Origin: Candidatus Bathyarchaeota archaeon
GTDB taxonomy: Archaea > Thermoproteota > Bathyarchaeia > TCS64
Assembly (NCBI GenBank): GCA_043826455.1
Contig: JBDRQD010000015.1
Coordinates: forward strand, 128,001-192,000
Length of the DNA stretch: 64,000 nucleotides
Reading direction: 5' to 3'
Below are positions 1 through 64,000 of the stretch, in pieces (the first letter of the stretch is position 1; the number at the start of each line of letters is the position of its first letter). The notes beneath the pieces are model-generated. The model made no database searches, was not told the origin of the DNA, and was given only the letters and a program-made list of their open reading frames with translations. A program made the position numbers and the translations under genes.

Positions 1-343
1 ACTTGATGAGTCCGGCCACCATCATCTGTAGTCCTCCGCCAGCGCTGCTGGTGGTACAGTAGAGGTCTACTCCCTTCTCCCCGTCGTAGGGCATTATTAT
101 GCCTGAGCCGTCGGGGGATAGGAGCTTGTGGCCGGTCAACTCCTCGACTTCACGTACCGCGTTCTGAACTCCGAGGGTTACGTCCTCGTAAGGGGTTTCT
201 ACGGTTGTGGGTGCTTCACCTGCCACCAGGAACCTCCACTCACCGTCCTTCAGGTGGAAAAACCTCGCCTTGGTGGTGGTGGATCCTACGTCAGTGACAA
301 TGATGTACTGCATCTCCTCAGTCGGCTTCTTGAGGGTTGCCAT
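1..343 (-). CDS. GlmL/MutL-family (glutamate mutase L-like) ASKHA protein, 5' part only; runs off the window
   Basis: Not in the ORF track. Manual translation from ATG at 343: MATLKKPTEEMQYIIVTDVGSTTTKARFF...APTTVETPYEDV...DLYCTTSSAGGGLQMMVAGLIK. The DVGSTTTK phosphate-1 and SSAGGGL motifs are typical of GlmL. Confidence 0.8.
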   Translation of the reverse strand, partial: MATLKKPTEEMQYIIVTDVGSTTTKARFFHLKDGEWRFLVAGEAPTTVETPYEDVTLGVQNAVREVEELTGHKLLSPDGSGIIMPYDGEKGVDLYCTTSSAGGGLQMMVAGLIK

Positions 344-689
344 GCTGTTTCATAAAGCGTCACGACTAATCATGCTTAAAGCTTTCTAATACGTTGGCCC
401 AAACATGTAGGAGGATTTTGATTATCTTTTTTATTGGTGTGCTGTAGTCATAGGCTTCGGGGCGGGTGATCTGTCTAATGATAAAAATATTCGCCATTAA
501 TTGATACCCCCCTACCTTTTTTCACATCCGGCTCACCTCCAGGTGCTTTTAGGCTTATCCCGTGCCAGCCGGGATTAAGCGGAAAACAAATTCCATCTTA
601 TGCTTCATGCTTTTCCTTGATGAGGTGCCTCCTCGTCCTTGGCTCTGGAGCCCCAGAGAACACGGTTAACCGAAAACCTTGTAGTTGTA

Positions 690-1130
690 TCAGAAGGGTA
701 GCCAGCGCCGCCACCCTTTGCGCTCCTGAGGCTTCTCTGCTTCATCCCCCTTCTCCGGCTCGGGACTATCAGGGGGCTCCTCCTTGGGGGCCGCCTCCCC
801 AGCAGGGGCCTCCAGCTCCTTGACTGGGGGCTTGTACTCGCCCTTGGTCATCTGCTCGAGGATCTGGATGAGCTTCTCTATGTTCTTCCTGTCCTCGAAG
901 ACGTAGATGAGCTTCTCCCCCAGCATGTTGTACTGGGGGCCCAGGGCAGGCAGGAAGGGGGCTAGGACTACTCTGCTGAGTTCGCCGCCCACGTACACCA
1001 TGGGCTTGATGCTTTCGAGGGTGAGGATGGCCACGGTCTCCATGCCGTAGAGCTGTATCCTCTTAGCTGCGCCGTGGAGGACTTTGTCGACTTCCTCCTC
1101 GGATAGCTCCATGTCGCCCCAGGGGTACAT
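690..1130 (-). CDS. Conserved hypothetical protein (module A small partner; homolog of 41462..41755)
   Basis: ORF; YGMETVAILTLESIKP...SRVVLAPFLP aligns by eye with YGGETAALLAIRAFKY...GRVFLGPLTP; Pro/Glu-rich tail. Confidence 0.75.
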   Translation of the reverse strand: MYPWGDMELSEEEVDKVLHGAAKRIQLYGMETVAILTLESIKPMVYVGGELSRVVLAPFLPALGPQYNMLGEKLIYVFEDRKNIEKLIQILEQMTKGEYKPPVKELEAPAGEAAPKEEPPDSPEPEKGDEAEKPQERKGWRRWLPF

Positions 1131-1146
1131 CTCAGAACCATATATC

Positions 1147-1572
1147 TTACAGCTGATTTAAGGTATTATCTTCATCGGAGCCTGTGACGCTCTGCTTGGC
1201 GGGTCTCAGTCTCCGCCGGAGGGAGATGTAGGCGGACGTCAACCCTCCCAGGAGGAACATGACTAGGAGGAGGGCGAAGAAGGAGGTGGTGTTGCCCTGG
1301 GTGAACGCCCACAGGCTGACCACCACGAGAGCCCATGAGATCATCACGCACCTAATCGCAACCGGTAGCTCCGCTGCCCCTGTTCGTTTGCACACAAGGT
1401 AGCTGGGTATGAGGCCAGCCAAGTAGTACATGATGTAGGCCAGGACCCACGGGGGGTCGTAGAAGGTCTTGAGCTCTATCCAGAAGTACACTATGCCGTA
1501 GGCCAGCACGGCGCCCGCCATGTAGTCGGTTATCGATGGCCGTTTATCCCTGTCCAGGGTCAAATGTATCAT
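1147..1572 (-). CDS. Small ~4-TM membrane protein
   Basis: ORF with four hydrophobic segments, co-oriented with module A. Confidence 0.7.
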   Translation of the reverse strand: MIHLTLDRDKRPSITDYMAGAVLAYGIVYFWIELKTFYDPPWVLAYIMYYLAGLIPSYLVCKRTGAAELPVAIRCVMISWALVVVSLWAFTQGNTTSFFALLLVMFLLGGLTSAYISLRRRLRPAKQSVTGSDEDNTLNQL

Positions 1573-1626
1573 TTAACATGAATGTGGCTCGGATAAGAGT
1601 TTAATGTAAAAGAAATGGGGGAAGGT

Positions 1627-2346
1627 TTACTCCTTCTTGGGCCACGGCCTCTTCTCTGGTGGCAGCATGGCGTAGATGAGCAGTACCAGCACTATGGGTA
1701 GGGCTATGATCGCGCCTTGAAGCGGCAGCCACTGGTTGTAGATGAAGTCGAGTCTTCCGAAGATCATGTTGTACCTGGACAGCACAGTGTTGGCGAAGCT
1801 GTAGCTGAAAGCGGCCATCATCCCGTACCTTGCGATCTTGGGTATGATGCCGAGGCCGCCCTCGTGGGCCTTGGGGAACGTGAATAGGAAGAAGTAGACC
1901 GTGGTTACCACTAGGATGATGAAGATCAGGTTGCTGACCAACTTGAAGGGGTCCGTGACGCCTATCAACTTGATGGCTGCGGTGGACTTTATCTGGGTGA
2001 TGAACTCCGCGGTGACCACCGCCCTCATGCTGAGCCCTATGCCAAGGCCCACCATGATGGACAGGGGGTACCTGCTCACCCAGAAGTACTGTGGGTGGTA
2101 CCTCGAGTACAGTAGTATCCCGAGTAGGAAAACCACGATGTAGAGGTATGCTCCCCCCATCAGGTTGTCCCAGCCGTACCTCCTGATGTTGTCCACGCCG
2201 TAGACTAGGCTGTGCCCGGCGGCTGCTCCGACGAAGGTGTACTCAGCTAACTTGAAGAAGTCGTTGTCCCTGAAGGCGATGCTGTAGATCCATATGGTGA
2301 ATATGGCCGCCATCCAGATCTGTATGACTAGGTTTAGCTCCATCAC
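1627..2346 (-). CDS. Multi-pass membrane protein (module A subunit 4)
   Basis: Several hydrophobic helices; paralog of 39426..40052 (RDNDFF/KDNIVF, GAAAGH/GAATAH, WVSRYP/WVSKYP). Confidence 0.8.
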   Translation of the reverse strand: MMELNLVIQIWMAAIFTIWIYSIAFRDNDFFKLAEYTFVGAAAGHSLVYGVDNIRRYGWDNLMGGAYLYIVVFLLGILLYSRYHPQYFWVSRYPLSIMVGLGIGLSMRAVVTAEFITQIKSTAAIKLIGVTDPFKLVSNLIFIILVVTTVYFFLFTFPKAHEGGLGIIPKIARYGMMAAFSYSFANTVLSRYNMIFGRLDFIYNQWLPLQGAIIALPIVLVLLIYAMLPPEKRPWPKKE

Positions 2347-3194
2347 TTACTTCCTCCTGAGAATCTCTTGCCAAGGTAGGCGATGTTGCCTATGGCCACG
2401 TAGGCGAGGCAAAGCAGGTGAGTCAGGGTTATCACGTCGGCCGACTTGATGCCCCGGGCGGGGACCCTTACCAGGGTCTCCATCTCTCCTGCCTGTGCCC
2501 CAGATGTCACGGATATTATCTGTCCCGCGTTCTGGTATGGCAGCATAGTGGGGACCATCATGGCCAGCACAGAGCACATGTACCTTGTGCCGTAGACGGT
2601 GTACCACTGCCTTACCCAGCCCTCTGACTGGTCGCCGCCTGTGGTATAGCAGAGTAGTAGGTCGAAGCTGCTTGCGTCAGTTATACCATCCATGATGGTG
2701 TACTGGCTTAGTGGGTTACCCTTGTAGTCAGTGGAAGTTGTTGCTCTCAGGTCCTTTCCGATCGCAGCCATCGCCGTCTCTGTTCCAGCTATGTAGCCTA
2801 TGTGGATGTAGTCGACGCCGTACTGGGCGCCGTACTTTTGCTCTGGTCTGATCTCAGCCATGGCCTTGTCCCATAGCTGGGGTCCCTCGATGGATGTGGA
2901 CATGCAGATGACCTTAATGCCTCCCTTCCTGAAGAGGTGGTGGTAGACGGCTACTGCCATTGGGCCCAGCTCAGGCTCTCCGCCCCCGGAGTATCCGAAG
3001 TCTATCATGACGACGGAGCCTGGGGGTAGAGCTTCTATGGTCTGGTACCATTTTTGTGTGTTGGCCGAGACGGGTATAGGTAGGCCCAGGGGGTAAATCA
3101 TGGGAACCACGAAAACTACCAGAAGTATGCCATAGAGCACCTCTCTAGGTATGTTCTCCAGCGTGTCCCAGATGCTCTTACCTTGTCCACTCAT
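2343..3194 (-). CDS. Membrane-anchored protein with soluble alpha/beta domain (module A subunit 3)
   Basis: N- and C-terminal TM segments; paralog of 38570..39424 (IYPLGLP, ALPxGSVV, YGVDY); 4-nt overlaps with neighbours. Confidence 0.8.
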   Translation of the reverse strand: MSGQGKSIWDTLENIPREVLYGILLVVFVVPMIYPLGLPIPVSANTQKWYQTIEALPPGSVVMIDFGYSGGGEPELGPMAVAVYHHLFRKGGIKVICMSTSIEGPQLWDKAMAEIRPEQKYGAQYGVDYIHIGYIAGTETAMAAIGKDLRATTSTDYKGNPLSQYTIMDGITDASSFDLLLCYTTGGDQSEGWVRQWYTVYGTRYMCSVLAMMVPTMLPYQNAGQIISVTSGAQAGEMETLVRVPARGIKSADVITLTHLLCLAYVAIGNIAYLGKRFSGGSK

Positions 3195-3877
3195 GCTCCA
3201 CCGCCTCCTCTCTCCTCCTCGGTCAGTTTACCGAGGAACCCTGTCTCTCTACCGGTCATGGTCCTGATGCCCAGGGATATGGCTCCTAGGGCGCCACCGA
3301 TCATGATGCCACGCTGAGCCGAGGTCGTCAGCACGTCGCTGATGAAGCTCACCCAGGTTCCTAACACGGGGAAGTATACAGCCATTGCGGGCGCGTTCTT
3401 CGCCAACACTACCAAGCCTACGACCAAGAAGATACCTGACTCGACGTTCTTGAGCCTCAGAGCTCTGTAAAGCCCTGATGTCATGTAGAAGCCGAGGCTA
3501 GAGTACACTGTGGCGCTGAGGGCGAAGTAGGATGCATTGTAGAGCCAGTTATACTGATCTGAGGTTGGGCCCATTGCGACACCCGTTACAGTGAAGATCA
3601 CAATGACTATGAGAAGCCACAGGCTGAACTGCCACTGGTCCGGTGTCCGTCTGGATATGTGCTTGCTGTGGAAGTAGAAGAGGTTGACTGCGCCGAAGCC
3701 CAGCGCGAAGGCGGTGAGTATGATGCCCCAGTTCTGGAGGTTCGTCACCGTTAAGCTGGTCCAGCTCTTGCCGGCTGTGTTCACCGGTGGCGTGACGATG
3801 AAGTAGTCCATCATCACAATAAGGGCCACGACAAATACTATCACTACCGGTATCGTTTTCTTTAAAGTTGTCGACAT
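3191..3877 (-). CDS. Multi-pass membrane protein (module A subunit 2)
   Basis: About 6 TM; GGAGGT RBS upstream; paralog of 37918..38568. Confidence 0.8.
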   Translation of the reverse strand: MSTTLKKTIPVVIVFVVALIVMMDYFIVTPPVNTAGKSWTSLTVTNLQNWGIILTAFALGFGAVNLFYFHSKHISRRTPDQWQFSLWLLIVIVIFTVTGVAMGPTSDQYNWLYNASYFALSATVYSSLGFYMTSGLYRALRLKNVESGIFLVVGLVVLAKNAPAMAVYFPVLGTWVSFISDVLTTSAQRGIMIGGALGAISLGIRTMTGRETGFLGKLTEEERGGGGA

Positions 3878-3890
3878 TTCATCATACCTC

Positions 3891-4673
3891 CTACATTCCT
3901 AATAGGTCGACTATGAACGAACTGCCCGCGGCAGTCGCCAACACGCCTAGTATCATCAGTATCATTGCCAGTATCTTGCCGTAGTCCTGCCCTCTGGTGG
4001 TTCCTGCCTGTACGGGGTCCCCGGAGAGGTATGCTCCAGCTGCGTAGATCTCCTCTCCGATTAGCAAGTAGTCGCATATGACGGCGAAGAAGGGTATCTG
4101 GTATCCTCTGGCCGTTCCAGCCAGTTGTATGGATCCGATCCTGTTGAAGGTCTCCGCGAAGAGCATGGACTCAGCGTAGAAGGGTCCGATCATTATGTTG
4201 GCTGCGGGTCTCTCCCTCTCCGCGATACCCTGAACAGCGGAGGCGTAGGCGAACTGCTCGCCAGACAGGTACCTTACCTGGTCCTCCGCGTGGAACTCCT
4301 CCGCCTTGCCAGCCTTCACATAGGCTTCCTTCATGAGCTCTGTAGCGATAGGCATGACCTGAGCCGCGTACACCGAGTAGATGAGATTCACGCCATAGTT
4401 GGCGCACAGCTCAGCTACATAGGCTAGGACTGCGAGTCCAGCCACTAGCTGTGGTGCCACAGTTTCCGTTAAGCTTCCTAGTCCAGTCGTAAAGTGCACA
4501 GGCCTGTTCATCTCGGCTGCTCTGCCTACCATCTCTGGCAGTGCATCCAGGCCCGTCAGTTTTCTGAATTGTAGTTTTTGTTTTTTGGCCATCTCCATAC
4601 CGCCCAGTATGAAGATCCAGATTAGTATCAGCATTCCTAACGCGAAAATTCTGCCCGTAATAAGTATTGATAT
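3891..4673 (-). CDS. DUF6754-like protein (module A subunit 1); start at ATG 4634 or possibly ATA 4673
   Basis: Motifs RPVHFTTG, FYAESMLFAE, QIPFFAVICDYLLIGEEIYAAGAYLS; paralog of 37124..37918. Confidence 0.75.
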   Translation of the reverse strand: MSILITGRIFALGMLILIWIFILGGMEMAKKQKLQFRKLTGLDALPEMVGRAAEMNRPVHFTTGLGSLTETVAPQLVAGLAVLAYVAELCANYGVNLIYSVYAAQVMPIATELMKEAYVKAGKAEEFHAEDQVRYLSGEQFAYASAVQGIAERERPAANIMIGPFYAESMLFAETFNRIGSIQLAGTARGYQIPFFAVICDYLLIGEEIYAAGAYLSGDPVQAGTTRGQDYGKILAMILMILGVLATAAGSSFIVDLLGM

Positions 4674-4861
4674 TTCATATCACTCCTGTTTCATATGTGA
4701 ATGTATCTTGACCCCGAATTGATTTAATACTTACGTCTATATGGCGTAATTAAACGAGCTTTTCCCTCACACTTGATGGTTTTTAAATATGATTCATGAA
4801 CCGCTCTACCGTAATCAAACCAGCTGGCTCCGTTAAATAACACCCCCCATACTTGTAGTGT

Positions 4862-5389
4862 ATGGTCGCCGACCAAGGAACTAGGATGCCTAGAAGGATC
4901 ATCTTCGCGGGAGCGAACATAGCCTTCGGGGTGTCTTTCATCGGCCTTGAGCTCCTGGGGCTCCTCTTCGGTGTCTCCCCAGCAGACCCAGAGCTGCAGG
5001 CAAACCTGAACCTGTTAATAGTTGGGATCAACCTGCTGGGCGGCTACGCCGGGGGCTACCTCGTGGCCAAGAACACCCAGGGAGATACGTTGCAGCAGGG
5101 GACACTGACAGGGGTTCTGGCTTACATTATCCAGCAGATAGTTCACGCCACTCTGTATGGGTTTGGCGCGGTGGGAAACGCGTTCACCACCCTGGCTCTC
5201 ATCGGAGGGGCCATGGCTGGGGCGGTTCTCCACGAATCACATATCAAGAGGCTGGCGAGGATCAGGGCCGCGGCTTCCCGGGCCGAGGAGGGAGAAAGCC
5301 CCGGTGGACCAGAGGGCTCCGAGGCTGGAACCGAAGAAGTGGCTGAAGGGGAGCCCGGGGAGAAGGGCGAGGCCCCGCCTGAGGGCTGA
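4862..5389 (+). CDS. Small 4-TM membrane protein with acidic C-terminal tail
   Basis: Gly-rich TM helices (GGYAGGYLVA, GGAMAGA); divergent from module A. Confidence 0.7.
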   Translation: MVADQGTRMPRRIIFAGANIAFGVSFIGLELLGLLFGVSPADPELQANLNLLIVGINLLGGYAGGYLVAKNTQGDTLQQGTLTGVLAYIIQQIVHATLYGFGAVGNAFTTLALIGGAMAGAVLHESHIKRLARIRAAASRAEEGESPGGPEGSEAGTEEVAEGEPGEKGEAPPEG

Positions 5390-5458
5390 GTCCAGTAATA
5401 GGGGAATATTTTACACCCCTCAGCGGGTAGGGTATATATATTCTGGGTATTTTCCTTA

Positions 5459-8227
5459 ATGGAAACCCGAGGTGAAGCCATGCCCGAACCCAAGACTCTT
5501 GTGACCTCCGCCCTCATCTACGCCAACGGCCCCGTACACATAGGCCACATGTTGGAGAATATTCAGACGGATATCTATGTACGGTCGCAGAGGATTCGCG
5601 GCCGAGACATCATTTACTGTGGGGCTGAAGACACTCATGGTGCCCCCATAGAGATCAACGCCGCCAAGCAGGGTGTGACGCCCGAGGATTTCATCGACCA
5701 CTGGAAGCGGGAGCACAAGCGTGACTACGACGACTACCTGATCAGCTTCGACAGCTACTACTCAACTAACAGCCCGGAGAACCAGCACTACACGGAGCTC
5801 ATATTCAGGCGGCTCCAGGAGAGGGGGCACATCTACACCAAGGAGATGGAGCTCACCTTCTGTGAGCACTGCGAGAGGTACCTGCCGGATCGCTACGTGA
5901 AGGGCGCGTGCCCCAAGTGCGGCGCCCAGGACCAGTACGGGGACGTCTGCGAGAAGTGTAACAGCACTTACAGCACCACGGACCTGGTGAACCCCTACTG
6001 CAGCATCTGCGGGAACCCGCCTGTGCGCCGGAACAGCCTCCACTACTTCTTCAAGCTCAGCGAGTTCAGCGGCTGGCTGGAGAACTGGCTCAACACCAAC
6101 CAGAGCCTCCAGCCTGAGATCAGGAACCAGATACTGACCTGGGTCAGGGAGGGTCTCCAGGACTGGTGCATCAGCAGGGACGGCCCCTACTTCGGCTTCA
6201 GGATACCCGGGGAGGATAACAAGTACTTCTACGTGTGGCTGGACGCACCCATAGGCTACATAGCCAGCACCGCCAACTACTGCAGGGATAAGGGCTGCAC
6301 GGCTGACGACTACTGGCAGTCGGGGGACAGCAGGATCATTCACTTCATAGGCAAGGACATCATATACTTCCACCTCCTATTCTGGCCCGCCGTCCTCCAC
6401 GGCGCCGGGCTCCACGTGCCCGACAACGTGGTGGTCCACGGGTTCCTGACGGTGAACGGGGAGAAGATGAGCAAGAGCCGGGGCACCTTCCTCACAGCTG
6501 AGGAGTTCAAGGACTATGTGGACCCGGAGCTCACCCGATACTACTACGCCGCGAACCTCACCCACACCATGACCGACATCGACCTGGACCTGGTGAACCT
6601 GGAGAACAGGATCAACAACGAACTGGTATCCAACCTGGCCAACCTCTTCTACAGGGTCCTCAGCTTCCTCAACAAGTACTACGACAGCGAGACCACCACC
6701 ACGCTGGACGGTGGTCTCCTGGACGAGGTGAGGGCCAAGTGCGAGTCGGTGGGCCGCCATTACGACAACTACGACTTCAGGGACGCGGTCCGGGAGATGC
6801 TTGAGATCAGCAGCATGGGCAACAAGTATTTCCAGGACAACGCGCCGTGGGAGATGGTTAAATCCGATAAGGGTCGCGGCCAGAGGGTGCTCACGGACTG
6901 CGTCAACATCGTCAAGAACCTAACCCTTCTGATAAAACCCATCATGCCCCTGTTCGTGGAGAAGATGGAGAAGCAGCTCAACGTGCAGGCCATGGACTGG
7001 AGCCACATCGGAGAAGTGTTGGAGAATCACAGAATTGGGAAAGCCAGGATAGTCCTCAAGAAGATAGAGCCCATAGTGCTGAAGGCCAGGGACGAGGCCC
7101 CAGCAGAGCGTGAAGTCGAGTTCAGCATCGACGACAAGCTCGCCAAGATAGGCGTGGACGTGAAGCTGGCCATAATCCAAGGCGTAGGCATCAGGAAGAG
7201 CGAAGGCGAGCTGGAGAAGCTGAAGAAGCAGGCCGAGGAGAAGATCAGAGCCCTCCGAGTAGACGGTGATCCCATCATAGAGGGCTACAGGGAGGTGTAC
7301 CGGAGGTTCAAGGCCGACGAGGAGCCCCCCATGGCTCACCTGATAAAGCTCGTCAAGGAGAGGGGGATGCTCCCCAACATCAACACCGTCGTGGACGCCT
7401 ACAACATCATCTCAGCCACACGTCGCGTCAGCGTCGGGGTCCACGACCTGGACAAGGTGGTGGGCGGCGTCCGCCTCAAGGTGACCCAGGGCGATGAGGC
7501 CTATGTGCCCCTGGGCGAGACGGAGCCCGTGAAGGTACGGCCCGGGGCATTCGCCATGGTGGACCAGGAGCACGTCCTCTGCTACCTGGACGCCAAGCAG
7601 GGCCAGCACACCAAGATAGGGTACGACACCAGGAACCTGCTGGTCTACGTGCAGGGCAACGCCGAGACCAGCGGCACGTACCTGGATGCGGCCCTCCGCG
7701 AGATATGCGACCTCATCGTAAGGTTCAACGGCGGCAGCTACAGGCTGCTGAACCCCACGGACCTGTCGGCCCTCAACCTGAAAGTGGCCAAGGTTACGGA
7801 GGTCCTGGACCACCCGGGCGCCGACAAACTGTACATCATCAAGGTCGACCTGGGCTCGGAGAAGAGGCAGCTATGCGCCGGCCTCAAACCCTACTACCCG
7901 GACAGGAATGATCTTCTGGGGAAGCATCTTGTGGTCCTCACCAACCTTCAGCCCGCCAAGCTCAGGGGCGAGCTGAGCGAGGGCATGCTTCTGGCCGGGG
8001 ACGACGGCAAGGACGTGGGCGTACTGAGCCCCCAGAAATCCAAGCCAGGCGACCAGGTGTACGTCGGCGACATAAGGGATTACAAGGAAGACCTGATCAG
8101 CTTCGACCATTTCATGAAGTACAGGCTGGAGGCCGTGGACGGCAGAGCCTACATGGAGGGCCTGCCCCTGCACACGGACTCCGAGGAGATAAGGCTGGAG
8201 AAGGTGGCGAACGGCAGGATAAGGTAG
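5459..8227 (+). CDS. metG: Methionyl-tRNA synthetase with inserted B3/B4-like domain and C-terminal OB-fold tRNA-binding domain (start may be 5480)
   Basis: YANGPVHIGH, four CxxC knuckle motifs, YVWLDAPIGY, KMSKS; C-terminal HPGADKLY...SEGMLLA. Confidence 0.95.
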   Translation: METRGEAMPEPKTLVTSALIYANGPVHIGHMLENIQTDIYVRSQRIRGRDIIYCGAEDTHGAPIEINAAKQGVTPEDFIDHWKREHKRDYDDYLISFDSYYSTNSPENQHYTELIFRRLQERGHIYTKEMELTFCEHCERYLPDRYVKGACPKCGAQDQYGDVCEKCNSTYSTTDLVNPYCSICGNPPVRRNSLHYFFKLSEFSGWLENWLNTNQSLQPEIRNQILTWVREGLQDWCISRDGPYFGFRIPGEDNKYFYVWLDAPIGYIASTANYCRDKGCTADDYWQSGDSRIIHFIGKDIIYFHLLFWPAVLHGAGLHVPDNVVVHGFLTVNGEKMSKSRGTFLTAEEFKDYVDPELTRYYYAANLTHTMTDIDLDLVNLENRINNELVSNLANLFYRVLSFLNKYYDSETTTTLDGGLLDEVRAKCESVGRHYDNYDFRDAVREMLEISSMGNKYFQDNAPWEMVKSDKGRGQRVLTDCVNIVKNLTLLIKPIMPLFVEKMEKQLNVQAMDWSHIGEVLENHRIGKARIVLKKIEPIVLKARDEAPAEREVEFSIDDKLAKIGVDVKLAIIQGVGIRKSEGELEKLKKQAEEKIRALRVDGDPIIEGYREVYRRFKADEEPPMAHLIKLVKERGMLPNINTVVDAYNIISATRRVSVGVHDLDKVVGGVRLKVTQGDEAYVPLGETEPVKVRPGAFAMVDQEHVLCYLDAKQGQHTKIGYDTRNLLVYVQGNAETSGTYLDAALREICDLIVRFNGGSYRLLNPTDLSALNLKVAKVTEVLDHPGADKLYIIKVDLGSEKRQLCAGLKPYYPDRNDLLGKHLVVLTNLQPAKLRGELSEGMLLAGDDGKDVGVLSPQKSKPGDQVYVGDIRDYKEDLISFDHFMKYRLEAVDGRAYMEGLPLHTDSEEIRLEKVANGRIR

Positions 8228-8229
8228 GC

Positions 8230-9549
8230 TCAGAGGGCCTTCTTCTCCGCCTCGCCTATGGACTTGTCCAGCAGGGCCACGATCTCGTCTATCTGCTTCT
8301 TGTCCACGATGAGGGGCGGGGCCACCTGGATGTGGTCGCCCCTGACGCCGTCTACGGTGCCCGAGCCTGGGTAGACTAGGAGCCCGTTCTCGAAGCACCT
8401 GTCCACGACTCTGCCGTTGTACCTGTGCTTGGGGTCGAAGGGCTCCTTGGTATCCTTGTCCTTGACGAACTCGATGCCGGCGAAGACGCCCATGCCCCGG
8501 ATGTTGCCCACGGAGGGGTGGTCGTAGAGGTCGGCAAGCTTCCTGTGGAGGTACTTGCCGTTCTCGGCTGAACGCTCCACAAGCCTGTGCTTCACCGTGT
8601 ATTCCAGTACAGCGGCCCCGGCCGCGCAGACCACCGGGTGGCTGCCGTAGGTGTGGCCGTGGGCGAAGGGCTCACCGAAGGCCTCGTAGACCCTGTCGCT
8701 GGCTATGGTGGCGCCCAGGGGCAGGTAGCCGCCGGCCAGGCCCTTGGCCGTGGCGATTATGTCCGGTTTGACGCCCCAGTGGTCCAGGCCCCATTTTTTG
8801 CCGGTGCGGCCCAGGCCTGTCATCACCTCGTCGGCGATGAATAGGACGCCGTGTCTGTCGCAGGTCTCCCGGATGAGCTGGAAGTAGCCCTCCGGGGCGG
8901 GGACGGTGCCCAGGGTGGCGCCCACCACGGGTTCCGCGATGAAGGCTGAGACGTGCTCGGGGCCCTGGGCCCTGATCTCGGTGTCCAGGGCCCTGGCGCA
9001 GTCCAGGTCGCATGTGTCCCTGGTCTTCCCGTAGGGGCACCTGTAGCAGTAGGCCGGGGGTATGTGGGGGAAGTCTATGAGCATGGGGACGTAGCGGCGG
9101 CGGCGAGCGATGTTGCCGCTCATGCTGAGGCTGCCCAGGGTGTTGCCGTGGTAGCTCTGCCACCTGGCCACCACCTTGTAGCGCTTGGGCTCGTTGGTGA
9201 GCAGATAGTACTGGCGCGCCATCTTGGCCGCCGCCTCCGTGGCCTCGGAGCCCCCGCTGCAGAAGTAGACGTGGCCCAGGCCCTCTGGGGCGAAGGCCGC
9301 AAGCCTGTCGGCGCACTCCTTCACGGACCTGGTGATGAAGTGGCTGCTGTGGACGTAGCTCACCTCGTCCATCTGGCGCTTGACGGCGTCCGTCACCTCC
9401 TTGACGCCGTGGCCTATGTTTACGCATATGGGGCCGCTGCTGCCGTCGATGTACCTGCGGCCGTCCCGGTCCCAGAGGTATATGCCCTCGCCTTTCACCA
9501 TCTCGTAGAGGTGGTCGGCTCCCCTGGAGAATACGTGTTGACTTGACAT
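8230..9549 (-). CDS. Class-III PLP aminotransferase (BioA/omega-amino acid-like)
   Basis: SGGSEA, SYHGNT, EPVVGAT, DEVMTGLGRTG, AKGL, HGHTY. Confidence 0.9.
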   Translation of the reverse strand: MSSQHVFSRGADHLYEMVKGEGIYLWDRDGRRYIDGSSGPICVNIGHGVKEVTDAVKRQMDEVSYVHSSHFITRSVKECADRLAAFAPEGLGHVYFCSGGSEATEAAAKMARQYYLLTNEPKRYKVVARWQSYHGNTLGSLSMSGNIARRRRYVPMLIDFPHIPPAYCYRCPYGKTRDTCDLDCARALDTEIRAQGPEHVSAFIAEPVVGATLGTVPAPEGYFQLIRETCDRHGVLFIADEVMTGLGRTGKKWGLDHWGVKPDIIATAKGLAGGYLPLGATIASDRVYEAFGEPFAHGHTYGSHPVVCAAGAAVLEYTVKHRLVERSAENGKYLHRKLADLYDHPSVGNIRGMGVFAGIEFVKDKDTKEPFDPKHRYNGRVVDRCFENGLLVYPGSGTVDGVRGDHIQVAPPLIVDKKQIDEIVALLDKSIGEAEKKAL

Positions 9550-9622
9550 GGAGTAGACTCGGGGTGGGGGGACTTAACGGTAGCGACTGCGGAAAAATGA
9601 AAAGCGTGGTCGCCTCTACTTC

Positions 9623-10582
9623 ATGGGATACTTTATGATTGAAGGAGTCAAGCGCGTAGCCCTCGTGGGCTCAGGCCTCATAGGCCAGGGCTGGGCGGCC
9701 CTCTTCGCCCTCAACGGTTACAGCGTCGTGATGCAGGACCTGTCAGAGGAGAGGCTGGGGGAAGCCAAAGCTAGGGCTGTCCACCACATCGGCACTCTGG
9801 TTGACGCGGGTCTGGGTAAGAACGCTAGGGCGGCGGCTAAGCGGCTGGAGACCACCACGAGCCTGGGGGAGGCGCTGGAGGGCGCCGACTACGTACAGGA
9901 GTCAGTCTTTGAGAGTCTGAGCGTCAAGTGTCCGCTGTACGCCGAGATGGATAGGCTCGCTCCCAGGGACGTTGTGCTCGCTAGCAGTACAAGCGGTCTG
10001 CTCATGACGGACATAGCTCGCGACATGAGGATGCATCCGGAAAGGGCCATCGTGGCTCACCCCTGGAACCCGGTGCACCTTGTGCCCCTCGTGGAACTCA
10101 GTCCTGGGAAGAAGACCGGCGCTAAAACCATCGAGACGACTTACAAGGTCATGGAGGACATCGGCCGCGTCCCCGTTGTGCTCAAGAAGGAGGCCCCCGG
10201 ATTCATAGCCAACAGGCTGAGCGCCGTCCTGTGGAGGGAGGCCCTGAACCTGGTGGACCAGGGGGTGGCCACGGTTGAGGACGTGGACAAGGCGCTCAGG
10301 GCAGGCCCCGGCATCAGGTGGGCGATAATGGGCCCCTACATGACGTACCACCTGGGGGGCGGTAAGGGAGGCATCGAGTACCTGATGAGGCACATCGGCG
10401 TCAGCAAGTCCAAGTGGATGGAGACCATGGCCACGTGGACGGAGACCCCTGAGTCGGTTGTCCAGAAGGCCATCGACGGGGTGGACGAGATGGTGGGCGG
10501 CAAGAGCTTGGAGGAGCTGGAGGCTTGGAGAGATAGGTATCTCCTGGAGCTGAACAAGCTCCTCTGGAGCCCCAAGAAGTAG
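9623..10582 (+). CDS. 3-hydroxyacyl-CoA dehydrogenase family (lambda-crystallin/carnitine dehydrogenase-like)
   Basis: GSGLIG, QESVFE, SSTSG, HPWNP, GFIANRL. Confidence 0.85.
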   Translation: MGYFMIEGVKRVALVGSGLIGQGWAALFALNGYSVVMQDLSEERLGEAKARAVHHIGTLVDAGLGKNARAAAKRLETTTSLGEALEGADYVQESVFESLSVKCPLYAEMDRLAPRDVVLASSTSGLLMTDIARDMRMHPERAIVAHPWNPVHLVPLVELSPGKKTGAKTIETTYKVMEDIGRVPVVLKKEAPGFIANRLSAVLWREALNLVDQGVATVEDVDKALRAGPGIRWAIMGPYMTYHLGGGKGGIEYLMRHIGVSKSKWMETMATWTETPESVVQKAIDGVDEMVGGKSLEELEAWRDRYLLELNKLLWSPKK

Positions 10583-10628
10583 CCCCCTCTCCAGTTTTTG
10601 AATATACACTCTTATCTTCTGAGCACAG

Positions 10629-11243
10629 TTGAGCAACGTGAGCTACATGGTTAAGGCCAAGTTTTCGGGTGGTCCCCCGTTCTTCGACGTTGTGGAGCAG
10701 AGGGTCAGCGTCAGGAAGTACAAGCCGGACCCGGTGCCCCAGGAGCACCTGGACATGATCCTGGACGCGGCGAGGCTGGCCCCCAACTCGGGCAATCAGC
10801 AGGCCTGCAGGTACCTGGTGGTCAGGGACCGGGGGAAGCTGGAGGCCCTCAAGGAGGACAGCATCAGGCACAGGATGCGGTGGCTCGAGGAGGAGGGCTA
10901 TGATGTGCCCGAGGAGAGCGAGCTCAGGGAGCGATACGATGACGTGTTCAGCGCCCCTGTCTACGTCTTGGTGCTGGTGGACAAGACCGTGAGGTACGAG
11001 GGCTACACGGACATGGATGGCAGCCTGGCCGCGGGCCACATAATGCTGGCCGCCCGGGCCCTTGGCTACGGTACAGTGTTCTACTCGGGCTCCGTCACTG
11101 AGGAGCTGTGCAGGAAGCACTTCGGGATACCCGAGAAGTATAAGCGGGTCTGCATGATACCCATTGGGGTGCCCGTGGAGTGGCCGGAGAGTAGGAAGAG
11201 GCTGTCTCTGAAGAAGTTGGTCTTCTACGAGAAGATCACGTGA
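10629..11243 (+). CDS. Nitroreductase family protein
   Basis: RVSVRKY, LAPNSGNQQ, MLAARALGYGT. Confidence 0.85.
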   Translation: MSNVSYMVKAKFSGGPPFFDVVEQRVSVRKYKPDPVPQEHLDMILDAARLAPNSGNQQACRYLVVRDRGKLEALKEDSIRHRMRWLEEEGYDVPEESELRERYDDVFSAPVYVLVLVDKTVRYEGYTDMDGSLAAGHIMLAARALGYGTVFYSGSVTEELCRKHFGIPEKYKRVCMIPIGVPVEWPESRKRLSLKKLVFYEKIT

Positions 11244-11308
11244 CGGACGAGAAGCCTCTAGCTTTTTTCAGCGAAAAGCATTTTGAGTCTTAAGAGCCAG
11301 TAGGAACC

Positions 11309-12325
11309 ATGAAGTTCATCGAGGAGGGCCGGGGGGAGCTCCTGGGCTGGATGCACCCCGACGACGCCCGTGCATGGATGGCCGAGCATAAGAGCCGGGG
11401 CCTGGATGATAAGCGGACCACCATTACCGACGCCGTCCACAGGTTCACCAGGGACGGCGACTACTTCGCCATGGGGGGCTTCGGCCACATCAGGTTCAGC
11501 ATGGTTGCCATCCACGAGATGATACGCAGAGGCCGCACAGGGATGGCCATAGCCGGCAAAACGGCTGTCCACGACGTGGATATCCTGATTGCCGGGGGCG
11601 TCGTGGACAGGGTGGACTGTGCTTACGCTTTCGGTCACGAGTTGAGGGGTCTGTCCCCGACGGGCCGCAGAGCCGTGGAGTCGGGCAGGGTCAAGGTGGT
11701 GGGGGAGCTTAGCAACGCCGGGTTCCAGTGGAGGTTCAAGGCCGCCGCCATGGGGCTCCCCTGGCTCCCAGCCCGGGTCATGCTGGGCACCGACACCCTC
11801 AGATATAGTTCCTCGAAGGTGGTGGAGGACCCGTGGACGGGGCTGCCGCTGACCCTGCTGCCGGCCTGCTACCCTGACGTGGTCTTCATCCACGTCCACA
11901 GGTGCGACAGGTACGGCAACTGCCAGATCGACGGCACCACCATCGAGGACTCAGACCTGGCCCGGGCGGCCAAGAGGCTCATAGTCACCACCGAGAGGAT
12001 CGTGCCCGAGGACGAGATCAGGGCCCACCCCGACAGGACAGCCATACCCCACTTCCTGGTGGACGCCGTGGTGGAGGCCCCTTACGGCAGCCACCCGGGC
12101 AACATGCCGGGCCTCTACTACAGTGACGAGGATCATATGGCTGAGTGGCTGTATATGACCCGTAGCGACGAAGGGGTCCAGAAGTACTTGGACAAGTACG
12201 TTTACGGGGTCACCGAGTTCAGCGATTACATAGAGCTGGTGGGCGGCGAGGAGAAGATGAGGTACCTTGAGAAGCTGGAGCGCCTTGAGGTGCTCTTCGA
12301 GGCGCCCTGGGCCAGGAGGGGATAG
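11309..12325 (+). CDS. Family I CoA-transferase subunit A (glutaconate CoA-transferase-like)
   Basis: AMGGF, AAAMGLPWLP, PDVVFIHVHRCDRYGN, VDAVVEAPYGSHP. Confidence 0.88.
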   Translation: MKFIEEGRGELLGWMHPDDARAWMAEHKSRGLDDKRTTITDAVHRFTRDGDYFAMGGFGHIRFSMVAIHEMIRRGRTGMAIAGKTAVHDVDILIAGGVVDRVDCAYAFGHELRGLSPTGRRAVESGRVKVVGELSNAGFQWRFKAAAMGLPWLPARVMLGTDTLRYSSSKVVEDPWTGLPLTLLPACYPDVVFIHVHRCDRYGNCQIDGTTIEDSDLARAAKRLIVTTERIVPEDEIRAHPDRTAIPHFLVDAVVEAPYGSHPGNMPGLYYSDEDHMAEWLYMTRSDEGVQKYLDKYVYGVTEFSDYIELVGGEEKMRYLEKLERLEVLFEAPWARRG

Positions 12326-12326
12326 C

Positions 12327-13091
12327 TTGGAGTACAACGCCACTGAGCTCATGGCCTGCGTCGCCAGCAGAGTCCTCGAAGACAAGAAATCCGTGTTCGT
12401 GGGCACAGGGCTGCCCCTAGTTGCCAGCATGCTCGCCCAGAGGCTGCACGCCCCGGAGCTGCTGCTGGTCTTCGAGGCTGGGGGCATAGGCCCCAAGCTG
12501 CCCATGATCCCCATCAGCGTTGGGGACAGCCGCACCTTCCACAAGGCCGTTATGGCTGCCAGCATGGACTACGTCATGGGGATGGCTCAGGCTGGGCTGG
12601 TGGACTACGGGTTCCTGGGGGCCGCCCAGATCGACATGTACGGGAACCTGAACACCACGATCATAGGGGCCTACGACAAGCCCAAGGTCAGGTTGCCGGG
12701 GAGCGGCGGCGCCAACGATGTGGGCAGCCTCTGCGGCCGTACCATCATACTGATGAGGCATGACAAGATCAGGTTCGTGAACAAGCTGGACTTCCTCACC
12801 ACGCCGGGGTACCTCACCGGCCCTGGGGCCAGGGAGAGGGCGGGTCTACCCAGGAACACGGGGCCCTACAGGGTGATCACGCAGCTGGCTGTGCTGGGCT
12901 TCGACGACGAGACCAAGGCGATGAAGCTGCTGTCGGTCCACCCCGGCATATCGGTGGAGGACGTGGTTGGCAACACCAGCTTCAGCCTCGTAGTCCCGGA
13001 GAAGGTGGGGGTCACCCAGGCGCCGTCGCCGGAGGAGCTGAAGCTCCTCAGAGAGGAGATCGACCCCGCTGGCGTAGTCATAGGGGGATAG
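12327..13091 (+). CDS. Family I CoA-transferase subunit B
   Basis: FVGTGLP, catalytic FEAG, AQIDMYGNLN, LPGSGGAND; TTG start at 12327 just after the subunit A stop. Confidence 0.88.
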   Translation: MEYNATELMACVASRVLEDKKSVFVGTGLPLVASMLAQRLHAPELLLVFEAGGIGPKLPMIPISVGDSRTFHKAVMAASMDYVMGMAQAGLVDYGFLGAAQIDMYGNLNTTIIGAYDKPKVRLPGSGGANDVGSLCGRTIILMRHDKIRFVNKLDFLTTPGYLTGPGARERAGLPRNTGPYRVITQLAVLGFDDETKAMKLLSVHPGISVEDVVGNTSFSLVVPEKVGVTQAPSPEELKLLREEIDPAGVVIGG

Positions 13092-14579
13092 TTGATGAAG
13101 AAACTGAGGTTGGGTGTCGCGGGGTTCAGCCACGAGACCATCACGTTCTGGCCGGGGCTGACGACCCTCGCGGACTTTGAGAGGGACGCCGCCTACGGGC
13201 AGGCTGTGCTGGATAATGCGCGGGGCACCAACACTTGCATCAGGGGCTTCATGGAGGTATGCGAGGCCGAGGGCGTGGAGCTGGTGCCAATCCTCAATGC
13301 CTCGGGTGGAGCCACGGAGACCGTGGCTGACGAGGTGTACGACCACTACGTGCCCCTGATGAGGAAGGGCTTCAGGGGCATGAGGGACGGAATCGACGGC
13401 GTCCTGCTGAGCCTCCACGGCGCCATGGCCACGGAGAGCAGGCAGGACCCTGAGACGGACGCCGTCCGGGAGATCAGGGAGGAGATAGGATACGAGATAC
13501 CGGTCATGGTGACCTTGGACCTCCACGCCAACAAGGACGAGGCCCTGCTAAAGGAGGCGACTGCTGTCTTCGGGTTCCAGAGCAGCCCCCACGTGGACAT
13601 GAGGAACACGGGCGTTAGGGCGGCCCGCGCCATGGTGAGGACGCTGCGCAGCGAGATCAAACCATCCATGGCTCTAAAAAAGCCAGGGATCGTTGTGCCA
13701 AGCGTCTTCAGCGCCACCACTGTCAGCCCAGCCAAGGACATCATCGACCGGGTGCGCGTCTGGGAGCGAGAGCCGGGCGTAGTGGACGTCACGGCCCTAT
13801 TCGGGTTCGCCTGGGCCGATGTCAGGCCCCTGGGCATGGGCCTGGTGGCCGTCACCGACGACGACCCTGAGCTGGCCCAGAGGATCGTGGACGACCTGGC
13901 GGAGCTGGCGCTAAGCAAGCGGAGGGAGCTCACCGGCAGGAAGGAGGCGTCCCTCTACAGCGTAGAGGCGGGGGTCAGGCTGGCCCTGAGGAAGGCGGAG
14001 GGGGCCCGGAAGCCTATGGTGATCCTGGACCACGCGGACAGGAGCAACGACACCACCTTCGTCCTCAGGGAGCTGCTGAAGCAGAAGGCGGAGAAGACGG
14101 CTGTGCCTATGATATACGACCCCGAGTCAGCCAAGAAATGCGTCGAGGCTGGGGTTGGGGCCGCCGTCGAGCTGGACGTGGGCGCCACCACAGGCTGGAG
14201 GGACGGAGGAAAGCTCCGGGTCAAGGGTAAGGTGCTGTGGGCGGGGGAGGGCAGGTACAAGGGCACCGGCCCCATGAGGGTGAACCAGGACATCAACCTG
14301 GGCCCAACCGGCATCATCCAGGTGGGCGGGGTCTGGCTGCAACTCATATCCCGGCAGAGCAGCCTCATCGACGACGACCCGATAAAGCAGTTCGGGTACA
14401 GGCCCCAGGACTTCCGGGTCATCGTCTCCAAGAGCAAGACCCACTTCAGGGCCGTCTACGAGGTGATAGGCGAGGAGATCATAATAGTGGATGCTCCGGG
14501 CCAGTGTCCCGCGGACCTGAGCGTCTTCCAGTACAGGAACGTGCCGCCGGGCGTCTACCCGGTCACCCTCCGCGACTAG
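13092..14579 (+). CDS. M81 metallopeptidase (MlrC family)
   Basis: HETITF, LSLHGAM, TLDLHAN, PHVD, KSKTHFRA. Confidence 0.88.
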   Translation: MMKKLRLGVAGFSHETITFWPGLTTLADFERDAAYGQAVLDNARGTNTCIRGFMEVCEAEGVELVPILNASGGATETVADEVYDHYVPLMRKGFRGMRDGIDGVLLSLHGAMATESRQDPETDAVREIREEIGYEIPVMVTLDLHANKDEALLKEATAVFGFQSSPHVDMRNTGVRAARAMVRTLRSEIKPSMALKKPGIVVPSVFSATTVSPAKDIIDRVRVWEREPGVVDVTALFGFAWADVRPLGMGLVAVTDDDPELAQRIVDDLAELALSKRRELTGRKEASLYSVEAGVRLALRKAEGARKPMVILDHADRSNDTTFVLRELLKQKAEKTAVPMIYDPESAKKCVEAGVGAAVELDVGATTGWRDGGKLRVKGKVLWAGEGRYKGTGPMRVNQDINLGPTGIIQVGGVWLQLISRQSSLIDDDPIKQFGYRPQDFRVIVSKSKTHFRAVYEVIGEEIIIVDAPGQCPADLSVFQYRNVPPGVYPVTLRD

Positions 14580-14616
14580 CTCACATATTATATTCTCTGA
14601 GGCTTAGGTTGACTCG

Positions 14617-15465
14617 GTGGACGGATTGGATAAGCTTACGGTTCCCAGGCTCAGGAAGATGAAGGCGGGGGGCGAGAAGATCACCATGGTCACCGCCTAC
14701 GACTACCCGTCCGCGCTTCTGGCGGACAGGGCCGGCATCGACATGCTGCTGGTGGGGGACAGCCTTGGCATGGTGGTTCTCGGCTACCCCAACCCGGTGC
14801 AGGTGACTGTGGACGACATAGTCCACCATACCAGGCCCGTGGCCAGGGCCGTTAAACGCGCCCTGGTGGTGGCGGACATGCCCTTCATGAGCTACCATGT
14901 GAGCAGAGAGCAGACAGTATCCAACGCGGCCCGCCTCATCCAGGAGGGGGGAGCCGACGCCGTGAAGCTGGAGGGGGGCAAGCAGATGGCCCCCACGGTA
15001 AAGGAGATCGTGGACGTGGGGATACCCGTCCAGGCCCACATAGGGCTGATGCCTCAACGGGCCTCGGTGGGCGATACCTTCAAGGTGCAAGGTAAGACGG
15101 CGGAGACGGCGCAGGCCATCCTGGAGGACGCCCTGGCCCTGGAGGCGGCGGGGGCCTTCTCGGTGGTCCTGGAGTTCGTCACAGCGGAGGCGGCTCAGCT
15201 GATAACGGAGCTGCTGGAGATGCCCACCATCGGCATCGGGTCGGGGGCGGGCTGCGACGGCCAGGTGCTCATACTACATGACCTGCTGGGGGTCTACGAC
15301 CAGGCGCCGCCCTTCGTCAAGCCCTACGCGGACCTTAACAAGGTGATAACGGAGGCGCTGATCGGCTACAGGGACGATGTGAGGTCAGCTAGGTACCCGG
15401 GCGAGGAGTACACGGTGCACATGGAGTCCGGGGAGGCCCGGAAGCTGAAGAAGGTGAGAGGCTAA
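14617..15465 (+). CDS. panB: 3-methyl-2-oxobutanoate hydroxymethyltransferase
   Basis: TAYDY, LVGDSLGM, DMPFMSY, VKLEGG, GIGSGAGCDGQVL. Confidence 0.95.
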   Translation: MDGLDKLTVPRLRKMKAGGEKITMVTAYDYPSALLADRAGIDMLLVGDSLGMVVLGYPNPVQVTVDDIVHHTRPVARAVKRALVVADMPFMSYHVSREQTVSNAARLIQEGGADAVKLEGGKQMAPTVKEIVDVGIPVQAHIGLMPQRASVGDTFKVQGKTAETAQAILEDALALEAAGAFSVVLEFVTAEAAQLITELLEMPTIGIGSGAGCDGQVLILHDLLGVYDQAPPFVKPYADLNKVITEALIGYRDDVRSARYPGEEYTVHMESGEARKLKKVRG

Positions 15466-15773
15466 ACCTCAGGGTGCTGTGGCCGTACCTTTAACACCTA
15501 ATATCTAGGTAGCTTTTACAAGGGTCTTGTATTATCCTTATTTTCTGGTCTCCATGAGCTGAGGAAAAAGCTGAGCCCCCGAGAGGGGGGGGGGTAGAGC
15601 GAGATAAACCGGAAACGGCCGCCTCGCGCCAAAAGGAGGCAGGGAAACGCGCCTTATCGATCCCATTCTATGCAAAAACGCCGTCCATTCCACACAGAAA
15701 CACGGCTCATTCAGCACATCAAACACGCCACATCAGAGAACCGGAGTTGAAAAAATTTAGGAGGACGGTAACG

Positions 15774-16619
15774 CTAGTCAACGTAGCACTCGGGCACAGG
15801 GATGGTCTTCCACAGCTTTATGAAGTCCACTAGGAACTGGGTGGCCTCCTCAGCCATGGTGGCCGCCTCCTTGACGTCCGCCTTCCTTGGGTCACTGGTG
15901 GCGTACTGGCCTGTGCGGGTGATGTCCTCCGTGTTGGGGCCCAGACATGCGTTGAAGACCTGGCTCACCAGCTCATAGTCCTCTCTGTCCGGATTCATGT
16001 ACTCCTGGAGCTGCTCCGATATGACGACGCCGTTCTCCCAGTCGTCCAGCCTCCACTTCTCCACAAGCTCGGGGAAGTAGTGGAGGGCGAAGGCCGTCTC
16101 CCTGGGGCCGCTGTGAACCTCGAAGTACCGTTTCATCCGGTCCTGTATCTTCTTGGCGGTCTCTGTGCTGCTTGGGCCGTGGGGCGTGGCCACCATGACC
16201 CTGTACTCGCGTTTTGCTATCTGGGCGGCCAGCTTCATTATGTTGTCGTTGCCGCCGTGGTAGTTGATGAGCACTATCCGCTTGACGCCATGCTGGGCGA
16301 AGCTCTCTATGGTGTCCAGCAGAATGTTGAGGAGGGTCTCGGCGCTGAAGGTGACCGTGCCAGGGAACGCCATGTGGTGGGGGCTGTACCCGGGCCAGCA
16401 TGGGTGGATGCAGACGCTGTTGGTGCGGCTGGCCACATCGTGGATGAACCTGGCCACCCCGAGGCTGTCCGTGCCCAGGGGCAGGTGTGTGCCGTGCTGC
16501 TCTATGGCCCCGATGCCGACTATGACGACGGGGGCGGGCTCGTGTTCCAGCCAGTCTTCGAAAGCCGGCCGGGTTAGTTCCTGTACCCAGAACCTGCTGA
16601 GTTTACCGTTCTCAGACAT
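15774..16619 (-). CDS. Creatininase/creatinine amidohydrolase family protein
   Basis: EQHGTHLPLGTD, SPHHMAFPGT, NYHGGN, HSGPRET. Confidence 0.88.
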   Translation of the reverse strand: MSENGKLSRFWVQELTRPAFEDWLEHEPAPVVIVGIGAIEQHGTHLPLGTDSLGVARFIHDVASRTNSVCIHPCWPGYSPHHMAFPGTVTFSAETLLNILLDTIESFAQHGVKRIVLINYHGGNDNIMKLAAQIAKREYRVMVATPHGPSSTETAKKIQDRMKRYFEVHSGPRETAFALHYFPELVEKWRLDDWENGVVISEQLQEYMNPDREDYELVSQVFNACLGPNTEDITRTGQYATSDPRKADVKEAATMAEEATQFLVDFIKLWKTIPVPECYVD

Positions 16620-16737
16620 GGTTCAATGAGGGCGTGTGGCGTTTTAATAGTTATGACCCGCTTCTCCTCGAAAGTAATGACAATATTCCTGACCGATAAG
16701 CCTAATATGAGCTTCCCTGAAGCATTAAAGAGGAATA

Positions 16738-18603
16738 TTGACTGACTCACTGAAGCAGTTCATGGATGAAAGGAGCCTGAAGAAGCTCAGGGCTCTCGGT
16801 AATCCCCACGTGGAGGAGCAGCTCCTCAGGTTCATAAAGCTCTGTAAACCCGTCAAGGTCACCGTCCTCGACGAGTCCAAGAAGGACGTGGAGTATGTCC
16901 GCAAGCTGGCCCTGAGCACCGGCGAGGAGACGCCTCTGAAGCTGAAGGGCCACACCATCCACTTCGACGGACCCAACGACCTGGCCCGGGACAAGGGCTC
17001 GACCAAGGTGCTGACGCCCCCAGGCATGAAGCTGAGTGCCAACATCAACACCACTGACCGGGAGGGGGGCCTCAAAGAGGTGCTGAGCCTCATGGACGGC
17101 GCCATGGAGGGCAAGGAGATGCTTGTCAAGTTCTACAGCCTGGGCCCCACGGGCAGCAGGTTCAGCCTGTGCGCCCTCCAGGTCACAGACAGCAGCTACG
17201 TCGCCCACAGTGAGGACCTCCTATACCGGCAGGGCTACGAACAGTTCAAGGCGCTGAAGGGGTCCAAGGACTTCTTCACCTTCGTACACTCGGCTGGGGA
17301 GCTGACGGAGACCAACGTGACCAAGAACGTCCAGGACCGCCGCATCTACATCGACGTGGTGGACGGAAAGGTGTACAGCGTCAACAACCAGTACGCCGGC
17401 AACAGCGTCGGCCTCAAGAAGCTGGCCCTGCGTCTGGCCGTCTACAAGGCTAACCACGAGGACTGGCTCAGTGAGCATATGCTGGTTATGGGCATCCATC
17501 CACCCGGCAAGAAACGGGTCACCTACTTCACCGGCGCATACCCCTCGGCCTGCGGCAAGACCAGCACAGCCATGATCCCCGGGCAGAGCATAGTAGGCGA
17601 CGACATCGCCTACCTCAAGGAGGACCCGGAGGGCTACTGCAGGGCGGTGAACATCGAGCAGGGAATCTTCGGAATCATCCAGGACGTAAACCCCGATGAC
17701 GACCCCGTCATATACAACGCCTTGACCACGCCCCGGGAGCTCATCTTCAGCAACATACTCATCACGGACGGCGTCCCCTACTGGCTCGGCATGGGCAAGG
17801 AGCCCCCGGAGAAGGGCGTCAACTACCAGGGCGAGTGGCACGTGGGGCTCAAGGACAAGGAAGGCGTCGAGGTGCCCTACGCCCACCCCAACGCCAGGTA
17901 CACCATGAGGCTCAGCGAGCTTGAGAACGTTGACCCCAGGTACAACGACCCCGAGGGCGTCCGCGTCCACGGCGTCTTCTACGGCGGCAGGGACAGCGAC
18001 ACCAACCCACCCATATCGGAGGCCCTCAGCTGGAACCACGGAGCATACATGGGCGCCACTCTGGAGTCCGAGACCACCACCGCCACCATAGGCAAGACAG
18101 GCGTCCGAAAGCAAGACCCCATGGCCAACATCGACTTCGTGGTCGTCCCCCTCGGCCTATACATATCCAACCACATAAAGTTCGGCAGGAAACTCAGACA
18201 CGTGCCCAGGGTCTACAGCACCAACTACTTCCTCAGACACGAGGGCAAGTACACCAACACCAAGCTGGACAAGAAGATATGGGTCATCTGGGCCGAGGGC
18301 AGAGTCAACGGAGAGTACAAGGCCATAAAGACACCCGTAGGCCACCTGCCCCTCCACGAGGACCTGAGAAGGCTGTTCAAGCTGGTCTTCGACAGAGACT
18401 ACACCAAGGCAGAGTACGAGCAGCAGTTTAGCGTCCGCATCGACAAGTACCTGGAGAAGCACACACGGATGACCGAGCTCTACAGGAACGAGACCGGGAT
18501 GCCCCAAGAGTTCTGGGACGAGCACAGCCGCATCAAGAAGGAGCTGGAGGCGCTGAAGGCCAAGACGGGCAAGAGCGTCCTACCCCCCGGCTACTTCTCT
18601 TAA
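16738..18603 (+). CDS. pckG: Phosphoenolpyruvate carboxykinase (GTP)
   Basis: YAGNSVGLKK, EHM, PSACGKTS, VGDDIAY, HPNARY, YGGRD. Confidence 0.93.
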   Translation: MTDSLKQFMDERSLKKLRALGNPHVEEQLLRFIKLCKPVKVTVLDESKKDVEYVRKLALSTGEETPLKLKGHTIHFDGPNDLARDKGSTKVLTPPGMKLSANINTTDREGGLKEVLSLMDGAMEGKEMLVKFYSLGPTGSRFSLCALQVTDSSYVAHSEDLLYRQGYEQFKALKGSKDFFTFVHSAGELTETNVTKNVQDRRIYIDVVDGKVYSVNNQYAGNSVGLKKLALRLAVYKANHEDWLSEHMLVMGIHPPGKKRVTYFTGAYPSACGKTSTAMIPGQSIVGDDIAYLKEDPEGYCRAVNIEQGIFGIIQDVNPDDDPVIYNALTTPRELIFSNILITDGVPYWLGMGKEPPEKGVNYQGEWHVGLKDKEGVEVPYAHPNARYTMRLSELENVDPRYNDPEGVRVHGVFYGGRDSDTNPPISEALSWNHGAYMGATLESETTTATIGKTGVRKQDPMANIDFVVVPLGLYISNHIKFGRKLRHVPRVYSTNYFLRHEGKYTNTKLDKKIWVIWAEGRVNGEYKAIKTPVGHLPLHEDLRRLFKLVFDRDYTKAEYEQQFSVRIDKYLEKHTRMTELYRNETGMPQEFWDEHSRIKKELEALKAKTGKSVLPPGYFS

Positions 18604-18667
18604 CCATTTTCCGAGACTCCTTTTATAGACCCCTACGGCACCATACAGGTGTCGAGGGAATTCAACC

Positions 18668-19963
18668 GTGAGCTTCAGCGACAGAACACCGAAATCACGG
18701 AAACTTCACGAGAGAGCTAGAAAGGTTCTGCCCGGAGGTGTCAGCTACGGGATCAGGGCCCTGCCCCCGTACCCATTCTTCGTGAAGCGTGCTAAGGGGT
18801 CTAAGGTCCACGACGTGGACGGCAACATCTACTCAGACTACTGGATGGGCCATGGGGCGCTGATCCTGGGCCACAGCCCCGACCCTGTGGTGAAGGCGGT
18901 GGAGGAGCAGCTCCCTCTGGGCACCCACTACGGGTTCAGCCACGAGCACGAGGTGGAGCTGGCCGAGCTCATCGTCAGGCACGTGCCCTCCGCCGAAATG
19001 GTCAGGTACTGCGCCAGCGGCACCGAGGCCAACCTGTACGGCACCAGACTGGCCCGCGCATACACCGGCAGGATGAGTATGCTGAAGATCGAGGGCAGCT
19101 GGCACGGCGGCTACGACAGCCTCCACTGCTACGTGAGCCGCCCCTTCGGCCGCCTGGAGTCGGCTGGGCTTAACCCCAAGACCACTGAGGACACCTCGGC
19201 GGTACCCTTCAACGACCTGGAGGCCGCCAGGAGAGCCGCCGAACGTGAGAAGCCGGCCTGCGTCATCCTGGAACCGGTGATGGGGGCGGCCGGGTTCATC
19301 ACCCCTGAGCCCGGGTACCTTGAGGGGCTTCGCGAGATATGCGACGAGACGGGGGCCCTCCTGGTCTTCGACGAGGTGGTCACGGGGTTCAGGCTAGGGA
19401 TGGGCGGCGCCCAGGGCCACTACGGCGTCACCCCTGACCTCACCATCATGGGCAAGATCATCGGCGGCGGGTTCCCCGCCGGGGCCTTCTGCGGCCCGGA
19501 GGAGATCATGGAAAGGGTGAACCAAGCCAAGTACCCCAAGCCCGAGGATAGGAGTGCCCACGGCGGCACCTTCACAGGCAACCCCGTGAGCGCCGTGGCC
19601 GGCATAGCCACCATCAAGACCCTGAAGAGCGATAGGGTACACAGGCACATAGACGGTCTGGGAAAAAAGGTGAGAGACGGCCTCCGAGACATATTCGGAC
19701 GCCATGAGCTCCCCGCCTCAGTCACCGGGGTGGGCTCCACCTTCGGCGTCCACTTCATGCCCGAGCCCCCCAGGAGCGTCGGCGACACGGCCCGCTGCGA
19801 CCTCGAGGCCACCCACGCCTTCTTCAGCCACATGCTCGACCGGGGCATCGTGTGCCTGAGCCCAAATGTGAGCCACAGCTGGATAAGCGGCGCTCACACG
19901 GCTGCGGACATCGAGGAGTACCTCTCAGCCACAGAGGAGTTCATGCGCAGCTATAAACCCTAA
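18668..19963 (+). CDS. Glutamate-1-semialdehyde 2,1-aminomutase-like class-III aminotransferase
   Basis: LPGGVS, SGTEA, DEVVTGFR, GKIIGGGFP, HGGTFTGNP; orthology to true HemL uncertain. Confidence 0.8.
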   Translation: MSFSDRTPKSRKLHERARKVLPGGVSYGIRALPPYPFFVKRAKGSKVHDVDGNIYSDYWMGHGALILGHSPDPVVKAVEEQLPLGTHYGFSHEHEVELAELIVRHVPSAEMVRYCASGTEANLYGTRLARAYTGRMSMLKIEGSWHGGYDSLHCYVSRPFGRLESAGLNPKTTEDTSAVPFNDLEAARRAAEREKPACVILEPVMGAAGFITPEPGYLEGLREICDETGALLVFDEVVTGFRLGMGGAQGHYGVTPDLTIMGKIIGGGFPAGAFCGPEEIMERVNQAKYPKPEDRSAHGGTFTGNPVSAVAGIATIKTLKSDRVHRHIDGLGKKVRDGLRDIFGRHELPASVTGVGSTFGVHFMPEPPRSVGDTARCDLEATHAFFSHMLDRGIVCLSPNVSHSWISGAHTAADIEEYLSATEEFMRSYKP

Positions 19964-20064
19964 ACCTCTCAACAAATAATTTTGGGGCTCTCGCCCGGCC
20001 AACCCGCTACCCCCGACGCCAGCCCAAGGCTACATATATGGCTAGCCCCCATTTTGTTGGTGCC

Positions 20065-20784
20065 ATGTCCGTCATCATCGTCCGTTACCCCCTCATCCTC
20101 CTCAACCTCAAGACCTACCCGGAGTCCACCGGGCAGAACGCCATAGAGTTCGCCAGAATCGTCGAGCGCGTCTACGAGAAGACGGGCATCAGCATAGCCT
20201 TGGCCCCCCAGACCGTGGACCTCCAGGCCGTGGCTGACAGCAGCGAGACACCAGTCTTCGCCCAGCACGTGGACCCAGTGAAACCGGGGAAGAACACGGG
20301 GCACACCGTCCCGGAGGCTGTGGCGGAGGCGGGCTGCGAGGGCGCCCTCATAAGCCACTCGGAGCGCCAGCTGCCTCTGGACGTCATCGAGGCAACCGTC
20401 AAGAGGGCCCAGGAGGCGGACCTATACACGGTTGTCTGCGCGGACACGGTGGAGAAGGCCACCCGGGTGGCATCCTTCGGCCCGGACGCCGTGGCCATCG
20501 AGCCCCCGGAGCTCATAGGCTCAGGGGTACCCGTCTCGAAGGCCCAGCCGGAGATCGTCTCAGGGGCCGTGGAGGCCGTGAAGAAGGTAAACCCAATGAT
20601 TAAGGTGCTTTGCGGCGCCGGCATCACCGACGGAGAGGACGCCACAGCCGCCCTGGAGCTGGGCGCCGAGGGCATCCTGGTGGCCAGCGGAGTGGTGAAG
20701 GCCGAGGACCCCTACGCGGCCCTCCTCGACCTGGCCCGCGCCATGCAGAGGTGGAAGAAGCCGGTGACCGATGTCACCGGTTAA
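20065..20784 (+). CDS. tpiA: Triosephosphate isomerase, archaeal type
   Basis: NLKTY, AQHVD, HSERQ, EPPELIGSG, CGAGI, VASGVVKA; start uncertain (20038 or 20065). Confidence 0.93.
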   Translation: MSVIIVRYPLILLNLKTYPESTGQNAIEFARIVERVYEKTGISIALAPQTVDLQAVADSSETPVFAQHVDPVKPGKNTGHTVPEAVAEAGCEGALISHSERQLPLDVIEATVKRAQEADLYTVVCADTVEKATRVASFGPDAVAIEPPELIGSGVPVSKAQPEIVSGAVEAVKKVNPMIKVLCGAGITDGEDATAALELGAEGILVASGVVKAEDPYAALLDLARAMQRWKKPVTDVTG

Positions 20785-20785
20785 G

Positions 20786-20998
20786 CTACTCGCTCCACTG
20801 GTAGTTGCTGAACTCCACTGCCTGGAGCACCCTCTGGGTGAAGTCCTCGTCCCTGCACTGGAAAGTGTACACCACGAAGCCGTCGTAGCTGAAGAAGTGC
20901 ATGCGGCCTGTGTGGTAGATGAGCCTGGGCTTGGCAACCTGCACCAGCTCCAGGAACTCCTCCCGCCTGAACTTGACGCGGTAGCTGCTGGAGCTCAC
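20786..20998 (-). CDS. Small hypothetical protein
   Basis: 70-aa ORF filling the gap, co-oriented with the upstream HTH gene. Confidence 0.6.
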   Translation of the reverse strand: MSSSSYRVKFRREEFLELVQVAKPRLIYHTGRMHFFSYDGFVVYTFQCRDEDFTQRVLQAVEFSNYQWSE

Positions 20999-21034
20999 CG
21001 TTGAGGCCGCTACCGCCCCACCCGCGTACGCCAG

Positions 21035-21244
21035 CTAGCCTCCCCCCTTCTCGTCGTCGAAGCTGAACACCTCCTCTATGGGCCTCCCGAACACCTGGGC
21101 TATGCTCCAGGCCAGGCGGAGGCTGGGGTTGTACTTGCCCTTCTCCAGGAACAATATGGTCTGCCTGGTGACGTCCACCAGCTCGGCCAGCCTCTCCTGG
21201 GTGAGCCCCTTCTCCTCCCGGAGCTCCCTCATCCTGGTCCGCAC
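21035..21244 (-). CDS. XRE-family helix-turn-helix regulator
   Basis: LTQERLAELVDVTRQTILFLEKGKYNPSLRLA; probable GTG start just after the upstream gene stop. Confidence 0.9.
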   Translation of the reverse strand: MRTRMRELREEKGLTQERLAELVDVTRQTILFLEKGKYNPSLRLAWSIAQVFGRPIEEVFSFDDEKGGG

Positions 21245-21246
21245 CT

Positions 21247-21792
21247 CTACTCCCCCTTCAGGTAGGAGTGGTACACCCACGAGACGAGGAATATGGCCCA
21301 GCTGGCGTACATGACGCCCACGAACCTGTCAACCACAGGGACCGTGGCCAGCCAGGGTGTCAGCTCCACCAGCTCGTCGAAGAAGGCCAGGAAGCTGAAG
21401 CCCGCGCAGACCACCACGAAGGCGTTCCGCGCCGCCTTGCTGAAAACGGCGCTCATGCGCTCGTCGTACATCTTCTCCCATTTGAGACCGACGACGAAGC
21501 TGAGGCCGATGCCTGCGCTGAGACCTGACACCAGGTCGCCCGTGATGTATCCATAGACCACGGCACCCGCCACCATCATGGCGAGGCCCAGCCACATGAC
21601 CAGCCTCCTGGTCTTCTTGTCCTGTATGGGCTCTTCGCCCGCGAACTGTTTACTGAACACGGCTCCTAGGGCGGTGCCCATGGCTACGCCTATAGCGTAG
21701 TTCTCCATGAGGTAACCCCACACTAGTCCGAGCAGTATGCCTGTGGCCCAGCCCACGGCTCTCTTTGTCTGTTTATCCATCTGCATCCTCAT
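21247..21792 (-). CDS. Membrane protein (DUF2178-like) paired with the XRE regulator
   Basis: Multiple TM; DERM...KAARNAF motif; adjacent HTH gene. Confidence 0.7.
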   Translation of the reverse strand: MRMQMDKQTKRAVGWATGILLGLVWGYLMENYAIGVAMGTALGAVFSKQFAGEEPIQDKKTRRLVMWLGLAMMVAGAVVYGYITGDLVSGLSAGIGLSFVVGLKWEKMYDERMSAVFSKAARNAFVVVCAGFSFLAFFDELVELTPWLATVPVVDRFVGVMYASWAIFLVSWVYHSYLKGE

Positions 21793-21799
21793 CCACCTT

Positions 21800-21847
21800 G
21801 TAAACTATTTCTAACGTAAGGTATTTCTAACGTAAGATATTTTTAAC
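21800..21847. repeat. Three tandem 16-bp units, probable operator array
   Basis: GTAAACTATTTCTAAC / GTAAGGTATTTCTAAC / GTAAGATATTTTTAAC directly upstream of 21792. Confidence 0.75.
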
Positions 21848-21887
21848 TTTTCCGGTGGATTGGTGCTGGAAAAATAAGAGAGATACG

Positions 21888-22637
21888 CTATTTACCGTAT
21901 AGGGCCTGGATGCCGGCAATGTCACCGAGGTAGAGGTCCCTCTTCATGGTCTCGCCGTTGTCTGAGTACCCGTACATGGTCTCCTGCCATGCCGTGGTCT
22001 GGTAGAGGTCCCCTAGGCCAAGGCCATGGCCTAGCTCGTGGGTGGCGATGTTCTGGACGTCCATTAAGCTGTTATCAATGTCTGCGTCGCCCCACGTGTA
22101 AGCTGTGTTGAATAGTATATCGAACTCCACTATCTCCCTGTACTTGGGAGGCGCATTGAAGTAGCCCCACACAACAGTGACGGCGATGACTTTCGGATCA
22201 GAGTAAGGCCCGAAGAGGAGCTCGTTTCTACCATCCGTCTCCTCAGGCTCATCGTCCCAGGTTGTATCATGGTCGATGATGAAGCCGGAGTAGTCGAAGA
22301 GGGTTGCGCCTGTGTGGCTGTCCCACTCCTCAGCTGACACCTTAAATGTGTTAAATATGAACTGTTCTGACTGGCCACTGTAATCAGGGTCGATGACTAG
22401 GGTGACAGTGGTTTTCCATTTTACTCCCTTCGCTAGGAAGGTATAATCCCCGTCGTCCTTCGGAGGCTTGGCCCCCGGTGTACCTGGGGGCTTGGCGTGG
22501 CCCTTCTTGTAGTGGATGATGACCATCTTTTCTAACTGTCTGGGCTCCTTGTCCTGTTTAGCTAAGACCAGTACTGACGGAAGCAGAGTGCAAGCAACGA
22601 TAATGGCTATGATTAACGCTGAGAACTTTCTTCTCAT
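21888..22637 (-). CDS. Secreted matrixin-like (metzincin) metalloprotease
   Basis: Signal peptide; HELGHGLGLGD; Met-turn ETMYG; DIAGIQALYG. Confidence 0.85.
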   Translation of the reverse strand: MRRKFSALIIAIIVACTLLPSVLVLAKQDKEPRQLEKMVIIHYKKGHAKPPGTPGAKPPKDDGDYTFLAKGVKWKTTVTLVIDPDYSGQSEQFIFNTFKVSAEEWDSHTGATLFDYSGFIIDHDTTWDDEPEETDGRNELLFGPYSDPKVIAVTVVWGYFNAPPKYREIVEFDILFNTAYTWGDADIDNSLMDVQNIATHELGHGLGLGDLYQTTAWQETMYGYSDNGETMKRDLYLGDIAGIQALYGK

Positions 22638-22680
22638 GTGTCGTTATCGGAGAAATACGTTATTAACAGTTTCTCCAGTA

Positions 22681-23478
22681 TCAGCAGCCCTTCTCTATGC
22701 CCCAGAAGTGGCGGACCTCCATGTCCTCCGGGCTGTCGGTGCCGTGGCCGCCCCTGCCCGTCGCCGGGTCAACGTGGGTGCCATGGTCCGGCAGGAAGGC
22801 AATCGCCCTCCTATACATGGCCCAATCCCTGTTGAAGACCTCTGACAGGCGTTTGAACGTCGCCAGGTGCCTCCTGAAGGCTTCCAGTGCCTCCGGGCTG
22901 GTGGGGGTGGTCCTGTGCATCAGGTCGTCGTACTCCTGGTGGTACGCCAGTATCAGGTCGTAGTCGTCGTCCCCCATGAGCTCTAGGACCCTGAGCTCCA
23001 CGTCGGGGTCGTACTCCTCAGTGAAGTAGCCTATGGGCCTCTCACGGAAGATGAGGTCTATGCTGCTGCCCTTCACAGCCACGATGGCTACCCGTTTACC
23101 TGCATCGGCCAGCGCATCGAAGAGGGTGGGGCATTGAAGTACCGGTTTCTCGTACTTAGTGATGCCGTGACCCTCCGGCTTGAGGCCCGTGAACATGCTT
23201 CCATAGCAGACAGGCGTGTAGCTGGGGCTCATGGACATCATCTCCACCTGGATGGGCGCCGCCCTCAGGACCGACTTGAACTCGCCCCGATGCATCTGGT
23301 ACAGCCACTCGCCTATGGCGTCAGGGGCGTAGAGGAGAGCCTTCTCCACGGGCCTCCCCTGTAGGGTCTTCTCAGCGGCCCTCAAGACCTCTTCGACGGG
23401 TTTCGAGGATACGCCTCTGGGTGTTGGTATCCTAAAGAGTGAACAGATGGTAGGGGTCACGGACTCGATGCCGTACAT
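22681..23478 (-). CDS. Alkaline phosphatase superfamily protein
   Basis: PDAIG, PSYTPVCYGSMFTG, DDLMH, PDHG. Confidence 0.75.
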   Translation of the reverse strand: MYGIESVTPTICSLFRIPTPRGVSSKPVEEVLRAAEKTLQGRPVEKALLYAPDAIGEWLYQMHRGEFKSVLRAAPIQVEMMSMSPSYTPVCYGSMFTGLKPEGHGITKYEKPVLQCPTLFDALADAGKRVAIVAVKGSSIDLIFRERPIGYFTEEYDPDVELRVLELMGDDDYDLILAYHQEYDDLMHRTTPTSPEALEAFRRHLATFKRLSEVFNRDWAMYRRAIAFLPDHGTHVDPATGRGGHGTDSPEDMEVRHFWGIEKGC

Positions 23479-23545
23479 GGGTATATCTTCGCTACGGCAT
23501 AATTAATCATTGAGAATAAATAGGAAGAAAAAGGGTTGGTTTTGT

Positions 23546-24370
23546 CTACGCTATCAGGTAGACAATGTATATGCTCACGGTCACCGTCAGGCTGCCTTCC
23601 AGTATGGGCGTGGGCGCCCTCGCGCCGGCGTAGCTGGCCTCCGCGTAGGCGTCAACGTAGGTCTTGGCTGGCACGTAGCTGCTCTCGGAGACACTCTGCA
23701 CACCGGACACGGTGATGCCCAGTTTCCCGGTTATGACATCCTTCTTGGCCTCGGCGTCCTCTATGGCCGCAACGTAGGCGTTGAGCTTCAGCTCCTCCAT
23801 CTTCTCATCGCTGAGCTGGAAGCTGATGCCGTCGACCCTGTTGGCTCCGGCCTCGCCGGCCTCGTCGATGACAGGGCCCACCATGTCAAGGTCGCTGAGG
23901 GTCACCTGGATGATGTTGGTAACCGTGTAGCCCTTGAACACCTGCCCCCCCTCGGTCCAGTCGTACCTGGGGTAGACGCTGTAGCTCACCGTATGGATGT
24001 CGTCCTCGGTGAGGCCGAGGCCCTTGAGGGCGGTTATGATGGCTGACATGAGCTCTGCGTTTTCCTGAATGGCCTCAGTGGCGCTGAAGTCCTCAGTCTG
24101 GACTCCCAGTGTCACCGTTGCCTGGTTGGCTGTGGCTGAGGCGCTTCCGCTGCCCGAGATGCTGAGAGTCTTCGCTGTGGGATCTGTGCCCTGGTAGGTG
24201 AAGGCCTCCAGCCCTAGGCTGGTGCCCACCCCCGATGGGAACCTGTAGTCCCCGGAGGTCTTGATGGTGCTCTCCGGCAGCACGCCGGGTTTGTATGCTA
24301 TGATGGCGCCCGCCATTATGATGCTTAGGCATATGGCGGTGACCGCGTAGACTTGCTGTGACTTGTTCAT
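23546..24370 (-). CDS. SIMPL/DUF541 domain protein
   Basis: N-terminal TM; ISGSG, VYPRYDW, GYTVTN, AGANRVDGISF. Confidence 0.88.
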   Translation of the reverse strand: MNKSQQVYAVTAICLSIIMAGAIIAYKPGVLPESTIKTSGDYRFPSGVGTSLGLEAFTYQGTDPTAKTLSISGSGSASATANQATVTLGVQTEDFSATEAIQENAELMSAIITALKGLGLTEDDIHTVSYSVYPRYDWTEGGQVFKGYTVTNIIQVTLSDLDMVGPVIDEAGEAGANRVDGISFQLSDEKMEELKLNAYVAAIEDAEAKKDVITGKLGITVSGVQSVSESSYVPAKTYVDAYAEASYAGARAPTPILEGSLTVTVSIYIVYLIA

Positions 24371-24447
24371 ATCTAGTCAGGCAAGACAAAGGCGTAGGGC
24401 GTTAATATACCCATCAAATAGAACAAGTGTTCAAAGACCTAGAACAG

Positions 24448-24918
24448 CTAGTAGTCCAGGTACTGCTTGTAGTGGTCGTATATGTCCTGAGCCTGCTCCT
24501 TGAGCTCGCCGCCCAGGTTCTTGTCCTTGAGGGTGGCTCCGTGGTATGCCAGCCTGTGCTTCAGCCAGTAGTAGTCCTCCAGCAGCAGGGCGTACTCCAG
24601 CTCGAACTCCATGGCGTTCATGTGGGCCTCGAAGACCTTCTCCCGGGGCCCCTTGGTGTGGGTGTCCTCCCCCACGGGTACGCCCAGGCGCTTTAGCTCG
24701 CTCACCTCCACAACCTCGTGGAACATGAGGTACTCGTTGCCTATGATGTCCCTGATGGTCACGGCTGAGCCGTGGTGGGTGTCCCTGGAGATGTACCCGT
24801 AGAACTCGTCGGCGCTGCACTCGGCCACATCGTACTCTAGCTCCCCTAGGAGCTCGTTGGTTTGCTCCAGCCTGTACTCTATGCTTTCCTTGAGGTCCTG
24901 GAAGCTCGGCGGGTTCAT
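24448..24918 (-). CDS. Hypothetical protein with HExxE motif
   Basis: ORF with coding-like codon usage; FHEVVE...EAH. Confidence 0.65.
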   Translation of the reverse strand: MNPPSFQDLKESIEYRLEQTNELLGELEYDVAECSADEFYGYISRDTHHGSAVTIRDIIGNEYLMFHEVVEVSELKRLGVPVGEDTHTKGPREKVFEAHMNAMEFELEYALLLEDYYWLKHRLAYHGATLKDKNLGGELKEQAQDIYDHYKQYLDY

Positions 24919-24974
24919 GGATCAGAATGGGCTTTTCCATTGTTTAAAATTGTGGGTTTAAGAAAGGATTGAAC

Positions 24975-26495
24975 CTACTTTCTGGGGGTGGGGATGTGCC
25001 AGTCGTAGCCCCTCTCGGTGACCACGTACTCGGGCCAGGGGAGGTCTATGGGCGGGTCCCAGGCGGGGTCCAGCTGGGGCGGCTCGTACTCCTTGGCGAT
25101 CCGTTCCCTCCACTCGTCCTGGCACGCCTTGAGCCTCGCCGGGTCCTCCGCTAGGTCCAGCAGGGTGCCGCTGATGGCCTTACCCGCAGTGATGATGGTG
25201 CGGTCTATTGGCCCCTTCATGCCGCCCAGGGCCACGTGGGGCCACCTAGGGAGCCTGACGCCCTTCACTGTCACCTGGGGCCTGTAGACCTGTATCCAGA
25301 CGGCTGGGCAGTGCCACATGAACTCCACGTAGTCGTCGCTACCATACTTGCGCTGGTGGCTGGGGATTACGCTGCGCCACGACCTCTCCCACTCGTCCGG
25401 CGGCGTCAGCTTCTCGCTGAAGGGCTCCTTCTGGGCCGGGTAACCAAGGTTCCTGAGTATCTCGTTGGCCTTCTTCTTGTCCTCCGCCGTGAACCTGGGC
25501 GGCCCCACCTGCTCCAGGTTCTCGTAGGCCAGGTCCGCCAGGGCCTTGTTGAAGAGGCCTGTTCTCTGCCTGGTCACCCACCGGACCGTGGCCCTGGTGC
25601 CCGTCACCTTGGCCACCTGCTCCGCGTTGTTGATGAGCACCTTGGCTATCTGCTCCTGCTGGGTCAGGCTGGGGCTCCTGAACGCGTACTGGATGATGCC
25701 GATCCTGGGGGGCAGATTGTCCGCTGTGGCCTGGCCCGCGGCCATCACCGCCTCGTTGAGGCTCCAGAGCCCCGTGTTGGGGATCATGGCCTCCTTCAGG
25801 TACTTGGTGGTGGTGTACATGAGGCAGACCGCGTCCAGGGCGCCGGGTGCCCGTGCGTTCCTGGGAAGGTCCTCGGCGTAGGCCATCCAGGTCTCCGGCT
25901 CGTCGCACTCGAATACGAAGGCCGCGTTCCAGTAGCTGCCCCACTGGGTCTCGTACATGACGGTGGTGGCGCCCCTGGGGTGCCAGCCCACCATGGCGTC
26001 CAGGCCCTCGAAGAGGCCCTTGGAGGCGAACCAAGACTTGGCGCACACCTTCTCGGCTGGGGTGCCGAACACCTTCACTGTGCCCTCTATGCCGTGCTTC
26101 TCCATGGCGGCCTTGGTGGCCACCGCCCCAGCTAGGGCGCCCACGCCCAGGGCGCTGTGGGGGTCCGTGTGCCCGGCCCTGTAGGGGTTAGCCGCGGACC
26201 TGTAGGGGACCGGGTCCTGCCAGCAGTCAGGGACCGCGTCGTACTCCGTGTACGTGCTGAGCACGGGCTTACCCTCGCCCCAGGTGGCTATGTATGCCGT
26301 GGGCATGCCGGCTACGCCCATCTCCACCTTGAAGCCCTCCTCCTTATGGAACTCGGCCAGAGCCTTGACGCTCTTATACTCCCTGAAGCTGGTCTCAGCG
26401 TAGTTCCATATCCTCTGGTGGAAGTCGCTTATCCGCTCCTCGTGGTCCTCGATCCACTTGAAGGCTGTCTTCTTGGCCTTCGTCAGTTTGGTCAA
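24975..26495 (-). CDS. M20 amidohydrolase, divergent AbgB-like
   Basis: GVAGMPTAY, EYDAVP, GHTDPH, GTPAEK, WHP, GSDD; TTG at 26495 is a likelier start than 26645. Confidence 0.85.
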   Translation of the reverse strand: MTKLTKAKKTAFKWIEDHEERISDFHQRIWNYAETSFREYKSVKALAEFHKEEGFKVEMGVAGMPTAYIATWGEGKPVLSTYTEYDAVPDCWQDPVPYRSAANPYRAGHTDPHSALGVGALAGAVATKAAMEKHGIEGTVKVFGTPAEKVCAKSWFASKGLFEGLDAMVGWHPRGATTVMYETQWGSYWNAAFVFECDEPETWMAYAEDLPRNARAPGALDAVCLMYTTTKYLKEAMIPNTGLWSLNEAVMAAGQATADNLPPRIGIIQYAFRSPSLTQQEQIAKVLINNAEQVAKVTGTRATVRWVTRQRTGLFNKALADLAYENLEQVGPPRFTAEDKKKANEILRNLGYPAQKEPFSEKLTPPDEWERSWRSVIPSHQRKYGSDDYVEFMWHCPAVWIQVYRPQVTVKGVRLPRWPHVALGGMKGPIDRTIITAGKAISGTLLDLAEDPARLKACQDEWRERIAKEYEPPQLDPAWDPPIDLPWPEYVVTERGYDWHIPTPRK

Positions 26496-26760
26496 AATGA
26501 TCGGAGTATAGGAGACGCCTTGTGAACTTAAAACCTGTGAAAAGCCTCCTAGTGGCGTACAGAAAGCCCTATATTTCACGAATATTATTCGAGTATCTAG
26601 ATTCCAAAACGGAAAATCAACGGATGAACGATGGTTAACGCCCAAAAAAATCGACGGTGAAAATTGTTGCTGAAGGCTCTGGAAATCGTTACCGCAGTTG
26701 TGAAGGGCTCCATGGCTTCATTTAAACAATTTACAGTCATTATGGAGTTATAGGTAACAG

Positions 26761-29439
26761 ATGGTTGAACCCTATCACATAAGATCCGTAGAAGACGCAC
26801 TCGATGATCTCGGCACGGGCGCCGAGGGTCTTTCTCAGCAGGAGGCTAGGAGGCGCCTCGCCGAGTATGGGTCCAATGTCCTGCAGAGTGGCGCAGCTGT
26901 CTCCCCAGTGGCGATCTTCATTGGTCAGTTCAAGAGCGTCCTGATCGTGATACTTATCTTGGCCGCTTTGGTGTCGGGATTCTTTCTACACGAGTACCTG
27001 GACATGTATGTGATCCTCATCATTGTCTTGCTCAACGCAGTCATCGGCTTCGTCCAGGAGTACAGGGCCGAGAAGGCCGTGGACGCTCTAAAGAAGATGG
27101 TCTCCCCCTCAGCCATCGTATTGAGGGACGGCCACGAGGTGAAGCTGGACGCCTCAGAGATCGTCTCGGGGGACGTAATTCTGGTGAGCGAGGGTGATCG
27201 TGTGCCGGCCGATGGTAGGATCATTCAGGCTGCCAACCTCAAGATAGATGAGGCTCCCCTTACAGGCGAGTCGTCACCTGTCCCCAAGAACGCGGAGCCG
27301 GTGGATCCAGTCGTCACCATTTCGGAGATGGCTAATATGGTGTTCATGGGCACTCATGTCTCCTACGGCCGTGGCAGAGCAGTCGTGACCGGAACAGGCA
27401 TGAACACAGAGTTCGGTAAGATCGCAAACATGATACAGTCCGTCGAGGAAGAGGACCCGCCTCTTAAACGGAAGACAGAGCGGCTCGGGAAGCAGCTCAG
27501 CGTGATAGCATTAGTCGGCTGCGTCGTGGTATTCGTGGCCGACTACTTGTCAGGGGTCTCACTAGCGAACTCCTTACTCACTGCTATGAGCTTGGCTATA
27601 TCAGCGATACCTGAAGGCCTGCCCGCCGTCCTCATCATCACCCTCTCGCTGGGAGCCCAGCGGATGGCCCGTAGCAATGCTATAGTAAGGAAGCTCGCCT
27701 CGGTGGAGACACTGGGCACCACCACGGTCATATGCAGCGACAAGACGGGCACCATCACTAAGAACGAGATGACGGTCAGGAGGCTCCAGATCAACGGCCT
27801 ATCTACAGATGTCACAGGAACAGGGTACACGCCAAAAGGGGAGTTCACAATGGATGGTGATCCCATAGACCCACTACGCCTCAGAGGCGTCGAGTTCATG
27901 CTGAGGATAGGCTACCTGTGCAACGACGCCAAGCTGGAGTACGATAAGGATATGGGCTACTACCTCATAGGCGACCCTACGGAGGGCGCCCTCCTGACAG
28001 CGGCTCTGAAGGCGGGGATAGAGCCAACCGACGTAGCGTCCAAGTACCCACGCATCTGGGAGGCACCCTTCGACTCCACCAGGAAGAGGATGACCACTAT
28101 GAACGGCAGCCCGGAGGGTAGAAGGCTCGCATGCGTCAAAGGCGCGCCGGAGGTGCTGCTTAGCCTCAGTGACAGATACTATGAGGGCGGCGAGGAGTAC
28201 TTTCTTACAGATGCGCTTCGAGGTGAGATAAAGGCCGCCGTGGACCGGATGGCAACTGACGCTCTCCGGGTTCTAGCCGTAGCCTACAAGTGGGTTGAGG
28301 AGAGGGAGAGCTACGAAGCAGAAGACGTCGAGAAGGACCTGGTTTTCGTCGGCCTCATAGGCATGATCGATCCCCCCAGGGAAGAGGTGTCGGAAGCCAT
28401 CAAGCTCTGCAAAAAAGCGGGCATAAGGACGGTAATGATTACGGGTGACCATGTGCTCACAGCGGTAGCCATCGCTAGGGAGGTGGGCATCCTTGGCGCT
28501 GATGGCGGAGAAGCCTTAACGGGTGAGAAGCTCGAGGCTATGACCAACGAAGATCTGCTCTTAAATGTGGACTCGGTGTCCGTCTACGCCCGGGTCAGCC
28601 CAGAGCACAAGGTTAGGGTAGCCTCAGCCCTCAAGAATAGAGGGAACATCGTCGCCATGACTGGGGACGGGGTCAACGATGCCCCCGCCATCAAGACTGC
28701 TGACATAGGGGTGGCCATGGGCATCAAGGGGACCGACGTGACCAAGGAGGCCGCTGACATGATCCTCACAGACGACAACTTCGCCACCATAGTGAAGGCT
28801 GTGGAGGAGGGCAGAGCCATATATGACAACATAAGGAAGTTCATGAGGTACCTGATCTCCAGCAACTTCGATGAGATGATCATTATCTCCAGCTTCGCCT
28901 TGGCGGGTCTGCCCCTTCCCCTGCTGCCCATCATGATTCTCTGGCTCAACCTTGTAACGGACGGCGGCCCCGCCATAGCCCTTAGCATGGACATGCCCAC
29001 CGAGGACCTCATGGCTAGGCCCCCCCGAGACCCTAAGCAGGGCATATTGCACGGCATGTGGCTCTTCATCGCTGCCTACGTGGTCGTGGCGGTGACGGCC
29101 ACCTCAGGGATATTCCTGTGGAAGTACCTCGTCCAGGGAGCCCCCCTCAACGAGGCGAGGACAGTCACCTTCATGCAGGCCTGCATGTTTGAGCTGATCG
29201 TCGTGTTCAACTGCAGATCCGAGAAGCACAACGCCTTCAAGGCAGGGGTGCTCTCCAACAAGTACCTTGTGGCCTCCGTCCTCTTGGGCGGGCTGCTAAC
29301 CGTGTCCCTGTGCTACGTACCCCTATTCCAGAGGGTATTCCACACTGTGCCTCTAGCCCTAGAAGACTGGGCCGTGATAATCGGGGTGTCCATGTCGAGC
29401 CTTCTGGTTCTGCCCGAGTTGTTCATGAACCGGGATTAG
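26761..29439 (+). CDS. Type II cation-translocating P-type ATPase (Ca2+-like)
   Basis: TGES, PEGL, DKTGT, KGAPE, TGD, GDGVND. Confidence 0.93.
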   Translation: MVEPYHIRSVEDALDDLGTGAEGLSQQEARRRLAEYGSNVLQSGAAVSPVAIFIGQFKSVLIVILILAALVSGFFLHEYLDMYVILIIVLLNAVIGFVQEYRAEKAVDALKKMVSPSAIVLRDGHEVKLDASEIVSGDVILVSEGDRVPADGRIIQAANLKIDEAPLTGESSPVPKNAEPVDPVVTISEMANMVFMGTHVSYGRGRAVVTGTGMNTEFGKIANMIQSVEEEDPPLKRKTERLGKQLSVIALVGCVVVFVADYLSGVSLANSLLTAMSLAISAIPEGLPAVLIITLSLGAQRMARSNAIVRKLASVETLGTTTVICSDKTGTITKNEMTVRRLQINGLSTDVTGTGYTPKGEFTMDGDPIDPLRLRGVEFMLRIGYLCNDAKLEYDKDMGYYLIGDPTEGALLTAALKAGIEPTDVASKYPRIWEAPFDSTRKRMTTMNGSPEGRRLACVKGAPEVLLSLSDRYYEGGEEYFLTDALRGEIKAAVDRMATDALRVLAVAYKWVEERESYEAEDVEKDLVFVGLIGMIDPPREEVSEAIKLCKKAGIRTVMITGDHVLTAVAIAREVGILGADGGEALTGEKLEAMTNEDLLLNVDSVSVYARVSPEHKVRVASALKNRGNIVAMTGDGVNDAPAIKTADIGVAMGIKGTDVTKEAADMILTDDNFATIVKAVEEGRAIYDNIRKFMRYLISSNFDEMIIISSFALAGLPLPLLPIMILWLNLVTDGGPAIALSMDMPTEDLMARPPRDPKQGILHGMWLFIAAYVVVAVTATSGIFLWKYLVQGAPLNEARTVTFMQACMFELIVVFNCRSEKHNAFKAGVLSNKYLVASVLLGGLLTVSLCYVPLFQRVFHTVPLALEDWAVIIGVSMSSLLVLPELFMNRD

Positions 29440-29508
29440 ATGTAGCCCTGGTGCCCTGTTCAACCCAATTCATTTAATCTGGATGTAACTAATTGTATCC
29501 TGATTGGC

Positions 29509-31134
29509 ATGCTTGATCTAATTGTGAAAGGTGGAAGAGTTGTCACGGGCGCGGGTAACCCGTGGTTCAGGGCCGACGTGGGAGTAAAGAAGGGATTTAT
29601 CACAAAGGTTGGCAGCCTCAGCGAGGACGCCAAGGAGGTAATAGACGCGAGGGGCATGGTGGTGTGCCCGGGCTTCATTGACCTCCACGACCACAGCGAC
29701 CTCACCATCCTGGCCAACAGGGAGGCCGACAGCAAGGTCCACATGGGGGTCAGCACCACGGTGTTCGCCAGCTGCGGCTCAGGGGCCGCGCCCCTCAACG
29801 AGGCCATGAGGGAGGAGGTGCGCCGTGAGGCCCCCTTCCTGAAGGCGGCGGGGGTCGAGGTAGACTGGTCCACAATGAAGGAGTACCTGAGCCGCCTGGA
29901 GGCTGGCGGCCTCTCCATCAACGTGGCGCCCCTGGTGGGCTTCGGCACGGTCCGGGAGTACGTCATGGGCATGGAGATGAGGGCCCCGACGAAGGCCGAG
30001 TTAAAGGCAATGAAGGCCGAGATGTCTAAAGCCATGGATGCCGGGTGTAGGGGCATCACCACGGGCCTCAGGTACGACCCCCAGAGCTACGCCGAAACCG
30101 GGGAGGTCATAGAGCTCTCCAAAGTGGTGGCGGGGTACGGGGGCTTCTACACCAGCCACATCAGGGACGAGGGTGACAGGGGCGACCCCCTGGCCGCCGT
30201 GGAGGAGATCATACGCATCGGACGTGAAGCAGGCATCCCTGTGAACATAAGCCACTTCAAGGTCCTCTCCAAACGGTTCTGGCACCTGGCACCCAGGCTC
30301 GTGGAGATGGTGGAGCAGGCCAGGGCTGAGGGCGTCCAGGTAACCGCGGATCAGTACCCCTACAGCGCCAGCGGCACCGGCCTCGGGGCCTGGATACCGC
30401 CGTGGGCCAACGAGGGGGGCGTCGAGGAGCTGGTGAAGCGCCTCAACGACGCGGAGACGACAAAGAAGATCAAAGCGGGCCTCGCCGTTTCCATGGAGGA
30501 CCGCGGGGGCCCTGAGAACGCCCTCATCAGCAGCTACCCCCTGGACCCCAAGATGGTTGGCCAGAACATCGCCCAGGTGGCCAAGAAGTGGAGAATGGAC
30601 CCCCTGGACGCGGGCATAAAGCTCCTCAGAGACCACCTGGAGGCCATCACATCGGGCAAGGTGAAGGGAGGCTTCAGCATAGTGAACTTCAACCAGACGG
30701 AGGAGAACGTGGAGCTCATCATGAGGCAGCCCTGGGTGGCCGTTGGCACCGACGGCAGGGTCCACAGCCCGCAGGGCGTCCTGAAGAAGGACATACCCGC
30801 CCCCCACCCAAGGTTCTACGGCACATTCCCCAGGGTCCTGGGCAAGTACAGCAGGGAGAGGGGGGTCATCAGCCTCAGCGAGGCTGTGCGCAAGATGACC
30901 AGCCTCCCGGCCCAGATACTGAGTCTAAGAGACAGGGGCCTCATAGCCCCCGGATCGTGCGCTGACATAACCGTGTTCGACCCGGAAACGGTCATCGACA
31001 GGGCCGGCTTCGCTCCCGCGGAGGCCACCATGCGGTACCCGGAGGGCATCACCCACCTGGTGGTGAACGGCGCCGTGACCATGAGGGACGGCGAGCACAC
31101 GGGCGCCAGGGCCGGCGTGGTTCTGAGAAGGTAG
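29509..31134 (+). CDS. N-acyl-D-amino-acid deacylase (D-aminoacylase) family
   Basis: PGFIDLHDHSD, SCG, SHIRDE, DQYPY, HPRFYGTFPR. Confidence 0.9.
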   Translation: MLDLIVKGGRVVTGAGNPWFRADVGVKKGFITKVGSLSEDAKEVIDARGMVVCPGFIDLHDHSDLTILANREADSKVHMGVSTTVFASCGSGAAPLNEAMREEVRREAPFLKAAGVEVDWSTMKEYLSRLEAGGLSINVAPLVGFGTVREYVMGMEMRAPTKAELKAMKAEMSKAMDAGCRGITTGLRYDPQSYAETGEVIELSKVVAGYGGFYTSHIRDEGDRGDPLAAVEEIIRIGREAGIPVNISHFKVLSKRFWHLAPRLVEMVEQARAEGVQVTADQYPYSASGTGLGAWIPPWANEGGVEELVKRLNDAETTKKIKAGLAVSMEDRGGPENALISSYPLDPKMVGQNIAQVAKKWRMDPLDAGIKLLRDHLEAITSGKVKGGFSIVNFNQTEENVELIMRQPWVAVGTDGRVHSPQGVLKKDIPAPHPRFYGTFPRVLGKYSRERGVISLSEAVRKMTSLPAQILSLRDRGLIAPGSCADITVFDPETVIDRAGFAPAEATMRYPEGITHLVVNGAVTMRDGEHTGARAGVVLRR

Positions 31135-31185
31135 AGTGTATCCTCTACCACCTCTATTTAAAATAAAAAAAATTGTTGTGGGTGT

Positions 31186-31560
31186 TTACTTGACTTGCTG
31201 CAGAGCCTTTCGGGTCTCCTCGGGGAAGTCTCTCAAAAGATTGCGTACAACGACCTTAGCGATATACTCCTTAAACTCGGCCTCGTTATACTTGGCCGAG
31301 TAGATACGCCTGTGGCCTCCCTTCCCTGTAATCTCCGTGTAGTCCAGCACACCCTCATCTACCATGGAGTTCAGGAAGTTGATGATTGACGCCCGGCTTA
31401 TCGTCCTCTGTCCTTCGAGATCCTCGTTCACCTGCATCCAAACGTCGCGGCTGCTCGCGCCCTCACCGTCCAGACGCCAGAGGTACTGGAGAGCTACCTC
31501 CTGGTAGTCCTTCAGCACCATTGCAAGTCCTGTATTAGAGGTGTCAATCGTTAGTGTCAT
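31186..31560 (-). CDS. Winged-helix regulator (BlaI/MecI/CopY-like)
   Basis: SSRDVW, ISRASIINFLNSMVDEGVL, GKGGHRRIY. Confidence 0.75.
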   Translation of the reverse strand: MTLTIDTSNTGLAMVLKDYQEVALQYLWRLDGEGASSRDVWMQVNEDLEGQRTISRASIINFLNSMVDEGVLDYTEITGKGGHRRIYSAKYNEAEFKEYIAKVVVRNLLRDFPEETRKALQQVK

Positions 31561-31582
31561 TTCTGTTTCTCCTAACGGGGCT

Positions 31583-31616
31583 CATGTGAAGGCTATGATA
31601 TTTAAACCTTCACATG
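31583..31616. promoter_or_regulatory. Perfect 10-bp inverted repeat flanking a TATA-like box
   Basis: CATGTGAAGG-14nt(containing TTTAAA)-CCTTCACATG upstream of 31560. Confidence 0.6.
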
Positions 31617-31837
31617 CCTGTTATACACCTTATACTTAATATTATTTTTCTTCATATAAACATCTAATATTGTAATAAAAATGAAAGGCATATCTTGATT
31701 ATTAGCTAAACACCCGTGTTGCTTCATAATATCCTAAAACAACCGGGCAACAAGCTCCATGAGAAATATTTTTAGCCTGAGGCCCACTCCCTCTGGAACA
31801 AGGAATAGTAAAAGGAATCTTTCCCCGCCCCAACCGT

Positions 31838-33163
31838 TTGATGAAGGTAAGTCAATTGATCACGGCTGAAAGCACGCTTCTCCTCATATCCGGGACACTG
31901 TTCCTAAGCTACGTCTCAGGGATCATCTACAACAAGACCAAGATCCCTGACCTGGTCTGGCTCCTGGGCTTCGGCATGCTCCTTGGGCCTGTTCTGCACG
32001 TGTACGACGAGCAGGTGTTCACGGGCATCTTCGACCTCATGCTGCTTCTATCGGTGACCCTCTTCAGCTTCGGGACGGGCATCAACATCAACACCCAGCA
32101 GTTGGTGGGTAGTACCCGGAAGGCCGCGAGCCTAGCCTTCACTAGCTTCGTCGTCGTAACCGTGTCCACGGGGCTGGTGGTCCACTACGCGTTGCCGGAT
32201 ATGTTCAGCCTCATGGACGGCCTGATACTGGGGGCCATGATGGGTGCCATGAGCGGCGTCTCCCTGAGCAGCCTGATATCGGCTGTCAAGAGCAGCTACC
32301 AGGACATGGGGAACGCCGACGTGCTTCTCCAGTTAGAGTCCACCGTCGGCGACCCTCTCAGGGTGGTTGCCGTCCTCACCCTCATCAAGATGGTGCTCCT
32401 CATGGAGGCTGGGCCCAGGACAGCGGCCCGGGACATCCTGTTCCTGCTGCTGTCCAGCGTGGCCATCGGCGTCGTAAGCGGCCTGGGCTGGGGTGAGCTT
32501 CTCAGCAGGCTCAGGGACAGGCCCCTAAACTACATGATGACCATGGCCTTCGTGTTCCCCGTTTACGAGCTGGCGGAGTACGTGGGCGGGAGCGGTGGCG
32601 CCATCGCGGTCATGGTCATGGGCGTCGTGTTGATGAACTACGGGTACGTCACCAAGCTGCTGAAGCTGAACCGGAAGGCACGGATCGACCGCAGGAAGAT
32701 ACAGGAGTACCACAACGAGATCACCTTCCTGGTGAAGTCCATGTTCTTCGTCTACATGGGCATCATCGTGAGGCTCAGCGTTGTCAGCCTGGCCGTGGGC
32801 ATCCTGGTGGCGTCCCTCATCGTCCTCACCAGGTACGTCTCGGTGAGCCTGGTGGGTCGGTTCCACAGGCTGACCACCAACGAGGTGGCCTTCACCCGGA
32901 TGATATTCATCCAGGGGGCGGGCACCTTGGTGCTGAGCCAGTTCCCAGCCAAGTTCGACCCCCTGCGGCTGAGCTTCACCAACCCGGACATCTTCACGGA
33001 CCTGGCTATCCCCATCGTCATCGTCAGCATCCTGTTCAGCAGCGTGGTGGCACCCATTATTGCTCACCGGCAGCTGCTGCCTAGGAAGAAGCCGGGGGAG
33101 GCCCCAGTGAACGGGGTGAAGGAGAACGGGGAGGAGCCCTCCGCCGTGGAGCCCGTGGAGTAG
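31838..33163 (+). CDS. Cation:proton antiporter (CPA1/NhaP-like)
   Basis: About 12 TM; LLGP, LESTVGD, FLVKSMFFVYMG. Confidence 0.85.
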   Translation: MMKVSQLITAESTLLLISGTLFLSYVSGIIYNKTKIPDLVWLLGFGMLLGPVLHVYDEQVFTGIFDLMLLLSVTLFSFGTGININTQQLVGSTRKAASLAFTSFVVVTVSTGLVVHYALPDMFSLMDGLILGAMMGAMSGVSLSSLISAVKSSYQDMGNADVLLQLESTVGDPLRVVAVLTLIKMVLLMEAGPRTAARDILFLLLSSVAIGVVSGLGWGELLSRLRDRPLNYMMTMAFVFPVYELAEYVGGSGGAIAVMVMGVVLMNYGYVTKLLKLNRKARIDRRKIQEYHNEITFLVKSMFFVYMGIIVRLSVVSLAVGILVASLIVLTRYVSVSLVGRFHRLTTNEVAFTRMIFIQGAGTLVLSQFPAKFDPLRLSFTNPDIFTDLAIPIVIVSILFSSVVAPIIAHRQLLPRKKPGEAPVNGVKENGEEPSAVEPVE

Positions 33164-33168
33164 TGGGT

Positions 33169-35133
33169 TTAGCCGAGGTACTTCTTGAACCAGCGGGCCA
33201 TGTGCTCCAGGCGCTCCTTCCTGTGCTTGGGCTTGCCGCTGCGGCTCAGCTCGTGGCTCTCACCGGGGAACCTGATGAACTCGGTGGGCACCCCCAGCAC
33301 CTTGAGGGCCGTGAACAGCTGCTCGCCCTGCTCCATGGGGCACCTGTAGTCTTCCTCCGAGTGGATGATCATGGTGGGGGTCACCATGTTCTTCACGTAC
33401 CTTATGGGGCTCCTGGCCATGAACTCCTCCTCCATGTCCCACCAGTATCCGCCCAGCTCGGTCTTGCCGAAGGTCCAGCCGATGTCGCTGCACCCGAAGA
33501 AGGTGACCCAGTTGGTGATGCTGCGGAGGGTGATGGCTGCGGCGAACCTGTCCGTGTGGCCGATGATCCAGTTGGTCATGACGCCGCCGTAGCTGCCACC
33601 GGTGACCCCCAGCTTGGAGCCGTCCACCCACTTGTTGCGCTCCATGACCACGTCCACAGCCCTCATCAGGTCGTCGTAGTCCTGCTCAAAGTAGTGGCCC
33701 GGAAGGGCGGCCTGGTACTCCTCATAGTAGCCTCCGCTGCCCCACGGGTTGACGTAGAGGACGGCCCAGCCCTGGGCGGCCAGGTACTGGAACTCGTGCA
33801 CGAAGGCGTCCCCGTAGGCGCCCCTGGGGCCGCCGTGGATGTGCAGTATCAGCGGGTACTTCTTGGATGGGTCGAAGCCGGGGGGCTTCATGAGCCAGCC
33901 CTGCACCGTGTGGCCTGCGCTGCTCTTGAAGGTGAGCTCCTCGTGGGGCATTATCTCCGTCTTCTTCACGTAGTCCTTGTTGAGGTCGGTGACCTGCTTA
34001 GACTTCTCTCCGTCCCAGAGCCAGAGCTCCATGGGTTTGGTGGTGTCCAGCACAGTGTACGCCACCTTTCCGTCGTCGGTGACCGTGAAGGCCTCCACGC
34101 TGTGGTCTCTGCCCCCCAGCACCTTCTCCACGGGGCCGCCGCTCATATGCACTCTGTAGAGGTAGGCGTCGCCGTCCATGGGGCTGTTGAAGTAGAGGTG
34201 CTCGCCGCCCCAGGCCGGAAGGCTGTCGGGGCTGCTCACCCTGATGTCGCTGCTGAGCTTGGCGCCCAGGTCCTGGTCGAAGCCCGATGTGAGGTTCACG
34301 GGCTCCTCCCCCTCGGTGAGGGTCCAGACGTCACTGTTGGTGCCGCTGCCGTTGTGGTAGTCGTGGCCCGAGAAGGCTATGAGCCTCTTCTTGGGGTGGG
34401 GGCTGACGCCGCCGATGCTCATAAGCGTCCTGGTGAGCTGAGCCGGGTCGCCGCCCTTGGCGTCCACCTTGTACAGGTAGCTCCGGCGCACTATGTCCGC
34501 GTCGGGGTCCAGGTTGCTGGCGAACACGATGCTCTTGCCGTCGCTCATCCACTCAGCGTTGGACACGTCATACTCGCCCTTGGTCACCTGCTTCGCCTTG
34601 CCCCCCTTAGCGGGCACCGTGAACAGGTGCTTACGCAGGTTCTCGAAGAAGCCCCTTCCGTTGAACTTGTAGACTAGGCGGTCGATGACCTTGACGTCGC
34701 TGTCGCCCCTGTCCACCCGCTTCACGTTGCTGAGGAAGAGGATGCTCTTGCCGTTGGGGGCCCACCTAGGGCTGTCCACGCCGCTCTCCACGTCCGTCAG
34801 CTGCCGGGCCTCTCCGCCCGAGACGTCGATGACGTAGAGCTGGGTCTTCTTCTTCTCCCCGTTCTTGCCCGGGGGAGGCGTCGAAGTGAAGAGGATGCGG
34901 CTACCGTCGGTGCTCCACAGGGGGTTCTTGTCCTTCCTGCGGCCCGAGGTGTACTGGTAGACCTTGCCGGCGTCCAGCTCGGCCATCCAGAGGTCGCTGA
35001 GGTACTCGTCCTTCTCGAAGTCCAAGACGGTGTGGACGAAGACGGCGCGACCCCCGTCTGGGCTTATCTGGGGGTCCGATACTGCCTGGATGCTGGCCAG
35101 GTCCATGATCTCGACAGGCTTCCTGTCAGTCAT
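33169..35133 (-). CDS. S9 family peptidase (acylaminoacyl/dipeptidyl peptidase)
   Basis: PD40-type propeller repeats, IHGGP, GGSYGG, DYRC, ESHELSR. Confidence 0.93.
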   Translation of the reverse strand: MTDRKPVEIMDLASIQAVSDPQISPDGGRAVFVHTVLDFEKDEYLSDLWMAELDAGKVYQYTSGRRKDKNPLWSTDGSRILFTSTPPPGKNGEKKKTQLYVIDVSGGEARQLTDVESGVDSPRWAPNGKSILFLSNVKRVDRGDSDVKVIDRLVYKFNGRGFFENLRKHLFTVPAKGGKAKQVTKGEYDVSNAEWMSDGKSIVFASNLDPDADIVRRSYLYKVDAKGGDPAQLTRTLMSIGGVSPHPKKRLIAFSGHDYHNGSGTNSDVWTLTEGEEPVNLTSGFDQDLGAKLSSDIRVSSPDSLPAWGGEHLYFNSPMDGDAYLYRVHMSGGPVEKVLGGRDHSVEAFTVTDDGKVAYTVLDTTKPMELWLWDGEKSKQVTDLNKDYVKKTEIMPHEELTFKSSAGHTVQGWLMKPPGFDPSKKYPLILHIHGGPRGAYGDAFVHEFQYLAAQGWAVLYVNPWGSGGYYEEYQAALPGHYFEQDYDDLMRAVDVVMERNKWVDGSKLGVTGGSYGGVMTNWIIGHTDRFAAAITLRSITNWVTFFGCSDIGWTFGKTELGGYWWDMEEEFMARSPIRYVKNMVTPTMIIHSEEDYRCPMEQGEQLFTALKVLGVPTEFIRFPGESHELSRSGKPKHRKERLEHMARWFKKYLG

Positions 35134-35255
35134 AACACATCAAAATAGATTCACTGTTCAATGATAAAAATGCAGCTAAGTCGCCCTGGCCCGCCGCACC
35201 TTCTCTCTTCATACCCTTTGTAGATCTTTGAGCCACCATATATTATTCAGGGGAG

Positions 35256-36164
35256 ATGCCTGTATACTTGATGGGTTTGAGCCGAGGCAGAGAATTCTTC
35301 CTAGACCGCTACAGGATGCTTGGCCAGGGCTTGACGGGAGACGAGTCAACCCCTCAGGCCATTAGAGTGAACTCCCTAAAGATCAGGGACGCGGAGCTCC
35401 TGGAGGTCATGTCCTCCATCGGCGTCGAACTGGAGAAGCTGCCTTTCCTTGACCACGGCTACAGGGTTATCCGCACCGAGTTCAGCCTTGGCTCCACCAT
35501 CGAGTACCTTCTGGGCCTCTACAGCCTACAGGAGGCTGCAAGCCAGCTGCCTGTCCAGGTACTGTGGCCGGAGCCGGGCGACGTTGCTCTCGACATGTGC
35601 TCGGCTCCAGGCGGAAAAACAACCCAGATGGCCGCCTTCATGGGGAACAGGGGGAGACTCTACGCTGTGGACTCCAGCAGGGAAAGGCTCTACGCGGTGG
35701 AGAACAGTCTTGAGAGGTGTGGCGTCACCAACTGCCTCGTATACCATGGAGACGCCGCGGAGATCGAGCTGGGGCTCATTTTCCAAAAAATACTCTTGGA
35801 CGCGCCGTGCAGCGGCAACTACGTCACAGACTCCCTTTGGTTCAGCAGGAGGACTCTGAAAGACGTGGAGATCAACGCCGAGCATCAGAGGAGCCTCATG
35901 TCAAGGGCGCTGGAGCTATTGGAGCCTGGAGGCTGGCTCCTGTACAGCACATGCAGCTTGGAGCCCGAGGAGAACGAGCTCAACGTCCAGTGGCTCCTGG
36001 AGAACCACGCCGTGGAGCTGAGCCCCGTGGACGGCCCTGGCCACCCGGGGCTAACAGACGTCTTCGGCGTCGAGCTGGACCCGTCTCTGTCAAGGTGTAA
36101 GCGGTTATGGCCCGACGACGCCGGGACCCAGGGCTTCTTCGTGGCGAAGGTGGTGAAACGGTGA
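35256..36164 (+). CDS. RsmB/NOP2 family RNA m5C methyltransferase
   Basis: LQEAAS, DMCSAPGGKT, DAPCSG, YSTCS, QGFF. Confidence 0.92.
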   Translation: MPVYLMGLSRGREFFLDRYRMLGQGLTGDESTPQAIRVNSLKIRDAELLEVMSSIGVELEKLPFLDHGYRVIRTEFSLGSTIEYLLGLYSLQEAASQLPVQVLWPEPGDVALDMCSAPGGKTTQMAAFMGNRGRLYAVDSSRERLYAVENSLERCGVTNCLVYHGDAAEIELGLIFQKILLDAPCSGNYVTDSLWFSRRTLKDVEINAEHQRSLMSRALELLEPGGWLLYSTCSLEPEENELNVQWLLENHAVELSPVDGPGHPGLTDVFGVELDPSLSRCKRLWPDDAGTQGFFVAKVVKR

Positions 36165-36619
36165 GGCTGCTCAGGAGACTACTCAAGGAGCTGAACTCAG
36201 GCTACAAAGCAGATGAGTCAAGTGTCATCAGGATCAATGACCAGTACTTCACCTTAGACGCGGAGTTCTGTGAGCCGCCGGCGAGAAAAGACCTAGTCTA
36301 TGCTGGCCTGTACCTTGGACGGGATAAGAGGATATTTGAGCCCAGCGCCAAACTTCTGGATTTGCTCTCCAAGGAGAAAGAGACCAGAAAGGTAACAGTG
36401 GACAGGGAAACAGCGTGGCTCTTCGTGTGCGGTAGGGACATCTTTCAAGAGAACATCCTCCGCGTGGAAGGTGAGCTTAGTCCTGGCTCATACTGCCTTG
36501 TGATCTTTGACGGGTGGTGCCTTGGTTATGGGCGGTATGAAACAGTCTGGAGTAGCAGGATGATTAGAAACTACTTTAACATCGGCGATTTTTTACACCG
36601 CGAAGCCTCAACACCATGA
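36161..36619 (+). CDS. NIP7-like PUA-domain protein
   Basis: AGLYLG, AWLFVCGRDIF, NIGDFLHRE; GTGA overlap with the NOP2 gene. Confidence 0.75.
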   Translation: MRLLRRLLKELNSGYKADESSVIRINDQYFTLDAEFCEPPARKDLVYAGLYLGRDKRIFEPSAKLLDLLSKEKETRKVTVDRETAWLFVCGRDIFQENILRVEGELSPGSYCLVIFDGWCLGYGRYETVWSSRMIRNYFNIGDFLHREASTP

Positions 36620-36744
36620 CTCTAAGTCAAATGGATCATCTAATCAGCATCAATATGCAGGGTCTGGCATAATGTTATACAGATTATAGAAACCCGTACC
36701 TACCTCTACATTGAAATTATCATTTTTTAAAAAAGGGTTGGAGA

Positions 36745-36963
36745 TTATTTTTTTGTTTTCTTGGGCTTCTCGCTCTTCTTGTGGGTTTTTCCGCAGGCCT
36801 TGCACCAGTACTCCCACTCAAAAACAGGTCCTCTTGCTTGGTCGACAGGGTCCATGCTCGCTCCTATGGATACCAGTACAGCTTCTCCTCCGCACTCGCA
36901 TGGTTCCCTTTTTTTCATCCCAAGTGCATCTTTCATAGCTTCCTTCACTTTTTCGAGTGCCAT
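36745..36963 (-). CDS. Small zinc-ribbon protein
   Basis: CECGG...CKACG, Lys-rich tail. Confidence 0.65.
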   Translation of the reverse strand: MALEKVKEAMKDALGMKKREPCECGGEAVLVSIGASMDPVDQARGPVFEWEYWCKACGKTHKKSEKPKKTKK

Positions 36964-37123
36964 ATGTCTACACCATTTTATTATTACCGTCTCCTGTAGA
37001 TAAATGCTATTTCAATTATTTATAGTTAATTTAATTTTATTAAAATTTAAAATAGCTAGTATCTTAATAATGTAACTTATCTTATATACATCTTATCATA
37101 ATAACTATCTTTCGGAGAACTAT

Positions 37124-37918
37124 ATGTCTTCAGTGATAGTTCCCGGTACAAGTTTAAGCGCAGTGGTTTTACTAGTAATCGCAGCCGCTTCCTACTACTA
37201 CTTCGAGAAAATTAAGGACCCAACATATCAACCAACGCTCAGGGACATCCCTGCTATAACCGCCATCAAGGAGGGCGTCGGGAAAAGCTTGGAGGAGGAT
37301 AAACCCGTCCACTACCAGATGGGCGCCAGTGGAGGACAGTTGTACAGTACACTTGTCTCGATGACCCTGGTCGCTTTGACGTTCCTGCGGTACATCAGCC
37401 GTCTATGCGCGGAGATGGGGGCGAGGCTCATTGTCCACATGCCCTACCAGGCCGAGAGCATCCCTCTGATCGAGGGTACGACTCTTGAAGGCTACAAGGA
37501 GGCTGGTAAACCTGAGGAGTTCAAGAGAGAGAATCTACGCTACTATGGACGTGGCGCACTCACGTGGACTCAAGGTGTTACAAAAAGCTTTTCTCAGGAA
37601 GGTGTGGGTCTCAATCTCGCCATAGGCATCTTTTACAGTGACTGCCCAATAAGTCTGGAGATGGCTAAGTACATGGGCGGGCTTAACGTCGGCGGCACAG
37701 GTCGCTGGATCATGGTATACGCTTTTGCCATGATGTGCGACTATGTCTTCTTGGGAGAAGAGATCTACGCAGCCGCAGCCGTTGTGAGCCAGGACAAGAT
37801 GATGCTGGTCGGAATGCTGATAGAAGAGGTCGGGAAGTTCTTCGTCTTCCTGCTACTAGGGTTAGGGTTAATCCTCTCTCTGGTGGGCATGGACATAGTG
37901 TCATTGTTATCGATGTGA
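37124..37918 (+). CDS. DUF6754-like protein (module B subunit 1)
   Basis: KPVHYQMG, CDYVFLGEEIYAAAA; paralog of 3891..4673. Confidence 0.78.
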   Translation: MSSVIVPGTSLSAVVLLVIAAASYYYFEKIKDPTYQPTLRDIPAITAIKEGVGKSLEEDKPVHYQMGASGGQLYSTLVSMTLVALTFLRYISRLCAEMGARLIVHMPYQAESIPLIEGTTLEGYKEAGKPEEFKRENLRYYGRGALTWTQGVTKSFSQEGVGLNLAIGIFYSDCPISLEMAKYMGGLNVGGTGRWIMVYAFAMMCDYVFLGEEIYAAAAVVSQDKMMLVGMLIEEVGKFFVFLLLGLGLILSLVGMDIVSLLSM

Positions 37919-38568
37919 TGAATATGTCTGCAACATGGAGAACCTTAATACCAACCCTGTTAGTGTCCGTGACAGCAATCCTAGTATTGGTGCCCTTCTT
38001 CCTCAACATCCCATTTCTGAATGACTTTAAGAGCACACTCAGCAGCTGGACCGTTATCATCAGCGCAGTCACCGGTGCCGCTCTTGGGGTAGTCTACATG
38101 ACTCACGCCATCTACGCCAGCTACCAGAGAAATAAGGATACCGAGCAGCTGATAATGGGTGTAACCACCTATGTTTTCATAGCACTTCACATAGGTCTTG
38201 CTCTGACTCAGCCTGGTGGCGTCAACAGCTCCGCGTACCAGTGGTGGTACACGGTGGTGTACCAGAACGTGGGCGCAACGATCTACGCCTTCATGTTCTT
38301 CACCCTCGCAAGCAGCGCATACAGAACAATGATTCTGAACAGCGTCGAGGCAACATCCCTAGCGATAGGTGGACTAATATACACTTTGAGACAGATACCC
38401 CTCTTCCAGACCTGGCTCCCGTGGATAGTTCCACTCGGTGAGTGGATACTTCTAGTCCCCAACGTAGCCGGAAGCCGTGGCGCCGTAATCGCGGCCGCCC
38501 TGGCAGCAACGGTGTACGGAGTCAGAACCATCTGGGGCAAGGAGATTAGCCTCAGGGAGGTGTCCTAA
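37918..38568 (+). CDS. Multi-pass membrane protein (module B subunit 2)
   Basis: Paralog of 3191..3877; start ATG 37918 or 37924. Confidence 0.78.
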   Translation: MNMSATWRTLIPTLLVSVTAILVLVPFFLNIPFLNDFKSTLSSWTVIISAVTGAALGVVYMTHAIYASYQRNKDTEQLIMGVTTYVFIALHIGLALTQPGGVNSSAYQWWYTVVYQNVGATIYAFMFFTLASSAYRTMILNSVEATSLAIGGLIYTLRQIPLFQTWLPWIVPLGEWILLVPNVAGSRGAVIAAALAATVYGVRTIWGKEISLREVS

Positions 38569-38569
38569 C

Positions 38570-39424
38570 ATGAGTGACAGACCCGCAGGCAAAGACGAGA
38601 GCATCATCGTAAAGCTAGGCACATTACCGCCCAACCTATACTTCTGGGTCCACCTCGCAGGCATCATACTGATGTTCATCCCGTTAATCTATCCCCTCGG
38701 TCTACCTGTTCAAACCAGCCAGCCAGTAATAGACTACGTTAATACCCTTGACGCTCTACCAGAGGGCAGCGTCGTGGCCGTTAGCTTCGGCGCAAGCGCC
38801 TCTCTCCTCGACGAACAGGAGGCACAGTTCCTGGCGACGTGGAAGATACTCTTCAGCAACAAACTGAAGGTAATATTCTATAGCACGACAGAGGACGCCA
38901 ATATCATCCTCGACCGTGAGCTAGGAGTGGTTAAGCCAAGTAGCTACGGCTACACCTATGGAGTTGACTATGTACTGCTGGGCTACAGCCCCCTAGGTGA
39001 AGCAGGTGAAGCAGCGTTTGTCCAGAACATCCGCAGCCTGTACCCAGTTGACTACTACGGTACCCCGTTGAACAATATACCTTTGATGAAGGACATAAAC
39101 GACGCGAGTGGAATAGATCTAGTAATCTTCGAGTACACAGCATGTACGAGCGTCGAGTGGGTGATCCGTCAGTGGGTCGTGCCCTTCAACAAGCCTGCAT
39201 TAGGAACGACTCTTGGCTGCTGTGGACCTATGGCTGCGCCCTATTACCCTAGCCAGCTCAAGGGCTTCCTGAGTGGAAGTGGAGCCGGGACCGAGATCGA
39301 GGTCGTGTCCGGTTTCCCTGGCCCAGGGGCAGCTATGAGTGACAGCAAGAGCTTAGGCATACTACCGTGGCTGTTAAGCATGGTTTTCGCGAACCTTGCT
39401 TGGTTCCTTAGGAGGTCGAAGTAG
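38570..39424 (+). CDS. Membrane-anchored protein (module B subunit 3)
   Basis: Paralog of 2343..3194. Confidence 0.8.
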   Translation: MSDRPAGKDESIIVKLGTLPPNLYFWVHLAGIILMFIPLIYPLGLPVQTSQPVIDYVNTLDALPEGSVVAVSFGASASLLDEQEAQFLATWKILFSNKLKVIFYSTTEDANIILDRELGVVKPSSYGYTYGVDYVLLGYSPLGEAGEAAFVQNIRSLYPVDYYGTPLNNIPLMKDINDASGIDLVIFEYTACTSVEWVIRQWVVPFNKPALGTTLGCCGPMAAPYYPSQLKGFLSGSGAGTEIEVVSGFPGPGAAMSDSKSLGILPWLLSMVFANLAWFLRRSK

Positions 39425-39425
39425 C

Positions 39426-40052
39426 ATGGCTGATCTATTAATGGGACTCGTGGGCACCTTCTTCATAGTCGCAACTCTATCCGTTCTGTGGAAAGACAAC
39501 ATTGTATTCCGCTTCGGACAGGCAGCCGTTATGGGCGCTGCCACCGCTCACTACATGATTATGAGCGCGACGAGCATCCAGAGCATGGTCCTGTCGCAGA
39601 TGCAACTGATACCGATAATTGGCCTAATACTGGGTTTGCTGATGTACACGAGGCTATTTAGCAAGATCGCGTGGGTCAGCAAGTACCCGAGCAGCATCCT
39701 GGTCGGCGTAGGCATAGGCGTTATGCTGGCTGGGACGATTAAAGGCCAGATACTTCAGCAGGTAGGTATGACACTCGGCGACATCCAGACCGCGTTGTTC
39801 ACCACAGGCGACTCCGTAGCCATACTGAACAGCATACTGATCTTCATAGGCGTGGTAACCAGTCTAACCTACTTCCTCTTCACGATAGAGCACAAGGGGA
39901 CGGTGGGCATCCTCGCGAAGGTTGGACGCGTATTCCTGATGATATCATTGGGAGCCAACTTCTCAGGGGAGCTCGTCTGGTACCAGACGCAGATGATCGG
40001 TAGGCTAATGTTCATAATACAGAACCTTTTAGCGCCTCTAGGATTAGCTTAA
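39426..40052 (+). CDS. Multi-pass membrane protein (module B subunit 4)
   Basis: Paralog of 1627..2346; followed by a T-tract. Confidence 0.8.
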   Translation: MADLLMGLVGTFFIVATLSVLWKDNIVFRFGQAAVMGAATAHYMIMSATSIQSMVLSQMQLIPIIGLILGLLMYTRLFSKIAWVSKYPSSILVGVGIGVMLAGTIKGQILQQVGMTLGDIQTALFTTGDSVAILNSILIFIGVVTSLTYFLFTIEHKGTVGILAKVGRVFLMISLGANFSGELVWYQTQMIGRLMFIIQNLLAPLGLA

Positions 40053-40127
40053 ACTAACAGATCCTTCCTTTTTTTATCCAAACTAGATCATAATATATGT
40101 TACCTGTATATGATCTCATTTTGATTC

Positions 40128-41465
40128 ATGATGAGTACAAATCTTTGGAAAAGGAAATCAGCTCAAGTATCCGAGATCCCTGGAACAAAGGTCAAAGAAG
40201 CATTAGTCAAAGCCGGGCTCCCCCTGGACTCAGTGTACCCCCTAGCTGAGAGGGCTGAGGGCGTTTGGATCCAGGACATAGACGGCAACGTCTTCATGGA
40301 CTTCATCAGCGGCAGATGCACAGTGAACTGTGGTCACAACCACCCACGCCTACTGAAGGCGGTTCAGGAGCAGGTCGGGAAGGTGACTCATGGTCTCACA
40401 CCTAACAGGCTTCAACTCCTTGAGTCGTTGAAAAAAGTATCACCCTTCAAAGGCGAGGAACAGGCAATGACGTTGGCCCTCAGCGGTAGCGCGGCCAACG
40501 ACGCGGCCATGAAGCTCGCCCGAAGCTACACCCGCAGACAGAACTTCATCGCCTTCGCGGGCGCCTACCATGGCACCACGTTCGGCGCCATGGCTCTCAG
40601 CAGCTACGTGACGAGGATGAGGGAGCAGTTCTACCCCATGGTGCCAGGCGTGTGCCACATGCCCTTTCCGCACTGCTTCAGGTGCCCGTTCGGCCACAAA
40701 TCCAATGAGGAGTGTGGCATGGCGTGCCTCGACTACATTACAAAGTATGCGGCGAAGACTTACTGTCCACCGAGCGAGGTCGCGGCCGTGATCATGGAGC
40801 CCATCGCAGGCGACGCAGGGTGGCTGGTGCCCCCGAAGGAGTTCGTCGTAGGGATCAGAAAATGGTGCAGTGAAAACGATATCCTGTACATAAGCGAGGA
40901 GGTGCAGGCAGGCTACGGCAGAGCCGGCGAGTGGTGGGGCGTAAACCTCTGGGGCGTGGAGCCCGACGCCATAATCCTGGGCAAGGCCATGGCGGGCGGG
41001 ATGGCCCCCATGAGCGGCGTCCTCTACAAGAGTGAGCTGGGTAAGAACGGCTTCTACCACGGCCACACCATGGGGGGCCACCCGGTGGGCTGCGCAGCTT
41101 CAATAGCCAACATAGGCGTGATCCGGGACGAGCGCCTTTGCGAGGCCTCCAAGAAAATGGGTAAACACCTGATGAGCCGCCTCAACAAGATGAAGGACGA
41201 CTACGAGCCCATCATCGATGTCAGAGGCAGGGGCCTCCTGATAGGCGTCGAGATCGGAGGCGTACACGGCCGTACCAGTAAGGAGATGGCCGGCGAGATA
41301 TGCAAGAGCGCTTTCAGGAAAGGGCTGTACATAATAGAGATGGGGAGCTGGGACACGGGTGTCCTGAGGGTGGCGCCTCCTCTGGTGATCACGGGTGAGC
41401 AGGCGGACTGGGCGCTGAACACCTTGGAAGAAGCCGTCCGCGAGACCTTGAGGAAGTATAAATGA
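40128..41465 (+). CDS. Class-III PLP enzyme, possibly an amino-acid racemase/epimerase
   Basis: SGSAAND, AYHGTT, EPIAGDAG, EEVQAGYGRAG, LGKAMAGG. Confidence 0.8.
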   Translation: MMSTNLWKRKSAQVSEIPGTKVKEALVKAGLPLDSVYPLAERAEGVWIQDIDGNVFMDFISGRCTVNCGHNHPRLLKAVQEQVGKVTHGLTPNRLQLLESLKKVSPFKGEEQAMTLALSGSAANDAAMKLARSYTRRQNFIAFAGAYHGTTFGAMALSSYVTRMREQFYPMVPGVCHMPFPHCFRCPFGHKSNEECGMACLDYITKYAAKTYCPPSEVAAVIMEPIAGDAGWLVPPKEFVVGIRKWCSENDILYISEEVQAGYGRAGEWWGVNLWGVEPDAIILGKAMAGGMAPMSGVLYKSELGKNGFYHGHTMGGHPVGCAASIANIGVIRDERLCEASKKMGKHLMSRLNKMKDDYEPIIDVRGRGLLIGVEIGGVHGRTSKEMAGEICKSAFRKGLYIIEMGSWDTGVLRVAPPLVITGEQADWALNTLEEAVRETLRKYK

Positions 41466-41755
41466 AGCTGTTCGACTGGTGGGGTAAGATCGTCACAGAG
41501 GAAGAGGAGACGCAGATGCTCCACCGGATCGAGGCGAAGATAAAGACGTATGGAGGCGAGACAGCGGCGCTCCTGGCCATCAGGGCCTTCAAGTACGTCA
41601 GCTACATAGGAGTGATGATGGGCCGGGTCTTTCTGGGCCCGCTGACTCCCATAATCACCCACGAGCACGACATTTTCCTCACCACCATCGGCAGGCGCGA
41701 AAACCTTGAATTACTGGAGGAGGCCCTCGATGAGTCAAGACGCGCCAAAACCTAG
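41462..41755 (+). CDS. Conserved hypothetical protein (homolog of 690..1130)
   Basis: Shared motif YGxETxAxL...RVxLxPxxP...RxNxExL. Confidence 0.75.
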   Translation: MKLFDWWGKIVTEEEETQMLHRIEAKIKTYGGETAALLAIRAFKYVSYIGVMMGRVFLGPLTPIITHEHDIFLTTIGRRENLELLEEALDESRRAKT

Positions 41756-42113
41756 CCCCCGGGAAATATTGATATCGTTAGTCGTGGCCTTCAGTATTTT
41801 CCTCATAACCGCTCTCCTAGCGCTCCCCCCCAGTTACAACGACTACAACGATCTTGTCATCAACTTCTTTTACATGGCTCCAGGCCCCCTGGTGGCGTCT
41901 CTGGTGCTGGCCAAGGTCTACCAGCGGAACGCCGTGAACAGGGGCGTCCTGATAGGCATCGTCACATACTTCCTGAGCCCCCTGGTGCTGCCCAGCGGGG
42001 GGATGGTCTGGGTTCTAGAGGCCGCCAGACTGGGCGGCGCAGGATTTGGCGGCGCCATAGGCGCCAGAATCATGGAGCTGTACCGGGCTAAGGGCTCCAG
42101 TGAGGAGAGGTAG
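41730..42113 (+). CDS. Small ~4-TM membrane protein
   Basis: Hydrophobic ORF overlapping the previous gene; Gly-rich last helix. Confidence 0.65.
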   Translation: MSQDAPKPSPREILISLVVAFSIFLITALLALPPSYNDYNDLVINFFYMAPGPLVASLVLAKVYQRNAVNRGVLIGIVTYFLSPLVLPSGGMVWVLEAARLGGAGFGGAIGARIMELYRAKGSSEER

Positions 42114-42238
42114 GCGACGCGGAGCCATGTGTTGAACGCCTGCCAGTCAATGAAGGTTTATCGGGAAGCGCCTCGGAAAATGCTTAATATTTTACGGGTA
42201 ATCAGGTTAGAGGGGGAAAGTGACTGGAGATAGGAGGC

Positions 42239-43390
42239 TTGAGGGGAGCTATCCCCCGGATTTCTCACATCGCAATCCTCGTGATAGTCATTCTAGCCGT
42301 TAATACGCCTCAGCCACCCGCTTCGTGTTCAACTGGAGCACTGAGACTCTACGTCATCTCCTGCGAAGGATGTGAAGGTTACAGGGATCGCGTCGATATG
42401 CTGAGGCGCACGTTTCCTACCGCGGCGATTACCTTCTATGAGATAGAGGAGGGGGAGAACGCCAGACGCTTTAACGAGGTATCGAAAGCCGTGGGGGAGA
42501 CTCTGTATATGCCTCTGGTCGGCGTGTATCTTGACGATGCCCTGGTCTCCATCGCTAGTGGAGGGTTCTCGCCTGAGGGATGGGTGGAAGCGGTTGAGAG
42601 TCCGGTCGGGGTTGTTACAGTGTACATCGCCGGCGAGGGTGGGAGGGCGGACATTAAGACCACTATTGAGGACCCCGACACTGTGAACACCGTCTCGAGG
42701 CTCTTCGTCGAAGAGGAGATAGGTTTCCTGGTGGAGGACCTGGGCCAACTCGTCCTCATCGTCGCGTCGGCTGCGATAGTTGACGCGATCAACCCCTGCT
42801 GCGTCGGTGTCTTCACGGTCCTGTTGACGTTGGTCTTCTACGGGGTGGGTAAGAGGGCCGTCCTTGGCGTTGGCCTGGCCTTCACCCTCGGCCTCTTCGC
42901 GGCTTACCTGCTGCTCGGCCTGGGCCTGGGCAGGGTGTTCAGGCAGTTACCTGAGATAGAGTACCTGGCGTCAGGGTTCGCCATAATTCTGGGGGCGATG
43001 CGCATCATTGAAGCCTCAGGCAGGAAGGTGAAGTATCTCCCGGATGCCCTCTCGAGTAGGATAACCCGGAGGATAGAGGAGGTCACCACCCCCAGGAGTG
43101 GGCTTGTCGCCGGGGCGGTGACCGGTTTCCTGCTGTTGCCCTGCTCGTCGGCTCCCTACTTCATAGTTATAAACATGATCGCGGACAAGCCGTCCGTGCT
43201 GGGCCTGGCCCTTCTTGTCTTCTACAACCTGATAATCGTCGCTCCCTTCATCGCGATTACACTGATTGTGTACGGTCTGGTGTTCTCCACCATGGAGGTG
43301 AAGCAGTGGTCCCTTGAGAGTCGCTGGTGGATCAACGCATTGATCGGGGTCACGCTTGTGGCGCTGGGCTTCCTAAACCTGTTACTGTAG
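42239..43390 (+). CDS. Thioredoxin-like domain fused to a CcdA/DsbD-type membrane domain
   Basis: Signal/TM, CEGC, DAINPCC, LPCSSAPY. Confidence 0.8.
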   Translation: MRGAIPRISHIAILVIVILAVNTPQPPASCSTGALRLYVISCEGCEGYRDRVDMLRRTFPTAAITFYEIEEGENARRFNEVSKAVGETLYMPLVGVYLDDALVSIASGGFSPEGWVEAVESPVGVVTVYIAGEGGRADIKTTIEDPDTVNTVSRLFVEEEIGFLVEDLGQLVLIVASAAIVDAINPCCVGVFTVLLTLVFYGVGKRAVLGVGLAFTLGLFAAYLLLGLGLGRVFRQLPEIEYLASGFAIILGAMRIIEASGRKVKYLPDALSSRITRRIEEVTTPRSGLVAGAVTGFLLLPCSSAPYFIVINMIADKPSVLGLALLVFYNLIIVAPFIAITLIVYGLVFSTMEVKQWSLESRWWINALIGVTLVALGFLNLLL

Positions 43391-43467
43391 TTAGGGTACG
43401 AGGTTTTATCTTAAATGGACGTGTGGCATACTTAGCTAGCGAAAAAATGGTGAAGATTCTCAGCGCC

Positions 43468-44547
43468 CTACTTGCTCAGAGTCCTCCCGTACTTCTTGAA
43501 GATTCTTTCCACCTGGTCGTAGGGTAACCCGTGCCTGATGTTGCCGTCCCTGCCTGTCATGGTCTCCGCCTTGAAGAGGGCGTTAACGATGGCCTCCTCG
43601 GTGGCCTCCACCGCCGCCCTGTAGGCGAAGCTGAGGTACCCTTCGCCGCTGAAGGCGCGAGCCTCGGGCGGCATCGCTTCTCGGAGCTCGTCCACGGTCT
43701 TCTTCCCGGTGGTGAAGGCTATGGTGAAGTCGCCGCTGCTGTTGCCCCCGATTGTTCCTGTGCGTGCAAGGCCGAAGGCGACTCTTTTGGCCACCTTCCA
43801 GAGCTGTCGGGACTCCAGTTTCAGGTCCGTGGCAAGGATCATCATTATGGAGTTGCCGGGGCTCCTCGCGGGGACGGTGGGCAGCTCCACCTCCCGGCCG
43901 ACGGGCACACCATCTATCCTAAGATCATCCTTTGAGCCGCAGTTCAACTGAACCAGGACGCCGACTGTGAAGTTGGCGAACTTTCTCGAAGACGTCCCTA
44001 TGCCTCCCTTGAAGCCGTAGCCCGTCATCGGGGTTCCGCCCCCCACGTTGCCCTCAGGGACGGGCCCCCGACCCTTGGGGCTCCGGGCGGCATCGATAGC
44101 CTCGAACACGTGCTTCTTTCCGATGTGCCGGCCGAAGTTATCTGTCAGGTAACCTCCGTTGGTCTCCCCGACGACCACGTTCAGGGAAGCTGGCGTCGTG
44201 CCATACCCTTCCTTCATGTAGTCGACCACCGCGTCCGCGACGCGCCATGTGTTGAGGGTCTCCGTGAGAAGCAGCGGGACCTCCATCACGCCCTCGAACA
44301 TGATCTGAGGAAGACCGGTGCATTTACCGTAGGCGTTGAAGAGGTCCACCGCCGCCGTGACCTTCTCCTCGTAGGGGTTCCCCTGGTGAGGGACTATGGC
44401 GGTGACGCCGGTCCGCACGTCCTCTCCCTTGATGAGCGTCGAGTGGCCTACGCCGACACCCTCAACATCGGTGATGGCGTTAAGCTTACCCGTCTCCAGC
44501 TGCCCTATGTTTATCCCGAATTCTCGGGCTCTTACTCTGCCTGTCAT
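43468..44547 (-). CDS. DmpA/P1 (S58) family aminopeptidase
   Basis: NAITDVEGVGVGH, TGVTAI, EGNVGGG, KGGIGTSSR, GNSIM, SSGD. Confidence 0.9.
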   Translation of the reverse strand: MTGRVRAREFGINIGQLETGKLNAITDVEGVGVGHSTLIKGEDVRTGVTAIVPHQGNPYEEKVTAAVDLFNAYGKCTGLPQIMFEGVMEVPLLLTETLNTWRVADAVVDYMKEGYGTTPASLNVVVGETNGGYLTDNFGRHIGKKHVFEAIDAARSPKGRGPVPEGNVGGGTPMTGYGFKGGIGTSSRKFANFTVGVLVQLNCGSKDDLRIDGVPVGREVELPTVPARSPGNSIMMILATDLKLESRQLWKVAKRVAFGLARTGTIGGNSSGDFTIAFTTGKKTVDELREAMPPEARAFSGEGYLSFAYRAAVEATEEAIVNALFKAETMTGRDGNIRHGLPYDQVERIFKKYGRTLSK

Positions 44548-44750
44548 GATGATCTGTATACATGGGCCGCACATAGAGAAAAATGTTGCCGGCGGCGGGT
44601 CTCGTCGGAGGAAACCTGTTCTTTGTGGGTGGTCTTCCTGGTAAGGAGGAATGGGGTTAGTTTATGTTGTGTTTCATGAGGCACTGTTTGTTGTTATTGA
44701 GGATTAGTCAGTTTTAGACACATTAAAATGACCATTTAGGTGTTCTATAG

Positions 44751-45653
44751 TTGGCGGTAAATTTGATCAAATCAAACGTCGAATCCCTTGTCAGACAGAA
44801 ACTAGTTGGAGAGGTGATCCACCCCGAACTCTGGGTGGAGCGCAACTATGTCACCACCTGGGATGGTAGGCCCAAGCTGACCGTGGGGATCGGAGGCATC
44901 GTCTACAACGTCAGGGTGGGCGACCCGGTTTTCGGTTGGTCGTCTGACCATCTGAACGCAGGGGCAGCTGTCTCCCACAAGGATCAGTCGAGGATGATGG
45001 CGCTCAACATATTCAGCTGCATAGGGAACAAGGCCAGGGTCATCAGCGGCGAGGCGAAGGGGACGGAGGGCGTGGTAGTGGGCAAGACCTACTTCTACCC
45101 GGGCCACTCATACAGGATTGTAGTCGATTTCCCTCATGACGGCCTCTCCAAGCTGGCGATAGAGGACAAGGTTGAGGTGGAGGCCTGGGGCTCAGGTCTG
45201 ACCATCGAGGGGTTCGAGGATGTGAGAGTCCTCTCCCTCTCACCTAGGCTGCTTGAGGCGATGGGCGTTGAGGCTCATGACGGTAAGCTGAGGGTGCCAG
45301 TGGTCAAGGAGCTGCCAGGGAAGATGATGGGGGTTGGCGTGGGCCGAGGGCCGACGGAGTGCGGTGCCTGGGAGATCCAGTCCTGCAGCCGCGAGCTCAA
45401 CGAGGAGCTGGGGCTTGAGAGGTTGAGGTTCGGGGACTTGGTCGCGGTGAGGGACGTGGACTCCGACTGGGGGCACGGCGTCTACGAGGGCGGCGTCGTG
45501 GTCGGCGTCGTCTCTCATGGCGCCAGCGAGATAGGCGGCCACGGCCCGGGGATAGCCGTCATATTCTCGTCCAAGAGGGGAAGAATCGAGCCCGTCATCG
45601 ACGAGGGGGCCAACGTTGGCCGGTACCTCGGCCTCAGAGTAGACCTGGAGTGA
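44751..45653 (+). CDS. DUF4438-like protein, copy 1
   Basis: GGIVYNVRVGD, CIGNKARVISGEAKG, LRFGDLVA, HGPG. Confidence 0.75.
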   Translation: MAVNLIKSNVESLVRQKLVGEVIHPELWVERNYVTTWDGRPKLTVGIGGIVYNVRVGDPVFGWSSDHLNAGAAVSHKDQSRMMALNIFSCIGNKARVISGEAKGTEGVVVGKTYFYPGHSYRIVVDFPHDGLSKLAIEDKVEVEAWGSGLTIEGFEDVRVLSLSPRLLEAMGVEAHDGKLRVPVVKELPGKMMGVGVGRGPTECGAWEIQSCSRELNEELGLERLRFGDLVAVRDVDSDWGHGVYEGGVVVGVVSHGASEIGGHGPGIAVIFSSKRGRIEPVIDEGANVGRYLGLRVDLE

Positions 45654-45659
45654 GGAAGC

Positions 45660-46538
45660 TTGCGTACTAACGTTGATCGTCTCGTGAAGCAGGCGGTCAT
45701 GGGGGAGGTGTCACACCCCATGGCCGGGACGTACAGGACCACCTTCGAGGGGAGGCCCAGCATGGTGCCGGGGATGTACGGCGTCAAGCTCAACTTCAGG
45801 GTCGGTGACCCCGCCTACGGTTACGTCTCGGACCATCTTGAGCCCGGCGTATGCATCGTGAACCCTGGCTCGGTGCGGCAGCACACGGCCCTCAACGCCT
45901 TCGCCTGCATAGGGAACGAGGCGAGGGTGGTGTCAGGCGACGCGAGGGGCGCCGCAGGTGTCGTGACGGGTAAGCACGGATGGCAGAACACGTTCATAGA
46001 CTTCCCCCCGGAGGTCCTCGGGAAGCTGGTGTCGGGGGATAAGGTTCAGGTGACGGGCTGGGGCACTGGCCTCACGGTGGAGGGCTACGAGGACCTTCGG
46101 TTCATGTCCATGTCGCCGCGCCTCCTCAAGGCCCTGGGGGTGGAGGATGAGGGCTCCAGCCTCTCCGTCCCGGTTGTGATGGAGGTTCCCGGCAGGATGA
46201 TGGGCTCCGGGATGGGAGGAGGGACGGGAGGCATGCCGGACCTTGGGGACTTTGACATCCAGAGCACCTGCCCGGAGCTCACCGAGAGGTACGGCTTTTC
46301 GCGGCTCCGCATAGGCGACATAGTGGCCATAAGGGACATCCTGGCTCACTACGCCCGGGGTATACACCCGGGGGCTGTCACCATTGCTGTCGTTTCCCAT
46401 GGGGCGAGCGGGACCACAGGCCACGGGCCTGGGTGCGCGCCCATCATCTCTAGTCCTCCGGGGAGGGTTAGCCCAGTCGCAGACGAGGGGATGAACGTCG
46501 CCCGCCTGTTGGAGCTGCGGCCAGACATTGCCTGGTGA
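45660..46538 (+). CDS. DUF4438-like protein, copy 2
   Basis: DHLEPG, CIGNEARVVSGDARG, GKHG, LRIGDIVA, HGPG. Confidence 0.78.
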   Translation: MRTNVDRLVKQAVMGEVSHPMAGTYRTTFEGRPSMVPGMYGVKLNFRVGDPAYGYVSDHLEPGVCIVNPGSVRQHTALNAFACIGNEARVVSGDARGAAGVVTGKHGWQNTFIDFPPEVLGKLVSGDKVQVTGWGTGLTVEGYEDLRFMSMSPRLLKALGVEDEGSSLSVPVVMEVPGRMMGSGMGGGTGGMPDLGDFDIQSTCPELTERYGFSRLRIGDIVAIRDILAHYARGIHPGAVTIAVVSHGASGTTGHGPGCAPIISSPPGRVSPVADEGMNVARLLELRPDIAW

Positions 46539-46728
46539 ATCCCCTTGGTCTCCTTTGAAACCCTTTTTATCGTATGCAGTCCAATAAGGAATCCATGAAG
46601 GCATTTTCTAGGTATGGAGACATATTGGCTGATAACTGGAGGCGAAGCAGCGACGCAGCTCTGAGCCTCGATAGAGGGAGCAACAGGACAACCGTGAAGT
46701 CTATCAGGGAGACACTCGGGTAGCCCAT

Positions 46729-47958
46729 TTGACAAGCCTTATTCGTGTGCCTGAAGGTTTCGACAGGGACATCAAGCTCCTCACCACCAGCATGTTCACC
46801 CGCCGGATAGTCATGGGGTTCCTGGGGGTGGTGCGGGCCCTCTACTTCGCTTACCTGGGCTACACCGCTGTGGAGATCGGGTTGCTCCTGAGCGTGGCCA
46901 CAGGGGTGAGCGCCATCCACAACGTGACCTTCGGGTACCTCTGCGACAGGTACGGCCGCAAACCCTTCTTGGTGCTGGGCTCCGTCTTCGCCGCCCTCAG
47001 GATGGTCATCTTCGCAGTAAGCACCGACTTCTGGATGCTGGCCCTGGGCCAGGGGTTCGGCGCTCTGGGGGAGGGCGTGGGGGCGGGCCAGCCCGTGGTG
47101 TCCGGGTACATAACCGACAAGGTGGAGACTAAGGACAGACCGGGGGTCTACAGCGGCATAGCCATCACTAACAGCGTAGCCGCCACCATAGGCTCCGCCC
47201 TCGCCGGGCTACCTGTTTACCTTCAGGCGTCCCAAGGTCTAGGGCTGGTACAAGCCCACCAGGCTCTGTGGTGGGCCTGCGCCGCGACCTCTGCGCTGAG
47301 CCTCCTCATGGTGCTACCTTTGAGGGAGTCCAGCCGCCGCGTCGAGGTGTCAGCGGAACCTAAGGCTCCAGGGCGCCTTAACTGGGGCGCCATAACCAGG
47401 TTCAGCCTGATAAGAGGCACCAACGGACTGGCCTGGGGCCTGGCGGATAGCCTGACGCCCCTCTACCTGTTCTACAGGTTCGGGGTCGGCTCCGACGCCC
47501 TGGGACCCGTCTACGCTTTAGCCCGGCTCCTCTCAGTATTCAGTTACCTTGTCCTATCCAGGATCGTCGACAGATTCGGGGACATCCACACGCTGATAGT
47601 TAGCCGGATGGCGTCCGCGGTGCTCACCCTGGCCTTCGCCCTAGCCGGGTCCTACCCTGTGGCCGTGGGGCTGCTGGTGGCCAACAGGCTGGTGACCCTG
47701 TTCAGCATGCCCATCAGGCAGACCTTCGCCTCGGGCTTCGTGGACCCGGAGGAGACGGCCACAGCCATCGGCGTCAGCAGCTTCGCCAGGATGGGGGCCC
47801 AGACCGCGGCACCCACGTTGGCGGGGTACATGTTCGAGGCCCTGAGCCTTTCAGCGCCCTTCATGGTGGGGGCTTCGCTGATGGCGGTGAACGGCGCCCT
47901 CTACTGGGTGTTCTTCAGGTCGGGGGAAGATCAGGCTGCTTTGGCGGAGGCTGGCTGA
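46729..47958 (+). CDS. MFS transporter
   Basis: 12-TM pattern; GYLCDRYGRKP motif A, DRFG. Confidence 0.88.
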   Translation: MTSLIRVPEGFDRDIKLLTTSMFTRRIVMGFLGVVRALYFAYLGYTAVEIGLLLSVATGVSAIHNVTFGYLCDRYGRKPFLVLGSVFAALRMVIFAVSTDFWMLALGQGFGALGEGVGAGQPVVSGYITDKVETKDRPGVYSGIAITNSVAATIGSALAGLPVYLQASQGLGLVQAHQALWWACAATSALSLLMVLPLRESSRRVEVSAEPKAPGRLNWGAITRFSLIRGTNGLAWGLADSLTPLYLFYRFGVGSDALGPVYALARLLSVFSYLVLSRIVDRFGDIHTLIVSRMASAVLTLAFALAGSYPVAVGLLVANRLVTLFSMPIRQTFASGFVDPEETATAIGVSSFARMGAQTAAPTLAGYMFEALSLSAPFMVGASLMAVNGALYWVFFRSGEDQAALAEAG

Positions 47959-47960
47959 GC

Positions 47961-48368
47961 CTAAGGGCAGAACACAGGTGAGCCCTTCCGCCGCTGCTCC
48001 TCCAGCCACGCCTCCAAGCCCATCTCCCTGATCCTTTTCAGGTTCTCCACTGTGCGCCTGTGGTGGTCCATGCCGTCGCCGGCGAAGACCTCCAGCCTGC
48101 TGCAGACGAAGTCGGGGCACTCGCTACAAAGCTCAACGCCCTTCTCCCTGGCGCACAGCATCATGCCGCAGTCGGGGCTCCAGTGCCGATCCAAGCTCCC
48201 GGTGCACCCGTCGCACCGTATCTTCTCGGGGGCCACGTCCAGGTTCTTCTTATCCTTGAACCATCGGACCGTCTCCATCTGCTTCTCCGTGTCGCCTTTT
48301 CCTGCCTTGTAGATGTCGCATACGCCGCAGTTGAGGCCGCAGGCCCCCAGGACCCAGTCGTCACCCAT
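47961..48368 (-). CDS. DUF3795-like Cys-rich protein
   Basis: CGLNCGVC, CDGC, CxxxxC, CSECPDFVC. Confidence 0.8.
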   Translation of the reverse strand: MGDDWVLGACGLNCGVCDIYKAGKGDTEKQMETVRWFKDKKNLDVAPEKIRCDGCTGSLDRHWSPDCGMMLCAREKGVELCSECPDFVCSRLEVFAGDGMDHHRRTVENLKRIREMGLEAWLEEQRRKGSPVFCP

Positions 48369-48430
48369 ACTCGGAGAAGAGGCTCGGTCTTCAATAAATG
48401 TTAATGCGTCATGTGGCGCATGTATCATGC

Positions 48431-48919
48431 ATGATCTCCAGAGTCGAGGCGGGCCGCCTCATCGAGTACAGTAGCAGGTACATGCACGGGGTCCTAACGG
48501 GTCGCATCATGGCGGCCCTCGCCGAGGCCATGGAGGAGGATGCGGGGCTCTGGGAGACTGTGGGCATTCTCCACGACCTGGACTATGACCAGACGCGGGT
48601 GGGCGCAAGCAGGCACGGGGTGGTGGGGGCCGAGGTGCTCAAGGGGCGGCTGCCCGATGAGGCCCTCCACGCCATAGCCAGCCACGACCACAGGTCCGGT
48701 GTGAGGCCTGAGACCCTCCTGGATCACAGCCTCATACTGGCCGACGCCCTCGCCATACTGATGGAGGAGGTGGAGATGCGTAAGCCTGTGTCAGGCTGGG
48801 CCTTCCAGACGGCCCTCCTCAAGGTGGCGGGCTCCAAGCCCTGGATCAGGGACCTGATAACGGGGTACCCGTACGCCGACGAGGTGAACCTGAAGGCGGT
48901 ACTGGACGCGGTCCTCTAG
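48431..48919 (+). CDS. HD-domain (HDIG-like) protein
   Basis: GILHDLDY, HG, AIASH, LADAL. Confidence 0.8.
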   Translation: MISRVEAGRLIEYSSRYMHGVLTGRIMAALAEAMEEDAGLWETVGILHDLDYDQTRVGASRHGVVGAEVLKGRLPDEALHAIASHDHRSGVRPETLLDHSLILADALAILMEEVEMRKPVSGWAFQTALLKVAGSKPWIRDLITGYPYADEVNLKAVLDAVL

Positions 48920-48963
48920 GTGGATTCTTTTAGGCGTAGCCCGATACTTGTTCAGGTGATGTT

Positions 48964-49803
48964 TTGAGTAAGCCCATGACGGTTCACGGGTACACGGAGG
49001 AGCAGCTCATGGCCATGAAGCCCGACGATCTGAGGGCTGTCCTACACGAGCGCACCCACCACACCATAGAGGTGCTCATATACCGTATCCTCAAGGAGAG
49101 GCGGGATGTCCCCAAGGACTTCGGCGTCGTGGCCGAGTACCTGCTGGGGCTGTGGAAGAGGAGGGGGCTGCCCCTGGACCCCCCGGACATCAAGTGGTGC
49201 ACCAGGTACATCGAGTACGCGGCGAAGATGAGGGAGGGCAAGAAGGTGAGGCTGACGCCTACCCCCTGGGAGAGCTTCACAGAGGAGGAGGCCGGGACAG
49301 TGGAGCGCCTCATCTACGGCAGGAAGAGCATACGCCAGTTCAAGCCGGAGCCCGTGCCCGACGAACTGATAAGACGCATCCTGAAGGCGGGGCTCTACGC
49401 GCCCCACGGCTGCAACGTGGGCTGCACCCGGTTCCTGGTGCTACGCGACCCCGAGGAGCAGAAGCTGGTGCGCAGCGACATACCCATAGAGAACTGCGTC
49501 ATGATCGTGGTCCTCCAGGAGCTGAGCATGTACAAGACCCTCCGCTTCGACGAGTACGTGCCCCAGAACCTGTACTTCGACGCCGGGGCCGCCGCCGACC
49601 ACATATGCCTCATGGCCCACGCCCTGGGTCTGGGCAGTTGCTGGCTGACCCACGGCGAGGAGACCCAGAAGAAGCTGAGAGAACACTTCAAGTTGAGCCC
49701 CACCATGACCAGTCGCAACCACATAATAATCGGGTGGCCCGACGAAGACACCATCAAGTCTGAGAGGATGAGCCTGGACGAGGCCATCCTCAACAAGCCC
49801 TAA
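48964..49803 (+). CDS. Nitroreductase family protein with N-terminal extension
   Basis: RKSIRQF, YAPHGCN, MAHALGLGSCW. Confidence 0.85.
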   Translation: MSKPMTVHGYTEEQLMAMKPDDLRAVLHERTHHTIEVLIYRILKERRDVPKDFGVVAEYLLGLWKRRGLPLDPPDIKWCTRYIEYAAKMREGKKVRLTPTPWESFTEEEAGTVERLIYGRKSIRQFKPEPVPDELIRRILKAGLYAPHGCNVGCTRFLVLRDPEEQKLVRSDIPIENCVMIVVLQELSMYKTLRFDEYVPQNLYFDAGAAADHICLMAHALGLGSCWLTHGEETQKKLREHFKLSPTMTSRNHIIIGWPDEDTIKSERMSLDEAILNKP

Positions 49804-50384
49804 ACCATGTGGGTGAACACGATCCTGACGCCGATGAGCACCAGCACCAGCCCGCCGATTATCTGAGCCCGCTTACCCACGGCCTGCCCCGTCCGGTTCC
49901 CGATCATCAACCCCACGAAGGTGAAGATCAGGGTCCCCGCCCCCATGAAGAGGCTGGGGACGAAGATGGCGATCCTCTCAAGGCTGAAGCTGAGGCCTAC
50001 GGCCAGGCTGTCCACGCTCACAGCCACAGTGAACATGAGGAGGCCGAGTCCGCCCAGGACGCTCTGGGGGTTAACCTCCCCGTCCCCGTCCAGGCCCTCC
50101 TTCATCATCTTGCCGCCCACGAAGGCCAGGAGCAGGAAGGCCAGCCAGTGGTCGAACCCCGAGATGAGGTCAACGACAGTCGCGCCCAGGTACCAGCCCA
50201 GGGTCGGCATCACTACGTGGGCGGCGCCGAAGCTGAGGCTCATCCTGGCCGCGTCTTGGAGCCTGACCCTGCCGAGGCCGAAGCCGGTGACGGTGGCCAC
50301 GCTGAAGGCGTCCATGGCTAGACCTATCGATAGGATTATCAGGGTAGCCAGGTCCACGCCCAATTCCATCGACGGTCTCATCAT
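49800..50384 (-). CDS. mntP: Manganese efflux pump MntP family
   Basis: LAMDAFSV, DHW, SVDSLAVG, IGGLVL. Confidence 0.88.
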   Translation of the reverse strand: MMRPSMELGVDLATLIILSIGLAMDAFSVATVTGFGLGRVRLQDAARMSLSFGAAHVVMPTLGWYLGATVVDLISGFDHWLAFLLLAFVGGKMMKEGLDGDGEVNPQSVLGGLGLLMFTVAVSVDSLAVGLSFSLERIAIFVPSLFMGAGTLIFTFVGLMIGNRTGQAVGKRAQIIGGLVLVLIGVRIVFTHMV

Positions 50385-50458
50385 GTGCGAGTTCGGCGTG
50401 GTTTAAGTGTTTCTGGTTTTTCTGAAATTAGCTAAAAAATTTGAGGGTAAAAAAGCCC

Positions 50459-50533
50459 CTACTTGGATTTCTTCTCTTCCTTCTTCTTGCCGCCGCCGCA
50501 ACCGCAGCCGCAGCCGCCTTTCTTGGTGGACAT
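50459..50533 (-). CDS. 24-aa Cys/Gly/Lys micro-protein MSTKKGGCGCGCGGGKKKEEKKSK
   Basis: Manual translation; TTTATA box 25-30 nt upstream and a T-run just after the TAG. Confidence 0.7.
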   Translation of the reverse strand: MSTKKGGCGCGCGGGKKKEEKKSK

Positions 50534-50616
50534 GAAGCATCCGCCGCCTTCCCGGGATATAAAGCATTGTAGCCCACGGGCTTTTATCTTCAGCCGGCAA
50601 CACTAGGTTGATCTCA

Positions 50617-52071
50617 ATGTTGAAGGAGAAGGCTTGGAACTGGATCGATGAGCACAGGAAGGAGTTCATCGATGTAAGCGACAAGGTGTGGGAATACGCG
50701 GAGCTGGGCCTCGTGGAGTTCAAGTCGGCCGAGCTACACGCCAAGACCCTTGAGAGGCACGGCTTCAAGGTGGAGCGGGGCGTCGCCGGGATGCCCAGCG
50801 CCTTCGTGGCGTCATGGGGCAAGGGCAAGCCCATCATCGGCTTCATGGGCGAGTACGACGCCCTACCCGGCATAAGCAACAAGCCGGTGCCCAGGAAGGA
50901 GCCGCTGGTGGAGGACGGCCCCGGCCACGGCTGCGGCCACAACGTCCACGGCACAAGCGGCTTCATGGCCGCCATCGCCACCCGCTACGTGCTGGAGACA
51001 GAGAAACTCCCCGGCACCGTCAAATGCTTCGGCTCACCGGCCGAGGAGAACTACGACGGCAAGGCCTACATGGTCCGCGCCGGCAGCTTCAGGGGCGTGG
51101 ACGCGTGCCTCAGCCACCACCCCAGCAGCATGAACGTGGCCGGCCTCGCCAGCAGCAACTCCGTGAACAGCGTCAAGTACGAGTACCGGGGCAAGACGGC
51201 ACACGCGGCGGGCAGCCCCGAGATGGGTCGCAGCGCCCTGGACGCCATAGAGCTCATGAACGTGGGTGTAAACTTCCTCAGGGAGCACGTCATCCAGGAC
51301 GCCCGCATCCACTACGTCATAGAGCAGGGCGGAGGACAGCCTAACGTGGTCCCTGATTATGCTCGTAGCTGGTACTACATCAGGGCCCCGGAGAGGGACC
51401 AGGTGGCATCCATCTACCAGCGCATCAACAAGATCGCTGAGGGCGCTGCGTTGATGACGGAGACCGAGCTGAAGATCGACTTGATAGCGGCCATCTACAA
51501 CAAGCTGCCCAGCAAGACCCTCAGCGAGCTGGTCACAGCCAACATGCGTCTGGTGGGCGCACCCACGTGGACCAAGGAGGAGCTGGCCGTCGCCGCGGAG
51601 ATCGCCAAGACCATCGACAAGCAGAACAAGATCGACAGCCTCCGCAAGAACAAGGTGCCCAACTGGGAACGGTACGTGGACGTGAACCTAGTGACGGACA
51701 TCCTGGACGCCTGGAACGACGGCGAGATCAGCCACGGCTCAACGGACGTATCGGACGTGAGCTGGCAGACCCCCACCATGGAGTTCAGCACCGCCTGCAA
51801 CGTCCTGGGCGGGCCGGGCCACGACTGGAGGTTCACCGCCGTCAGCGGCATGAGCATAGGCCACAAGAGCCTGGTGTTCGCGGCTAAGACCATGGCGGCC
51901 AGCGCCCTGGACCTGTACACGAAGCCCGAGGTTCTGGAGAAGGCTAAGGAGGAGCACACTAAGAGGCTTGCGGGGCGCAAGTACACGTCGCCCATACCGC
52001 CTGAGATCGACCCGCCCCTGGAGATAGCCAAGGAGGCGTGGGAGAAGCTGAAGGGGAAGCGGGACATATGA
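50617..52071 (+). CDS. M20 amidohydrolase AbgB-like, copy 1
   Basis: EYDALPG, GHGCGHN, PAEE, HHP, GRSALDA, GSTD. Confidence 0.9.
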   Translation: MLKEKAWNWIDEHRKEFIDVSDKVWEYAELGLVEFKSAELHAKTLERHGFKVERGVAGMPSAFVASWGKGKPIIGFMGEYDALPGISNKPVPRKEPLVEDGPGHGCGHNVHGTSGFMAAIATRYVLETEKLPGTVKCFGSPAEENYDGKAYMVRAGSFRGVDACLSHHPSSMNVAGLASSNSVNSVKYEYRGKTAHAAGSPEMGRSALDAIELMNVGVNFLREHVIQDARIHYVIEQGGGQPNVVPDYARSWYYIRAPERDQVASIYQRINKIAEGAALMTETELKIDLIAAIYNKLPSKTLSELVTANMRLVGAPTWTKEELAVAAEIAKTIDKQNKIDSLRKNKVPNWERYVDVNLVTDILDAWNDGEISHGSTDVSDVSWQTPTMEFSTACNVLGGPGHDWRFTAVSGMSIGHKSLVFAAKTMAASALDLYTKPEVLEKAKEEHTKRLAGRKYTSPIPPEIDPPLEIAKEAWEKLKGKRDI

Positions 52072-53030
52072 GCACTGTAACCGTCGGCGGCGTAAAGGCG
52101 GCCCCGGGTGAGAAGGCTAAGGGGTTCCTGGACGCGGGCACCACCAGCGTCAACACCTACAGGGTGCCCCTCGCCATAATAAACGGCTCAAAGAAAGGTA
52201 AGACCATCGGCATCATCGGGGGCACCCACGGGACGGAGTTCGCCAGCATCGACGCCGTCATCAGGGCCATCCGTGAGCTGGACCCCCGGAAGATGAAGGG
52301 CACGGTGCTGGCTGTGCCCGTCCTCAACGGGCCCCAGTTCGAGCACAAGACCCAGTTCCTCAGCCCCTTCGACCAGATGAACCTCAACAGGGTGTTCCCC
52401 GGAGACCCCGTGGGCACCCTCAGTCAGCGCATAGCGTACACGGTCTACGAGAACGTCATCAAGAGGTGCGACGCGTTGATGGACTGCCACGGTGGAGACG
52501 TCAACGAGGACATCAAGGGCTTCGTCATAGCCGGCAAGGGCGACGACGAGGAGGTGAACAAGGTGGCTCTGGATATGGCCCGGTGCTTCCCCACGAGGTT
52601 CATCAACCTGTTCCCCGTGGCCCAGACGGGGCTCACCATGTGCGCCCAGAGCAGGCTCGGGATACCGTGCATAACCTCTGAGGCGGGCACCCCGTTCCCG
52701 GTCCGTGAGGACGAGGTCCGGTTCCATTATGAGGGCATAATGAACGTGCTCAGGTACTTCGGGGTCATCGAGGGAAAGCCGAAGATGGTGGAGCCCGTCA
52801 TCAGCAAGGGCAGCGCCAGGCTGAGGGCCGAGGAGGGGGGCATATGGAAGCCGGCCGTGGTCACAGACCAGCTGGTGAAGGCTGGGGACACCCTTGGCGT
52901 GGTGACGGACCTGTTCGGTGAGGTGAAGCAGACCGTCAAGGCGCCCCAGGGCGGCGTCGTGGGGATGATGAGGTGCTTTTACTCGGTGAACTGCGGCGAG
53001 CTCCTGGTCAGCGTCACCCTCCTGGAGTGA
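52068..53030 (+). CDS. Succinylglutamate desuccinylase/aspartoacylase (M14) family
   Basis: HGTE, NLNRVFPG, DCHGG, EAG, C-terminal biotinyl-like domain. Confidence 0.88.
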   Translation: MSTVTVGGVKAAPGEKAKGFLDAGTTSVNTYRVPLAIINGSKKGKTIGIIGGTHGTEFASIDAVIRAIRELDPRKMKGTVLAVPVLNGPQFEHKTQFLSPFDQMNLNRVFPGDPVGTLSQRIAYTVYENVIKRCDALMDCHGGDVNEDIKGFVIAGKGDDEEVNKVALDMARCFPTRFINLFPVAQTGLTMCAQSRLGIPCITSEAGTPFPVREDEVRFHYEGIMNVLRYFGVIEGKPKMVEPVISKGSARLRAEEGGIWKPAVVTDQLVKAGDTLGVVTDLFGEVKQTVKAPQGGVVGMMRCFYSVNCGELLVSVTLLE

Positions 53031-53103
53031 GTCATTAGACCACTCCGCCACCACGCCTCCACAGTTTTTTACGCTCCGGACGCTTTTTCCTATCTGAGTT
53101 TTC

Positions 53104-54552
53104 ATGTTGAAGGAGAAGGCTTTGAACTGGATCGACGAGCACCGTGAGGAGCTCATAGAGGTCTCTGACGAGATATGGGGCTACGCGGAGCTGGGCCTCT
53201 GCGAGGACAGGAGCAGTAGGCTGCTGGCTGAGAAGCTTCGGCAGTACGGGTTCAGGGTTAAGCACGGTGTGGCGGGGATGCCCACAGCCATCACCGCGGA
53301 GTGGGGTAAGGGCAAGCCCGTGATCGTGTGCCAGGGGGAGTACGACGCCCTGCCGGGGATCAGCAACAAGGCGGTGCCCTGGAAGGAGCCTCTGGTCCGG
53401 GACGGGATGGGCCACGGGTGCGGCCACAACATCCACGGGACGACGGCCCTGGCTGCGGTCATCGCGGTGAAGCAGGTGCTGGAGGCGGAGAAGCTGCCTG
53501 GCACCATCAGGTTCTACGGTACGCCGGCGGAGGAGAACTTCGGGGGCAAGGTGTACATGGTCCGGGAGGGCCTATACGGGGACGTTGATGCTTGTATCAG
53601 CCACCACCCCAGCAGCATGAACGTGGCGGGGCTCAGCAGCAGCAACGCCACCAACGGCGTTAAATTCTATTACTACGGTAAGACGGCCCACGCCGCCGGG
53701 AACCCGGAGATGGGTAGGAGCGCCCTGGATGCTATAGAGCTGATGAACGTCGGGGTGAACTTTCTCCGTGAGCACGTGATCCAGGAGGCCCGCATCCACT
53801 ACGTCATCGAGAACGGTGGCGGCCAGCCCAACGTGGTGCCTGATTATGCTAGCAGCTGGTACTACATCAGGGCGCCTAGACGCGACCAGGTGGACCCCAT
53901 CTTCGAGCGCATCAAGAAGATCGCGGAGGGTGCCGCGTTGATGACGGAGACGGAGCTGAAGATCGACCACACCGGCGGCCTGTATAATCTGATACCCAGC
54001 AGGTCGCTGAGCGAGGTGGTGACGGCCAACATGAGAGCCGTCGGAGCTCCCAAGTACACTGAGGATGAACAGGAGTTCGCAGCCAAGATAGCGGAGAGCT
54101 TCACACGGGAGTCCAAGGTGGACGGCCTCAGGAAGTACAAGGTGCCAGACTACGAGAAGTACGTGGACGTGAACCTCATGACCGAGATACTTGACCCGTG
54201 GAACGAGGGTGAGACCAGCCCGGGCAGCACAGACGTTGCTGACGTCACATGGGTGACCCCCGCCATAGAGTTCGGCACCACCTGCAATGTCCTCGGAGCG
54301 CCGGGTCACAGCTGGCAGTTCGTGGCGTGCAGCGGCTCAAGCATAGGCCACAAGTCGCTGATGTTCGCATCCAAGACCATGGCTGGCAGCGTCCTGGACC
54401 TCATGACGGACCCCGAACTGCTGAGGAAGGTGAAGGAGGAGCACAGGAAGCGGCTAGAGGGCCAGGTCTACAGGCCGGTGGGCGATCCTGACCGGAAGCC
54501 GCCCCTGGAGCAGGCCCGGGAGATGGCCGAGAAGCTTAAGGGCAAACAGTAG
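53104..54552 (+). CDS. M20 amidohydrolase AbgB-like, copy 2
   Basis: Same motifs as copy 1. Confidence 0.9.
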   Translation: MLKEKALNWIDEHREELIEVSDEIWGYAELGLCEDRSSRLLAEKLRQYGFRVKHGVAGMPTAITAEWGKGKPVIVCQGEYDALPGISNKAVPWKEPLVRDGMGHGCGHNIHGTTALAAVIAVKQVLEAEKLPGTIRFYGTPAEENFGGKVYMVREGLYGDVDACISHHPSSMNVAGLSSSNATNGVKFYYYGKTAHAAGNPEMGRSALDAIELMNVGVNFLREHVIQEARIHYVIENGGGQPNVVPDYASSWYYIRAPRRDQVDPIFERIKKIAEGAALMTETELKIDHTGGLYNLIPSRSLSEVVTANMRAVGAPKYTEDEQEFAAKIAESFTRESKVDGLRKYKVPDYEKYVDVNLMTEILDPWNEGETSPGSTDVADVTWVTPAIEFGTTCNVLGAPGHSWQFVACSGSSIGHKSLMFASKTMAGSVLDLMTDPELLRKVKEEHRKRLEGQVYRPVGDPDRKPPLEQAREMAEKLKGKQ

Positions 54553-54629
54553 CCCTTTCAACCCCCTTATTGCTGGTTTCGATGATAGGTTTTTATCCCT
54601 ATGGGGCTTTATCCCTTTAGGGACGACTG

Positions 54630-54911
54630 TTGGGTGAGCTGAAGATCTATCTCCCGGAGGACCTTAAGAGGGAGTTCAAGAAGAGGTCAATGGAGGCCTT
54701 CGGCTACGGCAGAGGCTCCATAAGCAAGGCGGCGGAGGAAGCCATTCAGAGGTGGGTCTCCGAGAGGGAGAGGATCATGGAAGTTGCTCCTCCGGAGGAC
54801 CCTGTCAGGGCTCTGAGGGGCATGCTGAGCCACGTGGAGGAGTCCTCCGTGGAGCTACAGCATGAGGCAGGTAGGATCAGGGCCGAGAGGGCGCGGTCCG
54901 GATGCTCCTGA
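54630..54911 (+). CDS. Ribbon-helix-helix antitoxin (VapB-like)
   Basis: LKIYLPEDLKREFK...SISKAAEEAI; overlaps the PIN gene. Confidence 0.75.
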   Translation: MGELKIYLPEDLKREFKKRSMEAFGYGRGSISKAAEEAIQRWVSERERIMEVAPPEDPVRALRGMLSHVEESSVELQHEAGRIRAERARSGCS

Positions 54912-55327
54912 TAGACGCCAATATCTTCTTGGAGCTAATGCTCAACCAAGCCCGGGCCGACGAGTGCGAGGCGTTCCTGACCGCCGTGGAGACGGGTTCT
55001 CAGGAAGCAGCCATGACAGACCTAACCCTTGACAGCGTCCTCATCATAATGGAGAACAGGGGAAAGGACGCCTCGGAGCTGGCCAAGTTCATCTCATCCA
55101 TTGTGGCGTACAGGGGCCTGAAGCTGTACTGGCTCTCGGTGGTTGACCGGCTCCACGCCACGGTGCATATGAGTCGGACCGGGCTCGACTTCGAGGACTC
55201 CACCCTGTTGGAGGCGTGTATGAGGCTCAGGGCTGAAGGCGTAGTATCGTTTGACAGGGACTTTGATGGAGTCCAGGGGATTCAGAGGTTTGAGCCTAGA
55301 GACCTTCTTCACAGGTACAGGAAGTAG
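54902..55327 (+). CDS. vapC: PIN-domain toxin
   Basis: IDANIF, LDFEDS, SFDRDFD. Confidence 0.88.
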   Translation: MLLIDANIFLELMLNQARADECEAFLTAVETGSQEAAMTDLTLDSVLIIMENRGKDASELAKFISSIVAYRGLKLYWLSVVDRLHATVHMSRTGLDFEDSTLLEACMRLRAEGVVSFDRDFDGVQGIQRFEPRDLLHRYRK

Positions 55328-55475
55328 GCTACACTGACTTGTATTTTTCAGAGTGGACTATTGCGCTGGTTTCATGAACTGGGCCCTCCCCATGACCGTG
55401 GATTCGAATTCCAACCTTTGCGCAACTTACTCGCCAGTTTATTACATCGGTAGTCCCTCTTTCATGTGATTCATC

Positions 55476-56921
55476 ATGTTAAAGGAAAAGGTGTGGAAGT
55501 GGATCGATGAGCACCGGCAGGAGTTCATCGACGTATCCGACAAGGTCTGGCAGTACGCCGAGCTGGGCCTAGTAGAGACCAAGAGTAGTAAGCTCATAGC
55601 AGACAAGCTCAGGGAGCACGGCTTCAAGGTAAAGCACGGTGTCGCCGGTATGCCCAGCGCCTTCGTGGCATCATGGGGCAAGGGCAAACCCGTCCTCGGG
55701 TTCCAGGGAGAGTACGACGCCCTGCCCGGCATCAGCAACAAGGTGGCCCCCGAGAAGGACCCCCTCGTCAAGGGCGCCCCGGGCCACGGCTGCGGTCACA
55801 ACATCCACGGCGCGACCGCTTTAGCCTGCGTATGCGCCCTTCGCCACGTCATGGAGCAGGAGAAGCTTCCCGGCACCATCAGGTTCTACGGGACGCCGGC
55901 TGAGGAGAACTACGGCGGCAAGGTCTTCATGGTCAGGGAGGGCCTCTACGACGGCCTAGACGCCTGTCTCAGCCACCACCCGGGAAGCATGAACACGGCC
56001 CGCCTCATGAGCAGCACCGCCGTTAACGGCGTCAAGTTCATCTACCGGGGCAAGACGGCCCACGCCGCAGGCAACCCCGAGATGGGCCGCTCGGCCCTGG
56101 ACGCCATAGAGCTGATGAACATAGGCGTCAACTTCCTCCGGGAGCACGTCATTGCCGACGCCCGCATCCACTACGTCATCGAATCCGGCGGAGGACAGCC
56201 CAACGTGGTCCCCGACTACGCCCGCAGCTGGTACTACATCCGGGCCCCGGAGCGGGACCAGCTGGACCCCATCTACAGGCGCATCATCAAGATCGCCGAG
56301 GGGGCCGCTCTCATGACCGAGACCGAGCTGGAGGTCCAGTTCATCGACGGCATCTACAACATCATCCCCAGCAGGACCCTCTCCGAGCTGGTGGTCAAGA
56401 ACATGCGGGAAGTAGGCGCACCCGAATACACCCCGGAGGAGCTGGAGTTCGCAGCCAAGATCGCGGCCCAGTTCCCCAAGCAGCAGAAGATCGACGCCCT
56501 ACGCAAGTCCAAGGTCCCAGACTACCAGCGGTTCATCGACGTGGACCTCCCCACCGAGGTCCTCGACCCCTGGGGCGAGGGAGAGACCAGCCCCGGCAGC
56601 AGCGACGTCGGCGACGTGAGCTGGGTCACACCCACCATGGAGTTCGGCACAGCCTGTAACATCCTGGGCGCCCCGGGCCACAGCTGGACCTTCGTAGCCT
56701 GCAGCGGCAGCACCATAGGCCAAAAGAGCCTCGTCTTCGCCGCCAAGACCATGGCCGGGGCAGCAGCCGAGCTACTCACAGACGAGAAACTCCGCGAGAA
56801 GGCACGGGACGAGCACAGCAGCCGCCTCAAAGGACGCAAGTACACCACCCCCCTACCAGTGGGACTCCAGCCACCCCTAGCCATCGCACAGGAGAACTGG
56901 GAGAAGACTCCTAAACAGTAG
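55476..56921 (+). CDS. M20 amidohydrolase AbgB-like, copy 3
   Basis: Same motifs as copy 1 (GSSD). Confidence 0.9.
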   Translation: MLKEKVWKWIDEHRQEFIDVSDKVWQYAELGLVETKSSKLIADKLREHGFKVKHGVAGMPSAFVASWGKGKPVLGFQGEYDALPGISNKVAPEKDPLVKGAPGHGCGHNIHGATALACVCALRHVMEQEKLPGTIRFYGTPAEENYGGKVFMVREGLYDGLDACLSHHPGSMNTARLMSSTAVNGVKFIYRGKTAHAAGNPEMGRSALDAIELMNIGVNFLREHVIADARIHYVIESGGGQPNVVPDYARSWYYIRAPERDQLDPIYRRIIKIAEGAALMTETELEVQFIDGIYNIIPSRTLSELVVKNMREVGAPEYTPEELEFAAKIAAQFPKQQKIDALRKSKVPDYQRFIDVDLPTEVLDPWGEGETSPGSSDVGDVSWVTPTMEFGTACNILGAPGHSWTFVACSGSTIGQKSLVFAAKTMAGAAAELLTDEKLREKARDEHSSRLKGRKYTTPLPVGLQPPLAIAQENWEKTPKQ

Positions 56922-57268
56922 CCCCCCTTCCGGGGCACCCACTCTCCCGATTTCGGGGTAACCGACGTTTAAAACAATAATGCTCCTACCCTAAACCAGA
57001 GCCGTGGAGCTGAACCCGAGCGGACAACAAACCCCGGACCTCCAAAAACAGCGGCGGACACCGCCACCCACCATCACCGCCCAAAGAAACCCGAAAAAGC
57101 CCCCAAAACACAAAACAAGCTTAAAAACGGGGAATCGCGGTGGCGGTGATGGGACCCCCCCTCCCCTCCACGTGCACGCACACAACAAAGACACGCCAAA
57201 AAAAGACCTAGAACGGCCCACAAAAAACCAATAACCAGAACCCTAAACCATAACAAGAAAAAAAAGGG

Positions 57269-58462
57269 TTAAGGAACCGTCGGAGGAGCCCTGGGCGGCA
57301 GATTCTTCACAAACCTCTCCAGCCTGGTACAAGTCTCCTCCAGATCCTTCAATGGCGCCACCAAGGCAAACCTGATATGCCCCTCACTGGCCGCACCGTA
57401 CTGGGTACCCGGCGCACACCGGACCTTCTCCTGCATGAAGAAGTCCATGGCGAACTTCTGGCTCGGCACCCCCAGCTCACTGATGTCAGGGAACAGGTAG
57501 AACGCCCCCTCAGGGTAAGCGCACTTGATGCCCTTGATCTCGTTGAGCCTCTTCACCATATAGTCAATGCGCTTCTTGTAGGTCTGCCTCATCTCCTCCA
57601 CAAAGTCCCAGCCCTCCCCCAGCGCCTTCACAGCCGCCTTCTGGAAGGGCACAGGCACACTGCAGATGCCCACAGGCACCCCGTTCACCACCTTCATGAG
57701 CTCCGGACCCGCGATGATGTACCCGGCCCTGCACCCCGTCCACGCGAAGGTCTTGCTGAAGCTCATCAACACCATGGTCTTCTCCCACATCCCATTGATG
57801 TCGATGATGGTCTGGTGCTTCCTGTCGCCCCACACGAACTCGGTATAGATCTCGTCGCTGATCACCACCACGTCCTTCCTGTTGGCGATGTCAGCCAGCT
57901 TCTCCAGCTCCTTCTTCGTCCAAACAGTCCCCGAGGGGTTATCCGGGTTACATATGAGGACAGCCTTCGTCTTAGGAGTAATCGCGTTCTCGATGTTCCT
58001 GAAGTCGGGCCTGAATATCCCCTTCTTGTCCTTCACCTGCCTGGCCCTGGTCAGCTTGGCCCCGAAGTAGGCCGCCGGCTGGTTATACCCCTGGTAAGCC
58101 GGGTCCATGATGAGGATCTCGTCCCCGGGGTCCAGGATACCGGCGAAGGCCTGGAAGATGGCCTGGCTTCCGCCGCTTGTGATGAGAACCTGGGTCTTGG
58201 GGTCCACCGTCACCCCGTACTTCTTGTAGTACTCCGCGATGGCCTCCTTGAAGTCAGGCTCACCATTGAAGCTGTAGTGGGTCTGACCCGCCCTCATAGC
58301 CTCATACACAGCCTTGTTGATGAACTCAGGCTGGTCAAAGTCCGGGTCACCCGCGCCCAGGTTGATGAGCCCCGGGATGGGCCCCACCGAAACTCTGGTG
58401 GAGCTGCCGGCAATCCTCATCAGGTCCTGAACCTCTTTCTTTGCGAATTTTTCGACTCCCAT
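57269..58462 (-). CDS. Class I/II PLP aminotransferase (AspC-like)
   Basis: GDPDF, NPDNPSG, DEIY, SFSKTFAWTGCRAGY, GAFY. Confidence 0.92.
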   Translation of the reverse strand: MGVEKFAKKEVQDLMRIAGSSTRVSVGPIPGLINLGAGDPDFDQPEFINKAVYEAMRAGQTHYSFNGEPDFKEAIAEYYKKYGVTVDPKTQVLITSGGSQAIFQAFAGILDPGDEILIMDPAYQGYNQPAAYFGAKLTRARQVKDKKGIFRPDFRNIENAITPKTKAVLICNPDNPSGTVWTKKELEKLADIANRKDVVVISDEIYTEFVWGDRKHQTIIDINGMWEKTMVLMSFSKTFAWTGCRAGYIIAGPELMKVVNGVPVGICSVPVPFQKAAVKALGEGWDFVEEMRQTYKKRIDYMVKRLNEIKGIKCAYPEGAFYLFPDISELGVPSQKFAMDFFMQEKVRCAPGTQYGAASEGHIRFALVAPLKDLEETCTRLERFVKNLPPRAPPTVP

Positions 58463-58570
58463 ATCTGATCACGAATCCTTTTAGCTACACTGAGGGCGTA
58501 TAAAACGTCTTCGATTATTCAGCGGAGTGTGAAAATACTGTAAAAAGGGAGCCGGGATTGCCGTAAACGG

Positions 58571-61102
58571 CTACCCCAGGAGGGCGTTGAAGAACAGCTT
58601 GAAGGTGGCGTCCGTCTGAGCCCTCATCTGGGGCTGGAACCCGTAGAGCACCACCCTGCCCTTGCCCAGCCCCGCCTCCACCATGGCAGCCTTCCGGCTC
58701 AGGTGCTCCTCCCCCGACAGCCAGCCACTCTCCATGATGTGCTTCTCCGGGTAGCTGAGCACCACCCTGTACGCCTCGTTGTTTACCCGTGGCTTCACCG
58801 CAAAGGCCGGGTGGCTCCTGAACACTACCAGCAGGTCGTCCTGGACGCCCCACGCCAGGTGGTGGCCGCGGTCCACATCCACGTGCAGTGTGCTGCCGGG
58901 GCAGGTGAAGCTGGTGTTCTTCACGTCCTTCAGCACGTTCTGGACGGGCAGCCCCAACTTCTCTATGGCGAAGTCGCAGGACTCGCCCCAGCAGAGGAGG
59001 GTCCCCCCCTCCTCCACGAACTCCTTCAGCCGCTTGGCGCCGTCCTCCCCCAGGCCGCTCCGGTACTCCGGCGGGTAAACGGGCAGGGTGCTGCCCCCGC
59101 CCCACCGCTTCTCATAGTACTCCTCGATCTTCTCCCCGGTGATGAGCTCCGTCGCGTCGCTGGGCACCACTATCACGTCGTACTTGGAGGCCAGCTTACC
59201 CCTCATTATGTCCTTGTCCATGAGGGTCCTGTACCTGAACCTGTACTGCTCCAGGAGCCACCTGGTCCAGCCCTCGTCCGAGTTGCCGCCCCAGTACCTC
59301 TGGTAGACGCCCACCCTAAGCATCTTCACCGGCCTGGACTTGAGGGCCGGGGGCGCGGCCTCCACCTTCACGTGGTGCCTCTTGGCCAGCTTATCCAGGT
59401 CCCCCGCCAGGCCCTCCGCATTGGGGACGTAGAAGCTTCCGGCCTCGAAGACGCCGGCCCCAGTGGCAGTCCTCTCCTGGAGCCTGTGGACCTCGGCGCC
59501 CCTCCTGAGGAGCCGGGCAACCACCTGGAACCCCTCGTTCACCCTTCCGTCGATGAGCCACCCGTTGGGCGCCTCCTCCTCCAGGCCGCCTCTGGGGTAC
59601 CTGATGCTGGTCAGCGCCTCGAAGCTGCCCTCGAAGGGTTTCTCCACCCCGGCCACACGGACCCCCATGAACTCGGCGACCGTGTAAGTCGATAGATCAT
59701 AGGGTATGACGGGGGTGTTATCGGGGTACTTGCTGAAGGCCCCCAGATGGTAGAAGGTCCTCTTCAGGAGGCTGACCACGTAAGGCCTGCAGTGCTGAGA
59801 CGCGAACACCACGTGGGTGCCCCGGGGATAGGTCACCCCGTCGGCCACGAACTCCCGCTGGCTCCTGTGGACCTCCACACCCATGTCCATGAGCGTCTTC
59901 AGCAGCTTGTAAGCCACCAGCTCGTCGTGCTGCTCAGGCTTCACTATGAAGGCGTAGGGGGGCTCCTCCAGGCCTTTTCTGATGCTGTGCATGGCCTTCC
60001 TGTGCATGTTCCTGAGGAGGAGCTCCCTGAAACTGGCGGCGGCTCGGAGCGTCCCGTAGGCACTTATCTTCTGCTGCTCCACTACGTCGCGGAGCCTCCA
60101 CCAGCCACCCGGCCACGGGTGGGGGAACCCCATCTGGGTCCTGTACTCGGGGCGGCCCCTGCGGCTGGGCTTCAGCTGGTGGTAGTGGATGTATAGGGGC
60201 GTGGCCAGCTTGGCTGAGGCCGACTCGGTGAGCATTCCGCACATGTTGTGCCAGCAGGGCACGTAGTTGAAGGTGGGCATGAACTCCCCGGGGTAGGTGG
60301 CCGAGCTCTCTATGCCCGTCTTGTCCTCAGCCTCCAGCAGCACGTGGGTGAGCCCCCCGTAGAGTTCCTGCTCGGTCCAGACCAGGGGGTCCACCTTGTC
60401 GTCCACGGGGTTGGCGAAGGGGGCTATGTAGAACCTGGCCCCGTAGCTGCCCATGTGGTGGTAGTCTATGTAGGCCTGGGGGCTCCACTCCCTGTACATG
60501 ACCTGGGTGACTATCTGGCTCTCCACCATGTTGTTGTGCATGGCGTCCCTGTTGTTATCATGCCCCGTGTACTTATGGTACAGCCAGGGCGGGCTACAGC
60601 CCTCGTACTCGGTGCCCAGGTACTTCTCGTAGAACTCGGTGACCATGACCTGGCCGTCGGGGTTGAAGCAGGGGAACATGAGGAGAACTGTGTCATCCAG
60701 TATCTCCCGGTTCTCGGGCAGGGTTATCAGCTCGTAGGCCAGCTCGGGGGCCATCTGGGTGCCCCCCACCTCCGTGGCGTGGATGCTCATGCTCATGGCC
60801 ACCACCGTCTTGCCCTCCGCGACTAGGCGGTCCAGCTCTTCCTGGGGCAGGTCCCTGGGGTGAGCCAGCCTCCAGCTCATCATCCTGAGCTCCTCCAGCC
60901 TCTTCATGTTCTCCTGCGAGGTGATGACCGCCAGTAGGAAGGGGTAGCCCTCCGTGCTCTTACCGAGCTCCGTAACCTTGACCATGGGTGACTTGTCCAG
61001 CGCCCAGAAGTACTCTACTATACGGTTCCAGTGGGCCAGCCTCCTATCGGCGCCCATCCGGTGACCGAAAAACTCCTCCGGTGAAGGTATTTGAGTGGAC
61101 AT
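58571..61102 (-). CDS. M14 zinc carboxypeptidase with C-terminal GATase-like domain
   Basis: HATE, NPDG, DNNRD, HHMG, TES; DEGWTRWLLE. Confidence 0.85.
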   Translation of the reverse strand: MSTQIPSPEEFFGHRMGADRRLAHWNRIVEYFWALDKSPMVKVTELGKSTEGYPFLLAVITSQENMKRLEELRMMSWRLAHPRDLPQEELDRLVAEGKTVVAMSMSIHATEVGGTQMAPELAYELITLPENREILDDTVLLMFPCFNPDGQVMVTEFYEKYLGTEYEGCSPPWLYHKYTGHDNNRDAMHNNMVESQIVTQVMYREWSPQAYIDYHHMGSYGARFYIAPFANPVDDKVDPLVWTEQELYGGLTHVLLEAEDKTGIESSATYPGEFMPTFNYVPCWHNMCGMLTESASAKLATPLYIHYHQLKPSRRGRPEYRTQMGFPHPWPGGWWRLRDVVEQQKISAYGTLRAAASFRELLLRNMHRKAMHSIRKGLEEPPYAFIVKPEQHDELVAYKLLKTLMDMGVEVHRSQREFVADGVTYPRGTHVVFASQHCRPYVVSLLKRTFYHLGAFSKYPDNTPVIPYDLSTYTVAEFMGVRVAGVEKPFEGSFEALTSIRYPRGGLEEEAPNGWLIDGRVNEGFQVVARLLRRGAEVHRLQERTATGAGVFEAGSFYVPNAEGLAGDLDKLAKRHHVKVEAAPPALKSRPVKMLRVGVYQRYWGGNSDEGWTRWLLEQYRFRYRTLMDKDIMRGKLASKYDVIVVPSDATELITGEKIEEYYEKRWGGGSTLPVYPPEYRSGLGEDGAKRLKEFVEEGGTLLCWGESCDFAIEKLGLPVQNVLKDVKNTSFTCPGSTLHVDVDRGHHLAWGVQDDLLVVFRSHPAFAVKPRVNNEAYRVVLSYPEKHIMESGWLSGEEHLSRKAAMVEAGLGKGRVVLYGFQPQMRAQTDATFKLFFNALLG

Positions 61103-61197
61103 TAAAAAGAAGTTGTGTATTCACCCATAGAAATAGTCATCGATTGCCTCCGGGGCCACGAAATATAGCCGTTTTCCCGGTTTTTCCTATATAACCT

Positions 61198-64000
61198 TCA
61201 TCTAGTGTGGCCTTTAGCCTGGCCCAGGTCCACCGTCCACTGGATCATCAGCTTCCTCATGAAAACGGCGGTGGCCTCCACAGCCTCAGGGGTGCCCTTG
61301 GACTCCAGGACCGCGCCGTGGGTACCATCGCCGCCTGCGGCCTCCACTCTGAGCCTGTTGTAGCTAGTCTTCGCCCCAATGTTAGAGGGAGCTTCCCTGA
61401 AGGTGAAGGAGACATCAAGGGCGCCGTTTTCAGACTTGGAGGTCTTAACCGCATAAATGAAGGGGGATGCTTCTCTGTAGTTGTACCTGGCCAGAGCCTC
61501 CACCATGTAGCTGTGGAAGCCCTCCGCCTCCCCCGCCTTTATCTTGGTGGGCAGCGGCACCGTCCAGACATCCCCCGTGGAGGCGGCGCCCGTGAGCTTC
61601 CAGTTTCTGGTGAATGAGGGCGTTATCAGGGTGGTGTTCCTCAGAGCTAGGAGGGTGCCCGCCACCACTGCGGCCACGGCTACTCCTATGGAGGCCAGCA
61701 CCCAGACGGCTGAGACCTTCTGGTTTACTACTGGTGCCTCGACCAGGGCCCTCATGGTGGGGTACCAGCCCAAGCCCAGGAGGTAGCCCAGGCCCCCCGC
61801 GGTGACGCCCGTTATGAGGGCCTCACCCATGAAGACCCCGGATATGTGGGTGGGGTTCAGCCCCACGCTTGACAGGATGTTGATCTCGGCCCGCCTCTCA
61901 TACATACTGCCCATCATAGTTGCCAGGACGTTGAGCACCACTATGAGCCAGGGCACCGAGACGCCTATGCCTTTACCGGCCACGGTGTCTGTCATGGTGG
62001 CCCTGAGGACAGCTCCACCGGTGCTCACCCAGACCCTGTACTCGCGGGCCAAAGCCATGGATTTCCCCAGTACAACGTCGTCGACGCCCTCCTCCAGGAG
62101 GACGCTCACCCTTGAGGCCCTGACTCCTCTGATCCTCTGGGCAGTCTGGAGCGTCGTCACCACCACCTGGTATGGCTCCACTGAGCGGACCTCGATGCGG
62201 GGCATGTCGTCCCCAGGGTTGGTTATCACCTGGTGGCCCGGCAGCACCGTCTCACCGTCCATGTCGGTGACGTCCCGGATGCGGTTATCGAAGGCCCCCA
62301 CTATTGTCATGGGTACGCCCCCCACCGTGAGGGTGTCCCCCAGCCCCAACCTAGTGTACAGCAGCACCGACGTGTGAACAAGGCAGGCGCCATCATCCTT
62401 CAGCGGGGTCCCCTCCACGACGCACTCGTCCACGTGAGGCATTATGGGCTCCCCCTGGACGTCCAGGCCGATGACGCCCTGGAGCTCGTAGCCGTCCACC
62501 GTGGCCATGGGCCTCACCTGGGGCGTGTTCTCGGCCTTCAACACAGCCGATGTCACCCCCTCGTAGCTGGACACCCAGTCCACTGCTGGCTGGATCACCG
62601 TGTAGAACTGGCCCTTCTCGAACTCCGTCTTGGGTACGAACTCGTTCATCCGTACAAGGATGCCGCTCGCGTCGGGGGTCGCGTTGGGGACCCACTGGGA
62701 GACCAGGCCGTACCCTGAGGATAGGGAGGTGAGGGCCACGAAGCTCATGGTCAGGAGCATTATGGGGAGGAAGGTGAAGGCGAACCTGAGCTTCCTTCTC
62801 CGCAGGTTCCTCTTAGCGAAGCTGAACATGGACACCCACTCCCCCACCCGCAGCGAGAACCACCCCGAGCCTCCACCCACGAACCTTGTCACCACGAAGG
62901 GGGCAGCGAACAGTGAGATGGACACCAGGGAGACCGCGGTGAACTCCTCCAACGGGATCAGCGCGCTGCCGGGGTAAACCCTGTAGAGGTAGGCCACCAT
63001 CAAAGCGAAGGAGGCAGCCGATACAGCCAACGATACGCCCCTGCGCTCGGTGACGAAGCCCCCGAGGACCACCGCCGTCAGAGCAACGAACACTATCAGG
63101 GCCTTCACCGAGATGGAGGCCTCAGTGATCAGGGAGCCCAGACGCTCGTTGAGCACGGCCAGCCCTATGTAGGCGCTGCTGAGGTCTACGTAGCTGGCCT
63201 CGTACTCGTCTGCTGCGTGCCTCGCCATGGCTCCGCTCAGCTGGTTCGAGGCCTCCTTCAGGTCGAAGCGCTCAGCCGTCACGTAGAAGCCCTCCGCCTC
63301 CAGCTCGGTTAGACCGCTGCCCGTCTGGTTGAGGCTCACACGCATCTCCTGGATGTCCTTGGCTAGGCTGTACTTCCTGTAGTCCAGCTTCAGGACCTGG
63401 CCCTCAACCAGCGTGAAGGGGTCTTCTTCTCTTATGGTGAAGCTCAGGGTTTTCTCAGGCTGCTGCCCGTAGGGGGCTCCGAATCCCCAGAACCTTGTGG
63501 TCCTTGGGGGGATCTCGGTCTGGGACCTGAACTCCAGCACCAGGGGCATTCCAAGGGGCAGTATGAGGGTGTCCGGGTTGAGGCCGAGGTCGCCGCTGAC
63601 GGCTTGGCTGGCTGAGCCGTAGATGAGGGTCAGGTTACCCGCCTTGAGCTGGGCCCCTGTGGCCGGGTCCAGGGCCTTCACAGTGTAGAGCCTTATGGTG
63701 CGGGTGGTCTCCACGGGCTTGATCTGCCCGGCCATCACCACGGTGGCCGCGGGGGGCAGGGTGAAGTTGGTCCTCCTTTCTCCATCGGTGCTGATCTCTT
63801 TCAGCTGGGGTAGGTGGCTGTAGGCCCCTGTCTCGGGGTCTCCGTGTACCGCGTAGATGCTAGCCTTGTCCCGTGTGGGCTCGAAGGTCAGCTGGTAATA
63901 ACCATCCGTGTCCGTGGCTGCCTCATGTGTTCTGGTTCCGTCACGAACCAATATACGGGCGCCCACAAGGGGCCCGCCCTGTTCGTCCTTAACGTAACCG
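61198..64000 (-). CDS. Large FtsX-like ABC permease protein; 5' end outside the window
   Basis: ERRAEINILSSVGLNP, NLRRRKLR; frame open to the window end with GYVKDEQGGPLVGARILV (carboxypeptidase-regulatory-like repeat). Confidence 0.8.
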   Translation of the reverse strand, partial: GYVKDEQGGPLVGARILVRDGTRTHEAATDTDGYYQLTFEPTRDKASIYAVHGDPETGAYSHLPQLKEISTDGERRTNFTLPPAATVVMAGQIKPVETTRTIRLYTVKALDPATGAQLKAGNLTLIYGSASQAVSGDLGLNPDTLILPLGMPLVLEFRSQTEIPPRTTRFWGFGAPYGQQPEKTLSFTIREEDPFTLVEGQVLKLDYRKYSLAKDIQEMRVSLNQTGSGLTELEAEGFYVTAERFDLKEASNQLSGAMARHAADEYEASYVDLSSAYIGLAVLNERLGSLITEASISVKALIVFVALTAVVLGGFVTERRGVSLAVSAASFALMVAYLYRVYPGSALIPLEEFTAVSLVSISLFAAPFVVTRFVGGGSGWFSLRVGEWVSMFSFAKRNLRRRKLRFAFTFLPIMLLTMSFVALTSLSSGYGLVSQWVPNATPDASGILVRMNEFVPKTEFEKGQFYTVIQPAVDWVSSYEGVTSAVLKAENTPQVRPMATVDGYELQGVIGLDVQGEPIMPHVDECVVEGTPLKDDGACLVHTSVLLYTRLGLGDTLTVGGVPMTIVGAFDNRIRDVTDMDGETVLPGHQVITNPGDDMPRIEVRSVEPYQVVVTTLQTAQRIRGVRASRVSVLLEEGVDDVVLGKSMALAREYRVWVSTGGAVLRATMTDTVAGKGIGVSVPWLIVVLNVLATMMGSMYERRAEINILSSVGLNPTHISGVFMGEALITGVTAGGLGYLLGLGWYPTMRALVEAPVVNQKVSAVWVLASIGVAVAAVVAGTLLALRNTTLITPSFTRNWKLTGAASTGDVWTVPLPTKIKAGEAEGFHSYMVEALARYNYREASPFIYAVKTSKSENGALDVSFTFREAPSNIGAKTSYNRLRVEAAGGDGTHGAVLESKGTPEAVEATAVFMRKLMIQWTVDLGQAKGHTR

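Follow-up and report, generated by a model that had tools for sequence, protein, structure and literature searches.

Within a 64,000-nucleotide stretch of DNA from a Bathyarchaeia genome (the window), four genes, here called A, B, C and D, encode the core of a membrane module that recurs in fixed order in archaea and bacteria. The preferred reading, which is given a probability of roughly 45%, is that A-B-C-D imports peptides or amides at the expense of ATP, with a few shared units of the ATPase G and its partner H serving many such modules.

Gene content, paralogs and inheritance

Six closely packed ORFs, A to F, occupy the minus strand between positions 690 and 4673, as the original prediction had it. 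The spacing from A through F is 13, -4, -4, 54 and 16 nt, so that gaps range from -4 to 54 nt (negative values denote overlap). The features of this first copy and its flanks are as follows.

2..343, minus strand: 5' end of G, an ASKHA ATPase of a long GlmL/MutL-like type (611 aa; PF13941, E 7e-117)
690..1130, minus strand: F, a small protein without a named family that accompanies the module and G-H in archaea and bacteria
1147..1572, minus strand: E, a small membrane protein and archaeal accessory, whose relatives weakly resemble DUF3792/TIGR04086
1627..2346, minus strand: D, a six-helix membrane protein without a named family, predicted N-out
2343..3194, minus strand: C, two membrane helices flanking a predicted external Rossmann-like domain (model pLDDT 95.4)
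3191..3877, minus strand: B, a six-helix membrane protein without a named family, predicted N-in/C-in from charge bias
3891..4673, minus strand: A, a DUF6754 protein of about 260 aa from its likely ATA start (PF20539, E 2e-77)
4862..5389, plus strand: a divergent E-like small membrane protein (TIGR04086, E 3.5e-6, below the cut-off), member of the E profile

The most likely start codon of A is ATA at 4673, which restores the N-terminal 'GR' segment of homologs. A is also the best-conserved core subunit, with a mean identity of 42% versus 32-35% for B-D. Contigs from RNA libraries span A-D in four of four runs from four studies, these runs having been found by means of this very stretch; the contigs of X1 bridge the D-C, C-B and B-A junctions, and in X13 one contig, from a relative, connects the 3' end of D with G. 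Such contigs are a weak hint at expression, and give neither transcript nor level. A scan of the locus for sigma-70 promoters and terminators stayed at chance level, the sigma-70 model being unsuited to an archaeon.

A second copy of the core had been placed at 37124-40052, and its genes are true paralogs of A, B, C and D (28-34% identity, E 1e-16 to 9e-38) in which every one of the subunit motifs quoted is present. The features of this region are:

33169..35133, minus strand: S9 peptidase, 2 kb upstream of copy 2, its N-terminus not signal-like (PF00326, E 1e-50)
37124..37918, plus strand: A of copy 2, a divergent DUF6754 protein (PF20539, E 9e-31; 34% to A, E 4e-31)
37921..38568, plus strand: B of copy 2 (28% to B, E 1e-16)
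38570..39424, plus strand: C of copy 2 (31% to C, E 9e-38)
39396..40052, plus strand: D of copy 2 (28% to D, E 5e-26)
40128..41465, plus strand: class III aminotransferase, immediately 3' of copy 2 (PF00202, E 2e-96)
41462..41755, plus strand: F homolog of copy 2 (30% to F, E 2e-11)
41706-42113: small membrane gene of the size of E, near copy 2, not recovered by the E profile

The recurrence had been described for the four core genes; the F homolog and the E-sized gene are present as well, positioned after the aminotransferase. Nor is the module present merely twice, since the A-B-C-D core was found eight times in this genome, and 15 times in the relative G064. The A-D paralogs of this archaeon are 22-56% identical to each other, and its eight module copies are old.

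The order A followed by B-C-D is kept in 122 of the 127 loci with room for it, archaeal and bacterial alike. Over 112 sets, the pairwise distances of A, B, C and D correlate at 0.72-0.80, and the nearest neighbour of A falls within the top three for B, C and D in 91, 85 and 87 sets, respectively, against 3 by chance. Judged from these comparisons, the four core genes are inherited as one unit. The proposal of a heteromeric unit outside the known families is supported by the fixed order, by this co-inheritance and by the family and sequence searches, in which only DUF6754 was recognized for A and nothing for B-D. Among the 158 DNA records scanned, homologs of E turned up solely at archaeal loci (27 records), so that what is conserved is A-B-C-D together with F, G and H and not the six genes originally delimited. 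Within this family, every one of the 29 relatives sampled has the system, and B alone falls into 2866 clusters at 50% identity; in an Atlas search the clusters matching C were all unnamed and no usable named match was obtained for A.

Predicted topology and structure of the membrane subunits

Four membrane genes had been announced, a description that suits B and D but not A and C, each of which has two membrane helices around a soluble domain of ~190-210 aa. Sidedness was read from charge bias in alignments of 103-149 rows. In A, a K+R value of 4.65 right after helix 1 predicts that its large alpha/beta domain is cytoplasmic, and in C values of 3.1 ahead of helix 1 and 3.4 behind helix 2 predict a Rossmann-like domain outside the cell. 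These assignments agree with the fn3 domains that precede helix 1 in bacterial A and with the FG-GAP repeats inserted within the predicted outer loop of B. Long forms of B comprise seven proteins of 425-651 aa, two of them with FG-GAP repeats. Judged by precomputed Pfam labels, none has a DUF6754 domain, and this counts weakly against fusion. The B model is entirely helical (pLDDT 89.6), and A-B-C-D is predicted to total about 16 membrane helices. Conserved charged residues lie in or near the helices of B, C and D, and in D the residues E35, R92, Q118 and R191 are conserved.

The profiles of A and C align with an hhalign score of 33, compared to 17-20 for controls, and C is possibly a distant paralog of A. 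Homology between B and D was considered and is unsupported (21.9 versus 20.9 for a reversed control). Inter-subunit covariation in 112 paired sets is mostly at shuffle level; the exceptions, C-D at z 7.85 and 7.81 against shuffled maxima of 4.9-5.8 and B-D at 7.3 against 5.6-6.3, were given no weight because there are only 112 rows and the shuffle destroys relatedness.

In fold comparisons the best match of the C domain is DUF1890 (Z 9.5, rmsd 3.6, 139 aligned), followed by the RCK domain of TrkA/KtrA (Z 9.2) and a class I binding-protein lobe (Z 8.8, rmsd 3.5, 120 aligned). The latter two groups span Z 8.8-9.2, rmsd 3.5-3.9 and 120-142 residues, but C differs from both in being single-lobed, anchored at both ends and predicted extracellular. 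These model-based matches are generic and tied among Rossmann folds. A wide structural search with B recovered helix fragments only (best Z 5.8, residues 32-142), and generic matches of this kind for C and B would not demonstrate a new fold. Foldseek, which had been proposed for each subunit, was run on the C and B models and gave nothing at E <= 0.001, and a sequence search of solved structures yielded no significant match, the best E values being 0.48 for A, 0.17 for B, 0.014 for C and 0.25-1.5 for G, with no match at all for D.

Regarding known families, A scores 260 bits against a cut-off of 27 for PF20539 (copy 2 A, 107), a family for which Pfam records no function, while B, C, D, F and H match no Pfam or NCBIfam family. 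Profile searches of the subunits bear out the earlier remark that no ABC, TRAP, MFS or ECF motif is recognizable, and the per-subunit profile check that had been called for found no transporter family for A-D: ABC_tran (PF00005) has no match in A-H, permease, EcfT, S-component and binding-protein families have none among the B copies of window and genome, 116 C and 102 D, and neither TrkH nor TRAP, MFS and other curated secondary carriers match the membrane subunits. One B showed a TMD0_ABC match below the cut-off (E 0.0026), and an ABC ATPase recurs near just five bacterial loci.

Alternatively, A-B-C-D could work as a gated channel or as a secondary transporter driven by ions, with G, H and F regulating or remodelling it rather than supplying the power. 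The weak homology of A and C, which face opposite sides in the manner of inverted repeats, the conserved charged residues of B, C and D and the RCK likeness of C at Z 9.2 would fit such a scheme, as would the fact that GlmL relatives are thought to act as remodelling factors. However, homology of B to D is undetectable, the RCK-like domain is predicted on the wrong, extracellular side, and the near-strict co-occurrence with G-H described below probably exceeds the usual pattern of a regulator, which makes this explanation unlikely.

The ATPase pair G and H

Just left of the six genes lie G, an ASKHA ATPase resembling GlmL, and its partner H, both overlooked in the original prediction; G extends past the window edge and H (391 aa) comes next (locus L002). 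G aligns to PF13941 over 450 of 450 profile positions. Among 24 G sequences, the core residues of D-x-G-S-T-T-T-K and G-G-A-T-T, which we take to be the ASKHA phosphate-1 and phosphate-2 motifs, are 92-100% conserved, and in the copy studied here Gly replaces the usual phosphate-2 Asp. Together with weak MreB-like and BcrAD matches, these features place G, as far as its sequence indicates, in the ASKHA ATPase superfamily. H has weak matches to barrel-sandwich-hybrid repeats, of RnfC/NqrA type, and to a C-terminal KOW-like domain.

Both A and H were scored in the same genome samples. Over 452 genomes both are present in 71, a single one in 5 and neither in 376; in the class (n=151) the counts are 47 with A and H, 2 with A only, 1 with H only and 101 with neither, and in Bacillota 24, 1, 1 and 275. 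The exceptions include G252, which has a full A-B-C-D set without an H match, and G163, which has G-H without an A match. A long G occurs in 47 of 49 A-positive class genomes, and the four genomes with only a short GlmL of ~470 aa are all without A. Physical linkage is looser, G or H being found inside just 30 of 82 long loci, and this genome has three G-H pairs versus eight modules. Bacterial homologs share 54-55% identity with G of this archaeon and 49-52% with its H, compared to the 22-56% among its own A-D paralogs. The survey of neighbourhoods in archaea and bacteria that had been suggested as a check thus returned both the fixed order and the co-occurrence with glmL-like genes.

GlmL/MutL and Or-4 proteins (PF13941, NF040745, NF040744, TIGR01319) are accessories of B12 mutases with which G shares the ASKHA core, and its full-length PF13941 match might suggest an ordinary mutase-reactivating factor linked to the module by chance. 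This is by far the least probable explanation and is largely refuted. G exceeds these proteins by ~125 aa in length, has H as the next gene, and scores under all three curated cut-offs (GlmL 216 versus 475 bits, Or-4 219 versus 600, glmL_fam 142 versus 204), its host genomes lack a mutase match over cut-off, and H and A occur together in 71 of 76 genomes having either. PF06368, PF01642 and PF06751 have no match in the 98%-complete genome of this archaeon; PF09043 and PF02286 have none there either, nor in control genomes, and PF09043 (ornithine or lysine aminomutase) is found in 0 of 151 class genomes, its control genomes being equally without a match. No glutamate mutase E gene exceeds the cut-off in this genome or the 151 class genomes; in G129 and G117 the short GlmL has a weakly mutase-E-like gene beside it, and G112 has one weak match.

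The C-terminus of H weakly resembles the KOW of NusG/Spt5 (E 0.017; PF00467 E 9e-4), and it has to be considered whether the module senses rather than transports, with the outer domain of C detecting a ligand, A relaying the signal to G-H and the KOW-like end of H touching the transcription or translation machinery. The housekeeping genes amid which bacterial single copies sit are compatible with this. Nevertheless, the twelve helices of B plus D would exceed what a receptor needs, no regulator family recurs in more than three loci among 799 neighbours, and catabolic enzymes adjoin the archaeal copies; signalling is accordingly held to be marginally less likely than the channel scheme. Slightly less likely again is some other membrane machine, such as one for export, for handling lipids or the envelope, or for conserving energy, as might be imagined from the large outer fn3 and FG-GAP additions on bacterial A and B and from the RnfC/NqrA-type matches of H. 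Against it, A-D have no conserved Cys or redox motif, H has no biotin/lipoyl lysine as expected of a Na+-translocating decarboxylase or carrier (best Lys 68%, 34 sequences), and the neighbouring hydrolases, which look cytoplasmic, favour import over export.

Hydrolase neighbourhood and proposed function

In this genome, seven of the eight modules have a peptidase, amidohydrolase or aminotransferase gene no more than 1.5 kb away, compared to 7.9% of 20,000 random places. At other archaeal loci the same hydrolase families are found near in 36 of 139 and far in 8 of 102; the archaeal P values are too favourable, because the families were picked after viewing the neighbourhoods and because kin share synteny. 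The association is absent from bacterial loci (Bacillota, near 2 of 28 and far 4 of 44; other bacteria, near 3 of 155 and far 1 of 162), so that the peptidase and aminotransferase context claimed earlier is valid for archaeal loci and not for bacterial ones; paralogs beside differing amide and peptide hydrolases, as had been foreseen, are seen in archaea. None of nine hydrolase or aminotransferase neighbours has a signal-like N-terminus.

The neighbours include amidohydrolase, creatininase and aminotransferase genes, and G shows weak similarity to hydantoinase/oxoprolinase A (PF01968, PF05378), with Hydantoinase_A in 15 and Hydant_A_N in 13 of 23 members over short stretches below cut-off, an ASKHA likeness by which an enzyme role fits as well as that of a motor. 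G-H might act as an enzyme dependent on ATP (kinase-like or hydantoinase/oxoprolinase-like) and alter the substrate during or after its entry through A-B-C-D, and the weakly RraA-like middle part of H (E 0.18) could be read in the same sense. Yet hydantoinase B has no match among 34 H members, H is unrelated to it by Pfam, and no His or Cys of H is conserved above 68%, leaving no obvious phosphocarrier residue; moreover, a few highly conserved G-H pairs face many modules with differing hydrolase neighbours. Coupled uptake of this type is the best placed of the alternatives, although still improbable.

In an ATP-driven importer, the outer domain of C would capture the substrate, B and D, with conserved buried Glu, Arg and Asn, would make the membrane path, and the conserved inner domain of A would dock G-H, perhaps via F, so that ATP turnover by G could power the transport cycle. 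A few conserved G-H pairs (three here) would supply many divergent modules (eight here, 15 in G064), each feeding the cytoplasmic hydrolase encoded beside it. In group II ECF importers one ECF energizer serves many S components, and this arrangement of a conserved energizer with many scattered divergent substrate modules is used as a working analogy only, since here the ATPase is actin-fold and the four-subunit module has soluble domains on both membrane faces. In Bacillota (L163, L164) seven genes of the system form a single operon, which makes it testable as one cassette.

No published description of the module, DUF6754 included, was found in the literature searched, which included only a minority of subscription papers. 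We know of no solute transporter with an actin-fold ATPase as its motor, and the importer, if true, would represent a new energy-coupling class of transporter. It is tentatively suggested, with slightly less confidence than import itself, that this could be a new class of primary active transporter that runs on an actin/Hsp70-fold ATPase rather than an ABC, P-type or rotary one, in which up to 15 interchangeable four-subunit modules, their inner and outer domains pseudo-symmetric, draw on one conserved G-H(-F) energizer. Such transporters would be spread across Bathyarchaeia and numerous phyla of anaerobic bacteria, and might provide a main route for the uptake of peptide and amide breakdown products. 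Peptide fermentation has been proposed for Bathyarchaeia. One study of these archaea describes several of its genomes as without a peptide transporter, blames possible incompleteness and leaves open how protein degradation begins (PMC9534799). A large unannotated uptake family encoded beside cytoplasmic peptidases would bear directly on how Bathyarchaeia use peptides.

The A-B-C-D core and its inheritance

The original prediction described a tightly packed six-gene membrane module occurring twice in the window, and the minus-strand open reading frames at 690-4673 are indeed genuine and close-set. The genes of this copy, including the partner ATPase pair, are as follows.

3891-4673, minus strand: A, DUF6754; B, C, D, E and F come next in reading order
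Open reading frame cut at the window's left edge, minus strand: G, 611 aa, GlmL/MutL-like (PF13941, E 7e-117)
Directly after G, beyond the window: H, 391 aa, in no family

The start codon of A is most likely the ATA at 4673, because it yields the 'GR' N-terminus common to the homologs. B, C, D, E and F gave no match above cut-off in Pfam or NCBIfam, and the homologs of C that carry names are all from Bathyarchaeia. The second A-B-C-D set (37124-40052, plus strand) is paralogous to A-D (28-34% identity, E 1e-16 to 9e-38), and the motifs that had been cited for both copies are all present.

The genome holds eight complete A-B-C-D copies in constant order, sharing 22-56% identity among themselves. 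DUF6754 is found in 49 of the 151 genomes sampled from the class, with a maximum of 15 copies, and all 29 other genomes of the same family carry it. In a scan of species genomes the top 80 out of 606 confirmed stretches yielded 79 loci; the matches listed come from Bathyarchaeia, Methanomethylicia, Bacillota, Zixiibacteriota, WOR-3, Eisenbacteria, Cloacimonadota, Planctomycetota, Ignavibacteria and others. B-C-D lies downstream of A in 122 of the 127 cases where 2.6 kb or more of sequence remains after A; the five exceptions are two A-B-C sets, one A-B, a solitary A and a copy interrupted by inserted genes. Pairwise distances of the four core genes are correlated (0.72-0.80 over 112 non-redundant sets), and this, together with the fixed order, indicates that they are duplicated and carried as one unit. 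The proposed duplication as a whole thus applies to A-B-C-D, which form the core, and not to the six genes; their joint duplication and travel make a heteromeric complex of A, B, C and D very probable.

Other genes were recorded at these loci. Seven loci (L043:6216-7109 and L001:5624-6520, for example) have a DUF483-like gene immediately after D, the commonest non-enzyme module neighbour apart from the small genes E and F. At six Bacillota loci (L161, L163, L164, L165, L166 and L167) the system adjoins genes that, from the starts of their reading frames, we take to resemble tsaE-tsaB-rimI-tsaD. In the window, a 922-aa methionyl-tRNA synthetase (5459-8227, plus strand) has an inserted B3/4 domain (E 1e-15), an editing domain, between its anticodon domain and its C-terminal tRNA-binding domain.

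Association with the G-H pair

The original prediction had called for a gene-neighbourhood survey, which across archaea and bacteria gave both the fixed order in 122/127 and co-occurrence with the GlmL-like G. When A and H were looked for in identical genome samples, the class comprised 47 genomes with both, 2 with A only, 1 with H only and 101 with neither, spread over 8 families, and the corresponding Bacillota counts were 24, 1, 1 and 275; no P value is attached to this co-occurrence because related genomes are not independent. Of the 49 class genomes with A, 47 have the long form of G (about 570-670 aa, some shortened by contig ends). Many bacteria have the gene order F-G-H-A-B-C-D or F-A-B-C-D-G-H, the latter as a compact seven-gene operon in L163/L164, and the G and H of this archaeon share about 50-55% identity with bacterial copies. 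Exceptions are G252, a genome with A-B-C-D and no H match, and G163, with G-H and no A match; G or H lies inside just 30 of 82 long loci, and the genome studied here has three G and three H for its eight modules. A functional link between A-B-C-D and G-H can be held with high confidence.

G retains the ASKHA phosphate motifs; it scores under the cut-offs of both the GlmL and Or-4 equivalogs and is not one of them. One review (PMC5597319) includes a 'glutamate mutase' subfamily in its list of monomeric members of the actin superfamily. The four class genomes with only a short GlmL (~470 aa) all lack A, and two of these have a weak mutase-E-like gene next to the short GlmL. None of glutamate mutase E, methylmalonyl-CoA mutase and EutB had a match in the genome studied here; searches for aminomutases and diol dehydratases gave none either, but control genomes were equally blank. 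That G is a B12 reactivase linked to the module by chance is highly improbable. At L168:1021-4028 a short GlmL (451 aa) stands beside a fused B12-binding/mutase-E-like gene ~1.7 kb from A-B-C-D; nowhere else was the classical pair observed close to a module.

H shows weak barrel-sandwich-hybrid matches (of 34 members, 22 match Biotin_lipoyl and 12 RnfC_N), a weakly RraA-like middle and a KOW-like end, and lacks a conserved Lys, His or Cys that could act as a carrier. A role of G-H in modifying the substrate, coupled to uptake, is unlikely.

The pair also varies. In the present G copy (L002:8508-10343, continuing at window 2-343) Gly and Asn stand in and directly behind the phosphate-2 motif where Asp is usual in other members, which may mean an altered ATPase. 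The third G of the genome (590 aa; L008:6822-9457, contig C47) is more divergent and lies beside a 288-aa short H that lacks the KOW-like end, with no module within the 17-kb stretch, and many relatives have similar short H forms. Bacillota also have a longer, second type of H (about 430-480 aa; L165:11841-13190), which often stands in tandem arrays of the form G-H-F-G-H, and some of their genomes give 5-7 H matches.

Subunit topology and neighbouring hydrolases

Topology was read from mean Lys+Arg counts flanking the helices. The large domain of A is predicted to lie inside because the count is 4.65 just past helix 1, and that of C outside because counts reach 3.1 ahead of helix 1 and 3.4 past helix 2 but are 1.2 and 1.7 on the flanks facing the domain. 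B is predicted from charge bias to have six helices with both termini inside, and D six helices with its N-terminus outside, the charge signal being weaker. Inserted FG-GAP repeats in the predicted outer loop of B and fn3 domains ahead of helix 1 in bacterial A fit this topology. Conserved polar residues in or near helices are E35 and R191 of D, R189 of B and N270 of C.

The model of B (pLDDT 89.6, pTM 0.72) is entirely helical with three long helices, and that of C (pLDDT 95.4) places a six-stranded Rossmann-like domain between two long helices, its best structural matches being tied and generic (DUF1890, Z 9.5; TrkA/KtrA RCK, Z 9.2; class I binding-protein lobe, Z 8.8). A carrier or channel that is driven by ions and regulated by G-H is unlikely, and a sensor slightly more so. 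From helix 1 onward, 121 columns of A and C can be aligned in register (probability 29-33%; score 33, against 17-19 for the reversed controls and no more than 19.7 across 15 column shuffles), which suggests, short of proof, an inverted duplication; a B-D alignment scored no better than its reversed control.

The genome has 92 peptidase, amidohydrolase and aminotransferase genes, found with queries drawn solely from other genomes, and one lies within 1.5 kb of seven of its eight modules versus 7.9% of 20,000 random places. The neighbours vary (M14, twice; S9 with a class III aminotransferase; amidohydrolase; creatininase; TldD; S9 with M20), and the sole module without one is the 690-4673 copy, which adjoins F-G-H. 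At other archaeal loci genes of these kinds number 36/139 near versus 8/102 far, archaeal figures being inflated because families were chosen after the neighbourhoods had been seen, and the near/far comparison across loci also because queries came from those same loci; bacteria showed no enrichment (Bacillota 2/28 versus 4/44; other bacteria 3/155 versus 1/162). None of nine such neighbours in this genome has a signal-like N-terminus, a feature that fits import better than export.

Further right in the window, an M14 peptidase and three paralogous M20 peptidases form a cluster (50608-56921 and 58571-61102), and two tandem DUF4438 genes lie at 44751-46538 (plus strand), with relatives near modules in three loci.

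A putative importer

Solute import is a probable function of A-B-C-D. More specifically, the complex may be an ATP-driven importer with a shared energiser (probability about 0.45), each step of which we infer: the outer domain of C would catch a peptide or amide, B and D would make up the substrate path, the conserved inner domain of A would dock G-H, and the ATP cycle of G-H would power uptake. Some other kind of membrane machine is improbable. The importer would resemble group II ECF importers in its working but does not belong to them, none of its subunits matching an ABC ATPase, EcfT or S component; nor is the system a member of the hydantoinases. Searches of the accessible literature found no description of it. 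The architecture of A-B-C-D with G-H appears to be new, and its function is putative.
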